A stretch of DNA of 64,000 nt from Klebsormidium nitens. Taxonomy: Eukaryota; Plantae; Klebsormidiophyceae. A program made the position numbers and the translations under genes. The DNA lies in contig DF237363.1 of assembly GCA_000708835.1 (NCBI GenBank), positions 18,631 through 82,630 of the forward strand, read 5' to 3'. The number at the start of each line of letters is the position of its first letter. The stretch's first letter is position 1. The notes under the pieces were generated by a model. It was not told where the DNA came from. It did not search any database and was given only the letters and a program-made list of their open reading frames with translations. Below, one piece after another: positions 1 through 64,000 of the stretch.

Positions 1-3000
1 AAGGACGTCGTGCTCTACCAGGAGGCGCCTCCGGGGCCTATCAACGGTCCCCGTGTCGTCTGCTGCATCAACTCTATCCACCGCGTGCAATTCAAGATGG
101 ACGTCGTGGGGATGGACGAGATGGACATGGTGCTCACGAACCTCAACTCCGAGGTCATGACCCAACGGGGCAGGGTGCTGTCCTGCCTCGAGGCGTTCGT
201 GGCGGGCGCGAAGGTTGTCATTGGCATGGACGCCAACATCGATTGCGCGCGGGTCATGGAATACCTCTTCATGGCACGCCCGGATGCGGCTCTCCACACC
301 ATTCGAAATAGAGGCTTGTATCCAGCGGCGAGGCGTGCGACCATCCGGGTCTTCTCGCAAGCGAGCGAGTCGCTCGAATGTATCGGCACCGCCGTGCAGG
401 ATGTGTTGGACCGTGTCGCCCGAGGCACGAAAGTTGTTGTGAGTTGTCTCTGAGTTTTTTGGGAACTAATCAGCCGCTCTCGCTGTTAACAGCGGAACGA
501 GCTGGCCTATGATCTCGAAAGGGCATATCTTCGTGCTGCTCCCAAGTTTGTTGCACGAGGTTGAGTAGGCATTCAAGCTGCTTGGAGTGTGGTCACGCTG
601 AAATGGGCTTGTGGGTCTGTACTTGGGGCTGTGGTCAGACTGATTTGCGGCTGCAATCAGCCTTGATTTTCACCATTGTGGTAGGCCTGGGTTTGGAGGC
701 TGGGTTTCGAGCTGCAATCAGGCTATTCGGGGATGCATATGCGATCGATTGGGCCCACGAACAGGCTCTTTCCAGGCTGCTGTTGAAGAGTTGTGGGCCC
801 AACTTCTTTGAGCTGCCTCCAAAGGCTGTGGTCAAGACCATTCTCAGATTGCGGCCGGACTATTGGGGTCCGCTTATTCGGGGCTTGGTTTGCGATGAGT
901 CTTTGTTAGACAAATGCACATCCCCTTTTTGTCCAAGCCAACAACTTGCTCCGCCCTCCTTATGCAGTGCCCTTCGACCTCCAAGCGCTTCGTGAAACAC
1001 CTTGAACATCATTTCAACGTCGAGTTCCCGCCCGCCGAGCCCCAAAAGCGCGGCATCTTTCTTCATGCCGACAAGAGGTCGAAGGCCGATGAGGACTTCT
1101 TCCAGAAGGCAATGGCCGAGCCAGACACCTTCTTGGAGGCGGACTGCGTGGCCTTCTCTCCAAAACTCGGCCCCGGCGTTTCAAAAGAGAAGCCGTACGC
1201 CGAGGAGACGGTCGCTTTCGCTCTTAACAGCCTCAACGGGCCTGATGTTGAGACGCTTCTCCAGCAGCACGCTCGCTTCCGGACGGTCACCAACTCCACC
1301 ATCGACTACAAGCAGGTGGTCTCGTCAGCAGTGGATCTGCCGCGCTCTACCGAGGCGGTCTTCCAGGCGATCGAGCGGGACGACAGACAGATTGTCAAGA
1401 TGCTCGGCGACGCCTCAGGCTTCCATTTCCTGAGGGGCTCGCGTGGCATCTGTGACCGATCCTCAGCGAGCTGCGTCTTGTACGCAAACAACATCCTCGC
1501 AAAGGTGGAAAGCTATCTGGAGTTCGTGCCGAAGCTGAAGGCCGACCTAGAGAAGCAGGGCTACGAGGTGACGGTTGAGCACATCGAACCAAGGGTGAGA
1601 TTGCCGAACGTTCGAAGCAGCTTCAGCTTCCTTGTGTTGCAAACTCATTCGGTTTTGAAGTGCTTAGTCGAGATCAAGAGGTTGAGTCGATTCGCACTAG
1701 GGCGACTGTATAGAACCGGAGATGCAATTGACAGCCTCTGTCCAAGGGCTTTCTGGGCACCGGAACGACAAGAGGAAAGGGGTCGAGTCAATTTGCACTG
1801 GCGTCAAGAATTGACTAGGCTGCTTCAGTTCATTGGAAAAAAGCTTGCAAGGCAGGGGCCACCGGATAATCAAAGCTTCCAGAAGGTGACTGGACGTTTC
1901 AGACATGTTATTTTGTTATGTGATCCATTGTCATATACCTTTCAGAGATCAAGATTTCAAGACAAGTTATGGCTCGATTTGAGAGTAAGGAGACATGCAT
2001 ACCAATCCTTTGAGGCTATATCGCGTTTGCGTCTGCAAGAGAATCAAACTCTCACCCTTTTACTTTCCAGGGCAACCTTGGGCGTCCACCTCCAGAGGTG
2101 CCTCTCGGCTTTGATCCGGACCCAGAGCTTCTGAATGACGAAGACTGGCGCGCCAGATACATCATCAACGTGGACCAGTACGAGCGTTTGTGCGAGAGGC
2201 CGGAGGAGTTGAGTCAGAGGGAGCAGCTCCAGGAGTATCTGCTCGAGATGGTTACAAATGAGTACAAGGTCGACCCTAGGCGGGTTGATCACAGCTTCTA
2301 CCTTCGCTCCTGCGCTGATACGGACGAAGCAGAGAAGACGAAAGAGGCTCACGCAAACTACCTTAGGTGAGCTTCTCAAGCGGCCGCGCGTTGCCGCTCG
2401 AGCAAATGTCAAAACTCTTCTGCACCCTTCACTTCGGCTAAATGTGGACGTTTGGGTTTGAAGAGTGTAGCACATGTCTGAAGCCAGAGCGTCTTTCTGT
2501 GCCCTCACTGCAATGAGTCGAATCTTTCTATTTGCTGCCCCCTAACGATGATTGCGCTATGCAGATTTCGTGAGCACCGCTTCGCCACCCTCGCCGGCGA
2601 TCTGGACAGAGCGCTGGGCCAAGTCAACGAGTTCGGCGTGGTCCAGGAGTACGTCAAGGTCGTCCGCGACCCCCTCAACCGCGTGCCGTTTGCGGCCCGC
2701 ATCCTTGCCTTCCTAGTCGGTTGCGAAGAGGAGCAGCTAGACCATGGAGCGGAGCTGTGGGAGGTCTCGGAGGAAAGCGTGCAGGCCGCCTATGCGAGGT
2801 TCATCGGATTCAGCAAAGAGCAGCTGAAGACCATCTTCAACCTGTACGGCTTTGTGCAGCAGATCTCCAGGCGCTCCTCAAAAACGGCCGAAACAGGGAA
2901 CAATGAGAGAAAGGCTCAAAAGCGTAATGCAGTGGGGAAAGTTCTTAGAGCGGGCCTCGGAGTTGAGCTCCAGCTGGCAAAAAAGAGCAACAACAAATTC

Positions 3001-3108
3001 ATCTCTCCCCACCTCTTGACGCCTGCAATCTATAGGGGCTTGCATGAGCGATACGGTTCATACGATCCAGGAGTAGGGGCTGCAGAGGAGTGCATAATTA
3101 GGTTGTAA
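1..3108 (+). CDS. Origin-of-replication-binding protein (herpes UL9-like / NCLDV OBP SF2 helicase), spliced, 5' part outside window
   Basis: Exons ..438, 968-1594, 2071-2366, 2565-3108 join in frame through GT-AG introns (gtgagt/tatgcag; gtgaga/tttccag; gtgagc/cctaac..tatgcag). Motifs: CCINSIHRV, MDEMDMVL (motif II), MDANID (motif III), GTKVV|CPSTSK (IV), FSPKLGPGVS..DVETLLQQHARFR (V/VI). Family assignment from recalled motif similarity, no search run. Confidence 0.72.
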
Positions 3109-3308
3109 AGGTGGTGATTTTTGGAGAGAAGCTGCATAGATCCAGACACTTTCATTATGTATTTTAGGAGTGTACATATGATTCAATTGTCAGTCTCTTG
3201 TAGACCTTGGTAGTGTCTGGATTACGCACCGGTTGCTTTTTTTTCCATCTAACCGCGTTGCTTGCCGTGTCCGCAAATAGTTCTTTGCCTCTTTAAAGCA
3301 TGCCCTCT

Positions 3309-5640
3309 TTGTGGCATGTTGTAATCGCTTGCACGAGTCAATATGCACGGGCTTTCAAGCTTTAATGTATAGTCAATGGGTGCAATTTGACTGCCGACCA
3401 TGCCCCCGAGTCACTCGTTCTGGCATGTTGTAGTGAAAAGCTCACGTGAGTCAATATGCACGCTTTTGGAGGTTTGATGTATAGTCGATTGGTGCAACTT
3501 GACTGCTGACCATACCCGAGACTTTTTGGCATGTAGGAATCGAGTAGAATTGCGCGGGCTTTGAAGCGAGTCTACTATATAGTCGATGGGTGCAAATTGA
3601 CTGCCGACCATGCCCGAGACTGTCTGGCATATTCTGGCAACGTAGTGGATAGCTCACGCGAGTCAATATGCACGCTTTTGGATGACTGATGTATAGTCAA
3701 TTGGTGCAAATTGACTGCCGACCATGCCTGGGACCTTTCCTGGCACGTTGTAGTTAACAGCAGAAACAAGTTAAAATGCATGGGCTTTCAAGCTCTGATG
3801 CATAGTCAATTGGTGCAAATTGACGGGCAACCATGTCCGGGACCTTTCCTGGCACGTTGTAGTTGATAGCAGAAGCGAGTAGAAATGCACGGGTTTTGAA
3901 GCTCTGATGTATAGTCAAAGGGTGCAAATTGCCTGACGACCATGGCCGAGACTTTCTGGCATGTTGTAGTAGATATAGCTCACGCAAGTCAATATGCACG
4001 CTTTTAGAGGTCTGATGTATAGTCAATGGATGCAGATTGACTGACGACCATGGCCGAGACTTTCTGGCATGTTGTAGTAGATATAGCTCACGCAAGTCAA
4101 TATGCACGCTTTCAGAGGTCTGATGTATAGTCAATTGGTGCATATTGATTGCCGACCATACCCGAGACTGTCTGGGCATGTTGTAGTTGATAGTCTATGC
4201 GGGTCAATACATGCACGCTTTGGAGGCCNNNNNNNNNNNNNNNNNNNNNNNNNNNNNNNNNNNNNNNNNNNNNNNNNNNNNNNNNNNNNNNNNNNNNNNN
4301 NNNNNNNNNNNNNNNNNNNNNNNNNNNNNNNNNNNNNNNNNNNNNNNNNNNNNNNNNNNNNNNNNNNNNNNNNNNNNNNNNNNNNNNNNNNNNNNNNNNN
4401 NNNNNNNNNNNNNNNNNNNNNNNNNNNNNNNNNNNNNNNNNNNNNNNNNNNNNNNNNNNNNNNNNNNNNNNNNNNNNNNNNNNNNNNNNNNNNNNNNNNN
4501 NNNNNNNNNNNNNNNNNNNNNNNNNNNNNNNNNNNNNNNNNNNNNNNNNNNNNNNNNNNNNNNNNNNNNNNNNNNNNNNNNNNNNNNNNNNNNNNNNNNN
4601 NNNNNNNNNNNNNNNNNNNNNNNNNNNNNNNNNNNNNNNNNNNNNNNNNNNNNNNNNNNNNNNNNNNNNNNNNNNNNNNNNNNNNNNNNNNNNNNNNNNN
4701 NNNNNNNNNNNNNNNNNNNNNNNNNNNNNNNNNNNNNNNNNNNNNNNNNNNNNNNNNNNNNNNNNNNNNNNNNNNNNNNNNNNNNTAAACGTGCACGGGC
4801 TTTGAAGCTTTAATGTATAGTCAATGGGTGCAGATTGACTGACGACCATGGCCGAGACTTTCTGGCATGTTGTAGTAGATATAACTCATGCAAGTCAATA
4901 TGCACGCTTTCAAGGGTCTGGTGTATAGTCAATTGGTGCAAATAGACTGCCGACCATACCTGAGACTTTCTGAACATGTTGTAGTTGATAGATCATGCGA
5001 GTCAATACATGCACGCTTTGGAGGTCGATTTGATGTATAGTCAATTAGTGCAAATAGACCGCCGACCATGCCCGAGATTTTGAAGCGTTGTACTTGATAG
5101 CAGGGACGAGTGAAAATGCACGTGGCTTGATCTAATGTATAGTCGATTGGTGCAAATTGACTGCCAACCATGCCCGAGACTTTCTGGCACGTTGTATATA
5201 CTAGCAAAGACGAGTAAACGTGCACGGACTTTGAAGCTTTAATGTATAGTCAATGGGTGCAAATTGACTGTCAACCATGCCCAAGACTTTTTGGCATGTT
5301 CAATGTAGTGGATAGCTCATGCGAGCCAATATGCATGCTTTTGGAGGTCTGATGTATAGCCCACTGGTGCAAATTGACTGCCGACCATGCCCGAGATTTG
5401 TTGGCACGTTGGAGTTAATAGCAGAGACGAGTCAAAATGCACGGGCTTCAAAGCTTAGATGTATGGTCAATGGGTGCAGATTGACTGCTGACCATGCCAA
5501 AGACTTTCCAACTGGGCACGTTGTGATTGATAGCAGACATGATGGCAAAACGCACGGACTTCGAAACTATAATGTATAGTCAATGGGTGCAGATTGGCTG
5601 TCGACCATTGCCATAACGGAGACTTTCTGGCGCGTTGTGA
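3309..5640. repeat. Tandem satellite, ~108-112 bp unit, at least 16 visible copies, two subtypes
   Basis: Recurring core ATGTATAGTCAATTGGTGCAAATTGACTGCCGACCATGCCCGAGACTTTCTGGCATGTTGTAG about every 110 bp: 8 copies before and 8 after the N gap. Confidence 0.95.
4229..4785. other. Assembly gap (N run) inside the satellite
   Basis: Continuous Ns; the ORF-track entries spanning it are artefacts. Confidence 0.99.
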
Positions 5641-5719
5641 TTGATAGCAAAAAATTGGCATTTCGTCTAAGCAATCAGCAAATTTTTGCTCGGACATAAT
5701 AAGTTGGTTGAATTTGCGA

Positions 5720-6232
5720 ATGGACACAATCATCCGTTATCCACCAAAAGACCGAGTTGCCATTAATGACATGGACGAAAAGGTCTACAAGTCAGTGAGG
5801 TCTGCTATCACGCGGTGCTATATTGAGTTTGGTTGTATGCACACTTACCTTGATATCGGATCCTTGGCCGGCTTGCGAGCCTTGACTCACCCCTATAACC
5901 TCTCCCATATCACCCGGAAAGTTGTGAGATCCTTAATTGCAGAAGGATTTCACGCTTTTTGGGACAAGTCTCACCTACACAGCAGCTCAACGTACACAAT
6001 CTTTGTCGATTGGAGACGTGCATTGAAGTACGCCCAGAATGGGGAAAAGGCGGCCCGCCACCGGTCTCAAAACGTATGCGTAGATAACTCTGAGCGGAGA
6101 AGGGGCCTTTCAAGCCGTCTTGAGAACGTGGCAGCCGGCAGAAGCACCGATGACTCGGAGACAGAGAATGTCGAAGTGCCCTTCTTGGAAATGCTCGCGA
6201 ATCCATCGAAGCGGCCGTCTTCACCGGAATAA
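5720..6232 (+). CDS. Hypothetical intronless protein of the virus-like cassette (~170 aa)
   Basis: ATG at 5720 (MDTIIRYPPKDRV...), open to 6232, protein-like composition; no family recognised. Confidence 0.5.
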   Translation: MDTIIRYPPKDRVAINDMDEKVYKSVRSAITRCYIEFGCMHTYLDIGSLAGLRALTHPYNLSHITRKVVRSLIAEGFHAFWDKSHLHSSSTYTIFVDWRRALKYAQNGEKAARHRSQNVCVDNSERRRGLSSRLENVAAGRSTDDSETENVEVPFLEMLANPSKRPSSPE

Positions 6233-6523
6233 CTAGAGAATGTGCACTTTTAAAGAAATGGATGGCCGTGATAGGCTTGATAAAGAAAAGATGTACAGCC
6301 ATATTCACGTTTTCTAGCTTAGTCACATTTGCCTGCAAATGTGATGTTTGATAACTTTTTGAACATGGGTGCTACAACCTTTTCTGGACTGGAAAACATG
6401 CAAGAGCATTCAAGGAACTCAGAAAGTGCAGAAAATTCCGAACAGCCATATTCACTTATCTGAGGGCCTGATCTCGTTTGGTGGTCAGATATATTTTCCA
6501 AGATTATGTGAGATAAAGAGGTC

Positions 6524-7582
6524 ATGGATCGAAAAGGGAACGAACGTTCTGTAACCGTTCCAAGGACGCTCGAGTTGCTTGAAGCGGTTTTTGACGACGG
6601 CTCTAGAAAAGCAATAACGGTGAAGCAGTACGTAGCACATGTTAGCCGTCTCTACAAGGGAATGTTTGGCCCAGAGGCGGAAATCTCTAATTTTGATTGG
6701 CTTAGAGATGCAACAAAAGTGATTAATTACTTTGCCAACACGTATCCAGACAAGCTATCGATGCAAGCAACGGGCCTGACCCCGCTCCTCATTGTTGTGA
6801 AGAAGGAGTTTCCAAAAGACAACGAGCTATATCAAGCGCTCTATAGAAGGTACCAAGAGGTTCGAGAACTGATGGACAAAGCACGTCCTCCGCCTCAAGT
6901 GATGACCGAATCCGAGTTCCGAAATTGGAAGACAGTCTCGCAGATCAATGAGCGTCGCGTGGAGCTGCAGAGGAAGGTTAACCGCAACATTTTAACCAAG
7001 TCTCCCGGACAATTAACAACGGGAGACAAGGTAATCTTGATTCGCTATTTGGTGCTTTGTTTGTACAGTCAGAGCCCCACGTTGCGAAATGATTACTCCA
7101 ACCTGCCAATCATACGTTTTGAGGAAATGCACGCGCCTTCGGCAAAAGCCCTGATGAGCGGGGGCGGCAACTATCTTCTGGAGCATTCAAAGGGCCAATA
7201 TAGGATCGTCTTGAAAGAATACAAGACTTCAAAAGCCTACGGAGAGCAGAAGATCGACCTCCCATTGCGCACATGCAATGTGATTGCGGAGAGTCTACAG
7301 ATCTTTCCCAGAAAGTACCTTCTGAGCCGGATGCGCACACCGGATGAACCAATGAGCCGCAATTACCTTACAAAGTTCTGCTCCCAAATTTTTGAAGATG
7401 CGAGGGTGGGCACATGTCTTCTCAGGAAAATCTGCGTCTCGACTGCAATGAAAGATGCACCCAGCATTGTTGATCGGGAGGAGCTTGCAAAGAAGATGCT
7501 CCACTCGAGCACCATGCAGATGTACACCTATGAGAAAAAGTACAATCCAGACGGGTCGAGGATCCAATTTGCTGATGCTTAA
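6524..7582 (+). CDS. Tyrosine recombinase/integrase (Polinton-like virus / virophage / NCLDV type)
   Basis: Intact 352-aa ORF with catalytic residues in order: PTLRNDY (R), EYKTSKAYG (K), TCLLRK (H-x-x-R position), MLHS (H/W), YTYEK (Y). Confidence 0.82.
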   Translation: MDRKGNERSVTVPRTLELLEAVFDDGSRKAITVKQYVAHVSRLYKGMFGPEAEISNFDWLRDATKVINYFANTYPDKLSMQATGLTPLLIVVKKEFPKDNELYQALYRRYQEVRELMDKARPPPQVMTESEFRNWKTVSQINERRVELQRKVNRNILTKSPGQLTTGDKVILIRYLVLCLYSQSPTLRNDYSNLPIIRFEEMHAPSAKALMSGGGNYLLEHSKGQYRIVLKEYKTSKAYGEQKIDLPLRTCNVIAESLQIFPRKYLLSRMRTPDEPMSRNYLTKFCSQIFEDARVGTCLLRKICVSTAMKDAPSIVDREELAKKMLHSSTMQMYTYEKKYNPDGSRIQFADA

Positions 7583-7633
7583 GCCTCGATGTACCTTTCG
7601 CAAGTTGAGCATAGTTGCGGCGTATGAGGAGAT

Positions 7634-7969
7634 TCAGCAGGCCTCACCGACCATATACGACGAGATCTCTCCCGAAACGTGATCATCGGCAACGGATGGC
7701 AAGATTGCGGCTGGCGGTATTAAATATCCTGCCTTTTTCAGCCTCTCGAGAGTCTGATTGTGAAACTTCTTGGTATGGCCTGCAATATAACGCGCATACG
7801 CTCTTTGCATCAGAATCCTTTCTTGATTGCGGCCATAATAGGCCCTCACGTGCGCTTTGTGCCTCTCTGGATGCATTTGCTGGTGACGTCTATGGTTTGT
7901 GCAAGCGCGGCATGGACATGGTCGGGTGTAGTCCTCAAAGCTACCAGCATCTTCAAAGGCCATGGACAT
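7634..7969 (-). CDS. Small hypothetical protein (~111 aa) divergent from the primase gene
   Basis: MSMAFEDAGSF... with CPCRAC and an RAYYGRNQERI basic helix reminiscent of small viral DNA-binding proteins; starts ~100 bp from the primase ATG. Confidence 0.5.
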   Translation of the reverse strand: MSMAFEDAGSFEDYTRPCPCRACTNHRRHQQMHPERHKAHVRAYYGRNQERILMQRAYARYIAGHTKKFHNQTLERLKKAGYLIPPAAILPSVADDHVSGEISSYMVGEAC

Positions 7970-8070
7970 TGTCCCTATGTTATTGCTAGGAAAAAAAGCT
8001 CGCCGTTCAACCGCAGAAAACAACAAGGTGCGTTCGGATCCATTGGTTTTTTTCTGATGATCATGACAGA

Positions 8071-10837
8071 ATGGCTGCACCAGGCCACCAGCACGCTATT
8101 GTCGATCCCAAGGCCTCGATCAAAAGTATTAGAGATGAGATCCAACGGCTTTGCGACAGAGGGCTATATGCAATTCCCGTACACCTCAGCTGGGATGCAA
8201 AGCAGGCCAGGAAGATTGCAGTGTTTCCCCCTACATACAAACATATCACGACCCCAGAGCTGTGGGGGGATTCTATCAATGACGCACTGAAGCAGATAAG
8301 GCAAGACGCCAATGCGATAGGAATCCTCTGTGGCCCCAGTGGTATCTTTGCAATCGATGTAGATGTGGCCAGTACAAAACAAAAACGAGCGGGAATGGAG
8401 CTCTGGCGCAAGCTTGTCGAGAAGCACGGTGATCCTCAGACTCTCAAAGCAAAGACGGGCTCGGGTGGACTTCATCTGTATTTTAGGGCAGACTCGCCGG
8501 GTCTAACGCAAACCAAAAATTTTGCAACAATCTTGGTGGATAGCATCGTATATGCACTGGATGGCCGAGGTGTTGGAGGTTGCGTCTTTGTTCCACCTTC
8601 AAGCTACATTGATGGCCAGGGCAGGCTTGCAGAATATGAGTGGATCAATGGGCCCCCAAGCTATGAAGCCTGTCAAAACATGCCCGAGTGGTTGGTGCAA
8701 TTGACAAATAATCATGATAGTGACAACCCAGTGACGGACGTGGAGGACAAAATACAGGTGAATTGGGGTTTAGAAGACAGCGCATTAAACTGCAAACAAA
8801 GTGTTTCGTCGATTAAGACCACACCAATTCAAGCAAGACCGTCCCCAGACCTGCGCAACGCAGTTGCATTGCCGAGATTAAAGCATACAATCCAGGAGAT
8901 TGAGAGGCTCTTGCGTGATCAAATGCCAAATGATATGAGCATCTTCAACGGTGTGGGAGAAAAAACTTCAAATGGGTGGCAGATTCTCAAGTTTAAAACC
9001 AACGGTGTGCGCACTTGCTTGAATGGCCACCAACACGTCTCAAATCAGTTCAGCATTCTGAGCAACGGGGGCATACTCGTATATCGTTGTTTGAGTGCCG
9101 AATGCATTGACAAGCCCAAGCGATTGTTGAGCATCTATTTTTGGCCTGAGTGCCTTCCTCTTAGAGCCGAAGGGGGGCTCTTTATAGCTTGCGAACGCTA
9201 CGTGCTCTCTTTTGAGCCATCCACAGGCAATGGCAACGAAATAGAAAACAAAAAAAAAGATGGCACTGAACGGTCAAAGAAAGCCAAATTGGATCTGCAA
9301 GATCTTGTATTGCGCATCATGAACCACTAATTTGCCGTCGTCCGCTCAACAAAGGCTGTCTATCTCGAGACAATCTACTCAAAGGATGCCAACGGTTGGC
9401 TTCAGCCTGAGGAGACCATTGACCGGTCCGGCCGCGACTTCCTAGAGGTATGCAGGAACTTCCAGCTCCAAAGCCTGCCGGGAAAGAGCAAGGAGATTGC
9501 CAAATTTTGGGAGAGCAGCTCTAAACGGCGGGAGTATGATCAGATTGTGTTTGAACCGGACACATCAAAGGTGTCTTTGCGGCAATTCAACATGTTCTGC
9601 GGATTAAACTTCCAACCAGTCGACCGCAAACTTTCAACACCGGAGCTTCTACAATGCAAGGAACGGATGCCGAAGCTCTTATGGCACATCCGCCACATTT
9701 TATGTGATGGCTCGGATGAGCGGTTTGACTACAATATTCGGTGGATTGCGCATTGCGTTCAGAGGCCTTGGAGAAAGATTCAAGTGGCCCTTGTCTTTCG
9801 CGGACCCCAAGGGTGCGGCAAGTCAATATTGTTTGACTTCCTTGGAACCATGATCATTGGCATAAAAAACTACTTGTATTGCAATGAGATTGAAAAGATC
9901 ATTGGCAAGTTTAATTCTTTGGGTGCCAACAAGCTTCTCATTGTCTTTGACGAGGCGGGAAACTGGGGAGGAGCGTACAGAATGAATGATCGGATGAAGT
10001 CTCTAATAACGCAAGAAACGACGTGCTTGGAGCGAAAAGGAAGAGACCCGATCACCGTGCAAGATAAGAGCAATATCGTGTTCACGACAAATAATGCATG
10101 GCCGGTGAAACGAGAGGCTGATGATCGACGGTACTCTTGCCAAGAATGCTCCGGTACCAAGGTGGGAGACAAACGGTACTTTGATGAGCTTTTGGAAGAG
10201 TTGCGGAATCCAGACATTGCTTTCAATTTCCACCAATACCTATCGTCTCTTGACCTCTCTAAGTGGGATCCTCGAAGAATTCCACTTACGGCGTGGGGAG
10301 AGGGTCTCAAGGATCACTCAATTCCATCACATGTGATGATGATGCAAGCGCTGCTTGAGAATGGATGCTTTCATCCTTCTTTGGAGACGTGGGTAGCATC
10401 AAACGACATTAAGCGGACGTATGATAAAGTTTTGCTGCAGATGGACATCAAAGAAGATCGCCAAACGAACCTAAACTTACGTCTTGGTGAGCTCTCTAAG
10501 CGCCATTTTCAAGATGCGGCCGCAAGCGCGCAGCATTCAACATATACGAACGCACAAGGGCTGGTACTTCCCTCCACAAGACGCCATATGCGAGGCACTT
10601 CATGTTGGAAAGTTGCGAAGTACAACCGTGGAGTGGCTCGGCATATGGGAGCGGGTTGAGTACATCGAGGACGAGCAAGGGCCATGGATTGCGGAAAGAA
10701 GGGATGACAATAAAGAGGTGCAATTGTCTGAAAAGGACCGCGTGTGCACGCATTGCTCAGACAGTCATGTGTGTGAGGGATGGAAGGAGCTCCGAGATGA
10801 GAAATTGTTGCGTTTCAAAACCCAATGGGTGTCATAG
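8071..10837 (+). pseudogene. Bifunctional primase-polymerase (Prim-Pol) + Zn finger + D5-like SF3 helicase, disrupted
   Basis: Prim-Pol motifs AIDVD, KTGSGGLHLYF, DGRGVGGCVFVPPS; Zn finger CLNGHQHVSN..YRCLSAEC; Walker A GPQGCGKS, Walker B IVFDEA, motif C FTTNN. An in-frame TAA at 9328-9330 is followed by an open frame into the 9547 ORF; a frameshift near 10485 moves the C-terminus (KGWYFPP) into the 10484-10837 frame. Confidence 0.88.
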
Positions 10838-10870
10838 AGGTTCCACATGGCTTGTTACCTTTTCATTACC

Positions 10871-10893
10871 CACACACACACACACATACACAC
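10871..10893. repeat. (CA)n microsatellite
   Basis: cacacacacacacacatacacac. Confidence 0.85.
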
Positions 10894-11123
10894 ATGACTA
10901 TACCCATGAACAAACCCGCAAGACACATAGTCTATTACCCTATTACCGTATTACCTATGGTATCTTGCAATACCACTTTCTTGCGAGAGCACCACATGAC
11001 AAAAAAACATATGAAACATGTAAGATTTGAATGAGTGGGTAATAAGGTAACGCGTAATACAGAGTTTTTATCTGGGGCCAACTCCCCTTTGAGTGGGAAC
11101 CAAAAGCACGGCGAATGTTTCAA

Positions 11124-14100
11124 TTATTGTTGCAACAATCGAGTTCGCACCCCAGCCGTCCACACGGCTGCTGCTATTGCAATTGCAAGCTTGGAATCGT
11201 CGACCCTCTTGAGCGTCTGGTTGTAGCCGCCGAGGAGCAGAGGCAATATGACCATGAAACTTTCGAGCCCCGAGTACCAACCTAGACTCCTGAACCCCTT
11301 CAGAAAGGAGTTCACCGACTCCACTGCACTAGTGTTCACCCAGTGAAGGAACGGGTAGGTGTCCGGGCAATTCGAGGGACCACACTTGTGTACCTCCTGG
11401 CCAGCCTTTGAGAAGTGAAATCTGTAAAACATGAAGATATACATCAATCCTGAGATGAGAATCGATGTACAACATTTCAAATTAACATTCACAGCTTTGG
11501 AGCCGCTCTGTCCAACTCCAGAATGAATCCCAATGTACACGCAACGGCAGATGACCACAACTCCACTCAATGTTATGCAACAAAGCCCACGGCTAGAGGC
11601 AGCTCTTTACACAGATTGTCCAGCCATGCAATTATGTGAAAGCACGCACCTGTCGACGACGAATCGAACCTTGGCAAAATGCGCCCCTTCCCGCCGCATG
11701 CAGTAGTTGCGCAAGGCACAACCATTGTCGTGAACCACGACCTCTGGCAAGTCCTCCCGCCTCAGCCGAGTGTAGAGCACAACAAACGCGTCCCTTGGGC
11801 TCTCTCCGCGTAGCATCACGTGGAAGCCATAGATGCACCTGTGGGGGCACGCGAACACATAGCCCCCCCTGCTCCTCTTTGGCCGCTTACTGGCACTTCC
11901 CTTCTTCCCCGAGAGCTTTCCGGCCCCTTTCACCAATCCGGGAACATTCTCAACGTCCCACTCCGTCATCGACTTCCCCGTTGCGCACTTGTTCTCCTCC
12001 GAGCTTCTACTGCGGCCGCCCGGATGCTCGAAGCTGCTATACCAGGGCAATCCCCGTTTCTGCTCCCATCCGGGAAACGAGTAGCACGCCAGGGCGTCCT
12101 GTTCGGCTCGGAAGGCATGCCCCGTTGGCAGCGGGTGAAGCTCTTCCCCGTTCTCATCTTGCCCCAGCCTCTCTCTCAGAAGCGAGCGCTCATGAGCGCT
12201 CATGTCCTCCCATTGCTGGGGGCTTGGCTCCAACCTTTCGACCCCTGGCAGCAATTTGTTTGCCAGCCCGCGCGCCTCGTCCAACTGCCGTCGCTCCTCG
12301 ATGCTAAGGGGACGTGCTCGAGCCTTCGTAAGAAGGTTGACAGCTCGGTTAAAGGGGTCGAGCGCCTCGTGCACCCAGCCGCGCCGCCCATCGGCATCGA
12401 AACCCGTTGCACCCCTTAAAAAGACGGTGATGAGGTAGAGATGGTAGAGGGTGCGCGTGGAGAAGGCCGGAAACGTGAGGCCGCCGTACGCGTCTAGGAT
12501 GCGTCGCAAGATGGGCGCGTCCCTTGCCAAGTCTCGCCTGTCCTCGAGAGTTGCCTCGCTCCCCAGCAAAAGCCTCCGGATCACGTGCAATGCGCCAGGT
12601 CCGATCAGATCCTCGTCGCTGTCATGCGCGCCCAGGCAATAGAGGATTTCCGTCCACTCTCCAACCCAGTGCTGCCACAGGTCTGGGCTCAACCCTCGCC
12701 TCTCAAAGTCACCCTGGATCCCCGTCAGCAACTTGAAGACGGCCAGGTTCCGGTCTCGCACCATCGTGCGCTGCTCAGTAAGCATGCGCCGTCTGCCGTC
12801 CTCGGGAAGCGACCTCTCCGCCTCATCCGGCCCGAAACGCTTCACGGTCTGGGGGTCCTCGTGAGCCAGCCCGTTCAGGAGCGCATTGAACTCCGTCTTT
12901 GACAACCTCTCCCCGAGCTTTCCGTCCCGCGGCCTGTGTTGAGAGAGGCGTGCAAGCGCTTCTCGCAACTCGGGTAGCAGCAAGAGCTTGCGCTTCAAGC
13001 CGCCTCCTCGGAGACTTGCCCCGCAGTAGTCGCGACCGGAGATGGGCCGCTTCTCAAGGAGCTCCCCCGCAGAGGTGCGGCTAGGATGGCAAAACGTCCT
13101 TCACGCGTCAAGCAAAGAGCTCCCAAGACCCCCCGGCTTCTGCGCGCCGTCCGCGCTGGCTAAGCCCACTATGCCGTCGCAGATGAGCACCTTGAAGAGG
13201 AGTGAGTAAACGAGTATGAGTCAACGGGTATGTAGAGCGGATATTGGATCAAAAGTGCATGACACATGATCGACCACTCAATTAGGAGATTGAAATCTCA
13301 ATGAATGTCGATTGAATATTGTTGAATCTACACGCATTGATGTCATTGGGTGTGCACTCACTATCAGCAAATGTACACTGATTGTGAAAGAATGTACACT
13401 CATCATCGTCAGACATCGACATCGCTACGGTCACAAAATTGGACAGACAGCAAAGACAGGACAGACAGAAGAATCTTGTGACCGCCAGCCATGTGGCTCA
13501 CATTTGGATGTGGTCCACAGAGCGAGCAGCAATCCCGAAGCCCCAGCCCAACCAGCTTGAAGAAGTCGAGGCTCGCCCGACGCCACGTCTCCTCGCTCAG
13601 AACCGCCGCGGTTGGGGTGTACTCGAACGCGGCCTGATCGCGCGCGAGCACGGCTCTGAAAGATTGGCCGCTTTGCATGCCTCGCAGGAGGAGCTGAAGG
13701 CTTTGTTGATGAAAAAGCGTACGTTTTGACCAGACGTAGAGCCCGAAATGCTCCCCGTCAAAGTGGACGGCATGGGCCCGGTCCAGGCACGAACAATGGT
13801 ACAGCCGTACTCGCACCTTCTTGCTCCACGCCGACGCCTCAACGGTGGCCTCTACCCAGGCCTCCACCCATTGAGTTCCGCAAGGGGGTGCTTCAATTGG
13901 GCAAGGGGCGCTCAGGAGGCCGCGTCGGGAGAGCTCGGCAAAGTGGCAGTCTCTGAGCTCGCTCAGGGGCACGGGGGATTGGAGGCACGTGACCAGAGGG
14001 TCGTGGACAGTTGAGGCGTCGCTGGGCCTTGCCAACTTTGGTTTGGAAACCTGAATGGCTTCCGTAGTCAGCAGCATCACAGGACATTGGGCCCGTTCGT

Positions 14101-15259
14101 GAACCGCGTGCGCGCAAGCGCCTTCGGCCTTTAGCGAGCTCAGCGTACAGCTCGAGCAGGCCGCAACCCAGCCGTGGATGGCCTCCTTCCCGCGAGCGTC
14201 TAACGGCGGCACCGTCCCCTCAGGTTCCGCCGGTCGGCCCTGCCCTAAGATGGGCGCACGTGCTTGCTTCTCCCAGAAACTCTTGCCCCTTCTCCTCCGC
14301 TTGCCTGCAGGCGGCTCATGAGCACCCCCTTCTTCCTCTCGTCCCATGACTCGGGTTTCGTGACCCTCCGTCTCCATTGGGCGTGCCTCGCCGAACAAGG
14401 CCGCGTGCCGTTTGCAAAAGCACCCCTCTCCTGCACACGCCGCCCCTTCGTGTGGCCGCCTCTGAAGCAGCCCCAACAAGTATTGCTGCTCACCTGTGAG
14501 CTCCCCTCCTTCTCGAGGCACGAGGCTTTCCTGCGAGGCAACCTCTGCCGGTACCGCCTTTCCACCCCCGATTTGCGGCAACTCCCCTTCGATCCATTTC
14601 TCTAACCAAGCAATTGCTGCCTTGGCAAATGGGGCCAATCCAAACGCCAGCCTCGCGCAGTCCGGCACATCCCCTTTTGCAAGAGCAGCCCGCGCCGTGC
14701 TTATGTGGACGCACTCTGTTAGCGATGGGCAACCGTCCCTCTTCCCTTCGCAGTACCAATTTCCGGCAACACTGTGAAAGAGCATGCGCCGCTTGGGGCA
14801 CGAGGGGCTTCTGGGGTTGTCGACCACCGCATAGTACGACCCCTTGCCGTCCCATGAGACCCGCTCGACGCTCACTCCCTGCCCAAGGGCCTCACTGGTC
14901 GGCAGCTCTCCGTTTGGAGCCCAGCTCTCGCTCAACGCCGCTAGAACCAGCTTGTGAACACACGGAGCGCTCTCCGTTAACCTTCCTCGATGACACGTGC
15001 AGCAGAGCACCCCAAGAGCGTTCCACCTCGCCATCTCCTGCAGCGCGTGGCTCTTGTCCGGCTTTCCCAGGGGTTTTGGCCGGCCAACTCCGTTATGGTC
15101 CCAAGCGCCCATGTACATCGACAGCAACGGTGCTCGAATGCTTCCGACTGGCAGGAAGATCTGGCAGTCCTTCCCCTCATCCACTCTCCTCAGGTAGCTC
15201 AACGCTTGAGCTTTTATGCTAGTTGCGGGTGCGCGCTCCTCTCCATTTGTTTCCTGCAT
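11124..15259 (-). mobile_element. KDZ (Kyakuja-Dileera-Zisupton)-type transposase with N-terminal SWIM and CxC zinc fingers, spliced, with one in-frame stop
   Basis: Exons join as ..CSLCGPHPN|VLICDG (first catalytic Asp) and ..VVD R|FHFSKAGQEVHKC..NTSAVESVNSFL (intron 11649-11422). Also GGYVFACPH..GESPRD and HDNGCAL; SWIM-like CxC..CxH motifs (CCTC..CVH, WYC..CVH, CSSC..CAH); CxC domain PCPIEAPPC..YHCSC..FDG. In-frame TGA at 13103-13101. Confidence 0.8.
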
Positions 15260-16203
15260 GGGCCCAGAAGGTCGACAAATGATGCATATGCTCCATTGGG
15301 CAGCTCAAACGTAATGTTTCCAAATCGATCAAAATCACGCGTCTTGAAGAGGTCCTTAAGCTTGTGACCCCCCAAAATACAATCAGGTTTTCTATCGATA
15401 ACTCTCAGGAGCACGTCAAAATTTCTGTCAGGCCTCTTCCTATTGATATTCCGAATGCACTGGCAAGTGTAACAATTCTCATGGAATTTGCAAAGCTCGG
15501 AGCTCCCTTTCAATCTGGCTTGCTGGGCCGCAGCTGTCATTTTGTCCTGATGCTACTAATGAAAGAAAAGAAGTTTGATGTCATTTGTCCTCACCGGCGC
15601 TTCAGGCTCGCGCACTCTTGGTTGCAATCCCTTGGCGCCACCTTTGTTGATAACCTGCTCAGCAGCCGTGAGCTGACGCTTTTTACGCTCTACGGTGCCC
15701 TCGTTCTGGCCTCTGAGAAACGAGATCAACGCGTCATCTAGCGCCAATACCTGCGTCCAGTAGCCAGCGGGATGCTGCTGTAGAATTGATGTGTTGGCAC
15801 CATCATCCAGCCGCTCGCTTAACGCAATGGTCCTGCCGTCGGCTGCTTCCACAACCTTGCCAAGTAGCTTCCCTATGCAGCTGAGGCAAACAAGAGACCT
15901 GGCCTGCTTTGCTCGGGGCACCTTTGCGCTGATGAGATAGCCTCTCTGCACTCCATTGGATTGCTGTCCTTTCCGAAACGCCAGCCGCAAGCAGCCCTCT
16001 TCGTCCTTAACCCATAGCTGTTGTCTACATGTCAGGCACTTGACCGCAACGCGCTCTTGGCAGCTGGGGGAGTCAACCCTAAAGTGACCTGAAGCTATAT
16101 GGTCGAATGTAGGTTTGTCTAACCTTATTCGTTCACCACTGCTAACCAAATCCACCTCTACTACAGCCATTTCCAACCCCCACTGCCTCAGATGGGATGC
16201 CAA
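15214..16203 (-). CDS. Cys-rich accessory ORF (or frameshifted 5' part) of the KDZ element
   Basis: ORF 16203-15556 can splice (YWTQ|gtattg ... catcag|DKMTAA) to ORF 15540-15214; CxxC pairs (CLTC, CLSC, CYTCQC). Its stop lies 45 nt past the transposase ATG. Confidence 0.45.
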
Positions 16204-19200
16204 AGGGCGGCGGCCTCTCCCTAAGTGCCTCTCTCTCCTCGGTCCGAACTTCCCGGGGCCTCGGTCCTACCCTTTCAGCTTGGTCTCTTACCTCTAAGCC
16301 CCTCAACCGACCACTACCGTGACATGCCTCAAGGGGCCCCGGTCGCTTGTCCCTAAGTTCCGACCGATTCGATGCGCGGGTGATCGAACCTGTCCAGAAT
16401 ACTGCTGGGGGTGTGCTGACGTGGCGTCCTCTCCAGGTCATGTCACCAAACTTACCGTCACGGCAGAACCCGGCAGCATCGGTAACCGTCCCGTCACCGT
16501 CCGATTCTTCTGGAACGATCGTCACCGTCGAGAGAATGCCAAACACCCCTTGGTAGGCCCAGTGTGCTTCGCAAAGACTGAAGGATACCCAAAGTTGACG
16601 GCCCAGCCACGTGGGAGTGCGCGCGCGACACGTCGGCCGAAGTAGTTAATATTACTAGTGTCACGCGGCAGCTCAGTAACCATGCCAGATAGCATAAGCC
16701 GCAAGCATAAACGATGCAGATTCGCCAGACTACGGACAAGTTCCGACCAGCTACAGATTACGTCATACTCGGTTTCTGTTTGTTGTTTGCTAATAGCTGG
16801 CAGGATTCAGAGTAGCCACGCTTGACACGGGCTTAGAATCATTGGCATAAGCAAGGTCACGGTCACGTTACAAACAACCTTGCTGCAAGCTGCCTAGCTA
16901 GCTGCAGTCCGTAGGTAGAAGCAGTCATATAAAGTTCAGCCCATGATAGACTAGATAAGAGTGCATCTCAGACTTAATTGAGGCCTGCGCGCCTTCAGAA
17001 ACTGCTAGTATAAAAGGCCAGAACTTGGAACATTCCATTTTAATTCCTACTTCCAGCAATCCACGTTTGCCTAGGGCTAGGAATTCCCACTCAAGACGTT
17101 TCCTTACTACGATCAAACAAGCAGCTTTCAGCTCTCGTTGTCCTTTCACAGTCATCTTGCAGCATTCTTTGTCATAGCAAGGCAGTGGCCAGAGTGCATG
17201 ACTTATATGAGCCCGACGGCGGGCGTTTGCATATGCAAATGACAAAGTGTGAATTGAAACGAAGCACTGAGCGTGCTCTTTGCAATTGAGATTGCAATGC
17301 TGATTTGAAACGAGTGGTACACCTATGGTGGTCACTGAACAATCACAGAGCTGATTGTTATACCATCAAAACTTGGGTCCAGCGCGGCACAGCGCCGCGC
17401 TTGGACAAGCCCTCTGCTTTTCAGCAGATTTGAACCAACTGTGAGTTTATCAGTCGTGGCCATTGCATATGACCTGACTGCCACCAATCCGACAGAAACG
17501 TGAACCCTTGATGTGATTCATGGGCGTTGTCTGAAAGCGTGAGCTAGAAATAGCAAGGAGGAAAGGAGCAGCTTCAGGGCTGCACCTCCAAACTTGACTC
17601 TTCCTTCACTGGAACATTAGCAGACCTATTGTTCCAACCCGACTGGTATGGGACAGTCCGGGGATAGTGACTGAACGAGTATGCATGATTGATTTGCCAG
17701 AGCTTCCGCAATCTGATCTAAGTTGCAGCTGCACGCCGACCAGCGCGGCCGCAGCGCGCTGCCCGGTTTCACAAAAGTTGAAGACTGAGCAACTAACTGA
17801 GCATACGCGCATAGAGTTTATCGACGGTCCAAAGGCCGGGACACGTCACCCGGCAGGATTAGCGGACCCGTCCTCTCTGGTGAAGCACACCAGGCACTGA
17901 TTAGGTAACCATTTATTATACCTAAACGCCCCTAAAAGTGTGCATGACTACGTTGATCATAGCCTATGGGACGTCGCCTGAAGCGGCACAGCACTGAGAT
18001 TTCCGGTCGAGTTTTGTCGGGTTTGTACAGGATAATCGCTGAACAAACCCGCCTGCGCGCGCCGCGCAGTGGAGCGGTGTTCAATGCTTTTCTGACCGTC
18101 CAATTTGTAAAATCCGCTGTAGACGGCCAGCTTCCGCCACATTCGGCAAGCCAGGAGGCTATATGAGCCGCCGTTGATGTGGACACCAGCCATCCGTATA
18201 ATCGGACGGACCGAAACAAGCCGTTGTGGCTTGATACGCTCTAGGTACCTGGAATCTCGGCGCACCGTGCACCAGGACAACCACACTCGAGTTCAAATCC
18301 CCGGTTCACGGATGATGGATTCCAGATCGACGTGAACCGGGAGCTCCCGTGCTATTTGCAGGAAAACCCTTCGGGGATACCTCTAGCTTTCCTCAACGAA
18401 AGTAGGACTACAGAATATGGCAGGAGAACATCTAGCAAAAGACCAGCGGGGAAATATTTGCTTCCAGCGGTACCCGGTTCAATTGACGCCAGCTCCAGCT
18501 GACTCAGCCGATCGAATCAGGAGCCGCCGAGTACAAATTCGGATCAGGAAGAATCTCCGCAGTTCATGTGGCTTGTGCCTTCGACCCGGGGCAGGGCGAG
18601 ACTACCACGCTATAGTGACTTTTATCCATAGCATGACACTTTCTTATTGTCTACGCGTCAAGACCACAATTGTGTCAAGCACGTGGCTGATACTGGGAAC
18701 GAAAAGTGCAACGCCTTGCCCGGGATCGTCCGACGTGGCTTTCTTGGCGGAACCTTTTCCGTGCAAGGTTCTTCACGCAGGCGAACTCCCCTCAATGCCA
18801 TCGTTCAGCTCCTTCAGCTCCTTCAGCTCCTTCAGCTTCTTGCTACAGAGCGACGGTTTACGGAGCCCTTGTTTTTCTCTTGCCTCCACGCCTCCTGGGT
18901 GTCACCTACAGATTCCCAATTCCCTGCATGTTACGCAGAGCCCTTCTCGCAAATCAAGCGGAGCTGTCCAGCTGTTTACAATGGTGGACGCGGCAATGAT
19001 CGCCCTCCTGTGGACGCAGCGTGGCCAGAACAAGCAAAAGTTGTAAGGGGCGACAATCTGATACTGAGCTATTCTCCACAGCTTGGCAAGCCCTGCAGAC
19101 GCGAGGAAGTTGAGCAAGTCGCTGTCAAATGAAAGACCGAATTTTCAATATAGATAATTCCTGCGGTCCTCCGAGTTTGTTTGACATTCTGGTTGTACAA

Positions 19201-19492
19201 AATGTCGCCAGATCATGGCAACGGCAATGGGTATTCGGCCTCAGGGTATACAGAGCTGGTTCACATCGCCTGCAATGGCCACAAGCACGATAGAACCTCT
19301 GGAGAAGGGACCTGAGAGCACAACCGATTGTCTCCTTTGTACAGTACAGTAACTAACAGGGACTTCCTGATAACAGTTACATAGACGGGCAATCCTCAAG
19401 TACGAACTGTTTGAGCGGGACAGTTTTGTCAAAGAGAGTCCCAACCGCAAAGAATCGAGTTTGTACAAATAGAAGACATTGTACTCATTAAC

Positions 19493-20533
19493 ATGGGTCA
19501 CAGGCTGCTGTATATCTTTTTGGTAGCGATAGTGCTGGCCACTGCAATTCCGGCCAGGGCAGTGGAGGGGAGAGTGGATGGGCGGCTCTGTCCTTTTGAA
19601 TTGGGCTTTGCCCCGTGCAACAATGCGAGCCGCCTCGTGTGCTGCCTGGGTAAGCTATTTTCACTGTGGATTCAAAGTTGTTTTTGAAGCCGCTTTCTTT
19701 TCTGCGACGTTGACCTGCTCAAGGGGACGACTCTTTCTTGTTAACTGGCTTGTTTGTTTACTATGTGACCAAAAGGAGCTCTCCCTTATGTTTCTGTCCT
19801 GGTTAGGTGCATCTAATAACCCTTTTGGCAGATTGAGCATGTCCAGTCTCTGGCATTTTGTGTTAGCATGTCGCCTCCTGATTGTGCGTTGAACCCTGTC
19901 GTAGATTGCCATGGGTGTTTATTGGTCATTGATCTCTCAGCTTTTGGACCAAGTGCGTAATGTTGTCGTATTGCATCACAAGCAGTTCTAGGAGTTGAAC
20001 TTGTTGTGCAAGCAATCCTAGTATCATGGGAAGGGAGTTACAGGCGGCCACGTTGAATCTGGAATTGCCCTTGTGCAGGATCATGCGGTTCCCAGAACTG
20101 CTTTGAGGTTGACCAGCCTGACGCCATGAAAGCAAAGTCGCTGCGCAACACGGGTGTCACCATCTTCAATCTCATAAAAGCCTTCAGCCAAGGCGACTGG
20201 GAGGCGGTAACCTCGCTGATGGCCGAAGGAGCCACGAGTAGCGGGCCAGGGTTTGAGGGGGGCTTGTCAGCTAAGAGCCCCCGAGCGCTGCAGTTGCAGC
20301 AGGCAGCGTTCACATATCAACCTGGCCAAGACTTGAGCTCGTCATTTCAAGTGCTGCAGTATGACCTTCTGGGGGGCAGCCCCCTCAAGAGCAGAGTGGT
20401 CGCGAGGCATCACACCAAGGCTTTTCAGTTTGAGGTGGATGGAACGTTTGAGTTAACCGATGTGGAGCCCGGGAAGAGGAAGTGGTTGATCAGGGAAGCT
20501 CATTTGAAGAACTTCCGGCCTTCCGGTTTTTGA
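19493..20533 (+). CDS. Secreted protein: signal peptide + six-Cys mini-domain + SnoaL/NTF2-like domain (~203 aa)
   Basis: Exons 19493-19649 and 20079-20533 join in phase 1 (ctg g|gtaagc ... gtgcag|ga tca). Hydrophobic N-terminus MGHRLLYIFLVAIVLATAIPARA; C-x8-C-x7-CC-x3-C-x4-C; IKAFSQGDWEAVTSLMAEGA resembles the SnoaL-like first helix. Confidence 0.65.
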
Positions 20534-21632
20534 GCCCATGGCGGGGCATCAGTTTTGTATGGTAGCTTTTTAGAACATTCTTGCGTGAACCTAGTGAGCA
20601 TTCTTGGTTCATCCTTGTAATAAGGAGGTTCCTGAGCAGACCGCCTTGCGAGTCTTGAGGACTTGAGATTGCTGCGGCCATCTAGAAGGTTTGTAAGAAG
20701 TTTTGGTTTAAAACCGCTTTAGATCTATTGGTCTAGTGAGTGAGTGTAAAACATATGAGTTGCGTTGATGGAGTTTTGTTGGCCAGAGAGTTGAGGGGCT
20801 CGTGCCCTTTCCGGACCAAAGTGAGTGTAGCCGAAGTCTTCAAGTGTTAGTCTGAATAGTCGAGGCGAAGGTTGGAAGAAGATCAGTTGCACATTTTTGA
20901 GGCCCGTGCAAGTCTCTAGAGTAGTGAGAACGTTGTGGGATCCTTTCGTACCGAGTCTAATCTTTCAATGTGACCATCGCTTTGATGGCGCTTAGCATTG
21001 TGACAACTCAAAGGCAGTACCCCCCATGTGCTGATCATTGGCAAGTGCTTACCAGCTCATGCACTGAAGAACGTTCTCTGACCTCCTGGTCAAATGAAAT
21101 TCGAAAGCAAACAAAACCCCGACAGCATTTCAGACACTGAGTCAAGCCCATAGTTGGTCATCCTTGATCAGCATGAGACAATGGATAAAAGATTTGGCAT
21201 GTTACAAATGTTAGGCCATTAAACAAGCATGGCGCCCATGATGCTGGACATGTGTCCCTTATAGGTCGCTGCAATATGACTAAATGAAGCCCAGTGGGTC
21301 CTCCCCTTGAATGTATTGTACATGCCATGGCGGCGTACTGCCTAATGATGCGTGACATGTGAATTTGGAAAAGTCACAGTGCGAATAGGATATACTTGCA
21401 GCTCTAGCTTATATCGTGCACAATCAGGTAAGTTATGCAAAGTTGGAATCATTAGGATCACATATTCGCACAAGCTATACCGAGAGAATCAGTAATAGGT
21501 GCACTGACGGTGCAAATGATCTGGATTTCGATGGTACAGATTAGATAACATGATATCAATCAGCCCAATATTATCTGCACTTGGCCGGGAGCTATTGGGT
21601 GAACATGCAAGCAAAGGTCAGAGGAAGATGCG

Positions 21633-23556
<1,924 letters not shown>

Positions 23557-24337
23557 CTATATTAGGTAGGTACAAAACGTGTCAAAGGGGGCAAAAAGCC
23601 TGGGGTAGGGCAATGCCAGGGCAATGCTCTCAAAAATCATGCACTCATGCACAATAAGCAAGACACCATCGCAGAAGAAGCAACTACCGTACCTAGGTCC
23701 TAGGTGAGGCCCTGAGGGCAAGGTCAAAGCAGTGCAAGGCAAAGTTTGCGTACGGTACCTATATCGACGGATATAAGATCGTGACACAACATCTGACGGT
23801 CAGCACTCAGCAATTCTGCAGCTTGCATGCAACCTCGATCCTTCTATCGTCAAATCCGATGGACGAGATTGCATCAGGGCAGTTGAGTCAGTGCCTTGAA
23901 GGAGGCGGCCGGGCCACTTCTTGGCCCTTGCACATGACGTGATATTCATGAAGTGTCTAGTATCTACCATCTTGACAAACCGGCCAAACCGGCGCCCTTC
24001 GTTGGGCTGCCAGATTGGATGCATGAATCTGTGCGTGCTAATAGAGATACTAAGGGCTGCAATTTTCAACGTGATCAGATTGTTTGGAGATCAAGAGCGC
24101 AGTACTTCTAGTAATTTTGCCGGCATAAAAATTTGAGAAGCTGGTGCAACACCAAGAGTCCTTTCGAGCGAGCGTTCAAATGAGATAAGCCTTACACAAC
24201 TGATTAGAAAGGCGAGAATTTGCTGACACTAGCCCATGGCTGATCGTACGATTGGAGCTTTCGTTTGCCAAACCCCCGGGTATCTCGACTCATGATCAGC
24301 AACTAAAGAATGTATTTGTTGATAACCTAGTAAATGA

Positions 24338-27167
<2,830 letters not shown>

Positions 27168-28931
27168 GATAAGGTGGCGCCAAGCAGGCCATCACAGATC
27201 GCACCCCGTGCGTTGCCCTAAAGAGACCTCTTTTTTCAAACTTGGCTATTGCTTAGAGGCGTCCACAATCCAATTTCATCAAGGTTACCATACTGATCTC
27301 CTGGACTCCTTAGGAGCATAGACGACCAACGTCTTGCAGAAACCCTTGGTGGTAAAAAGCGCCACAGCATGGGGCTGACACCATGCTAAGCAGTGAACTT
27401 CTTCTACATGGGTAGAAACATATGGCTTTTTAAATTACCTTCCAGACAGGATTCTCGTGGATCAACTTGTGCAATCGAGCTTCTTTGTAGTCCTATGAGC
27501 TGAATTCACAGCTTAGAAGTGCCTGGAAGCTTTGATAGCATGAAGCGCCCCCGCATGAATGGAACTTAGCAAATCACAGGGACTGACCGAGGTGTATACA
27601 GAAAGGAGTTGCTCTCAAATATTGCTTTTTGGGTTCCCTAACTCAGCATTCCTAGCTCAGATTATATTTATATGCGATCTTTTCTACAGGATCCATACGT
27701 ACAACTTTTTGATTGATGTGATAGTCCTTGTCTCAGAATGACACCTACAAATAGCAACCAAACAAAGGTTTTCTTCTCATCGCAGCCTGCTTTGAAACAG
27801 TGCCCTTGAAGAATCTGCCACCAGATTGCTGATCCACACAAACAGCTCGCATGATCAAAGGGCCATTACAGCACGACTGCATTCAAGTGCAGGGTTTCCA
27901 GGAGGTCTATGAAGAGCAAATGCAGAGATCAGCACATGTGGGCGACACTAATGATTTGGTCTGTCCCCCCAACAACCTCAGAACTTGCATTGGTGCAGAT
28001 AATTCTTCGAGATTTACCTTCATCACCCATCTGTTCCGCCACCTCCCTTCAGCCCCTTCTGCTCCAGCACAGGCCCTTCTACAGAGAAGTAATGCAGCCC
28101 TGTGCGGACGACTTTCAGCTTGAGCAGCTCTTGGCAGCGACGCGACGTTCTCAATGCCAAAACTCTTCACAGAAGGATTAGGTAATCAACTCATGACCCT
28201 TGATCCTAACATTGACAATCACAGCACGGGCATGCAGCTCCTCTGATCTGCGGTATCCTGGTGCCAATCTGACCTGAAGCCGGAGCTAGAAGGAACCGCA
28301 GGGTGGGAGCCAGGTGGGTGCACACTGTGCACAGTGTGGGAGGGTGCCTAAAATTTGTATACCGGTACGGCGAAACTGCATGACACTCTTTCACCCCCCT
28401 CCTTGCAAGGCTTCCCATAACATTCAATCGACGCGCGCGTTGAAACACCAGTGTCACTCAAGACCGGCGTCGGTTAAGGAGAAGAAAGACGAGAAGCTTG
28501 TTTGAGAGAGAATCGAAGTTGGAGCATCCGGTTTGCGTTTCAAGTTTGCCGCCGTGACCATTCGAATGAAACGCGCACTTGTGCCAATAAAGCTCCTGTG
28601 CCAGTGGGGGGGCGTTGGGAAAAGAACTTTTAGTTGCTTCCAGAACGAGCTAGCAAGGAAACATTCCACCAGTTGTCTTTGAATTGCATCGCCTTTCCAT
28701 GGCCATGGCCGGCTCAGCATCATTGGTGTTGCAGTTGAGACGATAATTGTGCTGCGCCGATGCTAAACAAGCTGAATCGTGTTTGGTGGCGTCGAAGAAA
28801 GTGCTGCTGATTCTCCGGCTGTGTTGCCCCTCTAGTCCCCACCTTTTTGGGGCATTGCTAATTTCAAATTGCAGCATTTCTGCGGTGATTTTTAGGTGAG
28901 ATTAGAGAAGTCCTTGTTCTGCAGCCTTGAG

Positions 28932-31900
28932 ATGGGGTCAGCAAACGTTGCGGACCTTGACAAGGTATGGGAGATCAAGGTGTTGAAGAAAGAGAGAGCG
29001 GAGGAGGCTCGCAAGATGCTCGAAGCGGTGGCCAAGCAGGTGCAGCCAATCATGAGGAAAAGGAAGTGGAAAGTTAGAATGCTTTCAGAGTTCAGGTGTG
29101 TGTCGCCATTCGCTCTCTGCTGTCTGCTTCCTGACTTACATGTACATCCCAGTTTAAGGTTTTTCTTGTTCACAGTTGTTGAAATGTTTACAGTTGTTGA
29201 AGTTGTTGGGAAATTGCTAAGTGGAAAGGTTGGCACTTCCGTGCTCTGCATCTAGGATCCCTGTTGCATCCGTCATCTATCATCAAACTGATCAGTCCTC
29301 CTAGCTCAGTAACTTGGGGGCAAACTGGGGTGGTTCGTGCATGCTCTTCTCTAGGGCTAGAGGTGGTGGAGCATCTGACCCTGCAACACTGTAGTGAACT
29401 GGCTTTCAAAAGTCCGGAAAGATTACACTATGCAGAAACGCATGGGTTGTGCTGCAGCGGAGTGCGCACTCCTGTCAAATCCGCCTGATTGGCTCATTAC
29501 ACAGACCCCAATATCCTGCAGCTTCTAATACTGGCGTGATTGAGTGACCCTTTCCTCTTAGAAGAGAGTTAAAAACTGTCTTGACCTTATTCGTTGAGCT
29601 GAGTGATTGATTGTCTGAAACGGTGAACGGGCTGCGAGACTGAGTAAACGCATGAGTGGCCCCTTGAGTTTGTCACTGAGTCAGTGAGTGAGCCACCCTG
29701 AAGTTCCTCAGGCACGCAGAATTCATATATGTCAGATTATCAGAGCTTTGTAGTAATTGATCGTGACTCCCCTGCAGTCCCACCAACCCCGCCCTCCTGG
29801 GGCTGAACGTCAACCGCGGCCAGGAAGTGAAGATCCGGCTGCGTCCCCACAAGCGCGACTCCGAGTTCTACCCTTGGGAACACGTGTTGGGAACCATGTT
29901 GCATGAACTCACGCATAACGAGGTCGGCCCTCACAACGCAAACTTCTACAAGTTGCTGGATGAGATTACGAAGGAGTGCGAGGATCTGATGGCCAAGGGG
30001 ATATCGGGGTCGGGACAAGGGTTCGATGCGCGGGGGGTGCGGCTGGGAGGCGTGACGCACAACCCGCCACCGACGAACCTGCGCTCGGTTGCGGCGAGGG
30101 CAGCGGAGAAGCGGCTCAAGGCGACGCAGGTTGGTTGATGTCTCTGTGGGTTGTTTTTGCTGGAGGGGTTTTCTGCACGCCATTCCAATCCGTAAACGCC
30201 AAACAAATAGACTGTGCTATCCCTGCGATTCAAAAGCATTCCTTCGCTGAACTGCGAGTGGCTTCTGAAACGGTTGCTGCAAATCATCTTCCGAAGAGGA
30301 GAATGGCTTAGAGCGGTAAAGTCGACGGAGTTGATATGGTGTATCGTTTTTCTTATGAGTTTGGAAGCTTGTCTCAGGAGAATTCATGCCTGGCTGGTGG
30401 TTCCCGTTGATATCGTGAAAGTCGAAGTTTTGTTGTGAAGCTGCCATTTATTGTATAATCCCTCCCTTATTACAGGTTTTTTCCACCCGTTGGGTTATAT
30501 CGTGTAGACACACGTGTAGACGCACAGGAAGAGCTGTTTCGACGATGACAATCCCGTTATCCAGATCCGGCCAACGTACGGGGCCTTGCTCTTGATCCGA
30601 CCACAGACTTTGCTAACACATATCCTTGACATTTACCCCCCCCCAGAAATAGCAGATGGACTTCCAGCGTCAGACCACGAGAAATCCTGGCTTTCAGAGA
30701 ACTAGTGCTTTCAAAACACGGCTCAAAAGGTTCCGAAGATGTCTCTCTCAAAGAAGCCAAGAGTTGGTTTTGAGGATTTCCAACTTTTTTCAAGATTATG
30801 GACATGTCGTGTTTACAGGTGATGCCAAGCGGACCCCGCAAGCTGGGCGGCGACCGTGGCCTGATGCGCGACCTTCCTCCGGGCGTAGCTGCCGCAATGG
30901 CCGCCGAGCGCCGCGCCGCTGACGACAAGTGGTGCGCAGGAGCTGCCACCGCGCAGAACGAGTCGGACGAGGCAGGGGTCCGGGCGACGCAAGAGGCGGA
31001 GCGGGGAGGAGGGAGTGCTGGCGAGACGAGTGGCTCGGGCGGGGGCGATGCTCAGCAAAGAAGAGGGGTGATGTCTGCAGTGAACGGCAATGTGAATGGT
31101 GCTAGTGGGGCGAGTACGAGCGGGTCGGGAAGGGTGGGACTGGGCGGTTTGGAACGGGGGAATGGTTTGGGCGGGGCTCGACAAGCATCACGACCAGGGG
31201 AGATGGCGAGAAAGGACGTTGGTATTGACGGGAAGACGGAAAGAGTGGGGGCCGTGCAACGTGCGGGCAAAGAGGTGGAGAACGGGGGAGGAGGAGTGGC
31301 GGAAGCGTTGGCAGCGGCGGCGGAAAGGAGGAAGCGGAAGCAGGCGGGCGAAGACTGGGAGGCGGGACGTGGCTGGGCCTGCTCGGTTTGCACGCTTGAA
31401 AACAACGTGAGTCCGATGTTTCGCCGTTGCTGTTTGTCGTCGTCTTTGAATTGCCTCTTCTTTTTTTGCCCTATCTTGCTTCACATTCCGGCAGGACGTT
31501 GATTTGCGACTGCATTCTGCACGACTCGAAAGCTTGTTCTGATCGTCCTGGACTTTCTGATTCTTTGAAGGGCGTCGATGATGGTGTGATCAAAGTCGAT
31601 CCTTGTGATGGGGCTTTTCGCTTGCTGATTTGGCGCTTGGTCGCTTCCGCTGCATTTGTGAACCAGCCAATATGCATCTAATTCGATATCGGGCAGACTT
31701 GGTGTGGTTGGGAGATGCAAAACATCTATTTTGCTTGGTCCTGATAAGCGCATTATTTCGGTTGAGAAAGAGTGGTTCCAAGCCTTGGCTTTCCCGAGAC
31801 AGTACTCCTCCGTTCGTTTTGGGCCATTTTCGATGCTTTGATCTTCCCATTTTACCTTTGATTTGAAGCGGAGCCTGGCAAATCTTGCCGATAGTTTTCG

Positions 31901-32506
31901 TTCCCGTCTCTCTGTTCCAGAGGTGCAAAAAAATGTGCCGTGTGGACAATGGCTCAGAGCTTATTCGTTGCCATGCACGAAACTTTTTGACAAACTACAA
32001 CGGCTCGTAAGACAACGACGAGCGCTTTCCTGTGCCTGCAGTCGTTGGCCCTTCAATGTGGTGCGTGCGGAGCCCTCCGAAGCGCTGCGGCCAGTTCCCC
32101 GACTTTGGATACCTTCTGGCACTGCCAAGCTTGCACGTTGCAGAATCCCGCCGGCGCAACCACTTGCAGCGCATGCGGCGCTCAGCGGGACGTAGTTGGC
32201 GGAACGGAAGAAGACGCGGACACAGTGATGCTACCAGCGGATGGGTTGGACGGCCCAGCTTCGACCAGCAGGAAAGGAAAAGAGAGCGTCACGGATGGGG
32301 GATCAGTACAAATGGATCAAGGGCGAGTGGTCCAAGGTGTGATTGATTTAGAAGGCGCCGGGCCCGGAAGTCAGCAGCAGAAGGGATGGGCGTGCAAGTT
32401 TTGCACTTTGATGAACGAGCCGCGTTCGTCCAAGTGCGCAGCTTGCGAAGAGTGGCGGTACTCCTTTGGAGCACCCCTGACGCATAGACCAGTTACTGAG
32501 ACCTGA
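28932..32506 (+). CDS. WSS1: WSS1-like WLM metalloprotease with three RanBP2-type zinc fingers (DNA-protein crosslink repair)
   Basis: Four exons in frame; VQPIMRKRKWKV..SEF|SPTNPALLGLNVNRG..IRLR; HELTH zinc motif; LGG..AAERR; W-x-C-x2-C-TL-x-N...C-x2-C three times, the first split by an intron. Confidence 0.92.
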
Positions 32507-33061
32507 ACGCCATGTCATAAGGTTGCCGGTTTAGTGAAGAGATACGAGACAGGTAACTTGTGTACTTTGAGAAGGCTATGAGGCTCACAATCAACGGGCG
32601 TTTCTACCTAGTCTGGATACGAACCAAGTAGGACTGGAACCTGTTTATACATACTAACGACTTGCAAACATTGTATCACGATACTCATACACGCTGTGCA
32701 GCCTACGGTCTAATTTCTATATCAACTTGAAATACATTCCCGGTCGAGATTTCAAACAGCATGACTGTCCGATTTGGTACGTCTCTCCATGGCACAGCGT
32801 TTCGTTGGAATGAAGGCGATATGTATGAAATCGATCTGTCATCAGTGCTAGCTAGACAAATATGAGGCATGATTAAGCTGGCACGTGCATATACGTATGT
32901 ACAGGGGCCCCGGGGCGCGCGCGTGCGGCTGACGGCCCTCAACAAGTTCAGACGGTGGTCACGTTAAATTGTCGAGAAGAGCATGTACGGTACATGCAAG
33001 CATGGAATTTCTCACCCTCGTCACTTGCACCATGGCATGCATTGTGGATCCGAATCTGAGG

Positions 33062-33105
33062 GGATTATGGATTGTCAAGCGAATTCGCTTGACAATCCAT
33101 AATCC
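33062..33105. repeat. Perfect 44-bp palindrome
   Basis: GGATTATGGATTGTCAAGCG-AATT-CGCTTGACAATCCATAATCC; arms are exact reverse complements. Confidence 0.95.
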
Positions 33106-34005
33106 ACTTAACTTAAGTCAATGGTTGGCTAGAACGCCATTGAAAGCTTGCTCTGCGGGTAAAATACAAAAAATGCTTCAAAAAAGCTCGTATTTAAAAG
33201 ACTCTCGGAGAATCGTTAATCTTCTGCACGTAAAAGGAGCTCGTATTGGCAATATTTTACATTAAGAAAAGCAGCCATACGCTGCTTACTATACATGTCG
33301 TTCTTGAAGGGTTAAAGCGCAGCTCGCATCAGATTGTCTTACAAACCTGCTACTGAAGCAACACAATGAGCCGCTTACTTCAAATGCTTATCAGGTTAGC
33401 ACGTCCTATTTCAAGCATACCAATGCCCGGAGGACCCGTGGCTCCAACGTCTGGAGAGCACCTCGGAGCTTCCTTCCCCCGAGATTGGTCTATGGCTAGA
33501 CGACTTGGTCACTTGGAGTCCTTTGTTGGAGGACGCCGCGCCTGGTAGAAAAGAAACGTCGCCTTAATGGACGGACTCGAAATGAGATCGTCAGCCCAGA
33601 TTTGTAGGTGTCTTTGAACTGCAGTTGAATTTGCGTACTCTATTAGCAACTTCTTTTCTTTCAAGCGGGCCTTGGAGCACGCGAAAGACGGGAATGTCAA
33701 TCAGACGGATGCACAATGTTTTCCGAAATGTTTGAGCTTCACATCTTCCTCTTGATCTTAGTCAGCAGACGCCCCCGACCCTTTAAACTAAACAATTCTG
33801 ACCTGCTTCCACAATAAGCACTCTAGCCAGTCAGCTTACAGTTGGCTAACTAAGAGCCAGCTTGGCTCCCCAATCTTGCCACTTGACCGATATATACCTG
33901 TCCTTAAGTCAGATCCAGGTCCCCGGAGTTCTTAGGGTACAAAGTATGCTTTTGCAGCAGCACAACCAACTGCAAAGGCTTAGGATACCACAGAACTTGC
34001 TCAAG

Positions 34006-37000
34006 TCACTTACCCGCACTCTCCGCGCCCCCGTCCTTCCCCTCGGCCAGCCGCTGCACGATCTCGCTCAGCCCGCGCAGCTTCTCCTCCAGCCCATCTA
34101 GTTGCTTCAGCACCTGCTCCTTCTCCCGCTTCTTCGACCTGCTCCGCTGCAAACTAGGTCGGGGGGCTTCCCCCGGGCGCTTCCTCAGGGTCATGTCACG
34201 TGGCACCAGGACGTGCAGCCACGCGGGGAACCACTCCGGGTTGCACCGCTCGGCGGTCGACATATTGGTTTCGATGAGGAAGAGCATCTGGGCGCGGCCT
34301 CGGAGAAAGTGAACCTCCGCTTGCTTGCGCATCTTTTCGAACGTGCGGCTGATGATAGCGATGAGCACCGTCAGCATGATGATGGCCACGACTGCACGAG
34401 AAGAGGGGAGAGACGTCAGCATGACGTTAGCCACGACTGCACGAGCAGAGTGGAGCGACGGGGTCCAGAAGTTGCAAACGGGATTCCGAAAAGAGGGCCT
34501 ACGGGTTCGCTTGCGAACGGGTCGAACGCGGCGAGATTGGACACACAGTGCCGTCGGAACGATGATAACCACCCCTGCGGGTTTGACTGGGCGAGAGACG
34601 TAAAAACAGACCTTGACACAAAGCTGCGTGCGCACTGGAAATAAGTAGAGAGGGAACGGAACAATGGAACAGCTTTTACAGGGCAAGGCTACCAACAGGG
34701 CCTCATACGTCAGGCGTGCGGCAAACATGGCACGGAGAGGTACGGCAAGCAAGAGTACAAGCCCTAAACTCACTAACGATGGACGACGGTCCACCAAAAG
34801 AACGGATAGCCAAACTTCGGCAACATGAAGACAGCAACGCCGGTTAGATTTACGGCAGGCCGACGGCAGACACGGTGGCAGGAACGGCGGCAAAACACGA
34901 AACCAAACTGGCAGAATGGGATTGAGGCAGCATCAATTGTGACCGGAAGGCCGGAACGAGAGCGGAACAGCGGGATTAGAGCGGAACGCCGGAGCCGGAC
35001 CGGGCCTTACTGAGCATGAAGACGAGGAAGAGCGCGGTGGATGCCCAGCGGATTGTCTGCGGCTTTGCGTTGATGAAGGGGCACATGTCGACCTGGCCGA
35101 ACATGGACTGGAACAGGAACACCGCGCTGCGGGGCCAGCTCGAGAACGGGTCGTACGACACGCCGCAGCGCTCTTGCACGCGCGTCGAGAGCCCGTCCGC
35201 ATAGAGAAGCGTGTACGCGAGCGAGAAGGAGAGGAGAACTAGAAGGAGGACTACGAGGAAGGCTTTTATGTCGGCGACCACTTCGAGGAGCAGTGAAACG
35301 AGCGGACCGAACATGGAGAATGAAGTAAAGATCCAGAGGCCGCGCATGCAGATGAGGAGCGCGGACGCGGCGGAGACGATGTTGGTTGCGGAAACTAGGT
35401 TGGGGGGCACGGCGCCGAGGCCGCCCGCGCCGCGGTATGAGATTTGCGCCCAGATGAGGCCGACGGTGGCGGTGGTCATGAAGTTGTTGAGGAACCACAC
35501 GAGCGCAATTGTGCGCGGCTGGCCCTGCTTGGAGAACCAGGTGCGGCGGTACCTGGAGGAAGGAAGAAGAAAGAGCAGGGTTCTAGACTGAGATCTAGGC
35601 CGGTGATTTCTGAGTTACAATCAGGCAGACATGTGCATTCTGGTCTTGCTTGGAGAACCAGGTGCGGCGATACCTGGGGGAGGGAGGAAGAGAGAGCCGG
35701 GTTCTAACTCAAGATCTGGCGGTTCTTTCTGGTTTACAATCTGGGCAGACATGTGTGCTGGCCCTGCTTGGAGAACCAGGTGCGGCGGTCCCTGGGAGAA
35801 GGTGAAAGAGAAAGAGCCCAGTTCTAGACTGCGACCTGGGCTGGTTCTTTCTGATTTACAATATGGGCAGACGTGTGTTGTTTTGGTCCTGTTTGAAGGA
35901 CCAAGTGCGCGGTACTTGAGGGAAGGAGGGAGAGAGAGCGGGTTCTAGACTGGAAACTGGGCCGGTGGTTCCTGAGGTACAAACTAGGCAGACATGTGTG
36001 CTGGCCCTGCTTTGTGAGGCAGATGCGGGGTATTGGAGGAAGAGAGAGCCGACTTTTTAATGTCGCGACACTTAGGAATAGTAAGCTCAAGGAATAGTGA
36101 GCTCAACCAAACACTAAAACCCTAACCCATTGAATCTACCCGCTCCGCACCCGTACCCACCCTAAACCCCCAAACTAACCCTACCCGTCCCAGGCCGGTG
36201 ATCTTACTATTCCTTGAGCTTACTATTCCTGAAGTGCTACGGTATGACTTTTAAGACCTGGGCTGAGATGTGTGGTGGCCCAGCATTGACAACCAGGTGC
36301 AACAGGATATTGGGGGAAACAATACGGAACAACCTATCCTACTCAGACGTGAAAGAACTAGACACGATACATGGAAAGACACGGACGAACTCTGCATCGA
36401 AATTGATTACCAGAGGGCTGATGAATTGATCTGTCTTCCAATCATGGATGTGATCGATAGGGAACGCAAGGGCATTGCTCACATAGAGCAAGAGGACAGG
36501 AAAAAAGAAGCAGATAAACAAATTTTGGTCATCTTCTATCAAAACCAGAGATGGAACACCGACTCCAATGACAGAAAAAAGGGGGTTAATGAGTCAGCAG
36601 CGACAATCAAGAACAAACAGTATGCAAGGTATGTCCTTCAAGATAAGGAGGATTTGGAACAGGAGCAGAGAAAGGATCTCACTTGATGAGGATCCCCAGG
36701 TGAAACACCACGAGCGTCGCGCCCGAGACATACGTCGCGCGCCCGGCGGCAGAATCCGTGCCCATGTTGGGCGACGATGTCGGAACCAGGACCACGATCA
36801 GAAACAGCAGCAGGTAGATCGTGTAGAGGACGACGGTCTTGGTAACAATCCAACGGCCGTAGGCGTTCCACTTGTGGTTCAGCAGCGCGCGCATGATGGC
36901 CGTCGTGAACACGTCGCGCGCCGTCTCGCGCGTGCAGTAGCGCACGATCGCCCAGAAGAGGTTCACTCTGCGGGGGGAAGGTCTGGTTAGTGGCCAGAAA

Positions 37001-40000
37001 AGCTTGTTGCGCGTTAGGCAACGAAGCTTCTGACTGGCAGTCCCGTGAAAGTGATTGAGCTGCCAAAAAGTGAATCCTTCTGCAGGCGCAGAAACTCAAA
37101 GCCTTGAGATCCCAATGACGTCAGGGGTGAAATGCTCAAGCAGACGAACAGATCCAGAGGCGTCTTTCCAAGTCAAATTTCTCTCTTCCGGCTTCCAAAG
37201 AGGACATAACGTGCTTGCCTGCTGTACCCCTCCATTTGATATTCCAACAGCACTTGCTATAAGCAAATAGACACCTCCTAGACTCCCGGGACTCTCAGGC
37301 TCTCGGAAATGCCAGACTCCCTTTCAGGTCGAAATTATGCACCAATCCTGCTCACCGGTAATCCGCCAAAGACAGCGTCCTCAACCGCACCATCTCACCT
37401 TTTGCGTGTGACAACTGTGCCAAAAGCCTCAACTCTTTCACGTCATTTATTCTGAAAACTCTCGATTCCGCTTGTGATTTCCGGACAGATTCTAGCACCA
37501 ATCCTGCTTACCGGTAATCCGCCAACGACAGCGTCCGCAGCCGTACCATCCGCGCCTCCACAGGCTGACCCCCCCCTTGCCGCCCGCCCCCCATCGGGTT
37601 CCCAAACTCCGCCCGGCACTCCTCGCTCCTCCTAAACATGCACTTCACCCGCCGTATGAGACACCCCCGGCAATGACAACCGTGGGGGTGTCGCTGAATG
37701 AGGCCTTCCAGGTCTTGGATGTAGACTTCCCAGAGGCCCCGTTGGGAGATGCGGTCGCTCGGGAGCGTGAGGGAGTCGTCGTTCAGAACTGCCCACTCGA
37801 CGCCTTCCGCAACCTGGGGAAGGCTGGGGCCCAGGCCGAGGGTGTCCAACAGGGGGGCCATCTGCGCCAGAAAGTTCGAAGGCTCAGAGATTCTGAAAAG
37901 TTACAAGCTTCTGAATAGACAACCCTTTTAAACCGAGCAAAATGTAAAAAAATTGCCGCGGAAAAAGATAGGGCCTAGGCCTACGGTGTCCAACAGAGGG
38001 GCCATCTGCGTGTGGAAAACCGGCAATTTCTGAGCAAATTTGACAGGGTTCTAGAAGCGAGTCAACAGATCACACGGATCCGTATTAAGGGCGCTCTCTT
38101 TGTCCATAGTAAACGAAGTAGACAAGGGCTAAAGAAAGGGGCCTAGATCAGAGAGGAATCAGAGATAGTCCTGTTTCGTGGCACGGGATCTCCAACGCTT
38201 GTAGATGCTTCACCCAATCAATTTGGTTGCTCCAAAGGTTGCTTCCCAACTCTTTCTCGCGATTAGTTTCCAAAGATGCTTTTGCGGGCCGTCTACCGCA
38301 AGGAGGAGATGGCGGTCTGGGAAGTTGGCTTCTTCGCAACGCACAGCGGGAAATCTCGACACGCTCAGCCGAGAGTTGGCCAATGACGGGCAACGAGTAC
38401 AAGGAACCCACAAACGCGTTTGTCGACTCTGTGAAACCTTCCGATGTAAGCGCTGACCTCTTCTCCAGTCCACAGGCATCTCGTCAGATCGCACTCAGAA
38501 GTCAAAGTCCTCGGAGACAGACAAGCCACTCACCATGCTGGGGTATGCCCCCGCCACCGCAATGAGCCCCCGCACGAGCCCCCCCCGCGAGTACGCGCTC
38601 GTCCTCGTCGGGATCGCCTCCAGCAACTTTGACACCGCCTGCAGATCTCCTCGATCCACCGCCAATTCCAACACGTCACCCGTCCGTTCCCGTCCGTGCC
38701 AATCAACCCACGCGATCCTCCCCAGGTCCAGTGCTACCGGGGGGGCCACTCTCTGCGCCTTTTCGTGCCCCCTGTCTGGGAGGAGCTCCCCCGAGTTGAA
38801 CGACGTGCTGCGGAGGCCGTCGTCGGTCCCCCCGTTCGCGAAGCGGTGCTCCTCCAGAAGGACCTCCAAAATGTCGCCCCCTCGGAGCGCGACCGCGACT
38901 GCAATTAGTGTCAAATGGTCGCCCCTAGTGGGCGACCCCTGCTGGAGTAAGTCCATCAGGCTGCACACCCCCCCGGGACTGACACCACTCGGGGGATCCC
39001 TCTCAGCGCTCTTGCTGGAAGCGTTCCGAGACCCCCGGCTGTTGTTCGAACTGGCGGCGCGCGCGCTGAAGCTCATACTGGGGGGCAGGCGCCAGGACAC
39101 GATCCCCTTTTCGCGCAGGTTTACGATGCAGGGATAGCGCGCCAGCAGCTGCCGCATGAAGTCCATCTCGCGGGGGGGTAGCTGGCCGCTCTGCAGGGGG
39201 GCCGGGCTGGCCCCGTTTGCAGCCCCCTGGAGCGAACCCAAACTGCTGGCAGAGTACGCAAACTTCGACCCCTGGGGCTGGAGCGAGCGGAGCCCCCGTA
39301 ACACATCGGAGAAAGACGGCTGCTGACTCGACAGAAACGTAATGTCGATCATCTTTATGAGCGACGTGCCCGGGATGGGCACCGCCACAAAGGATGACGT
39401 GGCGCGATCCTCGCCGTCGAACGTGCCGTAGCGCTTGTAGATGGCGTTGGAGGCGCTGATGATGTGTCTGGCGATGGGGGGGGGATCATGGGCGAGAACC
39501 AGAGGGGTTCGAGCGTGTGGATGTCGTAAGCTTGCGCCTCGCCGGGGCCGAGACAGACGACGGCATCGCCAGTAGGAGTGACGACGACGCGATTGAAACG
39601 TGTACTGCGATCACAGAAAAGATCAGTAAGGGAGCAAGTTCTCTCGTGTCCAGCGCCTTCCCTACTTCCGTCGTATTCCGCTCTGAACGGCTGAACCGGA
39701 CTAGTGTAGAAAGCAGGCAAACAGTACTTCTGGAGGCGACGAGGGCTTCTCGATTGTGAACCAGAAGTGGGCATCCTTTGTCTCTACACTCGGACGACCC
39801 GCTTGGCCTGACCCTTCTTCCCTCTCTCCCTCGACACACTGACTAGCAGATTGACAGAGCCCAATCCGTTCTTGAAGCGCAATGAACTCTCATGCATAAT
39901 ATTTTCCAGCGCAGCTGCACAGCTTCAAAACGCCCCACCCACATCAACCTACCCCACGACGACGCGATGATAACGTCACTCACTTGAGCCGCGCCCGCTG

Positions 40001-43000
40001 CATCGTCCCGATGAAAGGCCCCCCTCCCGGGCCCTCCTCCGCCGAGTGCGGTCCCATAACCCACAGCTTGCTGCTCTTGCAACTCGTTTCCGTCACCAGC
40101 AGTGCGGTCGAGCCCTTGATCCCGTCTGCCGCGGCGCAGCTAATCACCTTTTGGTGCGCGCCCAGGCAGAGCAGCTCGAATGGCGTCCAAATGAGGGGGC
40201 CCTCTTCCTGGTACAGGGTGACCTTGTGCTCGCCGTTGAGGCAGATCAGCTCCGGGCCTGAAGAAACGGGTTTTTGAATGTCAGCCCGCCAAGATCAGCT
40301 CTTCGGGGGAAGCGCGCAACCGCTCAATCGTTTAGAGCTGCGAAGGTTCGGTCTCATGAACCAAGGTGCAAGATGGTTTTGCTTATCCTGAGTAAAAACT
40401 CTTTCATCACTGTAGAACGCCAAGAATTTCTGCCAGCATGCAAAGCCGCTGTAGCAGTCACAGGACATCCTTGAACACCCTGACTTCTTCCTTAGGTTGA
40501 TTGTTCATCTATGGGGTAGATTAATTTCACCCCGACGAAAACCAAGTGCATCTCACAATGAGCATGTAACACAGTCAAGTTCACCCCATCTTGCGCAAGC
40601 CCCCATCCTCACCCTACGCGAACCGAACTTGGGCTCAGCGGCATCATTGAATCTAAAGAGAACCCACCTGTCGGACCCTGTCGGAAGCTTGCCGACTGAA
40701 ACCCATCCTCGTGTTTCAGCACCACGCTCGGCGGCTGCGTCGACATCGTAAACAGGGCCTCGCTCGCGTCGCTTCCGTTCTCGCTCCCGTTCTCGCTGCT
40801 CCCGGGTTGCCCTGCGGACGTCCGCGAGCCGACCGACGGACTCTCCGAAGAACGGTCGGACCGTCCGGCGGGCCATGCGGACACCGCCCACAGGTGGACT
40901 TCCGTTCGGAGGGCCGGAAGGGCGGAATCCGGTTCGAGGACGGTGGCAAGGCCCTGCTTGACGATGACGGACGCGAGGCGGCCGTCGTGCGAGAACTGGA
41001 TGCGCGTCACCTCGCCGTCCAGCTTCTTGGCCCACCTGCAGGGGGATAAGCTGATGTCAACAACCGCGGGAACAGTCACGTCAGCGTGCTTAGCGAAAAA
41101 GAAGGGGCCTAATAATGTTAGAATCAGCTTTTCGCTGGTTCACAATCATTTTGGCAAACCCTTACCGACACTGCCACCGTTTGCAAATCAACGACAGTAA
41201 AGCCTTTTGTATCGACCAAAAGCAGCGGATGCAACAAGCGACCGGCAAAGAGGACTCCAACGCCTACTCCAAGGTGGAGAACATTCTCGAGACAGGAGAA
41301 ATACAATCAGCAACTGTGCTCTACGTGGAAAGAGTCGATATGCAACGCAGACGGCCTTGAACGTCCTCTCAAAGTCACGCTAGCAAAAAATAAGATGACC
41401 AAACCAGTGCACTTTACAACAGAAATGCTGACCTTAGGTCACAGCGGCCGCCCTTGATCCACCACGCCGCAATCGCGTCATCCCGCGTGCTGCCGCTGCC
41501 CGAGTGTGACGTCAGCAGCCAGCGCCCGTCCGGGGACAGCTCTAGGTGCTCTATGCTGTCCAGATGAGGTGGCAGCACCGTGATGCGCTCAGCCCACCGC
41601 CGCTCTTCCTCCACCCATCTGAACAAAATTGATTGTCTCATCTGTAAGTGCTGATCTGCTCTACGAAAGTGGCGCACAGCCTCGTGTCTGTTTGCTAGGA
41701 ATTTTGGGCTTTTTGAAACGACTGGGATGCCTGCACATCTGCATCCAGCAAGCGACTGTAACGAAGTGGTGCCGACAGCGCCAAAAGTTAGCAACTGACA
41801 TGGAAGCGGTACGAACGTCTGTGAAGGAGATGCAAGGTTAACTGTTTGAGATTGTAAGTGAAAGCCTACAATGTCGTGGCACCAGTAGGGAAAAGGCTTT
41901 TTCCCTCGGGTTCAGGACAGATCAAACCAATCATTGCATTAACAAAACATCTCTGAAGAGTAGGCGTTAACTTTTCAAACCACAAACAACTGCAGGGCAG
42001 GTTGACAGAAATGTATCACCCCCTGCCACGGTCCCGCTGAGCGTTCTCCAGGCCCGTCACAAATTCCAGAGACAGACCCGTTCCAGTAGACTGGTGATCA
42101 AAGCACCCTGACTGCCTCCATAGCCCAAACCACGTTGACGAGTCCGAGCCCGACGTTGTCAACCTACTGTCCCCGTGTACAATCGCCCGCTTCGACCGGT
42201 CACCATTCGAGCCCTCAAAAAGTTGGCACTGCGAGCATGTTGAGGCGCGGGAACCATCTTATGCGATCCAGAAACGCCCTCTCACCTGAACACGGCAACA
42301 CACTTGATGATCTCCCTCGTGACGTCGTCGTTCCGCCAGCCCCCGCACGCCATGAAGTGTCCACACCACGAGACGCACGCGCCGCTCATTTGCATGCCAG
42401 CTGGCGCCTCGTACGTCATCGCCCCCCGGCCGTTCCAGGGAGCGAGCGTCACGTGGCCCCCGTCGTCGATACCGACGAAGTGATCGCCGTCGCTGGAGAT
42501 CGCGCAGTGCTGCCAGGCGACGCGGCTGGACTGCAGCTCCTGCGAGAAGAAAAGCGGCTCGTATGTGAGAGCATGTTTGAAATTGACCGCCGGCCAAAAC
42601 CCAGCCCGGTTGAGCGTAATTTGGGCTTGTCGGCCTGTGGCCAATACTTTTGAGTGTACTCAACGACAAAGGGATCGGGCAGGGACTTTGGGGTGAATCT
42701 CATCATCTGGTCGATTAGTATTTGGAGCCGCGGATTCATGGCAAACATCACGGGTATAAACGGTGCCTTATCGGGCCCGGATGGTGATTCCTTTCGAACC
42801 AAGAAACTAGTGGGAACACGCTGCAGAATCTGGCATGCTTGAGCGAAAAACCAAAGGTCGCTGATTGCAAGTTAACATCTTGTAGGAGGAACAGGCAAGT
42901 CTCAGATCTTGAAGGAGATGCACAAACATGGCCCATACCTTGGTGTACAGTGGCGCCATGCTGTTTGCGTCCCACACCGTCAGCGTCGACCCCTCCTCCC

Positions 43001-45851
43001 CGATCGTCAACACCTTCCCCGACTCTGCCGCCAGACTGACAGCTGTCACGTCCTGCATGTAGTGCGCCTCCGACCAGGACCACAGGTTCTGGGTTAAACT
43101 GCGGGGGGCCCTCTCCCAGACTTTAACCTCTACTTGCGAGGCCTGTTCCCAGAGTGCGTCATAGCCCGCCAGCACCTGAACAGGGCCTCCTTCCAGAGAG
43201 CGGATGTGCACGGAAACGGGGAACTCGCCGTCAGCTCCGAGGGAGTGCACGGATGAGCGCTCGAGGCCCGTCTTGCGGTGGTCGCGCACCTCCCAAACCT
43301 GAAGGATTGGGACGAATGTCTGTGTTTAAAAGCGGGTTGCATGCTGGAATAGGATTGGCTTAGACAATTATGTTGGACGAGCCCTCCTTAGGTCGCCCTT
43401 CATGACAGTCGGGTCGATTTGTTGGAAGCATGAATCACTTGTCAACATGGGAAACACTGAACTTCAACGGATGCACACAGTCAAAGGAACAGACAAGGGA
43501 CGTCATAGTTACTACTGTAGCGGCTGACTTTCGAATGAAGCCGTAAGCTTCTTCATGGGACCGGCAAGCACTAACCTGCCTTCTCACTCGACCCAGTAGC
43601 AGCTGTCAAAAAGATTTTCGTGAAATTATCAAGTTTCAAAAGGCTCATGACCTTGTTATTAGGCATTCTTTCCATACTGTGCGCCAAGTTTCCAACAGCC
43701 CGCTAAGAGGTGGCCCGTTATCCATAGCTCATCAGAAGATGTCTTGAGAGTCCCTCATCCGACTATAAACCTGCAGTTGACCCCTAGGAACCTTGTACAG
43801 CATCACCAGGAACGTGAGTTAGCGACTAACCTGCAGAACGTCCGCCTCCATCGCCACGCCAAACCAGTACCCCCTCCCATCGGACATTGCATCGACGTCC
43901 AAACCCAGCACCGGCCGCCCCTCTCCCGCCCCCAACACTTTGGGTAACGTATTCTGCCCCTCGGGACTTACGTCCCATAAGAGCACATCCCCAATGCCCC
44001 CTCCCGTCACCACATAGAAACCGTCCGGAGTGAAGCGCACCGCGGAGATGTTAGAAACTAGCCCCGCAGGGTTAACGAAAACCCGGGGCTTGCTCCCCTG
44101 CCAGAAGCGCTGCGTCTCGGCGGCGTCGGAGCCGAGGCTTTTCGGTGCGGGACTGACGAGACCGTCAACCGGAGGCGCATAAGGGACCACTTCGCCGTTC
44201 GCGCCACTGCTCTGCTCCTCCTTGATCGTGATCACAACGTCCTTCTTCCTGAGCCCCGTGAGCGACCCGATCGGCGCGATGATCGTCGACTGAATCGTTT
44301 CTTTCGCCGTCATGAAGAAATCGGGCCGCGGTTCCTTGACCCCTTGGCTTGGCGCATTTCGGCTATTCTTCAAGAGAGACCGCACGACACACCGCCGCCG
44401 CCAGCCGACGTTCCCGATCCAGCTCGAAGTCCCGGTGCTCCTGGTAGACCCTCCGTACGAACTCCGACTGTATCTACTCCCCCCCTCGCCCTTGGCATCC
44501 AGATTCCAGACAAGCAGCTGACCCTTCTCCGTCCCTGCGGCCAGCAGGCACACGTGCGCGCTGTGCAACTGCGAGATCCACTGCTCCTTGGAGGGGTCAA
44601 TCTCTTCCTCATCATCGTCCGAAAAGTCATTCGGACCATTGGAAGCGGCGTCCGAAGACGTGGAACTGAACGAGCTGAGTTGGGTGAGCTCGGTGAGGCT
44701 CTCCTGAATGAGCGAGTCTTGGGGGGGGCACCAGAGGGCGATGCAGTTCACGTGGTGGCCGGCAGACCAAAGGGAGTGGACGGTGCCTTTGCCGGTGTTG
44801 TAGACTTGCACGATGCCAGAATGCAGTAGAATGACGATGTACCTGGTTGTAAGACGACGGGAGAGATCTGTATGTGGCGTGTGAAATGTTGTGGCTTGTG
44901 AGGCTGACGTGGCTTGAGACAGATGCTTCAGAGGAGGATGACGACATACGACATTCAGAGAATCTTCAGATGGAGAGGAAGATGCGAAACAGCAGATGAC
45001 AAAAAGTCCAAACAAGGGGGGAAAAGTAGTATTGCGGCTTGAGAGTCCTAAAATGACGGTGGTGTCAATTTCAGTATGTTCTTCCCCCTTCCCATCCGTG
45101 ATATGACCACTATGTCTTCACATAACGCTGGTAAGATTGATCACTGGTATACATGTGGTTTAGCAACACAAAACAGGCATACAGTTTGCTATCTCTTCAA
45201 TTTTAAGCGGTGGTGACAAGTGGGGTTTTCTCAAATCTGGATGGCCTATCAGACTTCTCACCTGGCATCGAGGTTTTGGTGCACATAAGCAATGTACAAG
45301 TTTGCTTTACTTTCAGATGACGATAGACTCTCCAAAGACAGCCCAGCGTAAGCAATACTGCCATATTGGATAGTGTCCGCTTCACGATACTACATGAATG
45401 GAGAGACGAACATTATGCAAAAGTGTCATCATCTCCAATCAAGCGAAGTACTTTTCGGATGGGTCAAGACTTGACAGAATAAGCAAGGAGACCTTGAAAA
45501 TACACCTGATCCTAAGCTCAGCCAAATGCAATCCTGTTCCAAGAAGAGGAAGGAAGTTTGAGAATTAAAGAGAGCAATGAACAGTGTCTTTCTTCCTTGC
45601 TAAGTAGTCTTCTGCATCTTAGTTGTCAAGAAGTCACTTTCGATGCTCCTCAAACCTCACCTTCCATCCTGTGCAATCCTGATCTGCTTCACTGATGACT
45701 CAGCGGTTTCTTCTGTCAGTGGCCACCTTCGAATGCGATTCTGTGAGGGGTGCAGCAGCCTGTTCTGAGTACGTCGCGCACTCTGCGCTGCAGGATTCAA
45801 CCCAGACGACGTGCTACCGCTGCCCGCAGTCGACGGCCTCTTTGAGTACAT
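34006..45851 (-). CDS. TRP-family cation channel with large N-terminal WD40 region and ankyrin-like segment (about 12-13 exons)
   Basis: First exon 45851-45661 splices to ..AQDGR|YIVILLH; WD-like blades (FTPDGFYVVTGG..LWD, ISSDGD, LSPDGRWL, FSHDGRL); ankyrin-like LELAVDRGDLQAVSKLL; TRP pre-S1 ALLNHKW; S4-S5 FSMFGPLVSLLLEVVADIKAFL; pore FQSMFG; S6 IMLTVLIAIIS..F; post-S6 RAQMLFLIE..WFPAWL. Apparent 1-nt frameshift at a G9 run, 39476-39484. Confidence 0.85.
35500..36040 (-). repeat. Four to five degenerate ~120-bp tandem copies of a TRP intron/exon junction
   Basis: GGAGAACCAGGTGCGGCGGTACCTGGAGGAAGG-like motif recurs at ~35535, 35655, 35773 and 35899, with a weaker copy at ~36020. Confidence 0.85.
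36069..36236. mobile_element. Small non-autonomous TIR element (MITE, CACT-ended) in a TRP intron
   Basis: 36074-36101 and 36203-36230 are inverted repeats matching at 27/28 positions; ends CACTT...AAGTG; core is telomere-like CCCTAA/ACCC-rich. Confidence 0.6.
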
Positions 45852-46250
45852 CCTGACACCAGGATCTCAATTGTCAAAACATGTTAAAGAACAATGGGCA
45901 GCATGAACTTCCTCAGCAAGGCTCGGTTGACCTCCGTCTCAAAACACTCTACCAAATGACCTAGGTAAAGTATGCTGCTCCACGGTCCTGTTGGCAAAAC
46001 CTCTTAAAGTTGAAGACTGGCGCCTGGGCAGAGATTTTCTCCATGAGGCAAGCCTTCTTCTTGAACACAGCAACTCAGCTGAGCATGACTCTGACTGATG
46101 GTTTCTTTGAGCTGAGACAAGCTGACATCAGCTGCTCAGGGATTGAGGGCAAGCCAGCCAGCCGTTCGATACAAAGCTTCCTTGCGTAAACCGTTGGATG
46201 GATTTAGAAGCTGGCTAAGCAGCAGCACGCCTAATTCCGGGCAGAAGGCC

Positions 46251-49200
46251 TCAGCGGACGGCCCCCTCGCGGCCGCTCGCGCGCTGGATGATCATGGGCC
46301 TCCCGCGCGCGAGCATCAGCAATTCAGGGCGCCCAACCTCAATGGACATTGCATGTGCACTAGAAAATCCTACTAGTACTACACAGCTGAGAGCGTCGCA
46401 TGGATTACATGTGAAGCATGGCATTGCTGTGTATGATATAAGCAGAAACCATTCAAGGAGAGTCCTGCAGGACATCGACAAGGTCTCAAATAAAGCCGTT
46501 GTAAAGTTAGGCAAACCCGCTTAACACTACAAAGTGGATGGAGAATCTCCATCTGACACGACGTGCATTCAATCAGCTAGCTCTGAATTAGGCTGCATTT
46601 TATTCAAGGATGTGTAGATCGAGTGATCGCTTTGAGGGCTGGTCGGCTCAAGAAGATATGCGATTTGTTGCTAAGTGGAAAACCGCCCCTGGCCGCCATG
46701 TTTTGCCAGCCTATCTCTATATTTTTGGAATTCACTGCTATTAAGTTGAGTCCATACAAGGCCAGCCACATTACTTTCAATAAGTCATCTGCAAGGAGAT
46801 CACATCGAGCACAAATCCTACGTCTCATATAAGCGCGCCTAGCTGACAGTCATGACAGGAGCGCCGTCTCTCGTCCCTCTCAATTATGCACTTTGGTCGG
46901 ACTCATGCACGTCAATGCACTGAGCCGATGTTTTATGTGATTACAAAAGCCTGCTACTGATATGTTAGCTTCAGAGCATGATAATGCAACCAAAGTGTAC
47001 ATTCGTCCGGTTCAACAGTTTCCAATGCAGAAACCCATACGTTCTCTTCACATTGCCTCTCAGGGGCCTAAGAAATCGTCGAGATTGCTTGGATCCAACA
47101 TGACCATGATCAAGATTCATACATGGAATGCAAGCTTGCCTGCATCATTAACTCATAAAATTCCTGGGCCCAATTGATCTAAGTAAAGCCAACCAGCACA
47201 TATTAAATGGGCCGAATTTACGAACCCTTTCACACTTCCAAACATGGGCTTTCAGACGGCACAAAAGGTCTCAACGCAACAAGAACCTTTTGGTATTAAG
47301 AACCATCCCATTCGCTCTACCCTTTTCACTACCTGACGTCGAACATGGATCATACCTTCTGATGTGCAGACTCAACGGGAGTCTCAATCGCTTGCGCCAT
47401 TGCGCTTGCTATTTCGTCTATTTCTGCGAGAGCCGCTACTCGTGGCGGAACCTTCTGTCGGGTGCCACGCGGACCGGCCCTCTCCCATGCCATCGCGGCG
47501 ACCTTCTTGATTCCCGCTCGCTCGTAAGCCATCGCAATAGTACTCCAAGAGACCTGCACGAAAAGAAGGCGCAAGGCATGAAAGCACGCAAAAGCTAAAT
47601 GCAGAATGTTTGCACACATCTCATGCGTCGTACTGCTTTCCGACACCTTCGATGTAAAGAAGGTGTAAACAAACCAATTGACGACTTTGGCTGCCCGTGG
47701 CTACCCGTGCCCTACAGCAGGAAAGAACGGTAAAGCTCGTAGATGCTGCAAAGTTCGCTCCAATCGGTATACCAGTAAGCGTCAAGCATGCCACCGGGTT
47801 TCAGGATGCTCAGAGCACGGTTCTTGATCTTGGACCTTACGATTGACAATCCGATGACAACCGACGGCTCAAGAGATTGCAATCCTCAAGCAGAGCCTGG
47901 AAACCGGGACTGCAGATCTGACGCGCGGAGCGGTTATTTCCGACAGTATGTCAGCGGCGGAGATTAAAAAAATGGGATCAATCTGGAAAAGGTCGCCGCG
48001 CGGCCGCGCTCACCGTATCAGGCTCCACGCCCGCGAGCGTCATCTTGCGCAGCGTGTCGTCGAGGGGCTTCATGCGCTGCGCTTCGCCGTAACCCTTGAG
48101 CAGCGTGTTCCACGTAATCAGGTTGGGCACGTGCTCGCCCAACAGAAGGTTCCGGAACACCGCCTCCATGTCCTCCACCTGGGGAGGCGCAAATTCTAGG
48201 ATTAAGGATTTTTCTAATGAGATTTTAGAGACTTGCGTATGGTGATGCTAATTTCTGGGGGCTGATCCAAATCGGCACGTGCTCGCCCAACAGGATGTTT
48301 CGAATTACCGCTTCTAAATGTTCACACTGAGCAAAAACAGGTTCCACGTCAGGGTTCGGCTATGGGTGGGGTCTGAGATTCCGGGGTTTGCTTTCGAGAG
48401 CTATCCGAAAGCGACACATGCTCGTTGTCGAGCAGACGGCGAGACACCGCCCATATTTTTCAACAAGAAAAACCTGAATTAAAGATCACATCAAGAACGC
48501 AGGGATTTATACTTCTGAATTCACACCGATCTAGCGAAGAAGACCTTTCAACCCCGGAGTTTTCACGGCTTCTGATTGGCGAACGCATTGTATGTGCCCA
48601 TTGCTGACGCCACCCTGCCTCTCACATCGACAGATACCCCGTTCCAACCTGGTAATCTGGAACTTTACAACCCTGGAAAGCGTAGACCCTGAAACAACAA
48701 CTCTTCATGGCAAACGCGTCCAATACCGCGTGGTTACTGACTGTCTGTGCCGAAACGAATCTGACAAGGATGCCGTTCACAACCTGGTCCAACACCTTAC
48801 AATCCAGAAATATCCATTCTTTGAATCGCAAACCCAAACTCCCAAACCCTGAAACCCTCACCCGCTTCTCGTTGGCGAAGGCGTCCAGCACCGCGTTGTA
48901 CGTCACGATCGTTGGCGCCACGCCCGCGCGGCTCATGCGGTGCAGCAGGGCCTTCGCCTTATCCGCCTGGTTACTTTTTCCGTAACCCATGATCAGGCCG
49001 TTGAAGACGGCCGCGTTTCCCGGCAGCCCGGCGCTCTGCATCTCCTCAAAGTACTGCGAGGGAGACGGAACGGAAGGCTTTATGTTCTAGGAATAAGGAA
49101 AAGATTGTTTCCCCAGCAACCCCTGGTCATTAGCCCGTCGAAAAGTGCCGCACTTTTGCTAGCCCCGCCTTTGACTCTCCTTACAGAACGGTACCAGAGG

Positions 49201-52200
49201 GCAATTGTTCAAACAGGTTGCTCCTTGTTGAGACCATGCAGATAGAGTTGGGTGAGAGTTACATGAAACTTCCGAGTCGCTACGTTTCGACTACGGAGCC
49301 AGCCTGCCGAAGTGGCCGTATTCTCCAGCACCTCAGCGCTTCTGCATCCGCTCGAAGCAATGCATGAAGACGTGAAGGCTTGTGAGTACTCGCAACTGTG
49401 ATGCCGGCTAACGTACGGTTAGCGTCTGTGCCAGGATCGACCCAATCCGTGTTCCGTTGATGGTCTTTCCCACAACCCGCGCAAACTCTATCAAACTCCC
49501 AGTCCGTGAAGACGATTCTACGTTCCAATTAAGGCCGTCTATATCATCAGCCCGACGAAACCGGCTGCTTCCGCAAAAGCACCGTGCCCTGCCTTCCTGG
49601 TATGAATTTATGCGCAGAATCCAAAGATCACTGTTTGCGTTCTAGCAAAGTCTGTGACCCTTCATACCGCTGACGTCACGTTGGACGCTCACCTTCTCGG
49701 CGCGCTCCCACTCCCCAGCGCGCCCGAACGCGTCCATCAGCGTCCCGTACACGATGACGTCAGGCTCGATTCCCGCCTGCTGCATCGACCGGAACGCGCC
49801 CTCCATTTGCTCCCACTCCTTGTTGCGCCCGTGCATCTTCATCAGAATGCTGCACGCAGGCGAATCGTAGGAGTGAGAACTTTGCCAATTTTTGTGGCTT
49901 TGAACAGCTCTTTCTGTGCTCCAGGCCGCTGATCAAACTTGGTGAGACAATCGTAGTGGTTCACGCTAGTACTGACACTCGGAGAGTGCAGTGTGGCGGG
50001 GCTGACTTATCGACTGAACTCGATCTCCTATCGTTGTGGCTCTAGCTAGGGAGCTGGAATCGCGCATTGGCTCAGTATCGCTCAATTCAATCGCATACGA
50101 AGCTCTCGGGGCCGCTAAAGATACACTCAGGCTGGCACGTCGCAACTCGCTGCCGAAAGACCGCAAGACTCAGAAGCCGTCTCAAGAACTCAATTCAGGC
50201 TACTTCACATCGATTATCCATCGAAGTTGCACGTGAACTGACGCGGGGCCACTTCGAAAACCTCTCTCAAAAACGGCGGCTTACCTGTATGTCGACATGC
50301 TAGGCTGGAGGCCCTGTTGGATCATCTCCTGCACCAGTGCGTCAGCCTCGGCGGCGCGCCCCGCAGGGCCTAGCGAGTCGATCAGGACGTTGTACGTAAT
50401 GGTGTCCGGGTCCGCCCCTTCGGACCGCATCTCTTTCAGAAGGGAGAAAGCGGAGTCAAAGTCCCCGGCCTTGGCGAAAGCTGCACGAAGCGGCGGAAGC
50501 GGTTAAATCCGGGTCAAGAAGGATCAGCACGAGAACTTGCGAGTGAAGTACGAAGTTGGGGTGTCCGAGTCCGCCCCTTCGGACCGCATCTCTTTGAGGA
50601 GGTGGAAGGCGGAATCAAAGTCACCGGCATTTGCGAAAGCTGCACGAAGGGGGAAAAGCGGTTACATTTTGGATCAAGAAGGATCAGCGCAAAAAATCTT
50701 TGGGTGAAGAACGAAGTTAGGGTAACCGGATGCGCGCCCTCGGGCCGCATTTCTGTGAGGAGGGTAAACGTGGAATCTAAGTCACCGGCCTTGGCGAAAG
50801 CTGCACGGATCGAAAGAAGCAACTGGTTTTTCGGGTGGGAGTAGTACCACTTCGCCGCACCTTCATCGTCGCTTTTTGGTCAGCGGACGGTCATATAGAC
50901 TAGAGGGAGTAGGAGAAGCTTAGCCCTTTTGGTATCAGACTGAATGCATACGCAACTGAGCGAGAACGCGGCGCGACTGAAGGGACTGACAATGACATGG
51001 AAAACGAACTTGTATCTTTCTGCACCGTGACAACGCGAATTGAAGGACAACTTAAGATGGCACGCTTGGCACGTAGCTTGCGCAAAAGCTTTTCTTAGCC
51101 GTCGTGCTTGTCGAGAGCTGCGAACCTTAATATCACTTGTAGTAATCACAGAATAGGGGCTCTCGAAGCTCACCGGATATGAGAGAGGTGTACGTTCTAT
51201 TGTTGGGTTTCAGCCTCGCTTCCCGCATCTCCGACAGCAGGTCCCGCAGCCGCTGGGGCTCGACCCGAGACTTGACACCAGTGTTGAGAAGCGCGTTGTA
51301 GGTGACCTCTGTTGCCCGAACTGACCGGTCCTGATGAGCGAAGTCTGGTGTTAAAGCCAGCCCAGTGCGCGCCAAAAGTTGGGGCCAGAGTAAACGTTTA
51401 TTCTCATAAAAACCACGACGAGCAAATCTTTCTAACGTTCTCAGACTTCTGAGGGCGTGTAAAGCGGCAAAGCTTTCGTCTTGACATCGAAGTATTCAAG
51501 GGGTTCTCCAGGACTGCTGGAAAATCTGTACAGCCTTATGAGCTTTCATTTCGAACGAGTGATGGCCCACGGTGGAAGTTTCCAGCTCCAAGCTTGCCTT
51601 GATTTTTCTGGGACAAAGTGGGATCCTTTGAGTTGAGGCTTGGAGAAGTGTCTGTAGACAGCTTCGGTGTAATTCAGTATTCTTCGTTCAAGCTATAGTT
51701 GGAGAAGCTTTGAAAAATGGCTGATCAGGCGATTTCTCACCGCCTTGAGTTTTTGCACGATCTCCGTCGCGCTTTCAAACGCCTGCGCCCCGACCTGCGC
51801 GCTTATGGCCGAGTTGTAACATTTAATGTCCGGAGCGACGCCGGACGCTGCCATCTCGTCCAGAGCTTTGGACGCCAATGACGACAGCCTGCCACGTGGA
51901 GCAACAGCAGATGTCAGGATATTCTAACCGTAAATTGATCTGTATGTGAGATGTAGCATTGGCTCATGGCTGTGAGAATCATTCTTGTCTCCTCTTGAAG
52001 ATCTTTCACCAATTCAACTCTGAGGAATGCTCGAAGAGTTTGTGCGGATTCAGCCTAAAGCCTCAAGTTTCACCTCTGTCCGATAAACCTGTGCTGCTGT
52101 TTGCAGCTGGTGACATGACAAACAATTTCTACTTCCCAACCGGCGAGACCGGGCAGAACGAAAGTGCGAGCTGAATCTAATGAAAATTCTGACTCCCGTT

Positions 52201-54365
52201 TGGATACCGTACACTACCTGAGCAGATTGGAACACCGTTCCTTTTTCCTGCCCTCTCTTACTGAAAACTTGAGCGTAGCATTATACAGTAACCAGACGAT
52301 CTACAGACCACAAACTAGAGCAAAAGGGAAAGAGTCGTTCGTTGCGCTTACGAAGTATCGCCCTAGGACTGCAGATATCCGTGACAGTTTCTTACCTGTT
52401 CTTGCCGAGAAGTCCCAACAGAGTGGTGTAGATGATCGTATTTGGGGGGCAGTCCCTCTGCGTCTTCATCCAATCCACCACTTGCACTGCCGCCTGGATT
52501 CCCAGTACTGACTCAACCAGACGAAGCAACCGGTTCCATTCTGGCATGCTCAGGCGAGCACCCCAGCCTTCCAAAACGTCCGAAATCGGCTGTCCCCGTC
52601 CGATCTTCAGTGCTTCGAGGGCATCGTCCGCACGCATTCTTGTGGGGGCTGGGCCCCTGAAAAGAGTGGGGACAAAACCAGATTGAGTGACTAGATTGAG
52701 TGAAAGGTGATGCGGTGAGAAGAGTCCAGATCCCTTGCCTTTATGCAACTTTCAATAGCTTCGAAGGCGTTGTGGGCACGCATCCTCATCGGGGCTGGGC
52801 CTTGGAAAGAGGGGAGGCAGAAAGAAGTAACTAGATGGGTACAGAAAGATGCAATGGAAAGAGTCCAGATTCATTGCCTTTGTGCGAGCTTCAGTGCTTC
52901 AAAGGCGTCGTTTGCGCAGAGTCTTGTTGGGGCTGGGGGCCTGAGAAGTTGGGGCAGATTTTGAGCAACTAGACTAGAAGCAGTCGTAACTCAGATGATA
53001 GTCCTGGTTCGAATGCCCCTGTGCAAGACCGGCGCCGCAAACACGTCCAGACGGTGCCCTGTGTGAATGGGGGCCAGGAAAACGGGGCAAAGGTGTTGAG
53101 CTCTTTGTTGCTTGCTTCTGTTTGAAAGTAACGTGCGGAAAGCAAGACGACCAGGAGATAGTGAACACTAGCTGATTGCGCCATTGGCGGGCACTTGGGA
53201 AGCAGCCCTGAAGAATTCAACGTGGGAGTGGCATAATCCGCCGAGAGATCGAGAATGGGCCGTCCGAATAGGGCGCTTTCCAACATAGCGGACAGAAGAG
53301 GCACAGTGCTTTCAGCATCGTCCTTAGACAAAGCCAACAGGCTTGAGAGGAGTGAAGTAGACTATCCTGCGAGACTTACGAATCACTAAGTCAGCGTTGC
53401 ATCAGTCGAAGAAGAGTCACAAGAACCGCTTCGGAAACTAGGCGTTGCTGTAGTGAAATCAACATCATTGCGTCGATGACATACCTTTGAACGTACTGCC
53501 TCCCCCCGCCTCTTGTCCAAACATCTTGTCCCCTTGTCTCGACCTCCTCTGCGTTGATTACATCTCGTCTATCGTACCCCCTCCGTTGGCTTCCCCCCCG
53601 TCCCCTCCCCCGCCCACCCCTTCTCCCTTCTCCAGAACCCTCCCCCCTGGAAGAACCTTCATATGCTGCGTTCCTTTCATAACGCTGTCCGAACCCACCC
53701 CCCTCTCTGGTTACACCCTCTCCCCCTCCTCTGCTTGGATACCTCTCATCGCCATATCCGCCCCTCCGAGGCCCCCTGGAATCTCTTCCAGATTCGAAGT
53801 CTTGAAAGCCACCATTGCGTCCTGTATCATACTCTTTCCGTTGCACCCCCCTTGATGTCCTCTCAACATCAGACGTTCTGTATTCTCGTCCACCCACCCT
53901 CCTCTCTTGACTTTGGTAGCCTCCCTCGAAGCTGCCACTCCTACCTCTCCCCGCAGCCTGCTGCTCCTGCGACCCTGCTCCGGGGCCCCCACCTTCGTCG
54001 CTGTCCCAGGGGGATCTCCTATCGTTTTGCAAGCTCCTAGCACACAATAGCTTACGGCCCCCCCTGCCAAGTCCCTCAGCTCCTACCCCGAACTTTTCTC
54101 CAAATTCCCCCAACCCAGTCTTCCTCCTGAAAGGATTTGAATCCCAATTTGGAAAACCTGCACTGCCCCATACCAAGCGCCTCTCTACTTCTGCAGATAT
54201 ATGGCCAGCAGATGGAGTCGTGGCCTTAGCAGAGGCGTGGCAGCTCGGCACAATGTGTGCAGCTCCATTAAGTTCCCTCCCAGAAGTGCGACCACCCCTA
54301 CCATCGGAACCGCATAAGGCAAGGCACGCTTGGGAAGCACCTGAAAACGATGCTGTGTTGCTCAT
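46251..54365 (-). CDS. P-class pentatricopeptide repeat protein with transit-peptide-like and RGG-rich N-terminus
   Basis: Successive exons encode PPR motifs (PNTIIYTTLL, PDIKCYNSAI, VTYNALL, PNNRTYTSLI, PDTITYNVLI, PDVIVYGTLM, AVFNGLI, PTIVTYNAVL, PNLITWNTLL, PDT|VSWSTIA). The last exon, ending 46251, is tentative. Confidence 0.88.
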
Positions 54366-55019
54366 CTTCCGTGACGTGAAGGTGTTGATTTAAACTTTCT
54401 TCCTAGCAGCACACTACCACCATGCTCATCAGGGCTGGCGCAAAAGACGAGTACTTTTGTTCCCGAATGCTGGCAGCGCTCCCTCCAGAGACACTTCAGC
54501 AGGCCTCCCAATTAGCCGCCTGTGTTCCTTTGAATTCCCCAGCACTTGCGAAAGTGAGAGTTTGATGCCGCATTGCTGGATGCTTGTGGCGAGTTCTGAT
54601 GAGCACCTCAGGGCTGAGGCCCGTGAGGGCGGCTGTGACAATTTGATCATGATTTTAAGCTTTAACATTCTTGGGCAAATCATTACCGGACTAGTGCTCA
54701 TACTAGTTGCCTCGGAGTCATATCCACATGTGTAGGTCCCAGACCTTTGGTCTGCACTAGGTATGTACCGCTAGTCTACAGCAGGCTTCTTCGGCTGGGC
54801 ATTGAACTTGAACTTGAACTTTGAAGTTGAAAAGTCGAGCTTCGCATTCCAGTGTCTTCAACAAGAGCGTTCTTCTGCAAACATCTGGATGGTGCCAATA
54901 CAGCACTTTCACTGCTTTCAAAGAGAAGTGGCCGTGTTCACTTGTCCTCCTGGTTGTTGGTTCGCAGCTCGCACCAGAGCAAATTGATGCAGATTGGACG
55001 CCACCAGTAACCAGCTGCA

Positions 55020-58000
55020 ATGGGGACTGGAGGAAGGCGCGTCAAAGAGGGTGTCAAAACGAGAATTATTGCTCCTGCTGAGGGCCTGCCCGGGCTGCCG
55101 CCTCCTTCCGATTCAGACTCGTACACGAGTGACTCCCTCTCTGATTCTTCTGACAGGTAGGCACGGTTTCATAATTCTCTGATGTTATGATGCACAATGG
55201 TGGTCATTGAAGACGGACAAAATGCCCTTATTTGTTGGCAAGCATTGTATCGTCTCGATTAGATCTGGATGCCTGCATTAGGTCGTTTTTTGATTAGTCT
55301 TCTTGAACAGTGGCTGTCAAATAAATTATAAAAGCTGTGTTATCCTAGATATCATGGTGATCAGTTTCAAAAAGATCGATTGATCCTACAATCGGCTTAG
55401 ACTATTTACAAGTACAGGCCAAAGAAGAAAAAGAAGAAAACGGTTTTGATAGTCTGAAACTCTTACATGTGAAAGTATCTCAACAAACCTGCTACAATTG
55501 GTGATCGACCAATGCTGAAGCTGCTCTAATATTAGGACAGAATCCTACAGACACGTCCTCCATTGACTTTGAAATGGTAAGCACCCAACTTGTAAAGCTG
55601 CCGGTTGTGCAGTAAAATAAAAGTGAGCGTTAAATTGAACCGCAGTCCTCTAAAAGAAGACTTTTTCAAGAAGGGCACAGAAAACAAAAGCGTTTAAGCC
55701 TGAATCTCAAGATGCTGCACAATCACTCCATCTTCCGTCCATTGCAGTTCGGGGTTCAGCAGCGGCTCCGATGTCTCCAGCCCGCGACGAGGGGGTCATG
55801 TTCGGAGAAGGTCACCTCCTCCTGCGGTTGACAAAAGGGCCACCCTGAAGCAGCGGGAAAGGAGCCCCCATGAGCGGGAGCGCACTGAAAGGAAGAGGCG
55901 ACGATCTGAGGTACTCAACGAGGGATCTTTGAGCATGTTCATTCCACTTTCAGAGCGTGAATGCTTTTTGAAAGACTTACATTTGGGTGAATGATGGCCC
56001 CTGCAGTAAAGTAATTCGTGATGCATTCTGATAGAGGTCTGATGAAACTGGATGCAGGGAACTAAAAAGGGTCATTGGTTGACACCAAGTAAAGAGAGCG
56101 CTGTAAAGTTTTCTGCTTTCGAGAAGGACTGGACAAGAAACTTGATCCTAGGGCCATCTCTGATCTTTCAACTAGACTCGCAGGCCCTGGATGCGAACAA
56201 CATGAATAGCAAGTCTGATTACTGGTTACTTCAGGCAGCATAGACTCTGTGCATGCTTATGAGAAGCGTAATGCAATGGTTAAGCAGTCCAGACACTGAG
56301 CTTCTGCAAGCATATTTGTGGCAGATGCAAGCCCGTCGATGAGGGTACTCATGTTGTATGGCACCTTTTTAAAGAGCAGCGTCGCACCTCTTTTCAGAAA
56401 AGGCGGACCTGATAGTTGACTCCCTTATGTACAGGCATGGCCAGCCTTGATTGCTTGCTGTTTTTGGTCCTAAGCTAGTCAGCGTGAAGTTGGATTGGCT
56501 TAGGCAGTCTGCAAGACAGTGCTTCGTCTCTCTTTGCTTAAAGCATTGCTTAGTCCCCACCCACTCTAAGCACGGCTTGTTTCTGCAGAGTTCAACTTCT
56601 CATCCTTTCCCTTGATGTCAAGAAGACTGCAGACTCGTTCTCTTTGCTTTCCCTTGACATCGAGAAGAGAAAATAAACACTGTACTCGGCAAAAAGTGTC
56701 CACCAAAAAACAAACGATGTTTTGCAGGACGAGGACTACCATCGCCGTCAGCGCACTCGATCCCCTCGGCGGCGCAGCCCCTCGCCAAGGCGGCCATCTC
56801 TGCCCCCCCGGAAGCAAGAGATGTCTCATAAGCGCCCTGCAAGTCATAGCGGATCCCCCAGTCCCAGCGGGAAACGGCCCCTGACACACCGGCAAGAGGT
56901 CGGCAAATTTGAAGAGGAAGAAGTCCGTTTTGTCGAGAGGGATGTGCGCGTGCTGGGCAGAGAAAAGGACGATACCAACAGAGGGGGAGTCGACGGTGCT
57001 TCTGACGGCAAGGGGGGTTCAGGGTCGCGGGTAGTGAACGGGAAGGTTGCAATTTCGGTTGGCCCCCGAAAAGGAGGTGAGATGAAGCAGAGCGGGGCTG
57101 ACATGGAGCTCGGAAAAAAAGACGAGAAAGAAAAGGACAAGGGGAGTGTTCTTGCGGGGGTTGACGAAAAAGCAGGGGACGAAGGTGGTATCGAAACGGG
57201 GGGGCTGACGCAGGGGGCTGAAGACGTTGGAGCTTTCCCCCTGGATGATGGCGTTCCTGTGGTAGGTCTGGAAGGGGAAGCTGAGAAAGGGGAAATGGGA
57301 GACGGTGGGGAAGCGACACGAGGGCGAGGGGTCGATGGGGGGGCCTCTGAGGGGGCTGGGGGGAACGTCAGCGGTTTCGGAGAGCAGCGAGAAGAGTCAG
57401 AAGAGAAGGAACTCTTTGAGAAGGACGGGCCCGAAGAGCTTGGTGCGCAGAAAGGGAGAAAGAGTAGCAGGTGGGATCGGAAGGCGTCGCCAGATATCGA
57501 AGAGGAAGGAGAAGTTGGTCTAGGAGTGGAAGCAGAGATTGCACACGGCGACGGGGAAGTGAAGGAGAGTGAAGATGCAAGGCACGGCGACAGTTCTCAT
57601 GATAGGACGGAGGGCGCTTCTCTTGAGAGGAGGGGGGATGATCAAAGGTCTGTAGAGATGGGGGTGGATGAGAGGAGGGGTGAGGCGGAACGGTTCGAGA
57701 AGAGAAGAGAGGAGGATAAGTACGAGAGGCGGGGAGACGACTGGCGGGAAGACAGGAGGCGGGACGAGCGATATGACGACGAGCGGCGGAGGGACGAGCG
57801 CCATGATAGGGCCCCGGACCGTTTTGAGAGGCCGAGGGGTGGGCGATTTGAGGATCCGCGGAAGAGAAGGGACGATCGGTATGACAATGAAAGTTCCAGA
57901 GACCGTCGGTTCGAGGACCGTGGGGATCGATTTGAGGGCGAGAGAGCGAGAGAAGGGCGGTTCGATGACCGGAGGCGCACGGAGCGGGACCACGGACGGC

Positions 58001-58404
58001 CAGACGATAGGAGATACGAGGGGAGAGGGTATGGCGACAGAGGTCACCAAGATCGGGGCTATGATGGTCGGGGCCCGGAGAGACCGCGGCCTCCATTCCG
58101 AGAGGACAGAACGGAACGTCGTGACGGGCGGAACTTCGAGGAGAGGGGCTGGGAACGGGGCCGGGAGCACGCGGCGAAGGCAGCACCGTATGAAAGACCC
58201 GAGACTATGCAAGCAGACCGGGAGGAGCGCGCGAGGAACTCTGGCAGGGGGGGGTGGGGCGCACAGAGGGGCGGGAGTTTCAAGCAGCCAACGGAAAAGT
58301 GGGGCCATGATAAGTTTGATGAGATTAACCAGCAGGGAAATGAAGTCGGAGAGATTGTGAAGGAGGACCCTTATGCCAAGATAGAAGCTCTGTTGGCAAT
58401 GTGA
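55020..58404 (+). CDS. R/D/E/S-rich low-complexity nuclear protein with C-terminal KWGHDKF motif (Btz/CASC3-like motif)
   Basis: Exons 55020-55156, 55748-55910 and 56728-58404 join in frame; RSPS/RS dipeptides, RD/RE repeats, EKWGHDKFDE. Confidence 0.7.
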
Positions 58405-59418
58405 TCTGACATCTGTCAAGGTGACTCATGCAATTGTAGGATTCCTGAGTCTGACATGCAAGTAGAGTTGCTCGGATCGAGTTGCTCTGCTCTTTTATGT
58501 TGGTGCTTGTTGCTCCTGGCAAGCTAGTCAGGACGGTGCAACATGTGCGACCGTCGTGCATTGCATGGGTCAACCAATTCACAAGTACATTTCTGGTATG
58601 CATCGTTAGTCGCCCATCATTGCAGCTGCCTGCACACTGACGGATCAGAGATTCATGCCTGGTCATCATCATCGTCAATGCGCAAACTGAATCCTGTCAT
58701 GCACCGCCTGAGGGTGAGAATTCTGGATGACACTGACGCCCTGCGGGCCGCGCCGCCGGTAGCTAGCTGCACATGACGACTGTGCATGGCACGTTGATGC
58801 GCGCGCGGTTGCAGATGCGCATGGCGCGGCCGCCACATTGATGTGCACGGTTTCATGTAACAGGCATATACCGTATACCCGGATGCAGTGTCACCGTCAC
58901 CCGTGGCATGGTCCCCCGATAAGCTCTTCGGCGCATGCATTTTATGGTGCATGATGCGCTGAGCAATTACGTACAGACGCATTTGCCGTCCATCAAGCGC
59001 AACCGGGCGGTGTGCTCAGTAGATACTCTCAAGTGTATCAGGCTAGTGCAGATTCACGACAATCAATGCGTTGGTAAGTCTTAGTATGTTGCCAATGGGG
59101 ACTCTATAATGCATGCAGTGTTTACACACGCTCCCTGAATAGAGCATACCTTACTCCGCCAGCTGTAGCTAGTTGAGATTGTGCATCACTGAAAGATTCT
59201 TAACAACCCATCATCTTAGAGCAACTTCGTCACGCAACAAGTCTACACGATTTAAGCATCAAGAGTTGCATCTTTATCCGCAGCTCAATAGCCCTAGAAT
59301 TTTCCTTGGCACCAACGGTCACGCGCAAGTGAGAGATGGAAGCCGCCAAGCTTTCCAAGAGCTGCACTCCACCTGGCAACACGAGAATTAAGGCATCCTA
59401 TGGCATCCTGACATGGAT

Positions 59419-62400
59419 TTATGGGCCGTAGATCCTCTTGTAGGTGTTCTTTTCGACCTGCAGAAACAGGCCAGAAACAGGGGAGTTGGGCTCTGCGACT
59501 TCACGAATGACCAGCTCCAATTTCCCACCAGCTTGGCAGAGTCAGAACAAGACTTTACCAAAACTTTACCAAGGATTTGCAGTACCCTTACTGTTGGGGA
59601 AATCTTTGTAGATTGATGGAGCGCCGCACACCTCTCGAACCACCTTCGACGGAAAGCTTGAGGCCGAAAGTGAACAAGTCAACGAACGCGTCTTGTTCAA
59701 ACTACGGCAGGCCGAAAAGGCACGGTTTTTGTAAGTGAGTTCCTGGACACATATTAACGCGCCTCCTTCACACTTACCACAGTCAGCATGGAAGCGGGCA
59801 GCCAGGCGGGCGCCGTCAGCACTCCCGACCAGGCGACCTGAGAGCACAGAGAAAAAAGGTCTAAATTTCAGGAGGTCGTTTGCGCAGACCTGCAAATGAC
59901 AACCGACGGCGGCAGCCAAAAGGAAGGAGGATCGCTTTTGGCTCGACAGGCTGATTGACATGCAGTCGTCAGCAGAACGCCAACTACTAGGCTTGATAAG
60001 ACTCTAAGGCGCCCTCTCAAGTGAGCCCCAATGACTTGTATGTTTGCCTACGATCGTATCCCTAAGGTCGAACTTTGGCTGAGAGCGCGAGCTCGGCGCT
60101 CAAAAAACCGGACGACAGGTATTGGGCAACAACAGACAAAGGTCCGCATGCTTGCACCAGCAGCTTTTAGGGTGTGAAAGGAGACTGCTTACGTAATCAC
60201 ACTCATTCCGGAAGTGAAGCTCGGCATTCACGAACTTGGAACCGGAGTGAAAAGCACATAGCGTACGGCTAATCTGGTATCTCAAGGAGTCCTCTCAGGG
60301 CAGCTGCATTTTTTGGACTGTTTTGGATGGAAGACTAGTGTCCGAGATCTGGCCGGCAAACTTATGCTGTTTCGCACGAATATCATTGCAGAAGGTCAAT
60401 ACGTTGAACAGAAAGGACTAGTATGCTCACCAGTGCATATTCGCCAGCCTGGAAGATCCGCACGTCCAGGATCTGCCAACACGAAAATGAGGATCAGAGA
60501 GCACTTGATGCAACAACAGGCGCAAAGTGCAAGACACAGAACTTACAGCCTTCATCAAGGTACTTCAAGCGAAAAATACCGGCCGCAGACAACAGTTTTT
60601 CTGAAAGGTTTACTAAGGAATGGATCGTTGGAGATGCTGATGAAATCATTAGCAGACTGCAGCAGTCTCAGAAGTGTTCCGCCCAACGAGAGTCTGGTCC
60701 CATCCTCCGGTGCCTTTCTTGATAGCACCGAGATTCCCGTATCACGCAATGGGGCAAATACACGCCTTTTCAACTTTTGTTACCAGGTGACGTTTCGACG
60801 AAGAAAGTGCAGACTGAGTACGGTGTGAAACATGCACAAAAGCTGGTCGAAGTGAACTGCTCACCTCCCCTCTATCCTCAAAGACGTAGTCGATCCCCTT
60901 GTAATTTCGGGGGTGGTTTGTTGCTAGCGACTGCAGACAAGGTCGGCTGACGACATTAGCAACGTAAGCTTTTCTTGCCAGTGCTTAGAATTTCCCGAGT
61001 GAATGTATGTACCTAACTTCTGCAATATGAAAGAGGATATTGTAAAACGGCCACTGCACAGGACAAGTGCCTTGACTACTTGTCTCAACTGCTTTGACCC
61101 AACCTTAAGTCTCATTCAAGTCGAGCAACTTAGTAAACCTTTCGTTTTATATTACCATTAGTCATTTCTACAGGCCTTGCGTGAGACGCAGCAACCAGGG
61201 TCCTTGGTATGACTAGCTCTGACCATTCAAATCTTAGTGAAAGAATGGCCAACTGCAGGACGTAACAGCAGCTGGACAGCTCTGTTCCTGGTATGCCCCA
61301 GGCGATTTTCCGAAAAAGGCCAAGAGAGCGACGTTGAAAGAAAGGAAACGGCCACTCGCCTCAACGCTGTCGTAGTACATGTCCTTGTCCACCCGTACGA
61401 CCTGTCCCTTCTTCACTGCACAGAAGCAAACACCAACGAGAAACGTTCAAAATCAACAATGTTGTAGTCCATCGACGGCGAAGCTGCTTTGCATCTTATG
61501 AGATCTCTGCTCCTGAGAAACACTTCGACGGTCTTAAGGAAAGCAATGAGCTTGGATAGAACCAAGGTCACCACATGGGGACAGACAAGGCTACTATGGG
61601 GGTTTAGAGCGGGTACAAGTGCGGAGCAGAGAACAGCCCGCGTTCAGATACCGTCGTTTGAAGCTTATCAATATCTCAGCCTACAGATTCTCAGCAGACC
61701 TCTTGTTTGCAACTGCATGAGGATGCACCGTGGCAAATGGGGCTGGCAAGCTCGTCAATTTTCTGGACACTTTGCCCAGAACGTAAGTGCGAACCTGCGT
61801 TTCTGTCCTCTTTGAATCAGGAATCAGAAACATGGCAGCCTCCCTGGCAATCGGAGCTCCAGCCTAAAGCAACTGCTGAATGCTGCTTCAAACAGCTCAA
61901 AGGTAGAGTGACCTACGTGTCGGCTTCGCCGGCTTCTCTGGCTTTGCCTCAGCTTCCTTCGCCTCTGCACCTTTCCCTTCTACCTCGGATTGTGTTGGAG
62001 GCAGCTCCTGAGTGCTGGCGCTAGCTTCGGCGGCCGCCTTCAGGACCAGAGAGCAGCTCCGGGATGGCTGGTAGTGCTGCAGAATGATAAGAGATTCAAT
62101 TCAACATCACGAGAAGCGAATACTTGGTTCCAAGGATCTCGATGTGCAAACTATACCCCAGGGGAACTCCCATGCAGCAGTCGGTCAGCGACCGACAACT
62201 TGAATGGTCCACCTAGCTTTGACAGAATATTGTACGAGTTGCCTGCTATGTTTCTCCCTAATTGGCGAAGCACAAGTCAACTGGAGATGTTGTATGGTAT
62301 GCCACTATCCCTATCAGGACAATAGTGTCACTATGTTCTCTTGATGTCTGTCAGGATGTAAGGGTCATTCTTCCCATTGCTCCATGTGACTTTTCCAAAG

Positions 62401-63266
62401 CTGTTCACACTGCTGTCCAGATACTCAGCAGTTTCTTGCGAGAGGACAGACGCACACGCAAAAAGGTCCTGCTTTGGAATTCGAACCAACATCATCGCAG
62501 GAATGAAGCACGACAGCGGCGTGCACTATTTGATTTTGCTTAAGCAGCGGCGTGCACAGCTGCGCATGATCACGCTGGACAAAATGTCCACCAAGATGAT
62601 CCATTCTAGCTCTGGTGCATATGTAGCCAACAGCAATTTTGAAAGTGCTCTACCAGGAATCCTTCTCTAGAAAGCCAATGCCTCAGAAGCAAGTAGCCCA
62701 GAGAAACTGAACAGACGGACACAAGTTTGTGAGGCCGAGGGGCACATTGGGGTTGCTTTGCATTTCAGAAAACCGGCTGTCTCTGGAGAAGGATTGGTAA
62801 TCAACTCTGGTCATTGCGTATCTTTCACCACAAATGTGGGGCCTCGCACTCATTGCATTAGGGTTATCATTGGTGTTTGAGACAATGCTTGCTCTATGCA
62901 CATTTACACACGGCTAGGAAAGCACATTTCGAATCTGTGGCGGTCAATGCTTTATATCTGGCCTGATTGACATGGATCAAAAATGCTTCTCACGGTAAGA
63001 AGCAGCTCAGCTTATGCTGTGACAGAGACAAGCATCTTTCAACACTTTTGCTTCTACCGTCACCCAAAGTAGTATTTAAACACTCTTCTTACCTTGGGCT
63101 GCGTGGGAAAGGAGTTGTTTCTCGGGTGCTCCATCCCCGCCCGACATCTGCAGATGCCATTCACCCAACGTGATGGCTGCCGGTTTGCCACCACATTGTC
63201 CTGTTGGTGGAGACCGATGCTTCCACCAAGAGCGCTCTGCCGCAATGCAGCAGCGGTGGCCGCCAT
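59419..63266 (-). CDS. ndhO: Plastid NADH dehydrogenase-like complex subunit O
   Basis: Seven exons: transit peptide MAATAAALRQS..; ..KPT L|KKGQVVRVDKDMYYDSVE | SLATNHPRNYKGIDYVFEDRGE | ILDVRIFQAGEYAL | VAWSGVLTAPAWLPASMLTV | VEKNTYKRIYGP*; matches the plant NdhO consensus as I recall it. Confidence 0.92.
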
Positions 63267-63727
63267 GTTTCGATCCTCTTCGCTGGCGCCTCTTGGGCCT
63301 GTCTTCTAGCGCTGCTTTATCTGTTCATGGTCTTCAGCATTCAGCCCTGTCCTACCGTCAGCAACAGGTGGTTTGAACGCTGCTCGCTTGCAGCGCGCGC
63401 ATAACAGGCATTCGATGTTCGAATCATGGCGGCCGCGCGGATCTGGCGGCCGCCGTCGGAACCCTCGCCGCGGGGCTTGATTGTAAGTGTTTCTGACAGT
63501 ACACTGTGCAGGGGCGGCGCGAGTCTCCAATTCCCCCCAACTTTCTCGGCCGTCCGATGGGCCGGGTTCATCCGGCCGGATTCAGCTGAACCGAACGGAA
63601 AGTGCCCGGTTTGGCCCAGATCCCATAAGCTATGGACGCTGGGCCACCTTCAAACCCCCATGCAGTACAGCCAGTGTCATAGTGTGTCACTGCAGGGCAG
63701 CATTGCCGGGGCCTGAGCGCCTTTCCG

Positions 63728-63820
63728 ATGGGAGTGGGAGCAAGCCTGAAAGAAACGACCAAGGAGCTGGTCGCGCCGCAGCCCGTCCCAGCTCCAGTGG
63801 CTCCTGGTGTGCAATCTAAG
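63728..63820 (+). CDS. Probable first exon of the next gene, divergent from ndhO (continues beyond window)
   Basis: ATG GGA GTG GGA GCA...TCT AAG|GTGTGT donor-like end; a short head-to-head spacer lies between it and ndhO. Confidence 0.35.
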
Positions 63821-64000
63821 GTGTGTATGTGTATGCAGCTTGCCATTTCTCTGATTCAGGTTTCTTACGGGTGCTCAGATGTTGTGGTCACGTTGTGGAA
63901 AATTCCAGTAGAGTAGGTTGACGTGCTATTGAGTGAGTGACTTTCTGACGTACTGACAGTCTCATATGGCAAGTCAAGCCAATGCATCAAAAGTCGTCGA

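Follow-up and report, generated by a model that had tools for sequence, protein, structure and literature searches.

A spliced, multi-copy gene of the Klebsormidium nitens genome predicted to encode a viral-type primase-helicase

At the start of a 64,000-nucleotide stretch of the Klebsormidium nitens genome (contig DF237363.1; hereafter the window) lies the end of a gene that looks viral in its protein and eukaryotic in its introns, which raises the question of what it encodes, where it came from and whether it now belongs to its host or to an element. The sequence-only reading had described a viral-type UL9/OBP-like SF2 helicase interrupted by three spliceosomal introns, and had proposed either an old viral acquisition, since domesticated and distinct in age from an intronless cassette 3 kb away, or the replication gene of an intron-bearing giant transposon.

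The window contains only the 3′ third of the gene; the Walker A motif and the primase lie upstream of base 1, and everything before that base is known from database gene models, of which P0012 is the window's own 1945-aa protein. The features of the gene within the window are as follows.

1..438, plus strand: coding exon, truncated at window base 1; latter half of RecA1, including Walker B (DEMD) and motif III; P0012 residues 1312-1457
439..967, plus strand: intron 1, phase 0, 529 nt; site common to the whole divergent clade
968..1594, plus strand: coding exon; RecA2, carrying motifs V and VI (QQHARFR), followed by the helical region; P0012 residues 1458-1666
1595..2070, plus strand: intron 2, phase 0, 476 nt; found only in the near (at least 73% identical) subfamily
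2071..2366, plus strand: coding exon; linker, then the start of the helical C-terminal domain
2367..2564, plus strand: intron 3, phase 2, 198 nt, with two in-frame stops; site common to divergent relatives
2565..3108, plus strand: last coding exon; C-terminal domain, with TAA at 3106-3108
3109..3244, plus strand: 3′ untranslated region, its limit being the reach of one contig (2947-3244, one other letter)

Joining the four exons gave 1905 nt, that is, 634 codons and a single, terminal stop, and the 634-aa product was identical, letter for letter, to residues 1312-1945 of P0012; an open frame without internal stops that reproduces the end of the database protein confirmed that the three introns are real. 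All three are of the GT-AG type, with GTGAG at the 5′ end and CAG preceded by a pyrimidine tract at the 3′ end. GC3 was 0.74, and exon GC was 56-61% compared to 46-52% in the introns. As the earlier reading had it, the run GTKVVCPSTSK is cut by intron 1 exactly between GTKVV and CPSTSK; we take this run to be motif IV, in agreement with its place in the structural model, where it forms the strand that opens the second RecA lobe.

Splicing was assessed in assembled contigs from 8 of 24 listed public runs (six named studies and one other), seven of which are only guessed to be RNA and one of which is of unknown kind. At the three proposed junctions (438/968, 1594/2071 and 2366/2565), contigs of these presumed RNA runs skipped intron 1 in seven of eight runs and introns 2 and 3 in all eight; the first set of runs contributed 4/4 for every intron, and the second set 3/4 for intron 1 and 4/4 for introns 2 and 3. 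The joints of exact copies had a shorter side of 21-30 letters, below the tool's 31-letter bar, and those of diverged paralogs at intron 2 had 104-107 letters. In run X1, exon pieces without other letters reached depths of 206-327, against 3.5-9.8 for intron-covering pieces, so the window copy or an identical one is mostly spliced. Retention of intron 2 as the main product was rejected, as frame 0 is open through the intron but shifted after it (ORF 899-2134).

The domain order of P0012 is a variable N-terminus, an AEP, a zinc finger, an SF2 helicase and a helical C-terminal domain, and the AEP is fused to the helicase in seven K. nitens models. A pattern search of the P0012 model found the AEP motifs DLD, SVH and WD intact and the zinc-finger pattern present too, and in the helicase the runs GVGKS (Walker A) and QQHARFR; DEMD (Walker B) and MDA were read from the sequence, and we take GVGKS, DEMD, MDA and QQHARFR to be motifs I, II, III and VI, respectively. 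Exon 1 of the window matched PF02399 (E 6e-9, 35 bits, cut-off 20). This was the sole Pfam family at E<=0.05 in six of the seven K. nitens proteins (54.2 bits for P0012), and the C-terminal fragment among the seven matched no Pfam family at E<=0.05. Cellular SF2 families (DEAD, RecQ, Ski2) gave no match for P0012 at E<=0.05; the profile search for an ordinary eukaryotic SF2 family left it with PF02399 only. Among PDB sequences, only HSV OBP (E 2e-4) and human PrimPol (E 2e-3) matched.

Structural modelling was carried out on the paralog P0006 (91% identical, pLDDT 79.8). The model matched HSV OBP with Z 24.8 (rmsd 11.1, 491 aligned) and human PrimPol with Z 21.9 (rmsd 3.2, 229 aligned, residues 39-286); DEAD-box proteins scored Z 17-20, at most 19.7 and below OBP's 24.8. 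The best named viral fold matches were proteins of Dasosvirus, Bodo saltans virus, Marseillevirus, Catovirus and Pyramimonas orientalis virus, at 13-17% identity. When the C-terminal 441 aa were modelled separately, to look for the dimerisation and SAP origin-binding domain of UL9/OBP, HSV OBP was the sole chain of 48,161 with Z>=5, and this match was weak (Z 6.8, rmsd 13.5, 272 aligned). Residues 60-340 of P0012 had no useful look-alike in the Atlas (best 0.76). The notion of a viral-type OBP-like helicase with spliceosomal introns was thereby supported by the PF02399 match, HSV OBP as the best PDB match, the viral folds and the spliced contigs, and the suspected fused primase upstream was found as the AEP of P0012 and the PrimPol fold of the P0006 model.

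The label UL9/OBP-like held as far as a related SF2 helicase is concerned; the precise family is the AEP-fused R8/pF1055L type rather than plain OBP. Plain herpes OBP, or UL9 proper, was rejected on the fused AEP and on motif II, which is DEMD instead of DEVM/DEIM, and "origin-binding" is only a family name for the K. nitens protein. Judged by its sequence, the gene is an AEP-SF2 primase-helicase of the R8/pF1055L type, and sequence and model together predict a whole protein composed of a PrimPol-like primase, a zinc finger and a UL9-like SF2 helicase, as in mimivirus R8 and ASFV pF1055L.

According to excerpts of a recent preprint (bioRxiv 10.1101/2024.02.29.582850), an intact AEP is fused to a UL9-related SF2 helicase in mimivirus R8, ASFV pF1055L, OsHV-1 and the mriyavirus SF2_hel, and UL9 of mammalian herpesviruses is without AEP. 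The K. nitens protein shares with the former an AEP N-terminal to the SF2 helicase and a core of ~1100 aa, and its best named viral folds are of such kind; R8 and pF1055L are likened to it by architecture and related viral folds. In contrast to the R8/pF1055L type, the K. nitens gene is chromosomal, has at least four spliceosomal introns and belongs to a multigene family, and its protein is extended at the N-terminus by a long stretch of low complexity that includes zinc-finger-like, 2A-like and basic motifs. Herpesvirus UL9/OBP (PF02399) is the best solved-structure match in both sequence and fold, reaching into the C-terminal half, but its motif II reads DEVM/DEIM (excerpts of PMC13483431) where the K. 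nitens protein has DEMD, and mammalian UL9 is a stand-alone helicase whereas that of K. nitens is AEP-fused. Human PrimPol shares the AEP fold, over the alignment given above, followed by a Cys/His zinc motif, but at 20% identity, and the K. nitens gene groups with the viral fusions. To our knowledge, PrimPol has no helicase.

The copy number, raised as a point by the earlier reading, proved to be high: at least 11 loci are present in K. nitens (KFL_001560170, KFL_001380250, KFL_002280190, KFL_011930020, KFL_010460010 and KFL_003010140/145; further KFL_009210030, KFL_001380210, KFL_002040040 and KFL_005100080, plus the window's own locus). Eight loci were 66-91% identical in pairwise BLAST, in a comparison covering seven near-group proteins, and every named close relative of the gene is from Klebsormidium. 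The 90% cluster of KFL_002040040 includes a K. subtile transcript and two JGI proteins, and that of KFL_001380210 includes JGI, ENA, Logan and NCBI proteins. Contigs of diverged paralogs, from the same runs, lie on the exons at 80% likeness and skip the same intron places, and one paralog contig has a related intron 2. Several models are broken (KFL_009210030 is without the helicase, KFL_003010140/145 is split and two are "partial"), and three copies sit on scaffolds of 11-25 kb.

Beyond K. nitens, a scan of 1.84 billion representatives yielded 353 matches at E<=0.001. Apart from those that are Klebsormidium-like, these are mostly proteins of 1000-1200 aa at 23-33% identity; environmental proteins of this length show the AEP-ZnF-helicase order, as do viral contigs. 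Relatives were found on seven viral contigs at 18-25% identity, of which two adjoin RNA polymerase subunits, one adjoins virophage capsid genes and one, the locus of five that the capsid search covered, belongs to a 548-kb record on which two NCLDV capsid genes were found. The top look-alike cluster in the Atlas is 61% eukaryotic, with Mucoromycota the commonest, so eukaryote-borne relatives are not unique to K. nitens. Scans of viral contigs with P0006, P0034, the SF3 ORF, the clade motif and the repeat core retrieved no related loci; metagenome contigs gave 300 pattern matches, none confirmed, in one scan and 0 in a second, and prokaryote genomes gave 118, none confirmed. A virophage-type contig (L006:3373-12236, with Sputnik major and minor capsid families) was seen to encode an OBP-like helicase with PriCT-2. 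The gene family is not described in the open-licence literature searched, and excerpts of PMC4889955, PMC12846837, PMC13405545 and PMC10120064 contain nothing on it.

The age of the introns was read from environmental relatives: gene callers applied to metagenomes break a gene with introns into ORFs the size of its exons, and we counted the edges of 182 aligned matches, 15 rows of which belong to one 90% cluster. At the site of intron 1, 12 matches end and 17 start; at that of intron 3, 18 end and 3 start, although four of these 18 ends are distant full-length proteins and likely due to chance; and at an upstream site, P0012 residue 1217, seven end. The edge matches are mostly exon-sized metagenome ORFs, 31-47% identical, with the letters VS, Q or R-stop, as expected of a GTGAG donor (VS or R-stop) and a CAG acceptor (Q). 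Introns 1 and 3 are at the same codons in relatives just 31-47% identical, and, because intron sites are common to relatives this distant, three introns probably predate the diversification of the family. At the site of intron 2, the informative edges belong to rows 73-84% identical, whereas four independent fragments or clusters at 31-37% continue across it without a break in colinearity. The simplest reading of intron 2 is a later gain, loss in the others being a possible alternative, and the introns would so have come in stages.

The K. nitens copies and these relatives formed one clade in a maximum-likelihood tree of 217-232 helicase columns (SH 0.96 with 133 rows; 100/98 for a 21-row clade with 56 rows chosen from the 133). 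The clade splits into five old subfamilies, three of which occur in K. nitens, and its sister is P0023, an unbroken 1090-aa ORF on a 3.9-kb contig. The 56-row tree, with its backbone open, picked out no particular donor virus. The proposal of an old acquisition, distinct from the intronless cassette, fits both the deep conservation of the intron sites and the tree.

Several copies are expressed in the presumed RNA contigs, and their differences are mostly synonymous. Thirty-six exonic variant letters fell in 31 codons, 20 of them synonymous and 11 not, giving a pN/pS of ~0.16 (437 synonymous and 1465 nonsynonymous sites, 1902 in total), a ratio that mixes paralog and strain differences and takes as its input 36 of the best-supported 40 of 88 variant rows, the four in the 3′ UTR being dropped. 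At window position 1304, just behind motif VI, the window copy has a nonsynonymous difference from paralog contigs, and the aligned close paralogs agree with each other there. NCLDV-derived regions share with the gene its host and a viral origin (excerpts of PMC5294986 and PMC12344493); they are viral core gene clusters, whereas the primase-helicase gene, which those excerpts do not mention, is intron-rich, expressed and repeated. Since viral-origin genes of K. nitens are methylation-enriched as a class (excerpts of PMC12344493), an expressed, intron-rich gene of viral type stands out.

Hundreds of residues before the AEP, the database models P0012, P0010, P0013 and P0175 carry the motif G[IV]ESNPG after a leucine-rich run.

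P0012 residues 227-334, upstream of window base 1: zinc-finger-like motif, then 2A/StopGo-like motif; in P0010, P0013 and P0175 as well

The residue that ends the motif is P in P0013 and P0175, which are intact, and W in P0012 (the window copy) and P0010. Two models have a CxxC..CxxH zinc-finger-like motif ahead of it, and five have a basic cluster after it. The intact 2A-like motif arose in 0 and 1 of 20,000 shuffles (~2e-5 per protein), and ExNPGP was present in 0 of 93 long environmental relatives. Two paralogs share the GGVESNPGP end with class A 2A (StopGo) peptides (excerpts of PMC12338488), whereas the window's own protein, with W for P, departs from the 2A consensus [D/G]xExNPG-P and its terminal proline. 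A GxExNPGP 2A was reported active in a picornavirus (excerpts of PMC6249498), and the table of predicted class A 2A peptides in PMC12338488 lists the GGVESNPGP end twice, untested, in another Klebsormidium protein; the peptides of the K. nitens paralogs had 0 matches in this table (supplementary file 3). From these motifs we infer that paralog proteins may undergo peptide-bond skipping and nuclear import. A 2A-like motif in a nuclear gene derived from a DNA virus is unusual.

Downstream of the gene, the window holds the following.

3336-5660, no strand: tandem repeat of ~108-bp units, interrupted by an N gap (4229-4785), with 16 unit cores identified
5720-10659: intronless cassette, with lower GC (47-49%)
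11607-15304, minus strand: ORFs with weak CxC4 (E 0.001) and KDZ (E 0.17) matches
34976-35614, 43819-45117, 48622-49086: host-type genes by Pfam, with ion transport, WD40 and PPR domains
35518-36012 (121 bp) and 50406-50807 (159 bp): further tandem repeats

The array begins 230 nt behind the stop of the gene, and each unit core has an 8-bp inverted repeat around a short spacer. A contig with two array units (joint 5443-5340) was present in 4/4 runs of the second set, at a depth in the range of paralog contigs, which places a related repeat in some presumed transcript; among the matches listed, no contig joined a paralog 3′ end to the repeat. The cassette comprises a 170-aa ORF, a 352-aa ORF that by its motifs we take to be tyrosine-recombinase-like, a 111-aa minus-strand ORF, and a Prim-Pol and DUF5906 SF3 helicase whose frame is broken by one stop at 9328-9330. 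The recombinase-like ORF, 3.4 kb from the gene, had no PDB match and no Pfam match of note. It has 30 relatives, 28 at 51-79% identity, among which the one named K. nitens gene, KFL_014070010, is on a scaffold without a known paralog, although annotation may omit such ORFs; two viral contigs, one of which also gave a weak capsid match, encode relatives at 28-30%. The search of recombinase relatives found no tie between cassette and helicase family. The cassette resembles a capsid-less Polinton-like remnant and looks separate from the primase-helicase gene; no contig covered 6004-10672 in the eight runs, from which neither silence nor absence follows. The 11607-15304 ORFs are, by their sequence matches, likely a KDZ-type transposase in pieces. 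Among the 25 longest inverted repeats in window 1-20000, no convincing terminal or long one was found, the left end of the gene lying outside the window. Capsid, PolB and packaging ATPase were absent from the 30 ORFs scanned, downstream of the gene, of the window's 70 ORFs of >=150 aa. A presumed transcript was observed at 18650-20100 in 4/4 runs of the second set, where loose ends at 19650 suggest an intron to ~20080.

How, then, is the gene best explained? It is very improbable that the gene encodes a regular eukaryotic SF2 helicase, alone or fused to a host PrimPol, and was mistaken for viral. Its N-terminal domain does fold like human PrimPol, and DEAD-box folds reach Z 17-20, but PF02399 is the sole match of P0012, the AEP-ZnF-helicase order recurs both on viral contigs, one bearing NCLDV capsid genes and another virophage capsid genes, and among environmental proteins 1000-1200 aa long, and the Pfam, PDB sequence and viral-fold matches largely refute a cellular identity. 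We also consider it unlikely that the copies are relics of giant endogenous viral elements without present function, whose introns were acquired passively and whose number reflects segmental duplication: NCLDV core genes do occur in viral regions of K. nitens (as K. flaccidum; excerpts of PMC5294986) and several copies are broken, but the intron sites are fixed across 31-47% identity, the motifs are intact, synonymous change is in excess, splicing is efficient, and no capsid, PolB or packaging ATPase family appeared in the 30 of 70 ORFs scanned.

A tentative possibility is an old DNA element, without capsid but with introns, for which this gene serves replication: the element would copy itself by its own primase-helicase, with the 108-bp array perhaps as origin and a recombinase acting in trans. 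Its multiplication to at least 11 loci (eight at 66-91% identity in pairwise BLAST), duplication at the DNA level with a related intron 2 in a paralog, the 2A-like motif as a feature of viruses and retrotransposons, the array that begins 230 nt past the stop and whose every unit holds an inverted repeat, and contigs with the same repeat in 4/4 runs of the second set at depths like those of paralog contigs are all consistent with such an element. Nevertheless, the 25 longest inverted repeats in 1-20000 include no convincing long one, the sole named K. nitens relative of the recombinase among the 30 (KFL_014070010) has no known paralog on its scaffold, 90% clusters of individual paralogs recur across assemblies, and no contig among the matches listed links a paralog 3′ end to the repeat. 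Rather doubtful, in our estimate, is an undescribed class of eukaryotic DNA element without a capsid, or a domesticated replicon, with a giant-virus primase-helicase at its core, fully intronised and 2A-recoded, that would prime and unwind its own locus from the 108-bp palindrome array and would still be multiplying in the Klebsormidium lineage near the land-plant root.

On balance, we lean towards an old viral capture that is now a domesticated host gene family, given that introns are old and shared, that individual paralogs persist across assemblies, and that copies are expressed and under constraint. An active mobile element could likewise show purifying selection, expression and introns, and the copy number, the broken models, the 11-25 kb scaffolds, the 2A-like motif and the neighbourhood of array, recombinase and KDZ-like ORFs are element-like.

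Under domestication, a single capture from a large DNA virus would have brought in a primase-helicase gene, which would since have been maintained as a host family. Three introns, after P0012 residues 1217, 1457 and 1765, would have entered before the split into five subfamilies, and intron 2 would have arrived later; the subfamily of the window copy would then have multiplied by DNA-level duplication, retaining its introns, with some copies decaying. The protein may enter the nucleus via the basic motif kept in five models. Its C-terminal domain would grip duplex DNA, the helicase would unwind it using ATP, and the PrimPol-like domain of the same chain would prime the strand thus exposed, allowing a single chain to restart synthesis at stalled or damaged forks. 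In copies with the intact 2A-like motif, the ribosome may release the N-terminal zinc-finger peptide separately. The primase and helicase activities and the fork-restart mechanism are predictions from sequence and the structural model.

Primase-helicases of the R8/pF1055L type are viral and biochemically little studied, and K. nitens offers a spliced, expressed and multi-copy cellular version. The gene would constitute a dated record of how a viral gene that once had no introns gained them in stages, and it provides a tractable case of either a viral replication enzyme that a streptophyte alga has domesticated or a self-copying element of a new kind.

What the first reader, a model, noticed from the sequence alone, without database searches (positions are those of the whole stretch)
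5650..11051. Capsid-less integrative element: tyrosine recombinase + Prim-Pol/SF3 helicase in an algal nuclear genome
Seen: four tightly packed intronless ORFs, including an intact Tyr recombinase and a Prim-Pol-ZnF-D5 helicase, bounded by a hairpin satellite on the left and an inverted repeat on the right. Established: Polinton-like viruses and virophages carry such integrase/primase-helicase modules but normally also capsid, packaging ATPase and protease genes; integrase+primase-only cassettes typify prokaryotic satellites and integrative plasmids. Inference: a minimal self-replicating, YR-integrating eukaryotic element (satellite or plasmid-like), possibly dependent on a giant-virus helper, or else a deleted PLV.
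Basis: partly seen in the sequence, partly recalled or inferred. Interest (0 to 1): 0.8.

Follow-up and report, generated by a model that had tools for sequence, protein, structure and literature searches.

The report
Decayed virus-derived integrase-replicase cassette in alga
A 5-kb stretch of a green-alga genome holds an intact recombinase gene and a broken primase-helicase gene from a repeated gene family, and is most likely the leftover integration-and-replication end of an inserted polinton-like virus rather than a complete capsid-less element.

Summary
The genes are real; the 'intact, bounded element' is not shown. [quoted passage not shown] The Prim-Pol/zinc-finger/SF3 helicase gene has an in-frame stop and a frameshift, so this copy is likely dead as a replicon. 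ORF3 weakly matches a tail domain of viral recombinases; ORF1 is unexplained but too small for a capsid. The recombinase-then-helicase order recurs in 4 of 6 Klebsormidium nitens gene models examined and in a paralogous contig, so this is a multi-copy family. No capsid, packaging ATPase or protease was found in the window. The ends do not hold up: the right inverted repeat is weak and not seen in other copies, a KDZ transposase follows it, and the left 108-bp array is also joined to a UL9-like helicase gene in another copy. K. nitens carries seven published PLV capsid genes, and a free PLV-like contig shows the same gene order beside putative capsid genes. Best reading: truncated, decaying PLV end module (0.5). 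A capsid-less mobile family remains open (about 0.3); I could not read the flanks of other copies.

The parts
1..3108 (+). Left neighbour: UL9-like/CyRepA1-like replication helicase gene, spliced (runs off the window start); repeated in the genome; whether it belongs to the same mobile unit is open
   Evidence: PF02399 6.4e-09; NF042913 1.7e-12; GT/AG junctions and GC3 0.70-0.80 against 0.51-0.58 in the cassette; many diverged contigs laid on it and a joint 3179 to 3284 in a second contig
3336..5649 (.). Tandem array of about 108-bp units (217-bp higher order), each with a 7-bp dyad around an 8-bp spacer; N gap at 4229-4785
   Evidence: TRF; 16 units aligned; 90% of 112 cells paired, 0 compensatory changes; no Rfam match
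5720..6232 (+). ORF1, 170 aa, unexplained; not capsid-like by size or predicted alpha/beta content
   Evidence: 0 homologs among 84 candidates; no Pfam/PHROG/NCBIfam hit; Atlas lead DUF5759 at 0.79 only; model pLDDT 40; a diverged second DNA copy bridges array and ORF1
6233..6523 (.). Non-coding stretch upstream of the recombinase, shared with other copies; perfect 10-bp-arm palindrome at 6323-6344 between 14-bp direct repeats (6295-6308, 6442-6455); candidate attachment or operator site (inferred)
   Evidence: diverged contig over 6182-6573; P0006 aligns from 6338
6524..7582 (+). Intact tyrosine recombinase, virophage/PLV (likely OLV11-like) type, 352 aa
   Evidence: Cre/XerA top PDB folds; algal-virus and virophage proteins top in BFVD; Atlas 0.98 to viral clusters, mostly Preplasmiviricota; catalytic residues
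7634..7969 (-). ORF3, 111 aa; weak match to the basic tail domain fused to many viral recombinases of this family
   Evidence: Best of 972 window frames, 0 of 1000 shuffles as high, but only 8.6 bits (E 0.22) with a profile chosen after seeing the motif
8071..10837 (+). Prim-Pol, Cys/His cluster, SF3 helicase gene; pseudogene (stop at 9328-9330, frameshift near 10470-10480)
   Evidence: lesions present in matching contigs, and a paralogous contig differs by 4 letters in length across the frameshift zone
10933..11050 (.). Weak inverted repeat downstream of the helicase; not shown to be an element end
   Evidence: covered only by the window's own contig in X2 and one contig in X5
11124..16170 (-). 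Right neighbour: KDZ-type transposase region (spliced), repeated in the genome
   Evidence: CxC4 PF18717 E 0.001 and KDZ PF18758 E 0.12, both below curated cut-offs; many diverged contigs

Best explanation
This is a decaying copy of a repeated recombinase-plus-primase-helicase gene module, most likely the integration-and-replication end of an endogenous polinton-like virus that has lost its capsid genes at this locus. Shown: gene identities, the two breaks in the replicase gene, several related copies with the same gene order, no capsid gene nearby. Inferred: in the active ancestor the recombinase joined a circular genome to the chromosome at a site near its own gene, the Prim-Pol primed and the SF3 helicase unwound from a nearby origin (the dyad array or the 6323-6344 palindrome are candidates), probably with help from a giant virus; the inward, virion-building part was later deleted at or before the KDZ insertion. 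This copy would not replicate by itself; its recombinase could still be functional.
For: Recombinase relatives sit beside virophage capsid genes: L002 next to a Sputnik-type major capsid gene (1.9e-35), L003/L004 near a Sputnik-type minor capsid gene (2e-13). A helicase relative in a 20.7-kb viral contig (L005) has the same order, recombinase-like (+), small antisense ORF, primase-helicase (+), near the contig end and ahead of putative ATPase and capsid genes. Such end modules are described for PLVs (PMC11296320, passages and section 9). K. nitens has 7 published PgVV-group PLV capsid genes, five of them 71-86% identical to the reference copy or the reference itself (PMC10120064 Tables S1, S4, S5), a spread like that of the recombinase (51-79%) and helicase (72-81%) copies; Yrec is the most widespread information gene of PgVV-like PLVs (10.1101/2022.07.28.501842, passage). 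Decay is general: 5 of 18 aligned recombinases lack a catalytic residue, many hits are truncated. No conserved right end was seen.
Against: No capsid, ATPase or protease remnant in the window, though Pfam also missed the putative capsid of L005. 4 of 6 K. nitens scaffolds with these genes (5.7-12.7 kb) are shorter than every capsid-bearing contig (12.9-60.6 kb), so cannot contain one; 2 of 6 (24.3, 25.5 kb) could. No annotated relative came from a larger scaffold. The viral relatives are distant (23-37%) and L002 is not sister to the algal clade. The L005 recombinase-like match is weak (hhalign probability 12%) and its capsid is unverified. A second copy shares the left neighbour, which an independent virus insertion would not, unless site-specific or duplicated later. 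PgVV itself uses a TVpol, not a PF09250 Prim-Pol (PMC4642659 passage).
Confidence: 0.5

Rival explanations
1. A true capsid-less family: a 5-8 kb element that would excise and integrate with its recombinase and copy itself with its primase-helicase, as a transpoviron-like satellite or nuclear plasmid; the window holds a dead copy.
For: Gene order conserved in 4 of 6 K. nitens gene models examined and by matching contig lengths for 2 of 3 JGI helicases (38059, 38027); monophyletic, diversified algal recombinase clade (support 100); no capsid at this locus; 4 of 6 scaffolds too short for a known capsid contig; independent replication-integration modules are proposed in print (10.64898/2026.10.13.758929, section 13).
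Against: No shared ends, target duplication or circular joint seen; short scaffolds may be assembly fragments; the host genus has PLV capsid genes in similar number.
Confidence: 0.22
2. The cassette is cargo inside a larger composite repeat (UL9-like helicase gene, dyad array, recombinase, primase-helicase, KDZ transposase) that would spread by the KDZ transposase or by segmental duplication, like the Plavaka-flanked, recombinase-rich giant repeats of Amoebidium.
For: All blocks from 1 to about 16 kb are repeated in the source run; second copies join UL9-like 3' flank to array (joint 3179-3284) and array to ORF1; precedent in PMC11244446 (passage).
Against: No second copy of the helicase-to-KDZ junction was seen and the 6.5-kb paralog's last listed match ends at 10596 (table cut); codon use and introns differ between cassette and flanks; no terminal repeats found for the KDZ block.
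Confidence: 0.18
3. A fragment of a giant-virus (NCLDV) insertion that happens to hold a recombinase and an accessory primase-helicase.
For: Top BFVD folds include giant viruses of algae; one of the three best Atlas clusters is mostly Nucleocytoviricota; K. nitens holds phycodnavirus-like core genes (PMC5294986 table passage); UL9-like neighbour.
Against: No NCLDV core gene in the frames scanned; host-type genes (RanBP zinc finger, ion transport, WD40, PPR) follow to the right; the UL9-like gene is spliced with host-like codon use; many diverged copies of one small module.
Confidence: 0.1

Closest known systems
PLV replicative 'end module' (tyrosine recombinase + primase-helicase beside terminal repeats; Gezel-14T/PgVV, CBEV_PLV1, AHEV_PLV2; PMC11296320)
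   Same: Adjacent recombinase and primase-SF3 helicase next to a repeat region; proposed to be mobile as a module
   Different: No capsid module here; PF09250 Prim-Pol instead of TVpol; no terminal inverted repeat shown; replicase broken
Endogenous PgVV-group PLVs of Klebsormidium nitens (MCP cluster 86 / PC_0089; PMC10120064 supplement)
   Same: Same host genus, similar number and divergence of copies
   Different: Physical link between those capsid genes and this module is untested
Virophages with OLV11-like recombinase (PMC4642659; loci L002-L004)
   Same: Homologous recombinase family and motifs
   Different: Those carry capsid, ATPase and protease genes; only 23-28% identity
Transpovirons
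   Same: Small, capsid-less, virus-derived replication genes
   Different: Described with other enzymes (pPolB and DDE transposase in the preprint read; SF1 helicase as recalled) and terminal inverted repeats; not met here
Plavaka-flanked giant repeats of Amoebidium (PMC11244446)
   Same: Intron-poor recombinase genes in repeat clusters beside an unusual transposase
   Different: KDZ instead of Plavaka; includes a primase-helicase; co-mobility not shown

Membership tests
Tyrosine recombinase superfamily | Cre/Xer/lambda-Int fold | tested here: met
   Foldseek top hits Cre (4.6e-04) and XerA, probability 1.00
Tyrosine recombinase superfamily | Catalytic R-K-(H)-R-H/W-Y | tested here: met
   R188, K234, R301, H327, Y336; first His replaced throughout the family
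OLV11-like recombinases | Direct homology to OLV11/PgVV Yrec | tested here: inconclusive
   Not aligned to OLV11 itself; relatives lie in virophage loci and Preplasmiviricota clusters; the label is inferred
Polinton-like virus (intact) | Major and minor capsid and packaging ATPase genes | tested here: not met
   None in 74 frames of 1-19.7 kb or 23 later frames or by tblastn with 18 viral proteins; Pfam is weak for PLV capsids
Polinton-like virus (intact) | Terminal inverted repeats around 15-30 kb | tested here: not met
   No matching arms left and right
Polinton-like virus (intact) | Integrase plus replicase module | tested here: met
   replicase broken
Polinton-like virus (family origin of the module) | Other copies linked to a PLV capsid gene | not testable with these tools
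   No genome held; no algal copy in the scanned collections
Virophage (Lavidaviridae) | Sputnik-type capsids, ATPase, cysteine protease | tested here: not met
Transpoviron | Free linear form with terminal inverted repeats and its characteristic enzymes | tested here: not met
   No terminal repeats; different enzymes; free form not testable
Giant endogenous viral element (NCLDV) | NCLDV core genes in a long intron-poor block | tested here: not met
   left of position 1 not visible
Autonomous capsid-less element | Shared sharp ends, empty sites, circular junction | tested here: inconclusive
   Only assembled contigs could be laid; no joint from right end to left end among those listed, tables cut

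The most novel reading that the evidence does not exclude
Klebsormidium hosts a long-lived family of capsid-less, virus-derived elements made only of a tyrosine recombinase, a Prim-Pol/SF3 helicase and a dyad-repeat origin (possibly with a spliced origin-binding helicase beside it), a eukaryotic counterpart of bacterial integrative plasmids and the free-standing form of the PLV end module that has been proposed but not shown.
Probability: 0.3. Interest if true: 0.72.

Novelty: new member of a known kind. Interest (0 to 1): 0.4.

Why it matters
If it is a PLV remnant, it adds an undescribed recombinase/Prim-Pol family to the known PLV load of a close algal relative of land plants: useful but ordinary. 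If the family is truly capsid-less, it would be a direct example of the autonomous recombinase-plus-primase module that PLV mosaicism models predict, invisible to capsid-based surveys, and testable with one long-read genome.

Tried and rejected
No whole genome was held. Scans for algal copies with flanks found none: viral contigs with the recombinase alignment, the helicase, the array pattern, P0038 and a UL9-like exon, prokaryote genomes; the one metagenome scan gave 2 distant loci of 87 stretches. Two wide alignments were too diverse to scan. L006-L017 matched only the Prim-Pol part of P0187, had no recombinase hit and were not studied further. ORF1: no homologs, low-confidence model, no fold hit under E 0.001. 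No RNA holder was listed; no statement on expression. Contig depth was not used as a copy number. Run X5 was rejected as independent strain evidence: 221 of its listed difference places are C>T or G>A, in CG, CHG and CHH contexts alike (25 places in two contigs), which either a chemically converted library or hypermutation would give; library type is not on record. 'Assembly error' for the two breaks was rejected as far as possibly non-independent runs allow. 'Hairpin RNA' for the array was rejected. The tree is the quick version; 75 rows (length filter 240-430 aa on P0030-P0089; later hits left out), midpoint root, no clade test. Phage search gave only 26-28% helicase matches; PDB sequence searches gave nothing. 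Literature searches found no description of this family; PMC3918813 was not held; bioRxiv supplements and the gene maps of PMC10120064 Dataset S1 (pictures) were not seen and may show the K. nitens PLV gene content.
Full report
Observation. The interval holds four coding units without apparent introns: ORF1 (5720-6232), a 352-aa ORF (6524-7582), a 111-aa antisense ORF3 (7634-7969) and a long unit from 8071 to 10837. The 352-aa protein has no Pfam, PHROG or NCBIfam hit, but its model (pLDDT 75) matches Cre and XerA first in the PDB and algal giant-virus and virophage proteins in BFVD. It keeps R188, K234, R301, H327 and Y336. The long unit has Prim-Pol (PF09250) and SF3 helicase (DUF5906) domains with a Cys/His cluster between them, but it is broken by an in-frame stop at 9328-9330 and a frameshift near 10470-10480; its seven close relatives read through the stop and five of them through the frameshift zone. 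Contigs of runs X1 and X2 match 7339-9954 and 9928-11224 with no difference, so the breaks are in the sequenced DNA, although these runs may be the assembly's source.

Host and family. The only named close relatives are Klebsormidium nitens gene models, so the host is inferred to be Klebsormidium. The recombinase search gave 30 hits among 1206 candidates, 28 of them at 51-79% identity; the exhaustive search gave 1371 distant relatives. Nineteen algal-type recombinases form one branch with support 100 in a quick tree of 75 rows. The helicase search gave 12 hits among 5577 candidates, 7 at 72-81%. In 4 of 6 K. nitens gene models examined, a recombinase part is fused ahead of the helicase, so the two genes are adjacent and co-oriented there; 2 of 3 JGI helicases share their contig length with a recombinase hit. 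In the source sample a 6523-nt contig is colinear with the helicase at about 80% identity. The module is therefore a multi-copy family, and it decays broadly: 13 of 18 aligned recombinases keep all five catalytic residues.

Orphans. ORF3 scores best of 972 window frames, and above 1000 shuffles, against a profile of the basic tail fused to 15 viral recombinases, but at only 8.6 bits and with a profile chosen after the motif was seen. ORF1 has no homolog, an Atlas lead of 0.79 to DUF5759 and an unreliable model; at 170 aa it is not a double jelly-roll capsid (established size, recalled). No capsid, packaging ATPase or protease appeared in 74 frames of 1-19.7 kb, in 23 of the 42 longer frames listed, or by tblastn with 18 viral proteins. 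This negative is limited: Pfam and NCBIfam also missed the putative capsid of L005.

Ends. The left array has 108-bp units with a 7-bp dyad around 8 bp, no compensatory change and ordinary folding energy; it looks more like iterated protein-binding sites than a hairpin RNA (inference). A diverged second contig bridges array and ORF1, so the array travels with the cassette at least once; another joins the 3' flank of the spliced UL9-like gene to the array, so the repeated block may extend left of it. The right inverted repeat is marginal (5 of 200 shuffles as good), has no left partner, and was covered only by the window's own contig in X2 and one contig in X5 (tables cut). A KDZ-type transposase region begins about 290 bp after the helicase and host-type genes follow beyond 20 kb. 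No circular joint was listed.

Viral context. Distant recombinase relatives lie beside Sputnik-type capsid genes in L002 and L003/L004; L001 is too short to tell. The best Atlas clusters are viral, two of three mostly Preplasmiviricota. A helicase relative in L005 has the same order as the window, recombinase-like, antisense small ORF, primase-helicase, followed by putative ATPase and capsid genes; the recombinase-like match is weak and the capsid call rests on size and position. PMC11296320 (passages, section 9 part 1) describes such PLV end modules and suggests they are mobile; 10.64898/2026.10.13.758929 (passages, section 13) proposes autonomous replicase modules; PMC4642659 (passages) defines OLV11-like recombinases. 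PMC10120064 (passages and supplement rows) lists seven PgVV-group capsid genes in K. nitens, on contigs of 12.9-60.6 kb. Four of the six K. nitens scaffolds that hold this module's genes are too short to contain any of them; two could. PMC5294986 (passages) lists phycodnavirus-like core genes in the species; PMC11244446 (passages) describes recombinase-rich giant repeats beside a Plavaka transposase; 10.1101/2022.07.28.501842 and PMC9356565 were read as passages and do not mention Klebsormidium in the main text.

Mechanism and verdict. By established chemistry the recombinase would integrate and excise a circular form, and the Prim-Pol/SF3 protein would prime and unwind; sites, helper dependence and activity are inferred, not shown. 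This copy would not replicate in cis. I put 0.5 on a truncated PLV end module, 0.22 on a stand-alone capsid-less element, 0.18 on cargo of a composite repeat and 0.1 on a giant-virus fragment. The deciding data, flanks of other copies, were out of reach. Eight literature searches found no description of this family; unseen supplements and figure maps may hold one. Earlier scan notes on capsid-less recombinase/primase units in other eukaryotes are untested leads; three other look-ups were empty. Novelty: new member of a known kind; interest 0.4; most novel reading 0.3 likely, 0.72 if true.

Noticed in passing
window 1-3108 (+): Spliced, repeated gene for a UL9-like/CyRepA1-like replication helicase directly beside the dyad array; an origin-binding protein next to an iteron-like array would be notable.
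   Followed up: partly
window 11124-16170 (-): Repeated KDZ-type transposase region with CxC4 in a streptophyte alga; ends not found; ORF 15556-16170 has no Pfam hit.
   Followed up: partly
window 6295-6455: Perfect 10-bp-arm palindrome between 14-bp direct repeats upstream of the recombinase, in a non-coding stretch shared by other copies.
   Followed up: partly
run X5 on window 5500-11260: Differences are almost all C>T or G>A with many cytosines kept in all contexts; if the library is chemically converted, the cassette is densely methylated.
   Followed up: partly
L005:5099-5214: Perfect 22-bp inverted repeat just after the primase-helicase, inside a PLV-like genome: a hairpin at this place need not be an element end.
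   Followed up: no
L004:8799-11453: Virophage-like contig with the recombinase fused to about 580 unexplained residues, next to a YqaJ nuclease gene.
   Followed up: partly
window 33059-33108, 35518-36012, 36069-36236, 50406-50807: A 50-bp near-perfect palindrome, a 121-bp tandem array with a flanking inverted pair, and a 159-bp tandem repeat in the host-gene part of the window.
   Followed up: no
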